Below the pieces are notes generated by a model, which saw only the letters and a program-made list of their open reading frames with translations, was not told where the DNA came from and searched no databases. The position numbers and the translations under genes were made by a program. From positions 2,852,001 through 2,916,000 of the forward strand of contig JAYWIR010000002.1 of assembly GCA_036172245.1 (NCBI GenBank): a DNA stretch of 64,000 nt, written 5' to 3'. How positions within the stretch are numbered: position 1 is the stretch's first letter; every line of letters begins with the position of its first letter. This DNA is from Raillietiella orientalis. Taxonomy: Eukaryota. Shown here one piece after another: positions 1 through 64,000 of this stretch.

Positions 1-47
1 GAAGATACAATCCATAACATAACATCTCTCATCTTTGGATATTTCAT
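1..47 (-). CDS. Possible N-terminus of a gene running off the left edge (MKYPKMRDVMLWIVS...), divergent from HGH1
   Basis: A 45-nt GTGAGT...AAG intron-like segment at 76-120 (minus) matches the local intron size. It is followed by an ATG at 47 and an open frame to the window edge. No homology recognised. Confidence 0.3.
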   Translation of the reverse strand, partial: MKYPKMRDVMLWIVS

Positions 48-923
48 CGCTTGTGTTACCAACAAAGTGAAAACCCTTTATTCCGGTACGAGTTATGGCA
101 GCAAAAGGAAATATACTCACGTTAAGCACAGTTTTTTTTTAAAAAAAAGTCCATAAACGAAAAGAGAATTAGTTTTACTGTTGTCCTTTTCCCTGACTGC
201 TAAAATGGCTATTGATGCAAGTTGAAATCTCTAACAAGCAAAAATTTCAGACATTTGGGTTTATAGCACACCTAAATCTACTTTGATGGGTAGAAAAAGG
301 AATAAAATAAAATACTTGTCATTAAAAAAAAAAAATTCATTTTGAACTAAGTAAATGCAATGTAAATCTAAAGAAAAATGTTAATAAAATCTAAACTGAC
401 GATTTGACCCATAGGTTATAGATATAAAATTAATATCCTTAAAGTGATTCAAAACTCATGTTCAGCAACTCAGTTTACGAAAAAATAAATAATGAATTAC
501 TGAATTTGAAATCTGGTTTCGAAGTTTTTACGCAAGCATTTCGAAGAAAATTACGGAATCTTTTTTCTCATTTTTGTATCCAAACAATAACTTTGATAAT
601 TAAACAGGTCCATTTAGAATAGTTGCAAATTGTGAATAACAAACAGTACATTTCATGAAAAAGTTGAACCTAAGTCTGAAGAACATCTGGTTTTCTATGC
701 ATTTCCTCAGCATCCTTATGTGAGAGGAGACTCATTAATTATCAGCATGATTGTGAGGGCGCTAATTATAGAAATTTACTAAAACTTTAGGAATGTGCTT
801 GTCATATTATCACATATGCACAAAGTGTACTTTCAAAATCAGGAGTAGTGTGCGTTGAATATGCATTAGTAGTGACTTATTCGTGAATGGTGTTTTGCCA
901 GTTCTATAAGAGGCAGTTTGAAC

Positions 924-2217
924 ATGGACCTGGAAAATAACTTGCAAGCATTATTGGGTAATTTCCTTTCATATTTCTTGTATTTTTAAGTAATATGCAA
1001 GCTGCAAATAGCATACTTATGAAGAAATCATTATCATACGAAAGAAATTGTGTAGGTTGCTATCTTGAATGAACACATGCAAAAACTAAGTTTTTCAAGT
1101 GTTTTGATTGCTTCTAATGCGCACCCTGTAATCCTTTAGGAATTTCTGCATCACAAGAAGGGCCCATGACGCTTGTTCAGGAAGAGGATCTCATTAAAGA
1201 ATTACTTCAAATTGTAAAGTTGCATTCTCTTAACACAACTACTATCAATTCCTTGTTTCTGAATGTTACTGCAGACAGTGTAGCATTGCAGTCGATGCCA
1301 AAAACCCATGTAGTTCATTTGATAGATTACTGCTTAAATGAGCTATTTCATCAGACAAATGATCAAGTATTGCAAATTCTATGCAATGTGACGCATGTTC
1401 CTTCTTATTGTGAGGAGACTGTAAATATGTTGGATCAAAAAAAGATACCTATCAGTGAACTAGTAGCTTTAGGCTTCTCAAGCAATGGTAACAAGAGTTG
1501 CAGGTTCCGTCAAGATGCAGTCTATTTATTGTGTAATTTGTGCCAACTTTCAGAATTCAGGAAGTAAGCACAGAATTGTGATTACCATGTTACATTACTT
1601 ATTTTTTGTCATTATGTTTCATAGAAAGTTTCTGTTGAAGGACCTAGTAATGTTTAAAAAAGTCTGTTCACTCATGGAAGATGACTCATTACATACCCAC
1701 ATAGCAGTTCAGGGATTAATTAAGAATTGTTGTTTTGAGACTGGTAAGGAAAAGTGGAAGAACTTTGGAAATAAACAATTTTGTTTTAGCACATCATGAC
1801 ATATTATTGCAAGATGATTTGGATATTCTGGGAAGGATCCTGTCACCTTTGATGGCTCCTGAAGTTTCTTCAGAAGAAAACTCAATCACTGGGGAACAGA
1901 GAGATCTATATATAAGTCTTTGTATAGTCTCCCTAGAAGCATTATTGCAGCTGTGTGCTACTGAAAGAGGCAGAGTCATCATGCGCAGCAGGGATATTTA
2001 TTCAATTTTGAAAAAATATTACTGTTGGGAAACTCATCATGAAGCTAAAACTTCTTGTGAAAATGTAATTCAGATTTTGATCAGGTAGGTCAGGTTATTA
2101 GCATGTGGTGCTTATAATTCTTTAAGATCGGAAGAAGATATTGGATGTGCTGATTTAAGCATGCTTGATTTACCAGAAAATTTTGGGATAAATTTAAACC
2201 CAAAAAATAAGTCATGA
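924..2217 (+). CDS. HGH1: HGH1 homolog (FAM203-like armadillo-fold eEF2 chaperone), at least 5 coding exons
   Basis: GT-AG spliced frames give GLIKNCCFETAHHDILL...DILGRILSPLMAPE...LEALLQLCATERGRVIMR..IYSILKKYYCWE....CENVIQILIRSEEDIG, the HGH1 C-terminal signature. Stop is TGA at 2215-2217. The start is uncertain; a further upstream exon near 655-719 is possible. Confidence 0.85.
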
Positions 2218-5200
2218 GTGTCTCCCCCTGTTTTCCATGAAAAAATAAGATCGAATCCAGAAAATATTGCACTTCACGAAACTTGAGTAGCAGCAGTAAT
2301 GCTAATCTATGATCAAGCCTTAAAATACTATAATTAATGGGTTACCAGTGTAGTTATTCACTGTATTGGCAATGAATTTTTGCCACCAAGACTTGAGAGG
2401 AGCAAACACTATTTCAGTCACTGCTTGCATATGAAAATATAATATATTTCAGTAAAAGCACTAATTTTTAATATTCGTCCTGGCAAGATTATTTGTGATA
2501 ATTAACAAGGTTAGGTAACCCTGGATCAACATTTAGCTTATCAGGGAGGTACATGAATCAGCCCACTGGGGTGTATTGTGAGAAGCTTGAAACACACATA
2601 AAATTATTAAAACAAAACAGAAGTTATTAATTACTTAAGCTTGCTGAATAATTGTTGGGAGATATTGAGTGATTGATTAAGTACTCAAGCACCTTTGATA
2701 CTCAGTATAAGTAAGCATTTCGTACTTTAGCAACCAAACTGAAAGATTTGAAAAAGCATATGCTTATAAAGGTGCGTACACGAAAAGTTGTTGCTACCAA
2801 ATCTAGCAGTGGGTGTGGTGATGTGATGTGTTAGATGTATCAAGCTTGTAATTTTTTTTAATTTCACAATACTATTTTTTGCTCTCATGAACAAAAGGAT
2901 TGTTACAGCAATGCAAATGGCACAAGCTGAAAAGTGAATGTCTAAAATTTGTGTTTTACGAAAGTTTTTCAAATTGATACTTCATAATTTTCGTTCGTTC
3001 TAAATTTCGTTTGCTCCTAGCGACCGGAATACAAGGTTTGACAGCACAGAAAACTCGACAGCTTAGTAGTTTCTCCGTTCCTTCTCTTAAGTAGTCATGG
3101 ATCCTCTTTTCCCCTGGCTTCAGGTCGACATTTACTGTGTTCCTTGTTTGTTCCCACCATCATGATTTCATCCTCTTCCTCTTAGCGCGCGAGTATCCTT
3201 GCTGCGACCTACCCATTTCATGTCAGCACTCTTCATTTTTGCTTTTCTTCCCTTACAGCATCATAAGATGCGAGTCCTATTGCAGCTTCCTCCTTCTCCT
3301 TCCACAGAGAAGAGAGGGAAGAGAGCCCCCGGCACGAGCGCATCCGGTCTTCCAGGAGGAGTCCTGGAACGGACTCCTGGAGACAATTGCCAGCTAGTGT
3401 GTTCCATGGCTGCCACGGGAACTCTTCAAGAGAAGAGGACGCGAACGATGGAGTGCTTCGATAGTCACGTCCTCGGATGTGGCTCTTGCGTCCGGAGGCT
3501 AGTGAAGGTCACACTCATTTGAGCCCTCTCGCTACCGCGCTCCCAGCCTGCATGCTTCGGGCGGTTCCCTGGAGAGGCTTTCTTGTCTTTTCTCTGATCT
3601 TCCTCTCCCTCTCCTCCTGCCCTAGTAGTTCGACTCGGTGGGAACTGTGGAGGCAGTGCTGATTCGTGGGTGTTCCTTAAGGAGGGGAAGAGCGCTCGCG
3701 CGCACTGTTGCGGTGACCGACTCCCTCGCTTTCGGCTAGGCCGTCCTAGCCTTTGCATGTCTCCTTCCCAAGCAGGCGCAGAGGAGACTAGCTTGGACGC
3801 GTTCGGGGTGCTCACGTCCTTCTCGTCTCCTCGTCTCTCGCGCAGCCGCGAGACAATCAGTCGGGGGACCTCAGGGATGCCCCCTGGACGCTTGCTCTTC
3901 TCCTTCGTGAGAGCATCGACAGGGCGGCCACTAGCGATCTTCTGTCTTGCCTTACAACCTCCTTCGCCCTCTGCGTCTCTCGTCCTTCAGTTTCCTTCAG
4001 CAGTCAGCCGAGGGGATTCGGAAACCCCACTGCCCGTTGCGTGCCGACCCACCCTGCACAGGAGGACCCACCGGCTCCAGCGCGCCTCCTTCGGGGGCTA
4101 GGAAGCGAATTCGCCGCCGAACTTGTCGCTGAGCCTCTTTCTTCCCTTTTTTTTTTTTTATTTTATTTTTCCTCATCCGAATCCCCTGATGTGTGCACTG
4201 ATCTTCTGGTCCACGGATGGAGCACCAAGCCTCCTTGAGAATACATACACTCCAGGGAGAGCGAAGGGAGTGGAGATGGACGAAACCTGGAGGGGAGAGG
4301 GAAAGGTATCCCCACCCTAGAGCGAGGCGAACTTCCGCAGTCGGCTCCCTCTTGGAACGATCTCGGGAAGCACCTTAGAGGGACTCTAGCAGGCGGAGAC
4401 GCTGGACCTCCATGGTAGCATCCCCTCGGGTTTCCTTCTCTGGCTGCAGACCTCGTCGAAAAGGTGGACGGTAGCTCGCCTCGCCTCCCCTACTCGCCCG
4501 CATCCCACGGTCCAGTGATCTGGTGAGAGTGGGTGCGCTTCCTCCGGACTGCAGGTCGTGGAGCAGGAAGGGAGGCAGGGGAGCGAAATGCGAAGGTACC
4601 GGCGATACGATCCCCCCGCGCGCGCGTAACGCGGGGGCCACCAAGGGAAAGTGCCGGCTCGCAGGGTGTGTCTCGCTGGGAGGAGGGAAGCGGATCTTGA
4701 GCCTCGACCATCTTCTCCAAAGAAGAAAAGAGGGATGAAGCTGAACGGGAATCGGGAAGGAGGGAAGGTTCAAGGAGCTCGGCGCGCGCCCTTTTCGGGG
4801 TACCTCCCACGAGATCTGCGGCTCTTCCCCGAAACGGCTGCATTTTTCCCCTGGCTGCTTCAGCTGCAGGAGGAAGCTGGAGGTCCTCGGGAGTGGAATT
4901 TCTCCCCTCCCCCTCTCCGCATGCTCTCCTTGAAGATCCATCGTCCTTCTGCAGTCAGCCTTCCTGTGTTCCTTCCGGCGGAGAGGAGGCGAAGGAAGTG
5001 TCGGAGGCGAATGCGTGGCTGTCCAGTGTAGTCCAAGAGAACGGGGAGACGAAGAGGCGAGGTTGTAAGGGCCTGCTGGTAGTATTTCAGTGGGAAACAG
5101 GAGTGAGGGAAGGAGGGAGAGACTATAACTTGCAGGTTGCACCATCCGCTCTCCCTCCTCCGCTGTCGTTGGATATCCTTCCGCCTTCGGAGGGTCTGCA

Positions 5201-5455
5201 GTGCCCTCGGAACAGGATGCGACCCAGGAGGCGGCATGTTCGCTTCTAATGTCGCCGCTGATTTGATCCTTTGTCTCCACAGCGTGACGGCCTTCCGGGG
5301 GAAGCGGGAAGAGGAGCATGGGGGAAGTGGGAAGAGGAGCATTAAAACTTTAAGGCCGGGGGGAGGGGTGACCCAAGCCATTCCCTGAAAAAGAGAGAGG
5401 AGGAAGGGGTCCAGGGTGTGCCCAAATGGCACTTTGCCTTCCTCTTCCTCTCCTC

Positions 5456-8400
5456 TCACGGCAGGTAACCTAGGGCGTCCTGGATGTTGGCGACGGAGAA
5501 CAAGCTCTTCCCGGGCTGTCCCCGCGGCGCGGCGCCGGCCAGACTCGCGTCTTCCTCGGAGACCTCGGCAAGAGAGTCCAGGAGGTCCGTCGTCTGAGAT
5601 ATCCTCATCCCGGCAAAGAGGGCCGCGATCTCGGCGTCCTTCTTGGCGGAGAGGGCCCCTCCTCCCCGACCACCCCCTACACCTCCCTGGTCCCTTGAAC
5701 TCGTCTGGGCAGGGCAGGCGAAGCGGTACAGCAGGTTCCCATCCCTGTCCTTCGCCGACACCCTCAGGATCTTCGCGCCTCGAGGAGTCCTTCCCTGTAG
5801 GTCGCTGCCTCCATCCCCGTCTGGGCAGTAAGGCAGCGGCGACTCCGGAGAGTTTCCGCCCTCTTCCTGCTCTTTCTCCTCTGCAGCCTCTGCCTCCTCC
5901 CCGTCCCCGTTCAGGCGCCTCAGCTCCTCGGCATCTTTCAGGTATGTCTCCGCCCTGGTTGTCAAGGTCGCCCTCCCGGAGCGATCCCCGCGTCGTGAGG
6001 GCGACCTCCGGAGGCGACTGCTCGAACGCCTTCGGACCCCGCCCCCGGAGGGACACTCGTCGCTTCCTGTGGTGTTGGTGGTGGTGGTGATCCCGGCGGC
6101 GGACCCAGAGGAGGAGTCCAGGTTGACTTCGTAGATGCAGACTCCGCGTGAGCGGATGGTTCTCAGTGAGCAACAGCAGCGCTCGCTCTCGGCGCAGCTA
6201 CCGGAGCCATCGCAGCTGCAGGGATCGGCAAGGGTGGGAGACTGCGGTCCACTGTCAACGCCGCGCCCTTCCTTCCGGATGGCCTCCAGGAGGAGGGCCG
6301 CTTCGCTGCCGTCCGGAGTGCGCCTCCGGGGGTGGAAGGATGCGGGCAGAGGCACGCGACGGGGGTCCTCCGCTCGCTCTCCCGCGGGAGGGCGCTTTCG
6401 TCTCGCCCGCATCTTGCGGCAGGCCCGAACCACGGACTTGGTCTTGCGGATGAGGTCGGCGAAGCCTCCGGGAGGGGTGCGCCGATCGGTGGAGGCAGTG
6501 GTCCGGGAAGATGCTCGCGGAGGCCTCCGCCGCCGGCGTTCCTCCCCGGAGTCTCCTCGAGAGAGGGCCTCGCCGCACCGGAAGGCATCCTCCCGGTCCA
6601 TGTTCGAGGCCAGCCGCAGAAGGATCTCCCGGTGGGCGGGGCGCATCCTGGTGAAAGAAGCCCCGTCGGTCCGCAGGATGCTGCGGAGAACGCGCCGCGC
6701 GGAGGCGCCTGCGTTCCACCCGTCCTCGTCGGAGGTGACGCCGCCGCCGGCGCCGGCCTCCTTGGAGGTTCTCGCCTGCGCCTCCGAGACAGGGGAGGAG
6801 CCGTATTGGTCCCGGGACGCTCCCGGACCCGAGGATGAGCAAGTGGAAGACCACTCGCAGGACGAGGGGGGGGCGAGCATCCTTTCGGTGCCCCAGGGTA
6901 GAGGGGTAGGGGTGGAGAATGGGATCCGGTCGTTGGCTACCAGCACACCTTCGCTGTGGTACCTGCGGATGGAGGCGGCGGGGCAGCAGCGGCGGCGGCG
7001 GCCTCCATCTGTGGGCGCTGGCGGCGACGGGCGCGGGGAAGAGGCCGCTGCCATCCTCGCCGCCTCCTCCTTCTCCTCCTCCTTCTCTTCTCTCCCTCTC
7101 TTCTCTTGCCTGGGAGGCCTCCCCTTCCTCCTCGCCGGCCGGACGGGAGCCAAGTCCGGGTCTGACCAGGGACGGGGGGAGCAGCAGCTTCCTTCCCTCG
7201 GGGGCGGCGCGAGGGCACCTCCGCCCCCGCTGGCTTCAATGCCCTCCAGTAGGACCTGGTAGAGGTTGGCGGCCATGACGATGGAGTCCTCGGGGCTGGC
7301 GCACACCAACGCGCGGCAACGGCAGCGCCCGGAGGTGGCGCTCCTGGCGACATAGACAAAGATGGGCGGGTGGAAGGGATGCAGGGCACTCCGGCCATCC
7401 TCGCGCAGAGTGCGGAAGAGGCGGAAGCGCTCCCGGCTCTCCGGGTCGCAGATCAGCGGCAGGAATGCGTAGCGCAGCTCTCCCGATGACGACGACGACG
7501 GCGAAGAAGACGATGAGGCAGCGGCAGTGGTGGTGGCTCTGGCGGTGGCTGCTGTGGGAAAGGGAAAAGAGCGGGCGCCTCCTTCCGTCCCCTCTCCAGC
7601 CTGGTCCTGAGGGTGACGGCGACGAGGATGGATCTCTCGAACGACGAGCTTCACAGCCGCCCACACCGCGATGGTCTGGAAGTGGTCGAAGACCTGCCCA
7701 TCGCGGTGCCTGACGAAGAGCCCGCGTGCCGCGATCTCTAGAGTGTCCCCCAGTGGGGAGACCTGCTGCTGCGCCTTCTGCCTTCGGGAGTCCGCCCCCG
7801 CCAGGTGGCCGAAGTAGAGCTCCTTCAGGGGCAACTGCAAGGAAGTCAGGCTGGGCGCGCGCGCTACCGCTGACGAGCCCAGGTAGCGCACCGCGTACCG
7901 CCTGCTCCGCCGGGGGGGAGGGACGAGGTCACCCGTGCTTTTCTCCTCCGTCCGAGGTCCTTCCGGAGGCGGCGGCGACGGTGGAGGCGACGGAGTTCCA
8001 GAGAGGGCTGCTATGGCTCCTGGAGGGGGAAAGTACTGCTGCTGCTGCTGCTGCTGCCATCCGCCCTTGGTAGTCCAAGAGCCTCCACGCCCGCAGGCGA
8101 GAGGGCTCGAAGGGTTTTCTTTCCGGACTCCGAGGGAGGAGACCCTCCGCACGAGGGAGAACGACGACCTCTCCTGGACTCCTTCGGCGATGCACCGGAT
8201 GCGCTCCTGCAGGCGGTTCCGGAAACTCTCATCGGCGCCGCAGAAGGAGGGGGAGGAGGAGGAGGAGGAGGAAGAGGAGGGGGGCACGTGACTCGTCGCC
8301 GGGCAGCGCCGCTCCCGGACCCACTGCGACTGCTGCTCCTCTCCTGAGTCCCGAAGGGGCAGGCGGCGGTGGTCTGGGCGTGGGAAGGCGCGCTCCTCGG

Positions 8401-8479
8401 GTTCGGGGAAGACGAACGCCCCGAAGGACGACGGAGGCGCCTGCTGCTGCTGCTGCTGCTGCTGCTGCGCGCACAGCAT
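5456..8479 (-). CDS. Intronless 1007-aa protein with a PTB/PID-like domain, low-complexity linkers and a C-terminal ...NIQDALGYLP
   Basis: Longest ORF in the window, with an in-frame TAG shortly upstream of the ATG. PTB-like start YAVRYLGS, strand LEIAARGLFV, FQTIAVWAAVK, and PTB-like end CRALVCASPEDSIVMAANLYQVL. Ordered blocks are separated by polyQ/S/P/E tracts. Confidence 0.75.
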   Translation of the reverse strand: MLCAQQQQQQQQQAPPSSFGAFVFPEPEERAFPRPDHRRLPLRDSGEEQQSQWVRERRCPATSHVPPSSSSSSSSSPSFCGADESFRNRLQERIRCIAEGVQERSSFSLVRRVSSLGVRKENPSSPLACGRGGSWTTKGGWQQQQQQQYFPPPGAIAALSGTPSPPPSPPPPEGPRTEEKSTGDLVPPPRRSRRYAVRYLGSSAVARAPSLTSLQLPLKELYFGHLAGADSRRQKAQQQVSPLGDTLEIAARGLFVRHRDGQVFDHFQTIAVWAAVKLVVREIHPRRRHPQDQAGEGTEGGARSFPFPTAATARATTTAAASSSSSPSSSSSGELRYAFLPLICDPESRERFRLFRTLREDGRSALHPFHPPIFVYVARSATSGRCRCRALVCASPEDSIVMAANLYQVLLEGIEASGGGGALAPPPREGSCCSPRPWSDPDLAPVRPARRKGRPPRQEKRGREEKEEEKEEAARMAAASSPRPSPPAPTDGGRRRRCCPAASIRRYHSEGVLVANDRIPFSTPTPLPWGTERMLAPPSSCEWSSTCSSSGPGASRDQYGSSPVSEAQARTSKEAGAGGGVTSDEDGWNAGASARRVLRSILRTDGASFTRMRPAHREILLRLASNMDREDAFRCGEALSRGDSGEERRRRRPPRASSRTTASTDRRTPPGGFADLIRKTKSVVRACRKMRARRKRPPAGERAEDPRRVPLPASFHPRRRTPDGSEAALLLEAIRKEGRGVDSGPQSPTLADPCSCDGSGSCAESERCCCSLRTIRSRGVCIYEVNLDSSSGSAAGITTTTNTTGSDECPSGGGVRRRSSSRLRRSPSRRGDRSGRATLTTRAETYLKDAEELRRLNGDGEEAEAAEEKEQEEGGNSPESPLPYCPDGDGGSDLQGRTPRGAKILRVSAKDRDGNLLYRFACPAQTSSRDQGGVGGGRGGGALSAKKDAEIAALFAGMRISQTTDLLDSLAEVSEEDASLAGAAPRGQPGKSLFSVANIQDALGYLP
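8036..8056 (-). repeat. (CAG)7 coding polyQ tract
   Basis: Pure CTG x7 on the + strand, inside the PTB-like ORF. Confidence 0.95.
8441..8467 (-). repeat. (CAG)9 coding polyQ tract at the N-terminus of the PTB-like ORF
   Basis: Pure CTG x9 on the + strand; translates as MLCAQQQQQQQQQAPP. Confidence 0.95.
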
Positions 8480-11400
8480 GGGAGGCCTTGCTCCTCGTGG
8501 GGAATATGGGAGAAGAAGGGGCGGGTCTGCCTACCCCCCTCGTTGGGACCGTGGTTCCAACCGTCAGAATGGCGTGGCGGTCCGCAGGGACGGAGTAACT
8601 CGCGAGGGCGTGAGTCTCAAAGAAGCGGTGGGTCCAGGGAGGCTGGGGCCCCCGCTTACGGGCAGCCTGCACACGAAGCCGCTGCTCCTTCCTGGAAGGA
8701 GAGAAGGGGGGGAGGGATCGTGATGGCCGGAGGGGAGGTAGGGAGGAGAAAAGGAGAAGAAGGAAGCGCGTGCGCTCCCGGTCCTCATGCGCGTCGGCGT
8801 CTAGCGCTCTCCCGCCGCGAGGAACCTCCCGGAAGGCTACCGCCTCCCTCCTTGTGCAGGGGACGAGGGGATGGCGGCAATGTTCCCGAGGAGCTCTACG
8901 TGGGGCCGAAAGGGGCCCCTGCACTCCCCTGTCCCTGCCCTCTTTGAGAGCAGCGAGAGCTCCGGAACGCCCTACCCTCTGTGCACCCCAGCGGGACGGG
9001 TCTGTAGGGTTTCCCCCAGAGACCTTTCCGCAGGGGGGGCTAACCGTTTAAGGACATCTTTTTCCGCGTCGCGCAACCGACCCGTGGTGCGTGTTTCCCC
9101 ACTCCACTCCTCCCTTCCTCTCCTGACTCCCGAAGCCGTTTCCCGCAGTGCCTTCCCGCGTCATGCGTCCTTCTCTCTCTACGGGACTCCGATTCCCCTT
9201 TCCCGCCCTCGTGCGCCTCGCCCCTCCCCGTCGAGGTGCCAAGGGTGCTGGCAAACGCCCTCCTCTCCTTCCGCGCTCCTCCCTCAGAGGCGAAAGGGGA
9301 CTCGACCTTCCGCTAAAAGGGCGACCCCGCCGGGAGGCGATTGGCGACGTCGGAAGGGTCAGGGGCCAGAGGGATCGCCGCCACCCCCCGCCCTCCCTTC
9401 CCCTTCTTCCCCTGAAAAGAAGGCGAGGGTATACAGGAGAGCTCACTCACCGGTGTTTTCGGGGGGCGCAGCTTCTCGTCGTCGGGAGGGCGCGGACTCG
9501 GGCGCTCGCCGGGCGGTTCTGCTCGGCCTGGCGCGCGCGTGTCCATCCGAGCGCGCGCGCACCGTGCCCCGCGGGCACCCGAGAAGAAAGAGGGGGGGGG
9601 GAAAGGAGAGGAACAGTTCTTTTCCTCCTTCTCCTCCTCTCTGCGTGGGCCGTCGCGCGTCCGCGAATCCTCTTTGCCTTCTCCTTGCATTTTTTTTCGG
9701 TTCCCCTCCCCTTCCCGACCTCCGGCCGGCCCGTCTCAGTCCTGCCCTCAGGGCAGTCCTACCCGAGGGAGAAAGGAGGGGTGTGAGTCTGAAGCCCCCC
9801 CTTCCCTCCCTCGGGAGGATGCGAGCCTGGTGCTCCTCTCGTGTACTGCCGCGCGCGAAGGGAAGGTCTCCCCTCCCTCCCCGCCCGATCCCTTTTTTCC
9901 TCTGGCGCGCTGGTAGAGAGCAGCGGGAGGGACCTGAGCCCGATGCAGGCGGCTCCTTCCCACCGCCCGCATGCGAGGGCTGGGTGTCCTGTCCTGGGAA
10001 ACCGAAGGGTCCGTTCCCTCCCCCTTTCCTACCGCCCCCGCGAGCTCAGCCCATCTCCTAGTGGCCCTCCAGACGGGCTCAGGTCATCCCCCTCCTCCCT
10101 TCAGGAAGAGGGGTCGGAGCCCTGTCAGGGAGAAGAGGGAGCAAAGGCTCACTGCATGGGGAAAAGGGGCGAGATGGAGGAAGAACGGGGTGCTTCCCTG
10201 ATGGAGGAAGGCGAACGTCGCTCCCACGGCTCTTCTTTCCCCCTCCATCCATCCTCACGTGCCGGATGCTCCCGGTCCGGGGGCGCAGCTTGTGCTCGGC
10301 CCCTGCGGCACTTATTTCCCACCTCCCACCTCCTTCATCCCCCATGGACGTCAAAGATGTCGCGAGGCCACATGAGGGGGCCAGGAAAGACTGCATCCTG
10401 TCCCTGGGAGGAGCATGCTCGCTGGTGCGGACCCCCGAGAGCTCCTGGAAACTTCCGACAGGGGGAAGGGAGGCGGGAGGACTCCTTGCCCTCCCCATGC
10501 CACGCCCCTATTCCCTACCCCCTTGTCTCCGCCAGCCTCCGTCCATCACGGTTCCCGGAGATCCCGGAGAGAGGAGGATTCCTGGGGGCATCCCAGGGGG
10601 TAGGATCCGGGAAGGGCGGCGGGAGAACGCTCCCCTCTCCTGGTGCCACCTCCTTCCCATCCTTGCTTGCAGAGGATGGGTGAGGGTGCGTTCCTCCCGC
10701 CCTTGCCGCTTGCCTCCCGCACTTTCGAAGACCAGTGCCCGTGACCGCGGCCAGACGTTGCCTATGGCGATTTTCTGGATGCCGCTGAGGAGAGAGAGAG
10801 AGGGGGGGGACGGGGCGCGGTGGAATAGGGGGAGGGGGAAGGATGAGAAGAAGCTGGCACGGCGGCTCCGGGAGGGCAAAGGGCGCGCGCTCTCGCGAGG
10901 GATGGTGGCCGGAGCTCCGGAAGCGTGGCGACGCCCCCTCGGCTGCCTCCGTGATCAGCGGACCAGAACGTCCGTTGACATCCGGTGGAGACCGCCAGCA
11001 ACCACCAGGGCGAGGTGGCGGCGAGCAGCAGAGTCTGAACGCCGGTCGGCGAGGGAGGGAGCGTAAGATTCCCATCCGCGCTGCTCCCCCAGACTTCCTG
11101 CGAGGTCCCCCAGAGCGAAGGGGCACCGAAAGGAGGAGAGCGCGCCACCAGCGCCGCGCCCCGACGTAGGCTGGTGGCGGGTCGACGACGCCCTGTGTTG
11201 TGCCCTTCCTTTCGTACTCCCCCCCCCAACCCCCCTCTTCCCCCGTGGAAACCTCCTTAGAAGGCACGCAGGCGAGGAGGTGAGGGGGAACGAGGGATCA
11301 AGCCGATGCTGCGGATCGGAGGCAGCCAGGAGTGCAGCGGTAGCTGCGAGACCCACGGGTTGGCCCAGCGGAAGCAGGAAGCGTTAATTTAATACTCGTC

Positions 11401-13092
11401 CGGGAGAGGACAGGCGTGTCTTTCAAAACATTCGTAAATCACGCGCAACGGAACGCAACAATGCGATGGTGTGGGGGTTGGGAGGAGGAGGGACGGAGAT
11501 TAGAGACTGGTAAGGGAGTGCAACGGAGCTGTCGGGGTTCGCAGAGTCCAGGGACAAACCCACGGCTGTTCCCCTGGAGGGGTACCTGGCGCATCCCCCT
11601 TTCTTCTCTCCGACTGTGGATCCCCTTTTTTTCTCGATTTCACACCGGGGGGCAGACTTTGACAAAAAAAAAACGCTTATACGGTCGTGAGTAAACAGGA
11701 TTACCACCCTCGCAGGTTGAGATGCACATTCTTAATGGAATGGAAACCAATCCAATGCGAATGGCAAACAAGTCCCGAACGTCCAAGGGCGAGGTCTCCT
11801 CTCAGGTGCCACGCTGATGAACGCCTAACTCGCAAAGTTCAAAAGCACGATGCGAGCAGCCCAGCCAGCAATAGTGGTCACCGTATATGCATTTCCGTGC
11901 GTGTGCACGTTCCCAGTATTTCTGTTCCGATTGTTTTCTCCTTTACCATTGCATTGGTGTTCATGAATGTTTCTGTTATTCTCTCTAGAGTAAGTTGAAG
12001 AAGCCTTTTCTGTTCCAAAAGACAGCTGTTACTAATTGCTATCTACGTGATGCTGGAATATTTGAAATAGAAAGCCCACCTTTCCCCTTCCCTACTATAA
12101 TAAAATTATGTGGACCTGAAGAATTTCCAACTTTTCAAACTTCCCACAATTTCCAAGTTTCAAAGGCTTCATAAGCGCAGACAAGTACTTGAGATGAGAA
12201 TCAAACCTCTGTTTGTTTTTTGTCTTTTCCTTCCTTTGCATCAGTTCATTTGTTTTTCCAGCTCACAAAAGCAATCGCTGAGCATGTTTAAGAACACCAT
12301 CCTCTTTTGCTTGCCCAAAATTTTTAATCAAGTTACCCTTAAATAAAGATTGGGTGGCATTTTCGGCACAAACAATGATTGACACTGATTCATAATTTGC
12401 GCTGATTTAAAGCATCATCATTCCCATGCTGTACTCAAAAAGGAACCTGCATTTCTAAACCCATCTTGAAACTATTGAGGGTAAATATTCATCTTTGTCA
12501 AGCACTCCAAATTGCTATCAGGAATCCTTTTCATCTCTGCCTTGCTATCATGCTCATCTATTCTTGTGCAAGAATTTGCATATTTAATATATTCCTATTT
12601 CCCAATTGTATTGATTTATTTGTGGATACTTGTAAGTCTACTAGGCGCTTGACATGAAATCGAACTGATGCTTCCGATACCCGTCCAATTTTGTGCAACA
12701 TCAGGGTTTGTGAGGTTTACCCAGGGGCGATTATCGCGGGTCGTAAACTTAAACGAATACCCAACTTGTAGAAAGGCAGTTAATCAAAGGTTTCTACAGG
12801 CCATCTTTGGTTGTTCCTCGAACTCGAACTTGTGAATCGTTTTCAGTGGAAAATTGTAATGAAATTTTCCATGAGATTTGTGGAAAGAATGAATTTTTCC
12901 GAAAAACATTTGTTTTCTTTGAGGGCTGTAGGATGCAATCTTGGACTCATGTTGACACCACGAAACACTGGAAAATCCAGGAGATAAACGTTTCTTCGGA
13001 TCTCGAAATCCTGCTTCATCGAGATCTTCGATATAGTATGATTATCACGATCTCAAAATGTCCATCTCCAAACGATCTCCATGCTAATACAA

Positions 13093-13517
13093 CTAAAAAA
13101 TAAACAAATGGACACACAAACAGAGTTCACTCACGGTGAAGCTTAGCAAACTGTGAGGTAAAAGATACCAGCACGGATCCATCAGAAAAGCCACCAGTAG
13201 TTTTCACATAAGCTTCTTGAAGCTTCCATACTTACGTCAGGCCGACATTAGTGGGTGCAGGCAGCCGTTGCTAACAGATAAATACAATTGCCTCCTGAAG
13301 GTCTGTTTCCCCTAAGAGAATATGAAATCCCTATCTGTAACCGGGTCAGCATTTGCTACGTATATTTTAACTGAATCTGCTTTCCATTTTTTGTTTGGCT
13401 CCTCCATCACGATAACTATTGCATTGATACATCTTTTTTTGAGCTTCAGCACTTCCTACAAGATCTTATCACGCGTTCGTACTTATCTACAGTGGACAAG
13501 TTGTTCTCCGCCGCCAT
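13093..13517 (-). other. Candidate spliced transcript (lncRNA, small ORF or distal 5' UTR exons) with a 16-nt micro-exon
   Basis: Chain of intron-like units on minus: 13312-13359 (48 nt), 13151-13235 (GTAAGT...tcttttacctcacAG) and 13093-13134 (42 nt, GTGAGT...ttattttttAG). No long reading frame crosses them. Confidence 0.4.
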
Positions 13518-14581
13518 GACTACGCCACGACTTCTAGCTTTACTTGCTTAGATTCATACCTGGAAGCGCCGAGACGTTTATTTATACTTAAAAAATATAT
13601 TTAAATAAACATGCAGTTTTCTTATACTAGCCCGAGGAAAAGTTATCCAAGGAGATCAGTGAATCCTATGGGGACGAAAGGGAGGAGGAGAGGATGGGGA
13701 TGGGGCCTTGGGAAGGATTTTGGCGCCTAACAATCGGCTGATGTATCTTTCCAGCTCCTCGCGATCCCTCCTCTTCAGATATGTCCGTCTGCGCGCCGTT
13801 TTACTTGTTTAAACGTTGGCATTCGCAAAAGTAGTAACATTTTGAGTTCTAGAAATTCGAATCTGTTCGTGGATGAAATGGATGACGTGAGATGGATATT
13901 TCGGATTACATTATTTTGTCGTAAAAGGGAACAGCGCTCGTCGGTAGTGAAATTAACCAAGCAAGACCGCCAAAGGTGACAGCAGGCATCCATGATCCTC
14001 TCTTTCTCTCAATCTCCGTACCCCTCGTGACCTTTCATAGCATGCAATATCTTTTCAACTTTGGCAAAATTGGCAAATTAGGCTTTGTGTATTTTACAAA
14101 TTGGAGCATCGTGCCTTGTCTCTTAAAAGCCAAGTTTCACCTTATTCCTTGAACACCCCACTTACTGGAACAGCAGCAGCCAGACCGATTTAGACTGCAT
14201 TTACAATTTGGGTGAGTGACTTTTGTCATAGGCGCCGGACATGGCCCAGCTCACAGCATATGATTTACACACATACTGTACTTCCTTACTTCGTTACCTA
14301 TGTGGGCAGGTTCGTCAGATGCGTGCACAAGTACAGACTTGCTGCCGCCTTTTGCCTTTGTCCTTTCCTGACGAAGACAAATCGACCCTTCCTCCTGCCA
14401 TTCCCTTCAACACGCGGATGGTCGGCATCCGTGCTCTGCATCCGGAAAGAGCACTAAACCGCTCCGTCGGCTGCAGGCTGGTGTGATTCGTAGCCCGCTT
14501 TCAATCTCGAAACATGCGAAATTAATGAGTGCCCTTTACAGATCATTATTGCTCCCTAATTTAATGGGCGAACGTTTTTTT

Positions 14582-14587
<6 letters not shown>

Positions 14588-14623
<36 letters not shown>
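14588..14623. repeat. (AT)n microsatellite
   Basis: About 18 perfect AT units directly following a T run. Confidence 0.97.
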
Positions 14624-14625
<2 letters not shown>

Positions 14626-15304
14626 ATGTGAGCAAGATGTTTTTAATACTCTCTTAATTCATGCCGACAAACGGAACGCTATTACTTCCAGCAAAACATG
14701 AAAAACAGGGTTTCCTCTAAGTTTCCGAAATCGCACAATATTGTAGGAAATGCAATTGCTGTTTGTGGGCTTTAGCTACTGCTCTTATTTTAAAACAAAA
14801 AGGCTTCACATCTGTATACCCTAGGAGTACGCTATGCATTATTCCTTTGCATGATTCTGCTGCAGAAAATAAACCACTTTTCGTTTCAATAAAATACACT
14901 GCTACCATCTACCACTCACTCGTCAGGAAAAGAAAGAGCAAATACCTAAGTAATTATCATTTTTAACTTCTTTTTCTAAATATCGAAAAATCTGACTGTT
15001 TGCATGTAGCATTAAAGCTGGTTCATATCTTTCCAAACTCGTATTTCTAAATGATGAAGATAACTCTGCTTGCCCTAATACTATTGAAGACAATCCATCA
15101 GGTGGATTTTCAAGAAATAACGCAAGAAATCAAATGCCCACTTGAATCAATAGTCACCAAACTCATTTAAATCAAGAAATAATCATGATATATATTTCTA
15201 CAGATAAGTTTGAAGCATTTTTACATATCACAATGCAAATCTATAGCACCCATCTTGCTACATACGGAAAGATATACTGCTTTTTTTTCTTCTGTACGGT
15301 TGAA

Positions 15305-18300
15305 CTAGAAATTTTCACTTTTTTCCATTCTTTTACGAAAAAGTTCACTGACCTCTACACAAAATTGCTGCATAATGGCTTTCCTCAAACTAACTTGATA
15401 TGACTGCTGCTGCTTTGCAATATATTTGACAAGTGGTAACATAGCGCGCGCTTTTGTATCTTTACAGACACCTAATAATATGTACTGCAAAATCCAAACA
15501 TTCTTAGTTTCTACAAACTGTTGTAAGTTTGCTGTCAGCCACGATGCAGTTTGCTCCTCAGAAAGATTCCATAAAATCTATAGATCAATAACAGTCATTA
15601 GTAGAATGACAACTTCTGAAATTAAATCTGCAATGTTTGAAAAAATGCATGATGTAATCACTCATAATTTAAAAACAACATGGCTACATGACAAATACAT
15701 ACAAATTTTCATACAAACAGAATGCATAACAAAGGTAAGGTAGCACCACCAAACACTGCTTGCCCTTATGTTGAATATTCACCAACGGCAGAAACAAGAT
15801 AAGAGATTGAAAACAAGTATTGGAGTTTGGCTCTCCACTTTGCCTCCAAATGAGTGCGCACTATTGTAAGAGCAATTGTGGTAGGATCTCTGGGATCCAA
15901 GAAATGACGCATTGAGGGGATTAAATTCCCAGGAGAAAAAGATGGAGCACATCAGAAAAGAAACGATGTGCTCAAACGTAAAATATTTCCGAGATTTCTA
16001 TAGGAAACATCAGATGGTCCTGTAATGGAAGACTTATCACAGTTGGAGTTGACAAGAGACAGGAGAAAATCGATATCCTCATACAAACAGAAAGCGTAAC
16101 AAATCATTGTCATGAATGGCAATGCATAACAAAAGCATACTAAGCAGCACTGCATTTACCTTACAAAGAAGACTACCGATAAGATGGACATGGATGATTT
16201 CTGTATTGCAGAATTCTGCTGAAAAATGACAAAGAACATCCTGTGGTGCTATTAAGTGATTGATTAAAAAATACAATGTCTCAACAATGCATTCTGCATT
16301 TCGATGACCAACCAAATGCAAGCTGAATGACTGATTAATTTGGGCTTAATAGAAATTCCATGATCTTACCACTGAATTAGAGATAGAAAAACATCTACTG
16401 CTGCCAAATCTACAATGCTAGATGACTGCATGGAAACATGTTTCTTCCTTTTGAGGCATTCAAGAAGAATCTGCAAGCATCTGGAGAATATTGGGAACTG
16501 AGGCACTGTCAACAAATCAAGAGCTTGTTTCTGGAGGATGTCTATTTGACCATCCAATATGCCCAAAGGAATAATTGTCATGAAGCCTTGCCAAATAGTA
16601 TCCTGCATTAGAAAGCTAGGACTGCCAAAATGTTCCTGTAAGGGAACAGAGGTAAGATTTAAAAAATTTTCTCTGCAAGCAGGATAATGAGATGCCACTT
16701 CTAGAGACAGGGAGGCAACAAGTTGCAGATGTCTGTCACTGTTTATCAGGTTAAAAACATGGTAAAGCAGATCTACAAAACAAACCTTTGACATGATCCT
16801 GTGCTGGTTTCTTGCAAACTATGCATCACTTTGTGCAAAGCATGTTCGATCAACACAGAAGGCCCACTCTGAACAAGCAACAGACATGCAGCTATAGCAG
16901 CTGATCGAGCACACAGCCACGTGCTATTCACACTTCTATCCAATAGAGCAAGAAGTATCCCTTCCATTTCCACAGGTCTATTGATAAGGCTCCAGACTTT
17001 GGAAAAAGCCAAAAACAGATGACCAACTGCAGGGTGTTCTGAACGAATGTGTGGATGCAAGTCATGAAGAATGAGTGACATCCAATGAAATTGAACTGAT
17101 TCAGTAAATGTATCCGACAAAACAAGCAAAATGCGCAGCAAGGTTAGATGAAGTGCAGGATATTGCTTGAACCAATTAGGTAGCCAGTCCATCAAAAGAC
17201 GTTGGCAGGATACTAAATCCACTGAAAGAGCAGCATACCACTTTTGAATTACCTGGTAAGCTTCAAATATTTGGAATCAGTTTGTTCCATCTATAAACTG
17301 ACCTGCATGCTCCGTATCCCTGCTGAGAATAGCCTTTAAGGCATTCATTGATATCTGGTCAGTTGAATACTCCTTCTCATGTTTAGCACGTTCCCAGTTA
17401 TAGTTACCAACCAAGCAACCACCACCATCTGGAGTTTCCAATTCGAAAATATTTTTGTTCCCAATTATTGCTACATTTGAAAAATGGCGTGGAAAATGAA
17501 TGTAAGAAGATGTAACAGGATTTCCAGATGTAGGAATAGAAAAAGCTTGAAGAAATAATCCTAAAATCTTGCTTATTTTAGATCATGCATTATTGCAATG
17601 TTCACCAATGAGAGCTTGCAATGCTATGCTAAATGTGGTAGATATCGCAGCCTGAGTATCAGCCTCTGGTAAGAGATCTGCCTTGATATTCATAACTGTC
17701 AGCAGTGCCATCCAGCTTTCTTCAAATTGATGCCAATGAAGCCATCCCATTTTCAACATTCTACATTAGGATAGTATTCTAAAATCAAAATGACATATCA
17801 CACCTGAATGCATATTCTTGAAGAATATCAGGATCCTGGAGTAAGCTGGAATGCAACAGACTACTAGAAAGTTCTTCTGGCGATATTTTACTCCACCGTC
17901 CTAAAGGTAATCGAAGGGCAAGATATGCTGAGTCAAGACGACCCACAATTTGGATTAAAGTAAGAATTGATGTTTGCAAAGACAAGGGCCAACAAGGCAA
18001 AGTACCCTCTTGCCAGGAAGATAGCAGTTGATTCATTGGCCAAAAATATTTGCAAGAGGAAGTTTGTCTTTGGGCAGAGAGAGATGTCGGAACAAGTAGT
18101 ATAATTAGACTGTAGAGACTGCTGATCACAGTTTCAGAGAAGCAAGCCCTAGAATTAATGTATGTGAATATGGCTGGAATGCACAACCAGCCAACAGCTA
18201 GCTTTAGGAGGTGAAGTAAAAACGTAGGAATACAATTATGAGTGGCTTGCCAACTTGCACCCTAGACATTAATTAGAACCATTTACAAATGAAGGACCTT

Positions 18301-21300
18301 ACTTGCAACAATAGACAGATCATATGAGCCAACTGTTCAAAATCTTCCGGAGAGCAACACTCCAAGTTCAAACGCAAGGCTAAAATAGCCACGAGAATGA
18401 GTTCATTTAAGTAACAAATATTCCAAACATCTTGCTGGTTAGAATTGAAATAAGAAACAATGCTTTTGACCCAAGGTAGAAAATCTTCACTGACGGTAAC
18501 AGAAGACTGCTCCTTTAACAAATAAGGAATTAACTGCTTCAAGGATATATCATTATAGATAACTCTAAAAAGCTGAGGAACAAGCTGCTTCCTTCCATCT
18601 TGCAGGGCTTCTGGGATATGATCTTGACTAGAATCGTTTAGAGATGGGAAAACAGCCAACTGTTCTTTCTGTTGAAGCTGCTTCATCAATTTTTGTGTGT
18701 AATGTCTAATTAACAAGGGGCAATCATTAAAGTTTATATAGGACAAACAATCGACCACTTGCTGTCTCAAATTGACAGAAGCTATCTCTAAAATCTGAAG
18801 CAAATGCATATTGCATGATATGGTCAGTTCTCCAGAAGTCAGTAAGTTATTAATCGATGCTGTTAAGACACTGAATAAGCTGGCATCACATAGCACTTCA
18901 GAGAGCAGAGAGGTAACGATCTCTTCTTCATGAAGTGTCACTAATTGTGCAAGATGGTGCTTAATGAGCTCACAGACTAGATCTGAATGGGAAGATATGT
19001 TCGTGCTCAAAATGTGGCAAAGTAACACGAGGATGGATTGATTTGTTGATGCACAAAAAATACTTGAAATACTGTAAAATAAATTGTCAAGTCTTAGCTA
19101 CATAGAATTTTGTTACCTGGGTATTAGATATTTCTCCCAAAAGTGTATTCCATGCATCACTACTTGAGACACTAATTCCAGCCACAACACCCCTATATAG
19201 GGCTCCCAAATGGCACACTCAGCAATTATCTGATGTAAGCATGCATCCTCATTTTCCAAAAACCATTTTTTCAATTCTAAATTCCAGAGAGGATACCGCT
19301 TGCTATTATGCAGTTTTTGAATCAACAACAACAAAATAGCCAGCAAGGATGCTCCTTGTTTCTCTGATGATGGCAAGTAAAGCTGACTAAATGTCATGCT
19401 TCCCGCATGCTGCACTATGGTAAAAAGCATCCTAATGCACTGAACAAGTTACCTATAACAAATATTATTCTCCTTTACCTGACAGAAGGAAGTTCTTCTC
19501 TAATATCAGCACACTGTAGAGCACACACTAAAATAATCAACAGTAATAATACCAAGGTAACTGGTACCTAGAATAGAGAGACAGAAAAGAACCATGAATT
19601 CTCTAGAAATCCCATCTTTACTTGCTCATTTGTCAATCTGGCTACAAGATGTCTCCAATCAACACAGGAAAAAGAAGCTGGAGCTAGCATAAAGAGTACA
19701 GACATGACAGAACGGTTTAAAAAAAATGCACTTCTGGACAACAGGCAATTGAACTGCTCAAAAAATGCAGTGAGGATAAATGTAGATGCTTGCTGCCATT
19801 TAATCAAATCTTCTTGGTACCAGACTGCTAAACAGATTCTTAACAGTTTCCAGACTTTAACATGCTGTAGAAGCCGGCAGAGCATAGAAAGGATTACTTC
19901 CCTCTGAGCTTCTTTTTCAACTGTTATGTGCTCCAATGTAGAAGTTTTCACAAAGACTTCCTCCACTAATGCCTGCAGAGGATCGAGCACTAATAAATTG
20001 GGGGGCATTCCACTAGCCAGTAATGCATCACAGTGTTGTATCAGTGTAGGTAAACTCAAAACTACCACGTCTTTATTCAATTGCTCAAAAGATAATAATA
20101 GCAAAAAACGAAACATCCAAAGAAGAAGAGGCTGAGGATCACTGAACAAGCATTGTAGACTCTCGTAACTTTAAGTTCCTTACCAAACGTATCCCAATTC
20201 CATTACTTCCAACTGTCTCAAAATGAACTGAAGAAAGTTAAGGTTAGGATCCAGAAGCACATAGCTAACACGTAATTGGAGAAGTTGACAAAGTAGGGAC
20301 AACACTTGTGATTGAACATTAAAGTTATAGCTGTTTGTATAAATCTATGGAAAGCTTGAGTTTTATTAATCTCCTTGGCTTACATTCAGAGCATTTAATA
20401 CTACTCCTTCAAAAAACGGAATAAACTGAGCCAAGGCTGGGTGTGATTTAGAGGGTTTAAAACTGTCATGTGGAGAATCTAAAGCTTCTTCTTTAAAAAG
20501 AGCACTACACATAGTAAAATAAAAGATCAATGATAATTATAACAAGGAACGTAAAGATTCTTACCATATGTCCTCTGGCACTTGAATTTGCAGATACATG
20601 CTTTTTTGCAAGCAATTAGTGATAGAGGTACTTTTCTCTGATTCTGATAGAGTCACTTTACTATTCTCTTCGAGAAAGAGACTTTTCAGCAGCTTACGTG
20701 AACAAATTGTTCAAAAGATATGAGATCACACTTATAATCTTTTTCAACAATACCTGCTGGATTGCATGCAAGCTGGCTTCTGGGCAAACAGTTAAGACTT
20801 TACTAATGCATGATAGCATCTCTTCTACCATGGTGCTCAATTCAGCTAAAGTAGTGATGCGCAGAAGCTCTTCAAGAGCTAATAAAACTGATTGTGTGAA
20901 AAAAACGAATTTTTCACCTGCTGTCGTTTCCAGAGACATCTACAGAACATTAATCTGATGTTGCACACATGAGTAATTTAAGCTACCTGATATACAGCAT
21001 ATGATCCTATTAAAGTAGTGAATATTTGCTCATAATCGCTCGAGTCTTTCCCTAATTCTTTCTCATAGAGAGCAAAAATCTTTCTTTGCCTCTCAACTTT
21101 TGAAAACACAGCACCAGAAGTATTTCCTTGGACTACTATTGAACACATAGACAAGAAACGCAGAGTACAGCCTAAAAGTTGTTGTAGTAATCCTATAATT
21201 CTAAAATCTGCCAAGTGATTCCAAGGTTCCGAAGAATTCGTTGCAGGAGTAAAAAATAAAGATCCAACTCCTACATAGACATTTTCAATCTCAAAAATCG

Positions 21301-24135
21301 ATCATCCTACTATACCAGCAGCAATTCTGGCTGCTACAACAAGTGGAAAAGCAACTGCTTCTGGATCATTGGTACAAGGTTGACGTAATAATGCCAGTAG
21401 AGTTTGTACATAACCAAGGGCAACACATGCATCTCCACTAATACCCCAAGACTCTGCAAAACAAGTAACTGGATATTCCTGAACCAGCTGATAAAGTGCC
21501 TGCATGCAGCCTAACTAAAAAGTATGTTTTCTCTCATAAGAAAGAAGTGGACAACTCACACTTAAATAGCTGTTACTATGACCAAACTCCTTTTTTAGAA
21601 GCCATCCTACAATCCAGTTGAGATGATAATCAACAGGAGGAGGAGTACTCTGATAGAAAATAGGTCCCAATACATTATGGCAGCTATTTAGCATCTGCCT
21701 GGAAACATTACTGCACACTGTTTCCATTGGTGATATCAGATTGGGTAATAATCTAATAAAAAGAATAAGTTCCAAAGTGAATACATAATGTTACATTAAC
21801 CTGCAAAGAACAATAGATGCTGCACCTCGTAATTTTGCATTTTCATCTGAAAGTGAGGGTACTAAGATATGTTCCAAAAGGAACAGCTGTAAATAATTCA
21901 TTTTCAAAAAACTAAGGGTGGCAAAGGAAACACATTCTAAACATTCCAGTATTTTCAATCTCAAGGGCCAATAAGAATTCGTACTGATATGGAGTAACTG
22001 TTTCAGCAAACTACCACCTTCTAAGCACCAGGAACTATGCCAAAGCACAGGTAGACAAGAATGTAGTGCAGATACTGCATGTTGAGAGGTTACTGATGAC
22101 TGATCTGCCAAGCCCTACACTCAATCAGTCTTTCTTTCTTTATTCCAACAGTTTACCTTCTGAAGCATCATCACCATTTCTGGGACATCCAATTGATCAT
22201 GGAGCACTGCATACTTGCAACTAAGCACTGAACCAATGACGGATAGAACAGCACCTCTCATCTGAGCATCTTCATGATCTCTGTATAGCAGGATATCAGC
22301 AAGTTTCTGTGCTGAGTCTACCATCCATAATGCTCAATAAATATTCAGGAATTAGGGGCATATGCTCACTTGAGTTGATAGACTGCTGCAACATATTTGG
22401 CTGGATAGCTAACAAAAGCTGAAGACATCTCAAAGCCAAAACCTTCAATGCAACACGTATACTTGAATCAGATATTAATTGGCCTGGTTCACCTCCTAGG
22501 AGGAATACGTTGGCCAACTTTCGACACACAGTCAATAAGGATGACTCAACACCATGGATATTAAGCTGAAGATGCTTGTTAAAGTCTTCTTGTACATCTT
22601 CACTTTCCGATACTTACCTGCATAGGGTACAATTTATGGTCTTCACAGTGTGTCTGATTGAACTGGCATGCAGAAATCACATCCGGAGTGCCCTCTAATG
22701 TTTGGGAACTTTCACAGAATGGCTCACAAGAAGCAATTGGAAGAGGTACATCTTGGAAAATGTGATGGCTGTTAGCCTTCAGAAGTTTTTTACCGATATT
22801 TGCAAGCATTTGTTCCTCTGCGGATGCACTGTTATATCTAACATGATGAACATACTGCCAGAAACGAAGTGGAGCAATGCTCAAAAGTTCCTGCAAGGAT
22901 TCTAAAGATGCAATGATGACATTGTGATTAGAATGCTGTAGACAAAAGAGACATATGAGCAGAATCTATTCAAAAAAAAATAAATGCTTCCATTTTGATG
23001 ACACTTTTATAAGACCTGATATAACTGATTCCAAATATGAATCTCTGGATAGTCCATGCTATCAGAACACAAGTGCATTAATGCAGCACGTATCCAAAGG
23101 AAAAAGCCAAGTAGGACAGCATCAGCTGATCGTTCCTCAGATGTTTTTTCAAGAAAATGTGAACCATCACACAAGACCTTCTGCATAAGCCACTTGAAAA
23201 AATACTTAGGATTCTTGGAATACAGAGTAATTGTGATGAGAATCTGAACTGTACTCCGCCGAATTCCTGCTATTTCTGAAGATAAATGTGACAGAAACGA
23301 AGTTAATAACAGCTGAAACCATTCATTAGTAAAGTAAAACTGCCTTTTTATATAATACTTCTGTGTCTGTGTCATTAATAAGAGCACCCAAAGAAGGCCA
23401 AACTTTCGCTATAACAAAACAAAGTGCTTCATGGATTTGTTCTTCTAATCTTTCACTCAAATGAACTATCAATGGTGGGAGAACTTGTGCATATGTTTTT
23501 CTTTTTTGTATTCTACAACATAGGATACATGTAATCATGAATTTGTGTGAATATGTCAAGAAAACTTTAACACTAAAAGATTTTTTGAAACCTAATGAAC
23601 GATCCAACATGTCCAAACTTTATCAGTGCAGCTCTTAAGCTTCTTGCAGGGCCATTGCGATGCAATTCTTTAGAAAGTTCGACTTGAACCCTTCCCAGAT
23701 GATACACTGTAAGATACTAATCTATGTTTAGTGATATTTAAGTACCATTAAATCATGTCATGCCTTTATAATTCTGTCAAGCACTTCACTTGCTAGCAAG
23801 CAAACATCTTTTTCTGCATCATTACATAAAACAAACAGAATCTCAAAAATTTGAGATAAATGGGAGCTGTTGTTTCTCAGAAAGAATTTGGCGTCTTTGT
23901 TTACAATTTCGATCAAAACAGTTGATATGAATTGTACCTTTTCATGTTTTAAATCTTCATTATATTTCTGTCTATAAGAGAACGTATCAAACAATGCACA
24001 AATCAGAAAGTACATGAATTACCTTGACGAGTAATCATCTTTAAAAGTATCAGCCTCAAATTTAACATTCTTTTGCATGCCTCTTATGAATTTAAAGTCT
24101 GTGAGAGCTTTGACTAATTTTTCGAAATCAGCCAT
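15305..24135 (-). CDS. HTT: Huntingtin ortholog, about 27 coding exons, roughly 2,300-2,350 aa
   Basis: N17-like start MADFEKLVKALTDFK. Motifs ELHRNGPARSLRAAL, HSNHNVIIASLE, FLLGGEPGQLISDSSIRVALKVLAL, LLCQLLQLRVSYVLLD, EKEAQREVILSML, MGWLHWHQFEESWMALL, SGNPVTS, APQDVL...EF. The terminal exon 15305-15577 (SWLTANLQQF...VWILQ...RAMLPLV) matches the huntingtin C-terminus. Confidence 0.95.
15709..16103. repeat. 25-nt direct repeat pair inside the last huntingtin intron
   Basis: TCATACAAACAGAATGCATAACAAA (15709-15733) against TCATACAAACAGAAAGCGTAACAAA (16079-16103), 23/25 identical. Partial third copy AATGCATAACAAA at 16121-16133. Confidence 0.85.
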
Positions 24136-27100
24136 AGTATTCGCAAAAATTGGCATTATTTACAACTGTTTATGATAAAACAGTGCACAATTGCCACTTG
24201 TTTGTGGTTGGGTTCTGACAGCAACGTGTAGAATACATAAAGCTTTGAGCAAAACAAGCTCAGCGATCATGCTTGCAATATTATGCAGCATTTCTTACAA
24301 AAAAAAATGTATATTTTTGTTTCTTTATTTCAACAGATCACCTAGAGGACACTAAAATGATCCACTGCGCTGAAACATGCGATTACCAAGTCCAACACCG
24401 ATGCAACGCATACCTCACATTCAACTTTTGTGATTGAAAGGGTGATTGCCTTTCTGGTAATTAAATCGTGTGATTTGAAAGGATATCGTTATCGATATAG
24501 AAAACTCAAAATCAGATTGTGTTAAATCTTCTCATCATATTCTAATTACGAAAATTGAATCGAAGTTTCCCAACTAGGACTTCTGTAACGTTTTCATCAG
24601 ATGATAAAACAGATCATTGGGAGATTTAAAAAAACGATCCTAAAAACATCAGTCCTCATGAGAACAATAGCACTATCAATATATGCTATATTAAAATAGT
24701 ATATCATTCACCAGTCCAAAAACTCCAAATTGTAAATAAAAAAAAAACATGAGAAAAACCAGGATTTTATTACTATTGGCATATGCACAACTGAGAATAC
24801 GCTGAATACAAAAACCAATTAGCAGCAAAACCATTGAGGCATGGAATATGTTGATGGGACTTTATTTTAGTCACAATTAAGGAAACCTCTTTTGTAATTT
24901 AGAGTGGATGCTGGGACATCACAGACGAACTCTCACTGATTATAGAATTGAACTCATATAAAAACCTTAATTCCGCTATTGATACCCATAAAATATGTCA
25001 TAATGTTTACTAAGAGGTTTCGATGGGAGTGATATCTTTCATTAATTAAAATTTCATTTCAGGCTCGCCTATAGTTGAAGTATGCTTAATTTTGCCAAAC
25101 GTTCCTATATGACATCATAATTAAGAATAATTTTCATAATACCAAAAGGGATCTATAATGACAGCCACAGATTTTGCAACAGTTTCGTATCTGATGATCC
25201 TTGTGAACGGTAGTGCCATCCAACATAGGGTAAAGTCAGGGTGTGTTCTGGACCCACTCCTTTAGGTATATTACCTATGACTCGACAGTCGCTTCAGTCG
25301 GGTAGATCCTTGCAGTGCATAGGGGACGATTTGTGTGAAGCAGATCCTCACTGAACCTTGTGGCGAGCAAGCTATGAGTCGCGCACCGGGCTCGTCTCGT
25401 GGATCTTCCCCATGTCTGAATTGTTCCCGAAGCTCAGCACTCTACAGTTCATGGGGAGGAAGAGCGTCTATGGGTTTGAGGATATGGTAATTTTTCATTT
25501 ATTCTGCTTGGAAACATCTATGCCTTGGAACTGCTTAGCAGGCTATTTTGAGCTCGAGATGTTGTTGTCCAAAATATAAAGCAGAACTTTTGCAGTATAT
25601 CTGATTCTTTTCTATTATTCGAACGACTTCTGCAATGGTCGTTTTCGTCTAATCTGACAGCTAAACTCTGCCGTCTTTACCTCCATTCGTGCTTTCTTCG
25701 ATGAGCTTCTTTCAGATGAGCACATCTCTAAATTCAAGAATACACATCAAGTTATCTCCACCTTAATTCGTGTGATGTCTGAATTTATCTATCGACTAAA
25801 GCATTCAGTATTCATTACTCGCTTCCAGATGAAGACTTGACAATTTCATCAACAAAATCAGCTTCATCGACTAAACTGTTTTTGTTGGCATGCTCTCATC
25901 GTTAGCATCTAGACGAACTGACATTGAGGTATGCAAGTGGCTTATGTAGTGATCATTTCGTTTTTGTCTTCATGATCGTTGATGTTGAAATGGATTTTTG
26001 TTGAAGGTGAATATTATGTCAAAATCAATGAGTACAAGATTACCAGATGTGATTCCAACATGGTTCAGGGGGAAAGCGTGGTATATGGGAAAACAAGTAT
26101 TTTAAGTCATATCTCGTTTCATCCTAGCGCTGCCCAGTCCTAGCAGATGCTTACGTTATCAGACTCATCGATTAGTTTGCTAAATAAACAAAAGAGAAAG
26201 GACAGCTCTTTAAGCAACCTGGCTTTGATACTTTGCCAATGATCGGCATACCCAATTTTTCAGTTTCCGAGGTAATTGCGTGAAAATTGCAGGTGAATAT
26301 TGCTTGGCAGCACCTCTCATTTTCTTCTAGCTCCATGACAAGCAGGTACAACAAAACCAGCTTTCATTCATCGACTTTTTTTTATAAGCATCAGTGGCAC
26401 GAAGGGCATCATCCAACATTCTACATGACTGTGCATGTGCTCTTGGTAAAATGCACGAAATCTTTCGCCGTTTTACAATGTGGATCAAGATTGCTAAAAC
26501 AAACACATCTTTCTCAATGAGCGGAGCACGTAGGAGAGCCATTTGCAAGACACTTTATGATTAAATGTGAATTTCAGTCGCACTGCACTTCATTTCATTT
26601 TGGGCATCAATACCAGAACTTACATCAATATGCAACATCAATACCATTCTTCTTTGTTCAGTTTTGGTTCGCTTTTTTGAAACACAGATTGTTTGAGGGA
26701 TTCACAGCTCTAGTCAGCCTTTTCCCCTCACCTTTTCTCAAAACACTTAATATTTTTTTTTATTTTCCGTTGTGAAAGGAAAAGCAGTACAAACGTTTAA
26801 GCACCGCGACAACTGTGTTCTTGCTCAAGCTAACGCTTGGTGGGACCCTCCTTAGGCACAAACTGAACAAAATTTGAATTGATACAGAGATGGGTCTCAG
26901 CTACTAGGAAACATGATCTTACGGTTACATAACTCTTCACGTGCAAGAAGAATTTTTCTCTTGAGGTATCACTTTTACGTGCGACTGGAAAGCAGGGATC
27001 GCCGTCGACAGCCATTCATGGCAGTGAACTTCACCTTATCAATTTGGACAAATCATTACAAAAAAACGGGCAACGACTTCCAGCAGTTTCTTCTGGAGTT

Positions 27101-27605
27101 TACCGTTGTAGCACATACAATCCGTGGTCGCAAAAATTTACCCGTCCCTACGCACAATGTTTCCACATCGGATTTGGAACTCCACAATTCATAGTTCAAA
27201 AAATCCCCAGCATACTTTGTGGAACCTTCTGTATAAATTCAAGTGTCATCGCTCGCTTTATTCGAAATGCATACGGACATTTCAATCGTTTAATGCTTTA
27301 CACAAACCTCTCGACATGCTGCCGTTCTAAAGTAGAATTTTCCCGTAACAACGAATCACATAGGAAAACTCGCAACCCATCGCCATTAAAAATAAGAATC
27401 ATGCGAATGCGATCGCATGATAATCTGCAATGGAATGATCTGCGGGGAAAACAAATAAGAAATTCTGGAAATTATATTCTCTTCGGATATGAGTTTCCAA
27501 GGATTTTCGCTGGGCCAGCAAAACAGACTGCATTCCACTGTCGATCTTCCGTTCCCAACATACGCTGCCGCATGGATTTCAAAGCAAAGAGGTGTGTTCC
27601 AACCA

Positions 27606-30600
27606 TCAGGATGTCTCGGATTTGCGTGCTTCCATCTTCCCTAACGCTCGGAAAACTTTCTTTTTCAACTGCTTTTGCCGCTGATTTCGGGTGTTTTCCA
27701 CCTTTTTCACAGTTCGTCTATGATCTCTACTTCGCCTAAAAGCTTCAAGATGCTGCTGCCATTTTTTATGTCTATACACAGTTTTCAGTATTTGCATCAT
27801 ATTTAAGACTTCCTGTTCTTTGGGTTCGGGTATGATAGGAATTTTGACTTTCATTGTTTTTTGTTCATTACTACGGAGAACTCGTTTCTTAATACGATCT
27901 TCATAAGGCAATTCTTTTTCTAGCTTCTTGGGAATAACTAAAGGCATAACTGCTTTTGGTTTTCGGTTCACAGGCTAAAATGGAAGCACTCAAATAATTC
28001 ATATAGGAACATCTACTTTCTTACAGTGTACAAATGGTCTGGATTGGGAGTCACATGTATACCACGTTCCTTTTTCAACTGACCCACCGTCTTCATACCC
28101 TGCCATTTGGTTTTTTCTTCAGGAGGAAGTAATAATGTAGTTACTGGATAACAGAAGGTAGGTATTGATACGGAGTACCATGTACGCAGAAACACAATGT
28201 CTGCAGAGAAAACAATCACACAAAATGGCGCAATGTTAAACTCACCGCTGAGTAAGATTTTATCTTCAAATGTAGCACGGAATGCACCTTGAGGACCGCT
28301 AAGAGCTTTTTTAACATGCCCACGGATGCCAGAAACTGTGCATATTTTAGAACCTTCAAATTTTGCTACTTCTAATGCTGAATTAAACATCCCCTGAATG
28401 AAAGCTGTCTTTTTGAACACCTTGATGGGTGTACCAATCAATTTGAGTTTTTTAACCAAATGTACAGATTTATCCAAATCCAGGACAGTCCCAGTAGCAG
28501 CAATACGAAAATTGGGGTTCTTTTCAGCTACACTCTGAAGGGCAAGAAATCCAGTTCCTTGAGTAGTTACTGGTCCCCAAAAATGAGCCCAGCAATGCAG
28601 ATGCTCGGGTGTGTACTTGATGAGACGATTACGCCCATTGTGATCTTGCATTGCATACATGGGAACAGTTTGAAAACGACGCCAACCAAGAGAGATAATC
28701 AAGGGATCTTTAGTTTTAAGAATACGTTGATGCCAGCGATGCTTTTTTAGCCGAACTTGCAAGTATCCTACATTTTCTTCTCCAGGTAAGAGTCCTCCAA
28801 GTACAAGAGGATAAGTGGGATCAAAATGGGACACCAATTCACAGGGAACATTATCTAATTCCACTCTAACGTACATGCCAGCTCTGTATCCTTCATACTG
28901 TATACGAAGGTTGTCATCCATTCCTTCAAACTCATTTTGGTTAATCTGCAAATCGTAGTAACAAAAAAATATTATAAATAAATTCTAACCTTGGCCGTCA
29001 TTTCTGCTTCTTTTTTCAATTCATCAAAATATGTGTCACTATTCCGGCCAACTTGATTGTCATATTCTGAATCAAATTGTTCCTTCAGTTGCTGCTTCTT
29101 TTTTAGGCGTTTTTGTTGCTCCTCTGCAGAAGATAAAACGGCATCCTTGACTGCAAATAATTACCTTCTTCTTTGTTATCACTTGTCACCCCAGTTTCTA
29201 AATCTTCAAAGTCTCCATACAACTCATCACGTACAGCATCATCTTGCTGAAGCAGCACATTAGCATCCATGCTGCTATCCCATTTCCCAGTAACAAAGCA
29301 ATCTTTTATTTGCTGTCGAACCTAAAGGTTACAAAGTAAATCAAATTGCATTTTTTTCTTCAACGGATTCATTTGTAAATTGGGCAATCAAATGCACCAA
29401 CCTTTTCCTGTTCCCAATCTTGCAGCAATGGTTGACTGAATTTGCTACAATCAAGAGATTTTGTCTTCTCTGTTTGCTTTTTGTCCAGAGCATCCTTCAC
29501 AACACAAAAAAGATCATCCACTTGTATTACACTGGATCTCAATTTCTCATCTGTTACATCCTCATCATCTGTAATTTATATTGAGCAACATGCAATAAAG
29601 TTTGTTAACTATGATTTACTCTGGCCATATACAAGCTGTTGCAGTTGATTGGTGTGTTGCTGTCTTTTATAAAAATTTTCTGCAGCTCGCTGAACAAGAT
29701 TAGCTTTCCACTGCAAGTTCAAGGTTTCATTTGCAAATTCGTCTTGAATGTCATCAGTATCCGATTCCTCCATGTTTGAGTCCACTTGACTGACTGACTT
29801 TTCTTCTAAATTTTTCATCGAGTTTTCAATTTGCAGCAATGATTCTGAAATCTTATTCTGCATTGCTAGGAGTGTTGCACTATGTCGGAGAGCTTCCCGA
29901 TCAAAAGGATGTTTGTTTACATGTTCTGAATTAGGTTCACCAATCTACACAGAAAATTCAAGAATGAGCACATAAAGCCAGACATCCAGTTATCAAACTT
30001 ACCGATTTCTGTTCCTTTGCTGGCAAACAAGGTGCATGCCCTTCTGAAGATCTTCCTTCATATGCACTCTCCTCTTCAGAGTCCTCACTAGGATAAATTT
30101 GTCCTTGTGGAAGTGAAGAACAGTTACGTTTTACTAACATTGCTGAGGCATGAGAATTTTCTCTCGCTACAAACTGTTTTGTTTTCGTCCTTGTTTTTTA
30201 TACCTTACCATCTTCAGCAAATCTTACACGTTTGATAGTCCTGGATGTTTTATTCTCAGCACATTCAATCATTTGCGAACTTACAGAAATAGCACGACAT
30301 AAAAACCACTGAAATAACCTTCCTATGCTTTTACCTCGATATGTCTTGGGACGTGATTGGTTTCATTCCGGAGAACAACTGTACAGTGTTACTCTGAAGT
30401 TTCTTATCAAGGGTGTGCACAGTATCCAAAAGTGCAGTTAACATTTCGGGTTTTCCTTCTGCTGCAGTGTCCTTAAAAAGAAAGTTTCAAATAATTGAAG
30501 ATTAATGCTTCACCTTTGTAGAAACACCAAAGGAGTGGCTTCCTCCTAAGTTAATGTACACAGCATCTTTATCATATACTATGCCTCCTACACCAGACAT

Positions 30601-33432
30601 AGGAGCATAGAGAAGTTTTTCTTTCTCATTAAGAGAGCGCCTTTTCTCTCTGTTGGGTAAAGGGCAAGGATCATTCAAATGAGTGACAGATGAAATCTGT
30701 AGATCACAGCATCCTGCCAGTAAGAGCTACACATGTCAGAATAAGTCACTTCCCACCTGGCAAATGCACTTTCATGTTTTCCTTTAAAGGTAGTCCTCGA
30801 ATATAACCATATAAGCTTATTGTACGATCCGTTTTGATATTACATCGTATCTTATCTGGAGATGTTATGTCTTCCATCCTATCAGCTACAGAACAACAAA
30901 TACCTAATGGAATGCATGAACTCTCCACATTACCAAGCAAATAAGGATGCTTGCTACGCCAAGTTAAAGGACGACACTTCATAACTGATATAAATCTTGC
31001 CAAATTTTTAACTTCAGTGCGAAGATAACGGCCGTGCAACAATCCAGAGAGATAAAACAATTTGGCACCTTGGTAAATCTCTGTCCAAAAACGATGTTTC
31101 AATCTTTTTTTGATTTTCTGCTGTTGCTTATTTTGTTTTAACAAATCAAGGTGTGTTAAAACGCCAAGTAAACGTGGAAACCCATGAACCTAGCAAACAA
31201 TCATGTTTCAAAATCATGTATAAGTTTACCTGGCAGATATTCAAGAATTCAAATGTTTCCATTTCAAATCCAAATGAAGCATCAATCAACAATAGTACCA
31301 CATCTGTAATTTTGGCCAAATCAATCATACAGTTGATATCATTATTACATTCAATTAAAGTCACACGTTTCTTTTTCCCTGAAATCAATAAGAAACATGA
31401 AAGATAACTGGATATCGGGTTGGCTATCACAAATGTTTTAACCCATAAAAATAATTCGGAGATCGAACCCTAATTATCCCTTTTTCCTAATTTCAGTTTT
31501 TCATTCCTTGGTAATACTTTAAAGAATGGAATATGTAATGAATTGGTGATTTTAACATTTTTAAAATCATGCCATATTCAGAAAAGGATTACATGTACTG
31601 CCTATCAACATTGAGAGCTGCTTATATCAAGAGCTGCTTTACACCCCAAAATTACTTACAATCACACTTTAACATAACCAATAATAAACCATACTTACCA
31701 GAAACAACGGTGACAGGTCCCTGAACATCAGTCAAAGTCTGACGTGTGTAATTTTTTACCAAACACTGAAGTAATGTAGATTTACCAACTTTAGGAGGTC
31801 CAACAATCCCTACAATGAGTGGAGGTGGTTCCAAAGGAGTGCGATCAACTACTGGAATATGATGCTTCTTTGTGAGAATGTCTTGAGTTCTAAAACACAC
31901 CAATATGTGAACACTAGGTTCTAATATTTTGAAATGAAACTTTTGGAATAACTGGTTTCATAGAGCAGTAAAGTCAGTGAAATCCTATAGATTTAAACAT
32001 ATCCAATATAACTAAAGCACCAAATTTTCTGTAAATCAAATATTATCCCAAGAAAATTGAATGAATCACATTTTGATAACCTTACTTGTGTGATGATACA
32101 ATGTAGTATGAACTAAATTTTTAGTCCAAAGCCTTAGCCCATTTAGTTTTCAGAGACAAATGCTTTTGTGAAATACTACTTCTTTAGGGAAGCAAAATAT
32201 AAATACAGCATACAGTTTGAGGACTTAAAAATACCGCAACTGGTTAATGTTTAAAAAGATGTCTGATCTAGTTTTTGAAAAAATGAGTTCTCTAAAGAGT
32301 ACAAATATAATGAAATGCAAGTGAGAGGATTATCTAGAAACTATTTAAGCATTGCTGTACTACTAAATTCCTGTAGTCAATTTATACATATGCTACATAA
32401 TCAAAGCAGAGCAAACCTTATGATATCCTCAAAAAATGTGCAAAATTGATGAAACTGTTCTAAAACTTTATTTCAACACCACTGAAGACAGATATGTTAT
32501 GAAGAAATTTATAGGAAAAAAAAAGAACCTAAAGTTACTGAGAAAAACAACACTTGTAATGAGAAATAACATCAAGAATACATAATTAATTTCATAAATA
32601 GCACTGAAGACTTTATAAATACGTTTCCAAACAAACTTCTGGTTCCTTGTCAACAATGAAATTTTTTTCATATCATGCATTTAACGAATCAACATTTTAT
32701 TATCTGAAAACTGTGGTATTTTTTGCTGCTTGGAAACATATGATCATACACAATATAATGTATAATTTTGACATATCATTATTTTAAAATTTACTTGCGT
32801 TAACACTTATTACTGTTATGATTTTAATGATATAGGAAAGTTACATTCAAAATAATAAAAGCAACAATACTTAAGCAATGTTAGAAACAAACAATTTGAG
32901 GATCTACATGAAAAACTGTTGAATTATGTAAACTTGCTCATTAAATAATATGCATATAGAGAATACCTTCTAAATCTTCGTTCAGCTTTCACAACAGAAT
33001 GAAAAGTAAATGCCTTTGGATTCTGTTTTTTCTCTGTGGAACCATCAGATGACTTGCTTTTCTGATTTTTCTTTTTAAGAAACTTTCTGCCTGAAATCAA
33101 TACAATCCTCTTCAGTTCTGTTATTATTCTAGAAACTACATGCAATTCCATTTCAACTTTGAATTTATTTTGATTTTTAACTGAATTGCAAATTTTCACA
33201 TCACTAACACTTCAGCACGAAATTATTAAATTAAATTTATGATGTCAAAAACTTCATGTTTATCTCTGAAGTTGACAAGTTTGATCTCTTTGATGTATAA
33301 CAAATAGATACACCTTTAACGTGTGCCCATCCAAATCAAGTTCTTAACTGTGCCAAGGAACCTTAAAGTATAATTACCTGATTGTCTTATTTGATGAGCT
33401 TTTTGTTTTTTATTTGGATCTCCGATTTCCAT
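27606..33432 (-). CDS. BMS1: Ribosome biogenesis GTPase BMS1
   Basis: Spliced product MEIGDPNKKQKAHQIRQSGRK...NPKAFTFHS...TQDILTKKHHIPVVDRTPLEPPP..GPPKVGKSTL (P-loop), HRFWTEIYQGAKLFYLSG, CFVTGKW, KKHRWHQRILKTKDPLIISLGWRRFQT, FRATFEDKILLSDIVFLRTW. The introns I traced are GT-AG. Confidence 0.98.
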
Positions 33433-33582
33433 ATTCAATACTCAGACTACGAAAGAAACAAGTAACGCTTAACAAAATGAGCAAATTTTTTATTTTAAAT
33501 CATTTTATACAAATTATTCATAAATTATTATAGTACCTTTTATTATTAACAATGGACCTTAAATTGATACCTCTTGAAATAT

Positions 33583-33955
33583 TCAAGGGAGCATAGTTTC
33601 CGTATCTTGAAAAAAGAAAACAACCAACAATAGAAACCACCTCATATAAAACAGGTGCAAATCACACAACATACCTGAGAAAATATATTTAAATCTGAAT
33701 GAAAAGGCCAAATGCTTACCAGAAACATAGGCAATCCATGAATAAAAACTGCGTGAATTGATTTCCTTGTTTAATGCAGGGGTCACATTTACCATCAACT
33801 ACAATAAAGTGTGCAGGTAATTACACTTGGATCCTAACGATTACTACAGGGAAATCGCAATGCAAACAGCAACCATTGCCAAAACTGTCAAACCTGCTCG
33901 TCTCCACATGGAACAGGAATACCATGTACTCATCATTTTCCACGTGATGGAAATT
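33583..33955 (-). other. Exon-like segments just upstream of BMS1 (3' end of an orphan gene, or BMS1 5' UTR exons)
   Basis: A 45-nt GTAAGC...ttttctcAG intron near 33675-33719 and a second unit of about 46-49 nt near 33799-33847 join short open frames. No recognisable homology. Confidence 0.3.
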
Positions 33956-36438
33956 CTGTATTTCGAGATAGCACGTATTAAAGATATAATAATATCAAAG
34001 TCATAAATATTCTTTAAGAATTCTGACGACTAGAACACAAAAGAACTTTCTTCATTTATAAGAACAATAGACTTATCAAAAAAATTCCATTCAACGATTT
34101 TTTTAGTGATTTCACAAGCAATCCAAGTTAATTCATCTAATCATAGCAGCTTCATAATGAGTATCAATAATTTTGTAGTAACTATGAGCAAATTCTTTTC
34201 TGCAATATGTGATTGCACCACGTGATAGACTGGATTATATATATAATTTTATTGCAGTTAAGACAATCACTCAGATAGGCACTAATTTTCAGAAATATAT
34301 AAACAGATATCCTGATTTTGGATGAATTAGTGATTATACCACATAATTTATGAAAAACACGGGCTCATTTACATCTCTGAAATATCAAATATATGGACAA
34401 TCTTTTCTCTATATTTTAGAAAGTTCACAGTACACTACGAGTGCTAGTTAAAGAATTCGTTAAAATTCTCCCTTTTTTTTCCTTGGATGGGCAAAAGACT
34501 ACCTAATAGTTTATTTGATTCCATGAAATCTGAATAAAGACTTCATGAAATTAAATAAGCTAGTATTTAATGATGTCCTGAAATGTGTTTGTATTGACGT
34601 ATGAAATTATTTGATAACGTGCCTTTCGAAATGAAAGCATCTTTAAAGAAAGAAATAGCAATGAAAAATATAATTAATTATTGTATCTCCAAAACATTTA
34701 TTTTTTTTAACTCTTAAATCATGAAGCTCCAAATAACCTTGATCCATGAAATTGACATCCTCGCGTAAAACAATTCAGAAAACTCTGCATTTTAATAATT
34801 GCATGTACCTTACCTCAAATAAGCAGTAGTCCATATTATTAGAATACAAAAAAAGCATAAGTTGAAATAGAAAATTTATCAAAATAGGAGAACTTCGAAT
34901 TTCATTCCAAATACTTGGATCATTCGGTGACTCGACTGAAGTGATGTTTTCTTTTATAATTCATTTAAATTCTTCTTGTTCCAATACTATCCTTAAGGTA
35001 TTCCATCACATGAAAACGAATTTTTGCTAGCTGGAGGATACTTGATTTGAAGAGATTGTGAAAACAATCCTGCTGCCTCAAATGTCTTAAATTTTTGTGA
35101 TAAGCAGATTAACGAATGTATTTACAATCCTGTTTACCACACACCACTGTGCAAACCTGTAAATAAAAGATAGTAATTGCTCATTACGATAAAGTTTTTT
35201 AATTAACAGTGCAAAGAACTCCATTTGTTCTCATATCAAATTTTAGCCATAAATCATACCCTATTTAAGAAATCTCTGTTGTACAAGATTTAAGACCTTG
35301 ACGCTCTATAATTATAATCATAGAATTGTGTATTTCAAGCTTTTAATGAAAATTTTCAAATATTGAGCTATGCACTGCAGGAAAAAAATTCCGATGCAAA
35401 GCATTACATCATGTTAAAACCTATCCATGTTACAGAAATCATTTTTGCACGATCTGTGATCTCTGTAGAATTGAAAAATCATGGCTCTCCTGCAGGAAAA
35501 GAAAATTAATGCCTTCTGATAAGACTGGAGAATTATCAGGACAAGAAACCTTCCTTTTCACTATGAGCTTCATGCACTGAAACATCCTGTAAAGATGACT
35601 AACTAATAAATCAATTTTTAAGTTACCATTTTTTCATAGCATTCACGTATGCGAGCTTATGATCAGAAATCGGTTCCAGCAATTATCACAGAGTACTAAT
35701 TGTGATGTAATCTTAACATATGGTTGACACGATCACAATTCCATAACAATTTGTCGTTGTAACCGTAGAGGGTACACTTTGATAGAAAAGCATGCAATCC
35801 CAAATTGCAATTTTTTTCTTACAGAATGTTTCAATATTATCTAGGAGAATATGAGCACATAACGTTCCATAGCAAAAAACAAAAGCTCCAAACTCTGGAA
35901 TAAATCGTAATCAAGGAATTAGATAAAAGCTTCTTACACAATAAGGATTTCCATTAAAAAACGTCCTTACTTGTAAAGGTTCTCTAAAAACGTTACTATA
36001 CAACCAAAGTAATCTTTTTTTATACTTTAATTTTTTTTTTCTCACTTCTTGAGATGGAAAATATTTCAAAATTTTGACTATTTCTCACACAAACATCTAT
36101 TCTAAAACCGTTTTTTAATCCAAACCCAAACAATATTAGGATTATTGAAGAAATCATCCTCAGTCACCAAAGTTTTTATTTACACATATTCACATATGTT
36201 TGCAGCATACATGTATATATTATGTTTAAATTATTATTTGATAATAGTAAACATACATTTCATTTCCTTCTCACCATTTTCTCGAAATACTTTTAACAAA
36301 ATGTGGTATTTTTAACGTCTTCTAGGATCCCAATGAAGTTTCTCCATCTCATATAATTACGAAAATTTGTGCAATTTTGCTGAGCTCTTGAAATATAGAG
36401 AAAGAGCCTTTAACTTTCCTTGATTCTGTCACTATGAC

Positions 36439-36951
36439 TCAACGAGAGCAGATTTTCAACAGGCTAATGAATAAATGAAGAGCAATCGTAATTACCCCTA
36501 GACTTGTTATGCCTTTCCAAAGATCATTATACTCTCTGGAAACATTTTCCACTTGATATTCTAATTCTCTTAGTGTATGTATATCTATATTGTGGCAGGT
36601 ACACATACTCCCATGAGCAAGAACAGGACTTTTTTCGAAACTTGTATCCTCATCAATCTTTAAATGGTTTAGAATATCTAGGATCTTCATTTTTTCATCC
36701 GCTATCCAATCCAGTCTCTTATCTATCTGTGACATATGAAAGTTCTTCAAGATTACATTCTCTTCTAATCTGGATAATCGATCACTTAAATCTGAGAGTT
36801 CACGAAACTGGTTCCATGTCATTTTAAGGAATTGTAGTTCTGCGTTCTGAACTAGGTTCTTCATATTTTCTTCTATGTTTCTAATGGTTTCAAGTTCAGC
36901 TCTGATATTACAGAAGTCTCCTACGTTTTGAGCATTTCGTTTCGATAACAT
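36439..36951 (-). CDS. Hypothetical coiled-coil protein (170 aa or one exon of a larger gene), possibly tail-anchored
   Basis: A 170-codon ORF in very AT-rich DNA is unlikely by chance. Heptad-like E/K/L pattern and a hydrophobic C-terminal stretch, which could instead be intronic after GGG|GTAATT. Confidence 0.5.
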   Translation of the reverse strand: MLSKRNAQNVGDFCNIRAELETIRNIEENMKNLVQNAELQFLKMTWNQFRELSDLSDRLSRLEENVILKNFHMSQIDKRLDWIADEKMKILDILNHLKIDEDTSFEKSPVLAHGSMCTCHNIDIHTLRELEYQVENVSREYNDLWKGITSLGVITIALHLFISLLKICSR

Positions 36952-39480
36952 TTTATGCTTTTCCTATTTTATACTCGCATTAGTTTTGTTATATAAATGC
37001 TCAAAATTAATAATCATTTCTGCATTAACGGTCACCATAGAGATAATTTCGTTCCTAAAAAAAAATCACCTTCTTGAATAATAAAAAGAGCAACAAATAA
37101 AATATCAAAATATATTCATTCCTTTTCATTGAAGGATTCCAAAAACAATTTGAATGTGAATGAGTCTTTCGTAGGAATAGCTTTTTTTGTATTCAATAGA
37201 TCATTCTTGCTTCATATTTTCTGACATTATTATATATGTGATAAAAATATTCCCATATCGAGAGAGAATCTTTTTAATTACTATGGCTTTTATTAGTGTG
37301 ATACCATGGAATGATGGGAACCACTTAGTATGAAAGATGCAGCAATATAGGAAATCTAGTGGCTGAGTACCTCTGTAAAACATTTGGTAACCTAGACGCT
37401 TGCCTACTAAGTACTATTGGCTACCAATGGCTTTCTATCATTGCTTTGCCACTCAAGTGTACCAGTGATCTTGGGGAAAAAAATATAATTTGAACTTCTT
37501 GGGAACCCCGAGAGGAAGAAAAATGAACATCATTCTGCTTTATGCACTATTTTATCACAATTATAGCTTTTGCTCTATCTTCATTATGACTGAAGGCAGC
37601 CTGATTATAAACCATGATAAAGCGTACTCAATGAAAGCGCTTTTATAAGAGGATTAAAATGAAACTTTCGAGTTAAATTTCTAATTGTACACTCATTTCA
37701 TTACGTATTTTTTTCCGTATGTGTCTTATCAGATTAAAAAAAAGGGATGCGAAATTGTTGGTCGAATGTTATTGGAAATGCAGAAACCCTTTGCATGCAC
37801 CTTGCCAATGAAATTTTCTGCTGTATTATCGTCTTCAGTCATGGAAGCAGGACAATTTCTGATTGAATACACAGTGATATTCTTTGTTTTAATTCTACAG
37901 TCCCTCCTGAGTGCGAACCAATCTGTTGGTTATTCTGTTTGTGTGCCATTAATCTAAACGAGCCTGTAATTATGTTCATTATTCTTTTAAAATTCGCTTT
38001 AAAATAGTAGAATTGTAATTTGTTCTACATCTGCAACAGTAGGAAAACTTCATCTAAATTATCCCACCTTTTTTATTTCCTTTTTGATAAATAACGTTAT
38101 TTTTTTGTTCTCGAGAATTAATACCAGGAATTTATCGATATTACTATGTTTGTATTTTATAGGGACTAGAGAGTTTATTCTATTATCAGTTTTTATTCAA
38201 ATCTATTAGTTTAGAGTTTTGTCTAGCTATTTTTCAAACTAAATATAATATTAATACTAAAAATTCATTTCCAACGAAAATACACAGACGGCCGAAAAAT
38301 GATCATCTCCAAAATTTTCATGCAATCAAATCTGGATTGTTGAATTTAGAAAGATATTAGAATTGTGATTAGCAATAAGTAAGATACATACACAACATCT
38401 GTTTGTTTATCAGCATTTCAACTGTGACAGATTTGTCCACTTTCACGAAGTAACTGTAAACTTTTAGTTGTCGCTAAGAAAGTTTTGTGTGATCTTCAGT
38501 TTTGTTCCTTGATTTAATCGGTACATATGCTTTCTTCAATGATTCCTTATTAGGAAAACACTCCAAATAACTTACAAAAGCATTGAGGTTTTTCAAGCAA
38601 TAACATTAGTTGCAAACTTTCTTGTGACTTTTGAAAAAACTGGGACTTCTTTCAATATAAATGAAGTTAAATGAAATCTTGAAGTTTTTAGTTAAGGATG
38701 TGGTTCGGCTATAAGCAAATGATCTCTCAATAATTACGGTTTCTTATTTTAATGTGATAGGAAATAAATGCTCAGGATTGCAACATACAAATGTAGGAAT
38801 TTTTCAAAGTACTCTTCAAAATCATCAGTCTTTAAAGTCAGTGGACATTAAGGAATAATCAAGGGAACGTTAGATCTATTTTCAATTGCAGTAGGAGGAT
38901 TTAGGAAATACTAGTACTATTACTGGAATATAGGGTTACTTTCTATTGTTCTAACTACAGATGATTATCACTAGCATTACTAAAAATAAAACGTGTATAA
39001 ATTTCAAATAATGAAGCTGATTATGCTTTAACTTTGGTGCTACAAATCTTTTATCAAGTTGTACGGAAAAAATAATGAAATATGTTTAGTTCCATAATTT
39101 GAAAAGCTATTGACAATATGTATTTTATTCTTTGCCAATTTCGTGAAAAAAGCTTTCAGCTGTTAATATTTAAGGAACTGAATGATTGAGCAGAAAAGTT
39201 AGTTGTCTCTGTGACAAAGTTCACATTCAGTCATTATTCCCGATGTGGAAACTCTGTCCTTGTTTTTTTGAAATGCAAGTGTTCATGCAAGCGTTTGTGT
39301 TTGCGGTATAGAGTGTACTTTGTTTGTGTTGCGGTACGTTAAGAGCAATTCAACTTCAAGAGTCTTTAAGTAAAGTGTATATGGAAGTTGCTTGTTGGGC
39401 ATTGCGAGTCGAATTACTTCTCATGTAGATTACCAATTATTTTATTGCTTTCAGTTTTTATGCTGTTTGTTTCATGGTTA

Positions 39481-41439
39481 ATGAAAATCATGGGACAGAA
39501 AAGAAATCACGAAAGTTGCAAAGAATTGAAATCTGATGTAACAGAGGATGAAAGTGAAACTTTCGAAGAAAGTAGGCTTATGTCATTATAACACTGTGCC
39601 ATCATTATCGAAAATGTAAATTTCAGAGAAATCCAAAACATATGCATGCCCCTATTTGGATACGATAAGTAGGCATGTGTTAGATTTTGATTTCGAAAAA
39701 TTGTGCTGTATATCATTGTCTCGGAACAATGTATATGCATGCCTTATCTGTGGGAAGTACTATCAAGGTAACTATGCCACCATTAATAGAGGGGAAGAAA
39801 AAACTAATTTTTACAGGAAGAGGACCATCAACACATGCATACATCCACAGTGTAAGTGAAAGGCATCATGTGTTTTTGAATCTACATACCTTGAAATTTT
39901 ATTGTCTTCCCGATAATTATGAGATAATTGGTATGTACAAATGTAATCACAGATTTAAACATGCACTTGCATTAGATTCTTCCTTGGAGGATATAAAATA
40001 TTTATTGAAACCAACATTTACTCAAAAGTATATTGAACAACTTGAGACAAATGATAGGTTAACAAGAGCATATGATGGCACTATGTATCTACCAGGAATT
40101 GTTGGCTTAAACAACATTAAAGCCAATGATTACTGTAATGTAGTGCTCCAGGTAATTCAGTTTTTTCTATTTTGCAATTCAGATGTCTTAAGGCTCTCTC
40201 TCACGTACCTACATTACGAAATTACTTTTTGCGTGAAGAAAACTATATGCACATACAACGCCCTCCTGGTGATATGGAATTCTTACTAGTTCAAAGATTT
40301 GGTGAACTGTTGCGCAAGTTATGGAATCCCCGAAATTTTAAAGCTCATGTATCCCCACATGAAATGCTCCAAGCAGTGGTGCTCTGCAGTAAAAAGACAT
40401 TTCAGTTTACAAAACAAGGTTCCCTATTGGTATTCTGAAGAAATTATATCTAGTCCTTGCATTGTTTAGGTGATGCTGTTCATTTTTTGTCATGGTTTCT
40501 CAATTCATTGCATCAAGCATTAGGAGGTACCAAAGCTAAGGATTCATCTATAATTGTGCGTACCTTCCAAGGTTCTATGCGCATTACAACTCGTAAAATA
40601 CCACCAGTGGAATTTGATGAACGAGAGAAGGATAGATTGCGTGCTCTGCCTGAATATCAGGGTGAGTTGCATTTTAAAAGTGGTTCATTGTGACATGAGT
40701 TTTTTTTAGCTACTGTCCAGGACAGTACCTTTCTTTACCTGACTGCAGATCTTCCTCCCCCTCCTTTATTTAAAGATGAATTGAAAGAGAACATAATTCC
40801 ACAAGTTTCTTTGTATGCTTTGCTCACCAAGTTTAATGGTATTACAGAAAAAGAATACAAGACATACAAAGAGAACTTTATCAAGAAATTTGAAATCACT
40901 CATCTTCCATCATATCTCATTTTATACATTAAGGTATATGTTATATGTGTCAGCAAATCACACTGTATTTTTTCCACACATAGCGCTTTACGAATAATAC
41001 ATTTTTTATTGAAAAAAATCCGACTATTGTGAATTTTCCTATTAGGTGAGTTGTTTGTAAATATTTCTGATATTATCAGTTGGATTCCAGATCCATTGAT
41101 TTTGGAGATCTTCTTAGTGCGGAAATACGTAGCAAACATAAGCATACAGTCTATGACTTGCTGGCCAATATTGTACATGATGGTGATCCTCAGGATGGAA
41201 GTGGCACATACCGTTGCCACATTCTTCATAAGGTATGGCAAGACCTCATGAAATCCTTACACAAAGATAATTCATCTTTAGGGTACAGGCAAATGGTTTG
41301 AGATGCAAGATCTTCATGTGAAGGAGATTTTGCCACAAATGATAACTTTGACTGAGGCCTACATTCAGGTAAAGTATATGTATCATTTGCATATCCTAAT
41401 CATAGTGTTTTACAGATATATGAGCAGCGACGTGACTGA
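39481..41439 (+). CDS. USP39: U4/U6.U5 tri-snRNP-associated protein 2 (USP39/Sad1), 11 coding exons
   Basis: CPYLDTISRHVLDFDFEKLC (ZnF-UBP), GIVGLNNIKANDYCNVVLQAL (Asp in place of the catalytic Cys, as in USP39), LWNPRNFKAHVSPHEMLQAV, WFEMQDLHVKEILPQMITLTEAYIQIYE. Ten GT-AG introns of 41-55 nt. Start is ATG 39481 or 39490. Confidence 0.98.
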
Positions 41440-41442
41440 CTG

Positions 41443-41471
41443 AATAAAGGCAACACTGCAGATCATTTATT
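41443..41471. terminator. Opposed polyadenylation signals of USP39 (+, 41443-41448) and CCAR1 (-, 41466-41471)
   Basis: AATAAA lies 3 nt after the USP39 TGA. A minus-strand AATAAA includes the predicted CCAR1 TAA stop. Confidence 0.7.
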
Positions 41472-44400
41472 TCTTCATTTCATTGTCTTGTTCCATTCCC
41501 CTTTCCTTTTCTCGATCATGGGTTTCCAATAAAGGACTGACAATATGAAATACTGAACGCAGCCCACCTTCCAATTTGCCACATAAGCTCTATCTGCAAT
41601 GTTAGTTAACAGAAACATAAAACAACAACTCACTTTTATAGAATTTAAATTTTCTTCCGTGGAACCTAGCTTTTTGCGGCAATCTTTAAGATCCTGAGCC
41701 AACTTTTGATTAGCTGCCTCTGTCTTAGAACAGGTACTTTGAGCAAGTTCAAGTTGCTCTTGAAGTTCTTTCAAGCAAGCCTCTGTATTACTGCGTGCTC
41801 TGTCACTACGTTCAAGCTGTTGCTGCAGCTTTTCTACATCCAACAAACTTCCTCGATACATAACCATTCCTGCATAGCTTCTGTTAATGTGAATGCCAAG
41901 TTGTTCTTACCTCCACTTTCATTGTTCCCTGTGTCATTTTCCAAGGTGTTGCTTTCCCCAAAAACAGGCAACAATTTGTTGTTACCTGAACAATATTCTA
42001 GCCAATTCTAATAATGTAATAGTTGTTTACCCTGAGCTAATTCCTCCACGGGAATATGGTTGGCTACAAAGCCTGCAGCATCATCATCTTCTGCATGGCT
42101 GGTTTTATTGCGATCTGTCAATTTCCGATAATTGAGCGTGTCTCTGCCAATAACCTTCTGCACCAGTTTTTTAATCTAAATCAAATGTGAGTTCCATCCA
42201 ATCAAAATGTCACCAACTTGAGCTCTGGATAGTCGCAAGCCAAGCAAACACAGAATGTCCTCCAAGTCTTTATCAAAGATGTAACCACAATGATTTTGAT
42301 CGAAATAAATGAATGAAAGTAGCAAATGAGGACGCACAGTGTGCTGTTTCAATTTTTCTCTTTTTCTAGAAGCGCGATCACTATTGGCATTACGATCTTC
42401 ATCTGCTTCATCTTCATCTTCCTCCTCCTCTTTCTCTACGCTCTTTTCCTCCTTTTTTTCCCCTTTATCCTTTTTTTTTTTATCGGATTTTTCCTAAGAA
42501 ACGAATGCATTTGAACCAAGTTTATCACTGCTGTTACTTCACCTCACTGATTCGATCTGGGGCTTCAACAAGTGCTTGATAAATATTGAAGCTGAAATCT
42601 CTAGTTAACATTTCATTGAATTGCTCAGCAAATAAGGACACTTCAAAGGAGTGCTCCTGAAATGGTTTTTAAATCATTATTCAAAAGCACACATGGTTAC
42701 TTTGTTATCTTCCTGACGATAATCTAGTAATACAGACAGAGACATCACAGTACAATCGAATTTTCCATTCTTAGCAGTCCGTGAAGGATAAATAAGAATA
42801 TGAGGGCTATCAGGAAGATTGGGATGTACAGCTCCTAGCTGATTGGTGTCACCTTCCTTTGACATAAAAATTAGAACTATTAATTTTTCGATTGCAATGT
42901 TTACAGTTTTATGCTGTTCTTCATCCTCTCCATCTGTTAGACCATCATGATTCATCAATTCAGTTCCTGGTTCAGCATCTTTAGCTGCTTCCAATCTCAG
43001 GGACTTTCCCAGTCTTGCTATGAGCTGTGATTTCAGACCTTTGGCATTCAGACCACGTGCTTCTAACTCTCGACGCAGCTCCCCCACCTACAACACAGAA
43101 GGCAGATGTATAGATTGACAAAAGATGATAACAGCGCTAGCGCTCCTAGTCAACCTTCATAGTCTTAGGATCAAGCTCTGTGTGGTGGGTTGGTTCATGT
43201 TTCTCATCTGATTCCGTTGTATCAGCAGGATCCTCCTAAAAAAGGGACATCAACGCCTTAAACATTGCCTGGCAAATAGGTAGGCTGTGTCCAGGAAGGA
43301 CAAGCTGACCCTATATAGCAGCATCTATTTCCTAAACAGCTTTACCCCACCCGCCTGGAAGAAGGAAGTAAACAAGTGCCTTTTCCTCATCAGGATTGTC
43401 AGGTAGCAGGTGAATTGCTGGGGATTCCTTTTGTTGTGTGTGCAGCATTTGCCATTCCAATTGGGTGGGCAAACAGCTCCAAACATCTGGCAGAAAGATG
43501 ACTACTGTCTCAACACGAGGGGCCCCTTGGCGACCCCGGCGGTAGTACACTTCCAGGAAGTGGTACCTGTGAGGAGGTAGCAAATATTGTATGAAGGAAA
43601 CTGCACAAGTTTTCATGCTCACAGACAAACTCAGACAGCTTAACCTGTGTCATGGCATGGCCTATCCTGAGGGAAATTTTTAAAGGGTTGGGAAAAATTA
43701 CTGCACACAACTACATGGGGATCAAAGGGAAAATGCTGGAAGCGCAACTCTTACCACTGGGTGCAATGACTGAGATCAAGACCAGTCAAGGCTTTGCAAG
43801 TACGAATGGCAGTACGAATCAAAACACTCGGATCTTCTTTTGGATTACAACCATCCAACGAAGGAGACCATGGTCCTCCTATTGCCATGGTTTCAGTTTT
43901 CCCTTTAAGTCCAACTAAGAAATTTATGAGACGAGTTGGGTGAACATGAGCTTCTCGATTGTCGGTGGGATTTTCTGCTAAATTACATGAACGCCGATAT
44001 AACTCTTCTATATGGGGCATTGATAACAACATCACCTAAAAACGCATTACGTTTACTTTACTTGCTTATGGTACACATGCCCACCTTAGCAGAAAATAAG
44101 TAATCAGCATCAGGAGGATCAAGAACTGCAGGACTACTTTCCTCTGCTTTATTCCCATCTTTAGGAAGAACGTGAAAAGAGCAAGGATGAGTAAGATTTA
44201 ATGGTCTATAAATAGGAAAACAATGCTGCCATTTAAGACTTGCAGAAAAAAAATCTGATGGAATATAAAGGTTTGCATAGCGTCGACGCATCTCGAGTAA
44301 ATTCATTTCCAGCCTTGAAGACATAAACAAAATCATCATTGCTTACAAATCTGGAAAAAACTCTAACTGGCTTACATATCTATTGGAGTTTTGGGCACCT

Positions 44401-46954
44401 GGACCATATAACGGGGAACAATACGTGCTCGTCGGCGAGGGGGTGAACAGCTACATGTATTGGAACGTTTAGGAGGAGTATGACTTCTGTCCCTCTTTTC
44501 TCTATCCCTGAACATTTAATTATGCAAACTGTGACATAAGTTACTAGCATACCTGCTGCCTCTGTCATCTTTTCTATCCCGACCTTTATCACGGTCGTGA
44601 CGTACTGGGGATACTTTGCGGGGGGTAGGATGGCGAAAATTTTGGCCATGTTCTATAAAACCTCTCAAAGAATCAAAACAAATGAATGTAAATTAACTTA
44701 CCAGGTGGGGGTACTGCAGAATAACTTCCTCCACTATATGTCTGCTGTGATGGTGGTAGCACCTGTGAAAGGCGCAAGACTTGAATGCGTGTTGCATTCC
44801 ATTTAAAAGGCATGTTAGCATTATATGCTGCTTCTACCAATACACGATCGCCCACTTTGGGTAAAGAGCCTTTCACACAACTATCAGGACTATAAGCAAC
44901 ATGGATGATAGAAAACAAGGAGACCTGACTTACCCAATTTGAAAAAACACATCTTCATCTACAAAGCCAAAGTTGTCATGGAACTTTGTCACAACTCCAG
45001 TAAACACACGCTGTTTTTGTTGTTGTTGGGCCTGATTCTGAACTTGAGAAAGTGCAGACTGTTGTGCAAATGCTGAAGGCTGAAGAGTTCTAGCAGTAGG
45101 ATAAGTAACTGCATTCATCTGGCCAACATTTGCTGACAAACTAGTGGGAAGAGCTACACCCGGTGCTCCCAGAGAAGAAGGCAATGCAACAGTATTCTGG
45201 AAATGCCATACAGTTAAATTAAACCAAAATAAGTTCCTTTAACAGATTTACAAACCTGAACTTGGGCCAACATTGATGTCTGTTGCAAAGCAGCATTCTG
45301 AAAGATATTTGAAAAACCAAGTCAATAATCAATAATAATAATAATTAAGCACATTTACTTATTGCATTTTTATTAAAGTTTTGTGAACCATAAGTTAAAC
45401 TATAACAATAATGAGATGCAATTTTAAAACTTTACACTTGGATATACAGCTGTTATTTATGATTTTCAAAATGTTCTCGACTGAAAGATATCAGTAAGAT
45501 TTTTAAAAATTTACACCAAACATAAACCAATCCACCTGTTAAAACTAATACATGTGAGGTTTAGATACAATTCAGTGTTTAAGGACTGACTGATTTTTGA
45601 AAATGAACAATTTTCCACTATACCTGTTGCATGCCCAAAGCTGTATTATAGGCAACCTGAGGTGACTGCTGCTGAGATAAAATCATTGTATTTGCCCCAA
45701 GTCCTGCATTTATACCAGCTTGATTATTAAGTGATGCATTCTGCAATGTAGTCTGACTTAATATAGATCCAAGTGATGCTTGGGAAACTGAAATGAAAGC
45801 ATGACAAACTTCACCAAATGATAAAAGTTGATTTTGGTAAATAGCATTTCTCCCGAAATTTGTTTTCAATTTCCCTACACCTCAAAATAATTCCCTTGAA
45901 TAGTTGATGTTACATTATAATCATAAAAACAGAAGACAACTTTACTAAGAATCAATTTACTGAACATTTTTGAAAATCACCTACTCTTATTTACTAAGGT
46001 AATGGGTGAATATTTAAATTGTGTTCATCAAGACTGGATTTACAATAGTACAAGCTGCTGGATTCACGGATATTTTTCGATGTATGCAGCTAAAAATCGT
46101 TGATTCAATACAAAATTCGATTGCAATTTCTAGTTAAGATAAAAATACCCACATAAAACTACATCAACAAAATCATCAAAAACAGGTGCCTTAAACATTA
46201 CTAAAGAATAACTAAATATTCCTACTTAAAGAGCATAACTGTGTACCCATACAGAATGAAAACTCCAATAACACATAACAAGCTAATGTCATCCTTCATA
46301 TATTCTTGAGGACTCTAGACTAATAATGAATACCCGCATAAATACTTTAATGAGAGCTTTAAGCAATTCTACACTGAATCAGGAAATTATAATTACTTAC
46401 TAATCTGAGGATTGAAGACCACTAATTTCAAAACAATCTACCGAACAAAAATTCTGTCTTCACTTAATTCGTCATGCAGTATTTATTTAAGATTTTCCAA
46501 AACATATGATTATAAATGAGGAATCTTCAATATACACTCAATGTACATTAATTATGATTTAAAAATTGTAAACTGTTTATTCATGCAATCAGTCGTACAA
46601 AACAAAAGCGTGATAATGCCAGGTTGGCAATCAGTATCCCTAGGTATAAATTAGGAGCAGTCCACGAAAGTAAATTGAATAATCTCTAACTGCTTGAAAA
46701 CACTGAAAACGCATATTGACAAAAATTACGGAAAGTAACTTTTAAAGTTGGTACTTTTTGACACTAAGAAGAATCCTATTTCCCTCAAATGTATAACTTC
46801 ATACATTAATAAATTATAGTTGTTGAATAAATCATATGTTAGTGTTGTATATCATATGGATGTTTTCTTTCCTTCTTTAAAATAACATGAAAAAATATTT
46901 ACCACCAATTCCACCTCTGCCCCACATGTGATTCTTTGTTGTATACTGTGCCAT
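41467..46954 (-). CDS. CCAR1: Cell division cycle and apoptosis regulator 1 (CCAR1/DBC1 family)
   Basis: Start MAQYTTKNHMW. S1-like domain QRVFTGVVTKFHDNFGFVDEDVFFQ / KVGDRVLVEAAYNANMPFKWNATRIQ. DBC1 domain AIGGPWSPSLDG...LIRTAIRTCKALTGLDLSHCTQWYHFLEVYY. SAP domain LDPKTMKVGELRRELEARGLNAKGLKSQLIARL. EF-hand-like YFDQNHCGYI. C-terminal coiled coil. The last-exon acceptor is inferred. Confidence 0.95.
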
Positions 46955-48429
46955 TCTGTAACATGAGCAAAACACTTTATGCAAGCATTTTGCAATTAAA
47001 TGTTGAAAGCATGTTCGCAACTTCAACTGCGTGAAACTATTGTGGGGCTTAGCAGTGTAATTTCAGTCAGAGTTATCAGACAACATTTGATGAAACTAAA
47101 CTTAAAGTAACAAACGATTAGGTACTTGAGTTTACTTTCAAAAGATACTTGAACCAGATGTAAATTCAATTGGAGGGTGGCATATTTATCAATTTTAACG
47201 TAAAGAACATATATTTATGTGCTTTATACTAAAATTGTTCTATAACTTAACACATTAAGAATATCCCTTGAACAACAGTAGCGTAGCAGATCATGCTTGA
47301 AGTAGCTGTTGCTTACTTGAAGCATTTGTTATGGGAAAATAATTTTGTATAGTGAGTATTCTTGCCCTATACATACTGATAAATAATGTGTTAGCATTTA
47401 CAGCCATTAGTTCATGGATTGCGGTGAAGCATACCAGAAATGGCGACTCTTTACTCTCATATGATGCATGAATAAAAAGACTGGTAGAAAATCACAAAAC
47501 AAGGAATAGAAAGAAAAAATGCTAATATAAGGTACTAAGAAATAATTAACTAATTGTTAATGTATAATTATATAAAGAAACAATGTAAACTGGTTCCTTC
47601 AGAAGAAAATGTAAGCTTACAAAGCTTTAAATTTATTAATTTCAGAAAACATAAATCATATTCATTGTTAAACGCATAACATAAATAATCGATAAGATAG
47701 CTATTAATTATACTCGAGCATAACCATCACCAATTGCATAAATAATATTAAAAAGAATCCATCATCACAACCATGTCCTCCGAGAATATTCAAGTATTTT
47801 ATGTTTTCCTTCAAAAAATGTAATCTTCCTTGAATTGCCTACAAAACCAGACCATATACATGTTAAAGTTCTTTATACAACAACACGACCTCTTGGACGT
47901 CATATTCGTGACAGTTAATTAATATCTGTATTTTTTTACAATTCAAGAGAAACGCAAAAATTCTCCATGTTTGCAATTCATGACAAGAATGAAAGCTAGT
48001 TCTTTTCAGATAAAAATATATAAATTTTGATTTGAAATCATCTTTAATAGCGAAATTTATACAATTTCATGATCAGTTAATACACTGAGCTTTAAACAAT
48101 AATATTAAGTACAAAAAATGTATACAAAGATATGTATAACGGCACTTTGTATCATTATGGAGTTATTTTGTTATGACATTCTCTGACTTTCATCTAACAT
48201 ATGACAATCCGATTCAGATAAGCGTTTATTTTAATAAATTTTAACGATGCAGGTTCTCACTACGGTTTCTTTTAATAGTGGATTACGAAATTTTCTTGCG
48301 TCCTTAATAAAACTGGTCTGGAATTAATATCTGCAGCTTTCAAGAATAGCTTTCATTTCTTTAATGCTATTTGTTTTATTTCTTTTTTGATTGTTTTCAA
48401 AATAAAATGTTTTCAACAAGTGTGTCACC

Positions 48430-48525
48430 CTTGTAGAGATAGCGAATCTTTCGCGCAAAAGCCAATGTCCGATTCGGAAGTGTACGGCGGGAAGCAGTCC
48501 GTTCAACAGATGTACTGCCGATCAT
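48430..48525 (-). promoter_or_regulatory. Probable CCAR1 promoter or non-coding first exon
   Basis: Local CpG-rich patch with CCAAT and CGGAAG motifs and a possible minus-strand donor (AAGG|GTGACA). The CCAR1 ATG exon starts with an acceptor (ttacAG|A ATG), so an upstream exon is expected. Confidence 0.4.
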
Positions 48526-51500
48526 AATTTTAAACAAAAAGATTACAGATTAGTCAAATTTAAATTTGATGTTAATCGCTCGTCAGCATTTGATGCATTG
48601 TTTTTTTCTTATGCGTTATATAAATTCCACCTAATTTCGTTGGTCCAACTATGTCGCTTATCCTTCTCGAATTGTCAGTTTTAGACATCAAAGAAAAGTA
48701 CAGAAAAGGGATAGGAAAAAAAAGTTATTTTTGTTATATAACAAATACACTCATAGCATGTGAAAGAAACAATCATAAAAAGGAAGCAAAATGATTAAAG
48801 GGGTCAATGAAACCTTAGTAAGATTACTTCAAAGTTCACAAAGGTGTCTGACACTGCAAAAAAAGAATCTGCAGTCCTTAAACTACACATATCTGAGTTA
48901 CATAGAAACTTTGATATCTGATTATTCAGCTAGAAATCATGCGTCATTCTCAACTTTGGCTGTTATTAGGCATGGAAACCTTCAATGAAGAATTTGATCT
49001 TTTAGAAATCTCATAAGGTATTTTATCTCTTTTCAATACTTGCACTCATGTTCGAGGATGAGAAAATGCATCATTTTTTACTTCTAATAATAATGATTTC
49101 GAGAAAAATGTCGCTGATGTAATTTACAGTGAGTGCATTATTTCCAAGTGAATGTTTATTTATCACCTTTGTCACGTAAGTACATATATATTTTACAGTT
49201 GTTTATAAATGAATGTTAGAAAAATAAGTTTCCAGTTTTTTCAGCAATTCTTTTGTAGTCAAGAAAATATCAAAAGTCATTTCATTTACCCATAAAAGCC
49301 CACACTAGTTATGCAAAAGGAGTTGGCAGCGTACGAAAATAAATACTATGGAGAGCAGTCTAAAGAGTATAGATTATTGTAGTTGTGTTTTCACCTTTAC
49401 AATCTTTATATTCGACCATTTTAAGCCCTTACGGAAATACTGCAATTTGCTTTTATTAAATAGCTTACTGTATGGCTGGATTTATATTCTAAGGTGCCGG
49501 ATGTTGTACTTGTTAATATTTTGACTGTCACATTCGTGAAACTCTTGAGAATCCTTCTCCTATCAAGAACTCTTACTTACTTCTTTTTGTATCCTTTACA
49601 ACTTATGAACAGAAATGCTACTGAAGTATACAAGAGGTGAGTGGACTTTAATATTGCATGCTTGCAGAAGTACTATGATTCATAGGGATATGTAATGTAA
49701 TAATAGCTCTTAGACATCTGAAATATTGCGAATAGAGATGCCATTCAAAGATTTATTATAACTCTGAATAGGTTTCTGCGTTTCGAGAGAACAAGGCTTT
49801 TGATCAATAATCTGAGATTTTGTTTAATCTATTCAAAATTAAGAGAAAAGCGGTGCTATTCTTTCTCCTTGAAGATCCGATTTCACGGTATTTGATCAGC
49901 TTCAAAAAAAAAGCAAAATTGTTTTGCCAAATTCTCTTGTTGCAAGAATAAGTAAGAATTGGAATCATATTTGCTGTGGGTAAGTGAGCACTCTTTTGCT
50001 TAGACTTCATTATTTTATCTTTTTTGCTTTCCAGCATCGCCTAATGAAGCAACTACTTATTGCGAAAGTACGTATATGGAATATTTCCGAGTTCTGCTTC
50101 CTTTGTTTGAAGAGTGTAGAACTTCTTTCAGTTGACCCATGCCTAATGAGCTCACAGCAACGTTGAGGAACTCATAGATTCATCACATTTTTGCTGAACA
50201 GCAAGTCTAGGCGCTGAATTTCTTTTTCAAGCCTTTTGTATATACGTTTTTGCATAAGAGAGTACATTCCAAATTCATAAATTTAAATTCTGTTGTACAG
50301 TTTGTATGGCATAGTGATTATCGCATATTAGTATATGTGATTTGTGAAAAGGGTATTAGTAAATAATATTTTAATTCTCTTTCAAATCTTTTTGTAGTTA
50401 TTATTGGAAAACATTATTGCCATATCGATATACTTCAAATAGATTAAAGTTGGTCTTGAATGTTTAATGGACAGTCTAACATCAGAATTTAATATTATGT
50501 ACGAGTTCCTGTAAACAGATACCTTTTTCTAACAGGAATTAATGAGAACCTTCCATTCTTTAGCTTGTACTATCTAGCGACTTTTTTAATAGTCCTTAAT
50601 TTGAGCGCGTGAAAATTGAGAACTACACCTGGATGAACCTTTCGCTGAAAACACACGAATTCCCTGCAAGAGATTGCATATCCATAGTTACTTGATGAGA
50701 TTTGCGAAAGAAAAATTGAGAATTCCTTTCTCTCTCGGAGCTGATTCCTGCTTTTACTTGATATACACAAAAATCCATTTTAATCAACTTTAGTGTTATT
50801 TCTTAATTGGCCAGAGGCTCTCATATGATCAAAGGGAAATTCCAACATTACAAAACAGTTTCTTATCCATCCGTTTGCCTCTAAATCTCAGTAACTTAAA
50901 ATATAGGAAGTACCCAGATATGTAACAGCATGCTACCATTTCTCATCTCGATATGAAACTCGTGTTCCGGGAACTCATTTTCATTTTCATGTTTTTTTTT
51001 TCTTTTTTCCCTACATTTCTTCTGATAATCTAGTTTTCCCAACTCATAACAAAACAAACAAAATTATAACAGACAAGCGATCTCATTTAGTTTACCGGTT
51101 TTCGCTCCATTCCGACAGACTGACTTTCAGAAGACATCTGCATCAGAGAAAACTCCATTGCTTTCCAATCAAATCCATTACAGAATCTGATCATCCATGA
51201 ATGGGATGCAGCATTAAGTTACACTCGGTACTTGCCTTTTCAAAATTTCATGTGTTTTCAGCAGAGGATTTCTATGCCACTATTAGTAAACCTTCTCGTG
51301 TGTAAGTAATGTAACAGGATATGTTGATTCCTATTAAATAATTGCTTTTAAGAATCAAACGAGCAGAAAAAGAACTTACCATGAATATTCTTTCCTCAAG
51401 ACTTTCAGTGCGACATTTAACTGGTTTCTTGTTCATTGTATTTCTCCTTGGACTACATCATTGTTTGAAATATCTTTCTTAAAGTGAAGTCCAACATTAT

Positions 51501-53626
51501 AGGTGGTAACTATTATTTGGAATTGGAGATCAGGAACATCTGAAGAAAACCCAAGACACTGAATCATAATGAAGTGTGGAGTGTTTTCAAATAAGTTCTA
51601 CAAGTATTCATTGGATGCAGGCTCCTCTCTCATAGCTATCCAAAAGTTTAGATGCTAAGGATTCAGTTTATTGTTGTTGTTTTATTTTATTTTTTTCCCC
51701 TCGTTATTTTCTTACTCATGCATTTCTGTTCTGCAAAGTGCGGTCAACATTTGAGTTGAACCTTTAAACTACTAAGAAGACGAACGAAACTATCACTTAT
51801 GGTTCTTTCACACAATTAGTTGATGCAAAATACAGACAATTTTTTTACAAGAGATCACTTTCAATTCGTAGTGATAGAATCAACATTACTCTAGAAGTTC
51901 AATTATATTAGATCTCTTTTTATTCATCGCTTTAAACATTCTGTCTAGGTCTCAAGCTCGGAATTTCTTTAACACTAGAATACCATGATTATTATGAAAT
52001 CTTTTTCTATTAACCTTATTGTTTACTTTTTCTTATTGAGCTTTTTTTTCAGTTGAAAATTTATAGCTTTCTGTTTCCTTGGATTCCATATATTCTCCAT
52101 ATATTTTAGATATGACCGCTGAGCAATATCATCCAGCCATGTCACTACTTCAGAAACTGCACTTGTGAGCTTGCTCTCTTTCACAGCTACATAGTTTTCA
52201 GCCTCATTCACAGCTTTGGTTTTCATTCTAATTTGTTCTCCAAGATGTTAAATGAATGCTCATAATTGCCATTGTCTCTTTTCATAAGTTTCCACTAAAG
52301 ACGAAGTTTGTTTGGGAATTTGTCTTTCTTTTATTTTTTCAAATTTAGCTATTTATCGTTTGATCTCCCATCACGTATCATCTTAACTTTTGAAATTCCG
52401 TAACTTGTCAAGTGCAGAACCATTATTTTATCATGTTCGAAACATGCAGGTGATTGCTGTTCCCGCTACATGCATCACTGCTTTTGATATCATTGTCTTC
52501 CCTTCTACTTTTTTGTTTTTTTCCCCTGAAGCAGAGAGAAAAAATTTTTCCTGAAGGCTGGGAGTCGAAAGTTTGTTTTCGGTATGTGAGCAAGATGTTA
52601 ATACAGCTGCAAGAAATATGAACTGCTTCCTACAACTTCCGGAAAAAGGAAAATGAACCAAAAACGTAGAAGCAGGCGGTTTTCAAAATGCTGATTGTAG
52701 AAAGTATTACTCTTCATACTGCTTTTATTTACATAATCAGCATGTCTTGAAATCGATCTCCTTGAGTGCAGCTTGAATCACATGTATCGATAAAAGCAGG
52801 TGAAGTTCTGAAAGAATAGATGAGGACAACACAACACCTAGAAATAATGAAATTGTTGAATAGTAGCCACTGAGTTAACAAGTAAATATGAAGATAGGCC
52901 GTAAGTTTATCAAAATAATAAATGCTAATTCCATCATTTCAATGATTACGTTTTAAATCCTGCATGAATTTCTTTGAACCTTGTCTTGAACGTTGTTAGT
53001 GTTTCGTCAGTTGAATGAGATCCTGCTGACTTTCCCTCAGAACAGTGGGACATGGAAAACTAAGGAATTGCACAATCTACGGTCTCTACTTTTTATGCAT
53101 TTAATTGGTACATTTTATTCACTTACAGTATATCATCCGCTATCGATCTTATCATTTCTCATGCTTCAGAAAGGTATCGTCTTGTACCTTGATTAACATC
53201 CAGTTCTGTAAAGGAGAGATCAATGAATTTCATGTCAAAGGTACAAAGAAATGAAAGAAATGAAAAAGCCTTTTTCAAGAAATGAAAGACCATATTGCAT
53301 TCAAGCATTAAATAGTATTGAAAGTAAAGTATTGATTCATCTTATTTAGAAGGACTCGGAAAATGGTAAGTGGACCTTGTTAGGTTTGAATTTCTTTTTT
53401 CAACAGGAGGATCTTTTGTTTTCGTTGTCTTTGAGGAGGAAATAAACGCATAGCTTGTGTAACACTTGATTTGTTAGGGCACTCGGTTTGAGGAGCACGC
53501 TTGATTAGAAGCACCAAATAGAGGTGTACGAGAAAATTTCGAGACCCAGTGCAATAATCGACCAGTCTAAGAGCTTTTGTGTCCAGTGTACATTCTCCGA
53601 TCACCAGGAGTATTCAGAATTGAGAA

Positions 53627-53730
53627 TTTTTTTTTTTTTTTTGCATCCACATAGCACTGCAGTCTTTTCAGCATGGGAATAGAACCTGCGATCTACAAAG
53701 GTAACAGCAGTTTGCTACAAGAAAGCTCTA
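53627..53730 (-). mobile_element. Possible degenerate tRNA-derived SINE remnant
   Basis: Minus strand AGATCGCAGGTTCTATTCCC (53675-53694) resembles a tRNA variable loop plus B-box, followed about 30 nt later by an A16 tail (53627-53642). The A-box match and spacing are poor. Confidence 0.25.
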
Positions 53731-54299
53731 TGATAAATCGTGAATTCCGTTAGAGCCGTACAGTAAGTTCTGAATTAGCAGCTCGTAGTAGTTTTTTAAA
53801 TCCGGTTGTGTTTGCTGAGTGTCTTTAAAAGTAAGTACAGTGCAGTACAACCTCATGATACTGCTTCCTGAATGGTACTTATCTCGTGTGCATGAAAGTC
53901 GGACAGGCTGTTTCGTTGTCAGATGCTTATTTTCGACAACGACAGACTGTCGTAGAGCATGTCAAAAAAATAGAAAGGCACCATTCGCAGATATCCCCCG
54001 AGTCTGGAAGAAATCCGTGATGGTTGAGTTGCTTTTGATAGTCAGTTTACACGCACATCATTTTAAAGTCTCCTTTCACTCAGAACTTCGGTTTGTCATC
54101 ATCATTTGAAGTCGGTTTCATGTGGGATTTTCATTTGCGTTGGGGGGCCCACGAAATTCATTTCTTTGTGCTGTTGCCCGTCGTTTAAATTACCGGTTGC
54201 AGTTTTCCACACCATACCATCCTCGTAAGACTGATCATTCCCATGGTGTTTAATTCGTAGCGGGTGAATATGGTTCGGTCTTTTTTTGTTACAGAGCAG

Positions 54300-54660
54300 G
54301 TAATCCAATAGCAGCCGCAAAATGCTTCGGAGCCGCGTGATCTTCAGTGTACGTTTCACGCGTTGCGCTTGCCAAAGTGTGGTCGGCCGTATCATATGGG
54401 GAGAACAATGAAGTGTTTTCTTTTCCTCGTCCTTTCAAAAAGTACTTCTGGAAACGGCCGGTCTTGTGATCTCGAAACAAATCTTGTCGTACTGCGATTT
54501 TTTTCCCCCCATCTTACGCGATGTGTCGTTCTTTGTATGTGGTAATTAATTATACGTAATGTGCGATACGTCAGAATTTTTACGTCCGTTTGCACTTAGT
54601 AATAAGTTCCACGTTTTTTGTCAATTCGGACGAACACTCCCACGCTAATTATCGGATCTG
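54300..54660 (+). promoter_or_regulatory. CpG-rich promoter or first-exon region upstream of DGCR8
   Basis: CpG cluster in AT-rich DNA with a donor GTG|GTAATT at 54541/54542. The DGCR8 ATG exon begins with an acceptor at 55815-55816. Confidence 0.45.
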
Positions 54661-55830
54661 TTGCAACTACACTGCACACATCAGCTTCCCTTGTTTAAGT
54701 ACCCAAAAGTACGGAGAAAATGACCCAGGTACAAATCTAAATTCAAGTATAAAAATGGGAAGCTGATTTTCTCAACATGCGAATTTTGATTATTTGAGAA
54801 ATGAAGAAAGCAAATGATAATATATGTACAAATTTGTTAATGACTGTATCATTTACAGTGTGTATTAAGTTTAGACCAACTTTTTAAAAATACGCCTTTC
54901 TCTTTTATAAGTGATTATGTTTGATAATTCCTTAGTTTTTCCGATTTGGGTATAGTAAACAGAAGAGTTCATCAGATATACAATGCATATCAGTATTGTT
55001 AAATATTGTGGGAAATTCATGAGTGCCATCTTGTTATAATTTAGAAAGGGATTGGATGGATTGCTGAACAAATATTTACCGATTGAATGGTTAGGTGGTG
55101 CTTTTATTATTTCGTGGTAATTGTAATAATTTGAGAAGCTCTGTGTTTCAATTTTCCAAAGGAACGTGTATTTTGAATGCATATGTGGGTCTTGTAGGGA
55201 TCATGTTAGAAAGTATGGAAAGCAAGTCGACAGATGCGAAATCGAAAGAGACTTTCATCTTAGAATTGAATTTTCATCTTGATTCTATTATCTTTTCACA
55301 GTTCAATTTTCTCAAAAAGTTTTTTTTCTTTGCCAGTTTTCTTTTGTCTTTATTTTATTTTTTATATGTGTATTCTTATGGAAAAATATATGTATTTTTT
55401 TTTTATAAAATGAAGCTAGTAGAGAGTTGGTTATTTAGGATGTGTTTTCAATTGAATCTTGCATGATTGGAGAATATTGGAATAGTACAGATTTGATTTT
55501 TGAAAACTATTGTCAGCATAGACTGAACAATAAACTGGTTTACGTTTCTCACTTTGAGCTTACTTGAAGTTTAATTTATCTTTCAAATAAGTAAAGAGAA
55601 GAATCATATTGCAAAAACACATAGCATTTCAGAAAGCTTTTTTCTTTTTGCTGTTTCTCCTTGATTTTATTTGTTAATTGAGGAAATATAAGTTTTGTTT
55701 TTGTTAAAATCACTGACGTGTTCACTGATTCGTTAGTTCTATTAATATAATAACAAAAGAAATTTTGTTGATAAATGATTTTGTTGATTCAATGTTAACA
55801 ACATTCTTTCCATCAGAAAAAATTCAAATT

Positions 55831-58800
55831 ATGGATTCTGATGCAAAGCTAGTCACATCTTGTCTTCCAAATAAATGCATCTCTCACGGTGAAAATTTTG
55901 ATAAGATGATAATACCTTTTGCTGCTGGCAACACAAAAATACAAGAATTTGAACCCAAATCCAAATCGCAAGAATGTGTTTCATCTAAGAGTTCTGACAG
56001 GATAGTTGAATCTAATGATCTGGAAGATATCAGTTCAGATTCTAGTTCACCTCGTGTTACTTTTGGTGGTCCCAACCATGATGATTTAGAAAGCATTAGC
56101 TCAGGGTCACAAATTCCTGAAAGTGGTGATGTTGAAGGTAACAATCTAGATCAATGTTATGAAACGATTGATTCAGATGTCGAAATTGTTGAAAGTGATT
56201 CAGTAGTTAATAGCAGTGATAATGTGGTGCCAAAAAAATGTGTTTTGAAGGAAGATTTGTTTGAAGAGATAAATTCATCAGAAAGTGGTAATTTTGACAA
56301 AAGTGATGATTTCTCTGATTTTCACAGTGATAGTGAAATGGTGCTAACAAACAATTTGGTTACTTCTGATGCTTCTGGCTTTAAAAGTTCCTTTTTAGAG
56401 TCAAAGCAAGTTCAAAGAATGAATGATATTGCAAATTTAAATTCGATAAAAAGTGATGCATGTAAGCAACAGAGCAGCATTGTTAATTCCTTTTCTAATG
56501 ATAATCCAGTTAGTATAAATCAAAGTGGTCGTTGTGAACCTGAATATTTGGCAAATAAATGCAGTGCTTCTGGGTCACATGTTACATATTTAAGTGGCAA
56601 TTTAAAATGTCACAACAATAATTGGATCAGTGAAGACACTCTTTTAAATTCTAGAGGTGAAAGAATTCAGACGGAGAATGCTGCTCATGATAATTTACGC
56701 ATCTTTGATATCCTGGATGAAGCAGGAGAAAGTGAAGAGGAAAGGATGGATTTATCTGAACAAGATTTTGAACAGAGTTCCAGTGATTCAGATATTCCAC
56801 AGGATGAAATTGATGCAATGCTTGAAGAAGGTATTTTGTTTGGACGCCTGTGAATCATTTATATGTTTCCTTTAGAAATTTTAGTAATTCGTTTTAATGA
56901 GAAGTTGTAGCACCTGTTTTGTTGTATCTTTAATTTTTTATAATATCTGTTCTTATTAGTTCTTTTTGTACATTCTCTACTTTGATTACAAGGATTTACA
57001 AATTCTAATGGATAGAATTTTATAAGTATTGTTCTCTATGATTATAGACACTGTTCTGTGTTAATTGGTGTCATCTGACTTAAGGTCTAGAAGATGTCTC
57101 CCCTATTCCACTTAAGAGAAAACGAACTGCTGAAAAAAAGGATGAAGAATTTGAAACAGAAACTCCAGAACCATGTTACACAACTGAGAAAGTTGTGTTG
57201 ATAGGTTTGTGGGTAATGATGTTGTGTTCCATGCTTTAGCAATTCTCAGAGAAAGGCTGCACTCCTTTTGATATTTTGCCTGAAGGGTGGATTCAGGTAA
57301 CCCATAATAGTGGTATGCCAGTTTATTTGCATAAGAACTCCAGAGTGTGCACCCTAGCACGTCCTTATTTCCTTGGTACAGGAAGTACCAGAGTAAGGGT
57401 TTAAATCATTATTGCTATGTGATGATTCCATTTTTAGAAGCATAATGTGCCATTGAGTGCTATTCCCTGTCTACAATACATCCGGGAACTAGAAAAAGAA
57501 GCCAATATGTCTGCATCGTCAGTTGCATCAAACAGTGGTGAACAATCCGATTTGCATAATGGAAAACAAGATAGCAAAGCAGCAAAACTTGAACAAAACG
57601 GTTCATTTTCAGTAACTGAAACAAATGATTCGTTAGATAAAAAAAATTCAGCCAAAATGGAGCTTCCTCAAGTACCAGGTATGTTTAATGGATTGAAGAT
57701 TATTCATTGATATCATTGTAGTGGAAGTCAAGACTGCTGCTGATCATCAAGCTGAGTGCTCACTGTCACCAGAAGAAGTGCGTCAGTATTGCAAAAATAG
57801 ATTTGTGTTTCAGACATTGCATCTTCGTAAATTTAAGTAGGTAAAACTTCATTGCACTTAAGATTTATTGCCTTAGGTCATGGCTAGAGAGACGAAAGTT
57901 TTATAAAATGCGCGAGAGGAAAGAAAGAACAAAAACAGTTTCTTTTCCAGCAGATACAAAAATAATAACTTTACCAGGTAGGTTTTTTGGACTCTTGGTT
58001 CATTAGATAATTTTTCAGTAGTGTTGCAAAGTGGCAATGGCTCCTTAAGTGAGAAAAAGAATCGCAAATGGATTTTGAACCCCCGTGGAAAGAGTCATGT
58101 GTGCATTCTACATGAATATGTGCAGCGCACTCTCAAGTCCCAAGTTACATACTGCTTCAATTCTACACGTAAAGTAGACTGCTGAGGTGGTATATTATTT
58201 ATCCTGCAGAAAATCCTAGTAAACCATATGATGCTACCATCAAGATCAATGATATCAAATATGGGACAGGTATGGGTAGCAGCAAAAGAGAAGCCAAGGC
58301 AGTTGCTGCAAAAGCGTCTTTGGAAATCTTAATTCCAAATTATAAAGATATCTTGGGATCTGACAGTGAAAGTTCTCGAGGATGTGCTTCCACCAGTGAT
58401 CTTTCAGTAAGATCCTCAGAGCAGTATCCACTATTTGAGTTCTTTGTAGTTGTTTGATCAAATTGCCATTGAGGATGTTAGAGTTCCTGAACTCTGCATG
58501 AAGACCAGTGAACCACTTCCATACAATGTGCTAGTCACCTGTCTGCAGCGTAATTTCTGCCCTCATATTGCTGATATCAAGAAACACATTCATGTGGAGA
58601 TGCGCACATTGCGTCATCAAAAAAATGAGTTTATCATGACTGTAGGAAAACATACAGCACAAGTGATGTGCAAGAACAAGAAAGAAGGAAAGCAACTTGC
58701 AGCTCAAGCCATCTTACAGGCACTTCATCCTCATATTGATAACTGGGGATCTTTGTTGCGTCTGTATGGTAAAGAGTCAGTGTGCTGGGGTGGAGCCAAA

Positions 58801-59051
58801 CATTTGGATCGGGAGATCACCAGTCTTCAGAGTCAAGGATCAGCCGAAAGGGGACCAAACCATGTTATTCTTGCTAAACTGCGTGAAGAAATGCTGTGGA
58901 TTAAACAGATGAAGGTAATAGGAAACGTAACTTGAGATAATCATTGGTGTTTTAGAATTCTTGCCTACCCATTGGTCAGTTCACTCTTCCAGACAGCATC
59001 AGTTTACCTAGCACAGGTGGCATGAATTTAGACAATGTCGATATTCTGTAA
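55831..59051 (+). CDS. DGCR8: Microprocessor subunit DGCR8/pasha
   Basis: Acidic Ser-rich N-terminal exon ending [12 protein letters not shown]/Rhed region [51 protein letters not shown] with the haem-ligand Cys. dsRBD1 [13 protein letters not shown]...[12 protein letters not shown]. dsRBD2 [34 protein letters not shown]-terminus PIGQF...LDNVDIL, then TAA. Confidence 0.97.
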
Positions 59052-59054
59052 TTG

Positions 59055-60283
59055 ATGTCACCAAAGATGGATGGGTTGGGGGTGGGGATGCATTCCAATA
59101 AACTGATTTGCTTTCAGTTTTCTTTTTCAGTATTATTTAAATTGGGGGGGAGATATAAATGCCCATTAGGCTTCTTTCAGCCTTGCAAGAGACAGATCTC
59201 GTGGGGAAATATCGTAGCACATCAGGCTTCTTTTGTTCAGTGGATAGCAGAATCCATTCCTGTTCAAACATCTCAGCAGCTGCTTATTTTACTTCATGAT
59301 GTCACTGGTTTGTCGTGGTGGCAAACAATTGCCATCAGCACTCTTGTTATCAAAGGAGCCCTTAGTTTTCCTTTGAAGATTGGCCAGGTATTGAATTTTT
59401 TCGAATGTCTCTAAGATTCTGTAGAAACTGTTAATTTTTTTTTAGTTACGTGTTTTGTCCAGGTATCAGTCCTTATGCCATAAATGGCAACAAAAAATCC
59501 CACAGTTGAGAGATGAAACCATAAAAGCAGCAAAGCAATTTGGATGGGATGACAGAAAGTCAAAGAGACACTTTTTACTTGCTGTAAACAGTTTGGTTCT
59601 TGTTTTTGAGAATTGCGAAATTCCCATTTAGATGCAACAGCTTCGTCATCAAGACATTATTGAAAGTAATTGTCATCCTGCGAAAGCCAGTATTCTGATA
59701 ATGTTGCAAGTCCCAGCATGGGTAGCATTTTCCTTTTCACTTCGGAACTTAGCTAGTGGTCTTGGAGGATATGACACTTGGCTAGAAATGACCACTGGTG
59801 GAGCACTCTGGTTTGTTAATTTGGTAGAAGCAGATCACTTCTACATATTGCCAATATCAGTTGGCATTTTGAATTTACTTATTATAGAGGTCAGTAATTG
59901 CTAGAAGTTGATGTAGCAGTGAATGCTTTTAGATGGAACTCCTTAAGCTTAGAACATTATCAGAAGTGCCACGTCTTTATAAGCTTTTCATGTTTACGGG
60001 TCGCATTTTCTGTGTGGCAATTGCTGCATTTGCATCTGTTTGTCCAGTGGTACGTATTTTAATATTTTTTTGAATGTTTATCTAAAGTTTCCATTATTGG
60101 CAGTGCATTGTCTTGTTTTGGAACATTTCAACAGCTGTTGCATTATTTCAAAATGCATTGCTCGTGTTTCCAAATGTTCAGCATGCTTTTGGAATTAAGT
60201 TACAATCGGATTTCACCAATTCATATAGAAATGAGTTGAAAAATTTATGCACATCTATTCATAAGTTTAAATGGAAGCATTAA
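59055..60283 (+). CDS. COX18: Mitochondrial insertase COX18 (Oxa1/YidC family); 5' end unresolved
   Basis: LHDVTGLSWWQTIAISTLVIKGALSFPL, NCHPAKASILIMLQVPAWVAFSFSLRNLA, TGGALWFVNLVEADHFYILPISVGILNLLIIE, CIVLFWNIST...QN. Four GT-AG introns of 43-58 nt. Stop is TAA at 60281-60283. Confidence 0.93.
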
Positions 60284-62345
60284 TATTCCTTTTAAGAGTA
60301 GTGAATATAAATCTGGAGATTCTTAGTAACTGATGTGCTCAGTGTCATGGAAGGAATTAAGAAGTACCTTGATTTTTCATTTCCTAACATACTTAATTGT
60401 GTCCCATTGGCTGCTCAAGCACATGAATATGAAGCAATATTTTAGGAAATTTCTCTTGGTGGTTGCAAAATTGCAATTTTTTGGATTTTGATAATATCCT
60501 TCTATTTCCATAAGAAATGAATTGATTGTATTTTCAATTATTGCAAATATCGTATCAAATAAAACTTCTGAGGTTAATCATGTTGGTCTTTGTTAAACAT
60601 TCGCATGTTTTTGATGTTCAGTTATGTGGTCTCTGTCTATTGAAACATGGAAATATGTATGGATATGAGATCTTGGAGTCATCTCCAGGTACCAGCTTCC
60701 ACCAACTGTAGACACAGTTTACACTCCAATAAGTTAGTTTGCAAGGAGTTGGTTGTGCAAAAGAACTTATATAAAATGCATTTTGTTTGCCTGAGTATAG
60801 CAAAGAACCACAAAAATGATCTCTGATGTTTGCAGAGTTTGCTGAGATTTGTAAACACTGTCTCTTTGGTATACATGTGTAATGTTCTAGGCTTATAAAA
60901 TCATGAAGGTATTCTATGGTTGTGTTACCTAAAGGTATGCAGTATATGATAACAGTGAAAACCTAAGAATACCAACTGCAAAGAATTCACTTCAGATGTA
61001 AGGTTTATCTATAAATGCATCACTGCTATTGATAGCTGTTAGCACAACTGCAGTTTCAGTGGGAAACAAACTATGAAAAGTGGTCAAAAGTTTCCTGGTA
61101 ATTATCAGTTATGAAGAATTGAATTGTGAATTTTAGTTTTCATACCAAATGTTCTTATTGTAACTTGGTGTGAAATTCAGCAATTGACTTTCCATCTTAT
61201 GTTGATTGGGACACATCCTTCAGAAAAGCAAGCACCAAAGGCTTGGTGGTGTAGGCTTTCTGCTGCACTTTGCCTACTTGTGATGCGGTTGACTACCATT
61301 AATGTTCTGTACTACTGCAGCATTACAATTCAACACGTACTGATGACTGGTGCACTCCTGAATCCATGTGTTCGTACGTGTAGGTCAGTTTTGTGTGTGG
61401 AAAAGTGAAGCTACAGCATTTCATAGGGCACTGAGGCAGATTTTTCGAGATGATGAACTTTATTTATAGCTGCCATTCATATGTCAAGTTAAATCTTTCC
61501 TCATTATTGCGCGTATCTTTGTATTCCATATCTTAGCCGACTTAAGTCTTAACTTCAGTATGCCTATCTTATTGGCAAACTGAAATTTCAGTACTAAATT
61601 AGTTATATTAATATTACGTATACTTTAAACAAGACATGCGCAAGGTGATTTCATTACTTCTTCAGGAACGGAGAATTTTCTGCACAGGAAATGGAAGAAA
61701 TGGCACTTTGTGGATTCATTCTTAAAAATTTTGGTAGAATATTGAAATATGTATCTAAGCTAGTGATAAGAAAAAGAAATAAAGAATTCAAAGTATGTAC
61801 ATATCCTGTTTTTCTATGAATAACACTATTGCACTTGAATAAGGCAAAAGCGAACATTCGAATTTGAAAATTGAAAAGAAACCAAGAACCTCGAACGAAT
61901 CGGATCGAAGACGTAAATATTTGAAAGATAAGAACGATATGCCTTTTTTCTGTAGCAGAAAACCGTTTGATAAAAATTGGATGTAACTACTGGATGCTCG
62001 CGATCAATTTCAGGAATTTTATAAATGATGTAATGATTATTTCATAATTAGTGAAGTGCCAAATTCGAAAAAAGCATAAGCATGTAATTGGAAGAAGAGC
62101 TGAACATTCTGTGTGGCCAAGTGGATCATCAAGTGGCAACCAGAGTGAAAATTGGTTTTGGTGAGCTGACTGAGGTGACTTTGGTGAGTTCGTCGAAAAA
62201 AAGAACTCCCAACATGCAGGAAATGTCGAACCCTCGGAACTGAAGCATCAAAGCGTAGATGCTGAATGGAGCAAGGCTGATTTTCATCATCATCATGATA
62301 GATCCTGTAGACAGCAATCATACAAAAATTAAGGGAACTGACTTT

Positions 62346-62346
<1 letters not shown>

Positions 62347-62388
<42 letters not shown>
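62347..62388. repeat. (GT)21 microsatellite
   Basis: Perfect GT dinucleotide run. Confidence 0.97.
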
Positions 62389-62393
<5 letters not shown>

Positions 62394-64000
62394 CATAATA
62401 AAAGGGGAATCCGAAGGGAACCTCCTGCGTTTTTAAGGCTACCTAAATCAACACGCGAACTCATGCAGGTCTGCCGTTTCGACTAGAATTTCAAAACTGG
62501 ATCGCGAATTAAAAATCGTGTCTACGAGGTGAATATAGGCAAGCATTTATTTTTTTACCAGAAGTTTAGGTAATTCATTTTTAATAAAAAGTCAAACTCT
62601 GAGAACGTAATTTCCTGCTGGCAAGAACATATTGTACAGAGCAAATAGGTTTTTCATGAAAAGCAGCCAAAAATGGCCTCCAAATGCCATTCTCCAGCAG
62701 CAGAAACACTCATGAAGAGGGCTGTGTTTGGAGAATTAATTAGCTAGACATTCTAGATGCTAGAGACAGTATTTAGAAAGCTCAGAAACCAGGCACTCCG
62801 GAAGACCCGCTAAACAGCTCAGTTCGGAGATGCATGCCTGCGGTATTTTACCAGCAATATGAAAAGTGAATCGAATATGCAGGGTGATGTTGCCTGAGGC
62901 ACACGTAGGGCAGTTGTCCTGATGTGAGAATAAGGATGTGGTGGTACTGCCAATGGCTCTTTTGTATGCTGCGTACCGAGGCATCGTAGACAGTGGCGAC
63001 CGAACAACTCTTTCAGCTTCCATAATCCACCATCAGATATCCAATTCGTGTGTCCTTTCTTTGTTCATTTTTCGCCGCGATTCCCCGACCTCCTCGTATG
63101 CATTGAATGGTGTTACTCGAACCCTGATGACCAGTCCTGTGATATGTCATGTGATATGACAGAAATCGTAAAAGAACTACGGTAGATTAAACTACCTCTC
63201 CGCTTCTGCCCACTTACGAGGCTGCGGTTGTGTTCAGCATTTCCGAAACTTTAACTCCACTTTTACTAAACAAATTAAAGTTTCATTAGTGTAGTTTTCA
63301 CTGCATTTTTTCCGTAAGAACATTTAATTATCTACTCCTATAGTTCAAAACTTTTAAATTGCATATTGCAATTAGTATAACTTATTGCATCAATTTCGAA
63401 TAACTAAATGCTGATTACAAAGGCGACAAAGAGAGAGGATAACTAAGCTGAGACAGATCGAAGCGAATAATATGGTGAAAACGTAGAAATTCGGTTAGGT
63501 GGTTTCCCAGCCTCCTCCTTCAGTGATGATGCTAAATGAGCATGATGCGAAAGGAGTTCTTTTTGTCTACAGGACTCCTTTAGATTTCTCAGCAAATACG
63601 GAAGTCACAATCAAACTTCCTTAGCTTCATAAAAGGGAATAGTAATTTGGATTATTAGAGGGCCGCTTTAGTCTGTTTGAGCGAAATTACCCCGTCTTCT
63701 CAAGGATGATTAATTGCAGATCAATAAGCTGTCTTTTCGAAGTTTATTTATCGAAGGATTCAATATTTTATGAAGTTTATTCAACGTGAGCTGAATTTGT
63801 AGCAATAAAAATAGCTAGCACAAAAAAAAAAACAAAAAAGTTTTCTTGTTAATCGTATCATATGTTCATGTTGTTACATATTTGCACAAAATACTCGCAA
63901 GGATTTCCTTTAAGGGTCGGCAAAAACATCATCTCGAGCAAAAAGTGAAAGGTAAATCGGATTAAAAGACTGGTCTACAAAATTTTAGGTCTTTCTAACG

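Follow-up and report, generated by a model that had tools for sequence, protein, structure and literature searches.

Closely packed gene pairs in other animals

Tightly packed same-strand gene pairs like that of DGCR8 and COX18 are already known. The dicistronic and overlapping pairs of Drosophila melanogaster, counted among the "rule-benders" of its annotation (Crosby et al. 2015, PMC4528330), likewise consist of unrelated genes on the same strand, a few to tens of nucleotides apart. According to this survey, FlyBase holds 159 dicistronic pairs, corresponding to 2.5% of genes, and the overlap of a 3' UTR with the 5' UTR of the gene lying downstream is too common to be flagged. Alternative monocistronic RNAs of such pairs are described as products either of a poly(A) site upstream or of a promoter further downstream, and the downstream reading frame needs re-initiation, internal entry or a start site of its own (PMC4528330). 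The locus presented here differs from the Drosophila pairs in that the downstream reading frame contains a strong poly(A)-type signal, that it does not come from a fly, and that it is known from sequence alone. The DGCR8/COX18 pair (searched as pasha, CG1800, CG4942 and Cox18) was not found in the six supplementary files of PMC4528330 that were searched. The papers found to name both DGCR8 and COX18 are unrelated, as judged by title and abstract.

Another comparison is with the Ciona intestinalis operons that have no intercistronic region and with the rare SL1-dependent operons of C. elegans (PMC7986045). As described for these, a poly(A) signal, a pyrimidine tract and a CAG follow one another within ~15–30 nt, and the spacing of the two genes is far below that of neighbouring genes. 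In the described operons the start codon comes after the acceptor, whereas here all in-frame ATGs stand before it. The original prediction had likened the locus to an SL1-type operon of C. elegans. The layout does resemble one, with an acceptor at or just past the upstream poly(A) site at the level of motifs only, but a usable start codon downstream of the acceptor is missing. Termination–reinitiation of the TURBS type (PMC10275272) is comparable in that starts lie ~3–36 nt from the upstream stop and AUG is preferred; cellular examples of re-initiation after long ORFs are poorly defined in the account given there. Unlike in the TURBS type, no upstream structured element complementary to rRNA was identified at this locus.

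In flatworms, the 3'-terminal AUG of the spliced leader can act as the initiator. A leader of this type is, to our knowledge, the only known kind that would make a splice at the acceptor-like motif ending at 59117 productive, and the join would be in frame. Unlike flatworm DNA, the window (the whole stretch of 64,000 nucleotides that was analysed) groups with pancrustaceans in a BMS1 tree, and the crustacean leaders described in two studies do not end in AUG: the amphipod leader ends in ...ACTG (PMC5111886), and the copepod leaders of table 1 in PMC4664967 end in ...AAGAG, ...AAAAG and ...TCAAG.

The DGCR8 and COX18 genes

The features of the locus are as follows.

55831..56853, + strand: first coding exon of DGCR8, with ATG 55831; its open frame ends ...AMLEEG before GT
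58407-58449, + strand: intron before the penultimate DGCR8 exon, 43 nt, splice sites read from the sequence
58450..58914, + strand: penultimate DGCR8 exon, with the second dsRNA-binding domain and the start of the C-terminal tail; PDB match
58915..58955, + strand: last DGCR8 intron, 41 nt, GTAATA...TTTTAG
58956..59051, + strand: last DGCR8 exon, 31 codons and the stop TAA (59049-59051)
59055..59090, + strand: candidate COX18 start codons, three in-frame ATGs at 59055, 59067 and 59088
59088..59387, + strand: COX18 exon 1 in the colinear reading, with the presequence, a conserved block from W 59241 and the first membrane helix
59097..59153, + strand: poly(A)-site-like unit of AATAAA (59097-59102), a T-rich tract (59108-59131) and a G-run (59142-59153)
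59446..59583, + strand: COX18 exon 2, preceded by a 58-nt intron
59632..59889, + strand: COX18 exon 3, preceded by a 48-nt intron; the most conserved exon, used as search query
59933..60049, + strand: COX18 exon 4, preceded by a 43-nt intron
60104..60283, + strand: COX18 exon 5, preceded by a 54-nt intron; stop TAA at 60281-60283

Sequence similarity identifies the upstream gene as DGCR8 (Pasha), a subunit of the Microprocessor. The exon at 58450–58914 matches the human DGCR8 chains 6v5b_C, 6lxd_B and 2yt4_A of the PDB (E 5.2e-32, 1.4e-31 and 9.5e-29), with query residues 2–150 aligned to residues 598–741 of the 773-residue human chain; the similarity takes in the dsRNA-binding core and the C-terminal region. 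Neighbouring exons carry a dsrm domain (58173–58457, E 1.9e-8) and a WW match that is weak and stays below the cut-off (57240–57404, E 0.0025). A second dsrm scores 22.6 bits, slightly short of the required 23. The order is that of a WW-type domain, on this weak match, followed by two dsRNA-binding domains. The acceptor at 58955 is the only one that keeps the frame ending at TAA 59049. TCAGTT occurs twice in the last exon (58976 and 58999), which also has the hexamer TCGATA and, in frame, ATG 59022. The 31 residues of this exon, searched alone, gave no PDB match. Beyond the last PDB-aligned residue, 36 DGCR8 residues follow, compared with 32 in the 773-residue human chain.

By the same kind of evidence, the downstream gene is assigned to COX18, a mitochondrial insertase of the Oxa1/YidC type. 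Its exon 59632–59889 has 335 matches at E <= 1e-3 in a representative library, the best at 2.5e-24. Thirty of the 150 matches listed were looked up, and the 24 clusters that carried a name comprised 18 COX18, two YidC/Oxa/ALB-domain and four uninformative entries. The family domain PF02096 (60KD_IMP) is present in 13 of 14 long homologues scanned by Pfam; single COX18 exons had no Pfam match at E <= 0.1, and none scored in word-index protein searches with exons 1 and 3. In metagenomes, neither the exon 3 protein nor a 31-nt string from the junction found a match. COX18 has five exons, an intact ORF and introns that are all GT..AG, the donor of exon 1 being CAG|GTATTG at 59387/59388. The next AATAAA past its stop is at 60558. 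Both gene names had been given in the original prediction, and both are borne out: DGCR8 by the human PDB chains, COX18 by 18 of the 24 named clusters among the sampled matches.

The junction and the start of COX18

The two genes are indeed butted together, as predicted, and the sequence features named in that prediction were all found in place when the sequence was read directly. On the + strand, the DGCR8 stop and the COX18 start are separated by 3, 15 or 36 nt, according to which ATG is used, whereas distances of hundreds of bases to kilobases separate the other neighbouring genes of the window. The stop TAA is followed in the same frame by TTG ATG TCA, and this frame is open from 59052 to 59414. 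The predicted in-frame continuation is thus present, but its frame identity with DGCR8 is not beyond chance. Twelve stop-free codons follow a stop triplet in 47% of cases, and the chance of the same frame is 1 in 3, so that the continuation alone is unremarkable. The start region of COX18 and its poly(A)-type signal do exceed chance, because an open 26-codon window with at least three in-frame ATGs is rare (0.54% of 85,844 random windows) and because the tract downstream of AATAAA 59097 is the most T-rich of its kind. It ranks 1 of 53, with 60% T against a median of 33%, among the AATAAA of the + strand beyond 12 kb, the tract being taken 10–39 nt downstream.

The run after the TAA is best read as the coding start of COX18 itself, since three in-frame ATGs stand in an open, basic and acid-free stretch. 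From ATG 59088, the protein has 330 aa, a normal length, and its first 35 residues contain 6 K+R and 0 D+E; the means for the first 35 residues of 106 full-length-looking homologues are 4.9 K+R (sd 1.5) and 1.2 D+E (sd 1.2). By composition the N-terminus is of the mitochondrial type, in line with the presequence-like character ascribed to this frame. The best ATG context is that of 59067 (AAAG ATG G). By blastp coordinates, the N-termini of eight short source-named homologues (from two ticks, a spider, a mite, a centipede, a tardigrade, a wasp and a snake) project to exon-1 positions -4 to 25, and the three ATGs occupy positions 2, 6 and 13 on this projection. At -2.1, the codon-usage score of frame 0 over 59118–59240 is lower than that of every in-frame calibration window (mean 10.4, sd 4.8), though it exceeds 92% of out-of-frame windows. 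Presequences have an odd composition, but codon usage of this segment is not positive evidence for coding. The N-terminal 50 residues of COX18 show no likeness to homologues above shuffles (30 of 200 reach the observed maximum). A supposed resemblance to vertebrate N-termini was dropped for want of a signal above shuffles, and a locust alignment reaching out to 59091 was not significant.

The AATAAA at 59097–59102 lies inside the COX18 reading frame, as had been noticed earlier, and the only other AATAAA within 58900–60800 is the one at 60558. In frame 0, the poly(A)-site-like unit encodes NKLICFQFSFSVLFKLGGR, and its T-rich tract serves both as downstream element for the AATAAA and as codons for Phe, Ser and Gln. 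Most simply, AATAAA 59097 and this tract would be the poly(A) site of DGCR8, placed inside the COX18 presequence; if this AATAAA is used, cleavage would be expected at ~59112–59130. With a canonical-looking poly(A) signal inside the COX18 frame, DGCR8 3'-end formation would therefore overlap COX18 expression physically.

COX18 is probably read colinearly and initiated at an ATG. Translation would begin at ATG 59088, or at 59067 with its better context, on an RNA colinear with the genome from the start ATG to the donor at 59387. The motifs ending at 59117 and 59130 would stay unused as acceptors in productive COX18 mRNA. The T-rich tract would have two jobs, serving as the downstream element of the DGCR8 poly(A) site and as the Phe/Ser-rich part of the COX18 presequence. 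Against the colinear reading, a strong poly(A) signal 10–45 nt past the start codon should truncate some COX18 RNA.

The combination of this colinear reading with a start site of COX18's own is the explanation put forward here, tentatively and with somewhat less than even confidence: DGCR8 and COX18 would form a tight same-strand pair with overlapping transcription units. COX18 RNA would start inside the last DGCR8 exon or intron, and the TCAGTT motifs at 58976 and 58999, which are initiator-like, are candidate start sites. Ribosomes would pass a nine-codon remnant of the DGCR8 frame (ATG 59022 to TAA 59049) and re-initiate at the three in-frame AUGs, and the AATAAA, ~120 nt or less from the cap, would mostly be bypassed. 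An argument against the separate start site is that the upstream ATGs 59022 and 59035 precede those of COX18. If the pair is only such a tight overlap, the codons of a mitochondrial presequence also spell out a poly(A) signal, its U-rich element and a G-run, so that one sequence has two functions. What we observe is the identity and exon structure of both genes, the frame, and the positions and statistics of the motifs; the choice of ATG, the start site, the use of the poly(A) site and re-initiation we infer.

COX18 may instead be the downstream cistron of a longer RNA, which we place on the unlikely side. An RNA from the DGCR8 promoter would end either at AATAAA 59097, as DGCR8 mRNA, or at 60558, as a DGCR8–COX18 RNA, with no AATAAA in between. 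COX18 would be translated by termination–reinitiation at the AUGs 3, 15 and 36 nt past the TAA or by internal entry, and the choice of poly(A) site would set the DGCR8:COX18 ratio. The gap of 3–36 nt falls within the range of -34 to 319 nt given for Drosophila polycistronic-only loci (PMC4528330), three in-frame AUGs right after the stop would catch re-initiating ribosomes, and the contrast with the wide spacing of the other genes in the window fits as well, as does the grouping of the window with Pancrustacea in a single-gene BMS1 tree (96/95). Against this stands the inefficiency of re-initiation after a long ORF; the known viral cases depend on a structured upstream element and a start within ~20–30 nt of the stop (PMC10275272). 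No such element was identified here, where the fold of 58990–59170 (181 nt) is not unusual (z -1.56; 14 of 200 shuffles fold as well). A strong poly(A)-type site would also let few transcripts pass. No DGCR8-type domain occurs in the 14 long COX18-match proteins scanned by Pfam, and blastx of 55700–59051 against COX18-type matches and cluster members gave no match; a fused DGCR8–COX18 gene model of another species was therefore not seen. In the minimum-free-energy fold of 58990–59170, the T-rich tract and the G-run pair as a 13-bp stem. A Microprocessor-related hairpin at the junction was considered and dropped on the z-score of this fold.

If transcripts do span both genes, the choice of the DGCR8 3' end would set the output of COX18. 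It is unlikely, in our estimate, that the pair is a true DGCR8–COX18 expression unit of a non-insect pancrustacean, in which the choice at AATAAA 59097 decides between DGCR8 mRNA and COX18 RNA. COX18 RNA would then be obtained by read-through with re-initiation at the triple AUG, or by an AUG-supplying leader joined at 59117. A factor for microRNA processing and one for complex IV assembly would thereby be reciprocally coupled in their output, and, if a leader were involved, no crustacean operon would have been described before this one. For annotation, the layout carries a warning that predictors could fuse or truncate DGCR8 and COX18.

Acceptor-like motifs and possible spliced routes to COX18

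In COX18 exon 1, a pattern scan finds acceptor-like motifs ending at 59117, 59130, 59180 and 59365, and TTTTGTTCAG, read by eye, ends at 59240, exactly where the conserved block begins. The motif ending at 59117 is TTTCAG and the one ending at 59130 is TTTTTCAG; the CAGs of both lie within the T-rich tract, and both sites are as good as five real acceptors of the locus. The two acceptors of the original prediction are thus present as motifs, but a role as the 5' edge of COX18 is not supported, since no in-frame AUG lies downstream of them. The frame past both translates as LFKLGGRYKCPLGFFQPCKRQIS, the rest of the exon is without Met, and the first ATG past either site, at 59159, is out of frame and runs 46 codons. 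Four expression routes had been offered for COX18. A bicistronic or re-initiating mRNA and an internal promoter fit best; splicing from a distant exon and trans-splicing require an upstream exon or leader that ends in AUG and is joined at 59117.

All four other genes with a clear start have an acceptor-like site 5–26 nt before their ATG, with no ATG in between: 14 nt for DGCR8, where TTCTTTCCATCAG ends at 55816, upstream of ATG 55831, 14 nt for BMS1, 5 nt for USP39 and 26 nt for HGH1. The four sites end at 55816/55817, 39454/39455, 1139/1140 and, on the minus strand, about 33446. By the strictest setting of a definition made post hoc, such sites precede 141 of 2,279 ATGs (6.2%). Before the COX18 ATGs 59055, 59067 and 59088, a good site of this kind is absent; the 5' end of COX18 would therefore be formed differently from those of its neighbours, and a position as downstream cistron of a DGCR8–COX18 RNA fits this equally.

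Leader trans-splicing is still live on account of the sites found at four of four genes, although for COX18 itself we regard it as improbable. A single pre-mRNA would span the two genes; DGCR8 RNA would be cleaved after AATAAA 59097 and a leader joined to COX18, either at 59117, where only a leader ending in AUG would be in frame, or upstream of the ATGs at a weak site such as the AG at 59065–59066. An AUG-ending leader joined at 59118 would yield MFSFSVLFKLGGRY..., a good presequence. Within the window, the 14-mer TTGCTTTCAGTTTT has just two copies, one at the pre-ATG site of USP39 (39445) and one at 59108. After the AATAAA, a branch-point-like CTGAT, a pyrimidine tract and a CAG follow at 15–28 nt, a layout described for Ciona operons without an intercistronic region (PMC7986045). 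The BMS1 tree places the window among non-insect pancrustaceans, where two crustacean groups use leaders, and 5' UTRs after the leader are very short in one of two copepod species (17 +/- 26 bp, PMC4664967). What argues against a leader here is the lack of an in-frame AUG downstream of 59117 or 59130 together with the lack of a good acceptor before ATGs 59055, 59067 and 59088. The known amphipod and copepod leaders do not supply an AUG (PMC5111886, PMC4664967), and operons are given as unreported in those crustacean groups (PMC7986045). No title on crustacean operons was found among the papers listed in a search on spliced leaders and operons in crustaceans. Neither a leader RNA gene nor an Rfam family was found in the window (0 matches in an Rfam search of its whole length). 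Acceptor-like motifs also occur inside a coding exon, and ordinary 5'-UTR introns explain the pre-ATG acceptors equally well. The pre-ATG acceptors of the four neighbouring genes hint that leader trans-splicing may be in use in this sparsely sampled lineage; if it is, crustacean operons, so far unreported, become a live question.

A cluster of four TCAGT within 160 nt at the junction was noticed post hoc. Of 6,384 windows on the + strand, no other has such a cluster, and 0.04 would be expected under a Poisson model. Its meaning is ambiguous because two of the four copies are the acceptor motifs themselves, downstream of the ATGs.

Cis-splicing from an upstream exon that supplies the AUG is very doubtful. 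Such an exon may be a COX18-specific 5' exon, a mini-exon with ATG (59067–59081) joined to 59118 by removal of a 36-nt intron containing the AATAAA, or the penultimate DGCR8 exon, whose donor at 58914 joined to 59118 would give an in-frame DGCR8–COX18 fusion. The match of 59117 and 59130 to the five real local acceptors in quality speaks for a splice, and by arithmetic the frame is preserved in the joins 59082–59117 and 58914–59117. The + strand beyond 12 kb has just two copies of GTGGGGA, one at 59082 and one at 59201, each with TTCAG ~30 nt after it, and many insect and shrimp COX18 proteins have 80–140 extra N-terminal residues by blastp coordinates. On the other side, 36 nt is shorter than any real local intron (41–58 nt), and a GTGGGG donor is unlike the local donors, which are all GTA or GTC. 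None of the candidate donors tried is in frame with a join at 59130, and the in-frame ATGs already yield a protein of normal length. The fusion of a nuclear RNA-binding protein to a mitochondrial insertase would make no functional sense.

Hardly credible is a start at ATG 59159 in the other frame, with a return to the conserved frame through a 40-nt intron (59201–59240). Like the starts of the other four genes, this ATG is the first to follow an acceptor, here the one at 59130, at a distance of 28 nt. By local codon usage, its 14 codons reach +4.4, compared with -3.0 in frame 0. The junction would be in frame, and TTTTGTTCAG would end exactly at the start of the conserved block. Its N-terminus MPIRLLSALQETDL has one basic and two acidic residues, unlike a presequence, and a third acidic residue comes at the fourth position of the joined WIAES block. 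The conserved block would have just 14 residues before it, compared with 39–40, as projected, in the shortest named homologue (P0082).

The family columns upstream of W 59241, drawn from 97 distinct anchored homologues, led to the rejection of this start and its intron. Just 5' of the W, the frame-0 residues S-F-V-Q match the columns G/S, W/I/V/F, Y/F/L and K/E/Q, and over the last five residues the mean BLOSUM score is 0.08 in frame 0 and -6.27 in the rival frame; when all 14 residues are taken, 29 of 500 shuffles score as high as observed. Since the columns fit frame 0, the coding frame continues across the acceptor-like site at 59240. Frame 0 is also open for 63 codons upstream of 59241, for which the extrapolated chance is ~2–3%.

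DGCR8 and COX18 at the junction

The exon at 58450–58914 matches human DGCR8 chains in a PDB search (E 5.2e-32), and dsRNA-binding domains, together with a weak WW match, occur in exons near it. The COX18 exon at 59632–59889 has 335 protein matches at E ≤ 1e-3; among 30 looked up from the 150 matches listed, 18 of 24 source-named clusters are called COX18, and the clusters so named come from arthropods, vertebrates, a crinoid and a tardigrade. Two parasitoid-wasp gene models among the matches, P0001 (Phymastichus, 1243 aa) and P0002 (the 837-aa representative of a cluster with Trichogramma proteins), each comprise two halves resembling COX18; these models are tandem duplicates of COX18 that annotation may have fused.

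Gene models were read by eye, then checked by blastx and a scripted length check. DGCR8 acceptor 58955 preserves the frame that closes at TAA 59049 and leaves 36 residues beyond the last PDB-aligned position; the full-length human chain has 32 there. Inside the last DGCR8 exon, another strong acceptor, TTCACTCTTCCAG (58980–58992), ends at 58992; joined to donor 58914, it would give a shorter tail with stop TGA 59023–59025, which leaves the overall picture unchanged. COX18 has five exons and measures 330 aa from ATG 59088. Introns of both genes are very short between 58407 and 60103 (DGCR8, 43 and 41 nt; COX18, 58, 48, 43 and 54 nt), and spacing to the other neighbouring genes runs from hundreds of bases to kilobases.

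Features of the junction (introns and exons from the by-eye model, the rest from the window sequence)
58915–58955, +, last DGCR8 intron, 41 nt
to TAA 59049, +, last DGCR8 exon, 31 codons
59049–59051, +, DGCR8 stop TAA
59055, 59067 and 59088, +, in-frame ATGs
59097–59102, +, AATAAA
ending 59117, +, acceptor-like TTTCAG
ending 59130, +, acceptor-like TTTTTCAG

All features that the original prediction had described here were found in their places on reading the window sequence, and the observation on the junction is confirmed. The frame of the DGCR8 stop is open over 59052–59414, and in translation the acceptor-like motifs are followed by a basic stretch without acidic residues, the remaining exon lacking Met. 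The frame identity of the two genes is not beyond chance, because frames are shared by chance in one case in three and a run of 12 codons without a stop follows 47% of stop triplets. Of 85,844 windows, 0.54% hold an open 26-codon stretch with at least three in-frame ATGs; the COX18 start region is more than chance. The locus is a fresh case of a known kind, in which genes on one strand overlap closely or are dicistronic, and it lies in an arthropod-like genome; one sequence doing two jobs here is unusually neat.

Acceptor-like motifs and the COX18 start

The motifs ending at 59117 and 59130 equal the five real acceptors of the locus in quality, and a branch-point-like CTGAT lies 24 nt upstream of 59130. 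The original interpretation is supported in part: its adjoining genes and motifs stand, but its reading of these two sites as acceptors that open COX18 is not supported, since exon 1 holds no in-frame ATG after either; the first ATG, 59159, is out of frame. Further acceptor-like motifs end at 59180 and 59365 (pattern scan) and at 59240 (by eye). A start at ATG 59159 with a 40-nt intron (59201–59240) would enter the conserved block, which begins with W at 59241, from another frame. The block is preceded, across 97 distinct anchored homologues, by four columns reading G/S, W/I/V/F, Y/F/L and K/E/Q. The frame continuing from DGCR8 reads S-F-V-Q there and scores 0.08, versus −6.27 for the misfitting E-T-D-L of the alternative frame, which makes such a start scarcely credible. 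These columns place coding through the 59240 motif. The T-rich CAG motifs of exon 1 derive from Phe, Ser and Gln codons and a poly(A) downstream element, and they are not diagnostic of splicing, because no in-frame ATG follows them, they recur within the exon and coding runs through 59240.

GTGGGGA has only two copies on the + strand beyond 12 kb, 59082 and 59201, both in exon 1 of COX18 at a spacing of 119 nt, with TTCAG about 30 nt beyond each. They may serve as donors of mini-introns (36 and 40 nt) or as auxiliary G-rich elements. A cis-spliced upstream exon for COX18 would need either the 36-nt intron or a join that makes a chimera, each of which seems unlikely, and this route is very improbable.

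COX18 is probably colinear with the genome and ATG-initiated, judging from sequence. Homologues with short N-termini (tick, Ixodes, spider, mite, centipede, tardigrade, wasp and snake) have first residues projecting, by arithmetic from blastp coordinates, to exon-1-frame positions −4 to 25; the candidate ATGs 59055, 59067 and 59088 are positions 2, 6 and 13. All three give N-termini of presequence-like composition. That from 59088 is the cleanest (6 basic and 0 acidic in 35 residues), and the best context (AAAG ATG G) surrounds 59067. Outside the conserved columns, similarity of the N-terminus to homologues is not above shuffles and its codon-usage score is poor, so that its putative coding status rests on openness, composition and length.

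Routes to COX18 expression

The probability of a colinear COX18 is divided between an own start site and read-through from DGCR8, the remainder being undefined. TCAGT is the arthropod initiator core. Four copies fall within 160 nt (58976–59131), a count unique to this one among 6,384 + strand windows, and the two at 58976 and 58999 precede the COX18 ATGs. We tentatively favour a COX18 RNA that would begin at its own start site within the DGCR8 3' end. RNAs from 58976 or 58999 would retain the last nine codons of DGCR8, a short upstream ORF whose end lies 3–36 nt ahead of three AUGs, an arrangement favourable for re-initiation. The TCAGT cluster may represent initiator-like motifs or, read as CAG|T, acceptor-like ones.

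A read-through DGCR8–COX18 RNA is possible but doubtful. It fits a COX18 without a pre-ATG acceptor and the precedent of Drosophila, which has 159 dicistronic pairs and stop-to-start distances from −34 to 319 nt (in the part of PMC4528330 consulted). However, re-initiation after long ORFs is inefficient (PMC10275272, in part), and a strong poly(A)-type site must be overcome. Strong poly(A) sites combine the hexamer with a U-rich element and a G-rich auxiliary element. The tract 10–39 nt past AATAAA 59097 is 60% T, the top value among 53 AATAAA hexamers (+ strand, beyond 12 kb; median 33%), and a G-run (59142–59153) lies downstream of it. No further AATAAA comes until 60558, 275 nt past the COX18 stop. 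In the MFE fold, T-tract 59119–59131 pairs with G-run 59141–59153 in a 13-bp G-U-rich stem that would mask the 59130 site; the whole fold is not unusual. The proposed coupling of microRNA biogenesis to complex IV assembly is hypothetical and would need transcripts across both genes.

Leader trans-splicing of COX18 is unlikely. In its favour, a strong acceptor-like site stands 5–26 nt before the ATG in every one of the four other genes whose start is recognisable.

Pre-ATG acceptor-like sites (no ATG between site and start)
55816, +, DGCR8, ATG 55831, 14 nt
39454, +, USP39, ATG 39460, 5 nt
1139, +, HGH1, ATG 1166, 26 nt
~33446, −, BMS1, ATG ~33432, 14 nt

Under this post hoc definition, the background is 6.2% (strictest) to 22% (loosest) of 2,279 ATGs. 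The pattern has the look of leader-using genomes, post-leader UTRs being about 17 nt in one copepod species out of two (PMC4664967, in part), and the 14-mer TTGCTTTCAGTTTT of the USP39 site (39445–39458) recurs only at 59108–59121. Ordinary 5'-UTR introns, however, give an identical pattern, which thus points to leader trans-splicing or else to 5'-UTR introns occurring systematically in this genome. A leader for COX18 would also need a terminal AUG and a join at 59117, or a poor site before the ATGs, whereas known crustacean leaders do not end in AUG in the parts of PMC5111886 and PMC4664967 consulted. Of the two TTGCTTTCAGTTTT copies that the 64 kb contain, one is at the USP39 pre-ATG site and one at the first COX18 acceptor-like motif; both lie about 12–13 nt 3' of a CCAAT.

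Neighbourhood and lineage

Neighbouring genes (Pfam/homology)
~1166–2088, +, HGH1-like (DUF383/384)
~16–23 kb, −, huntingtin
27.6–33.4 kb, −, BMS1
36.4 kb, −, coiled-coil gene
39.4–41 kb, +, USP39
41.5–43 kb, −, SAP + LAIKA domain gene

The window has 30–44% GC except for an 8-kb block (~4000–12000) at 61–69%. Its ORF at 5456–8530 (−, 1024 aa, with poly-Q and poly-S runs) has no Pfam match at E ≤ 0.01 and resembles arthropod FAM43A/PID_2 clusters (ESM Atlas 0.93 and 0.89), as a lead only.

A 309-aa BMS1 exon shows 62–68% identity to 119 of the 120 matches listed, whose range takes in arthropods, molluscs, corals and vertebrates, so among these no close relative is annotated. In a maximum-likelihood phylogeny of the window and 27 named rows, hand-picked from these 120, the window falls inside Pancrustacea (96/95), outside six insects (100/99) and, with weak support, next to a barnacle (91/68). 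From this placement in a single gene tree, the animal is probably a non-insect pancrustacean.
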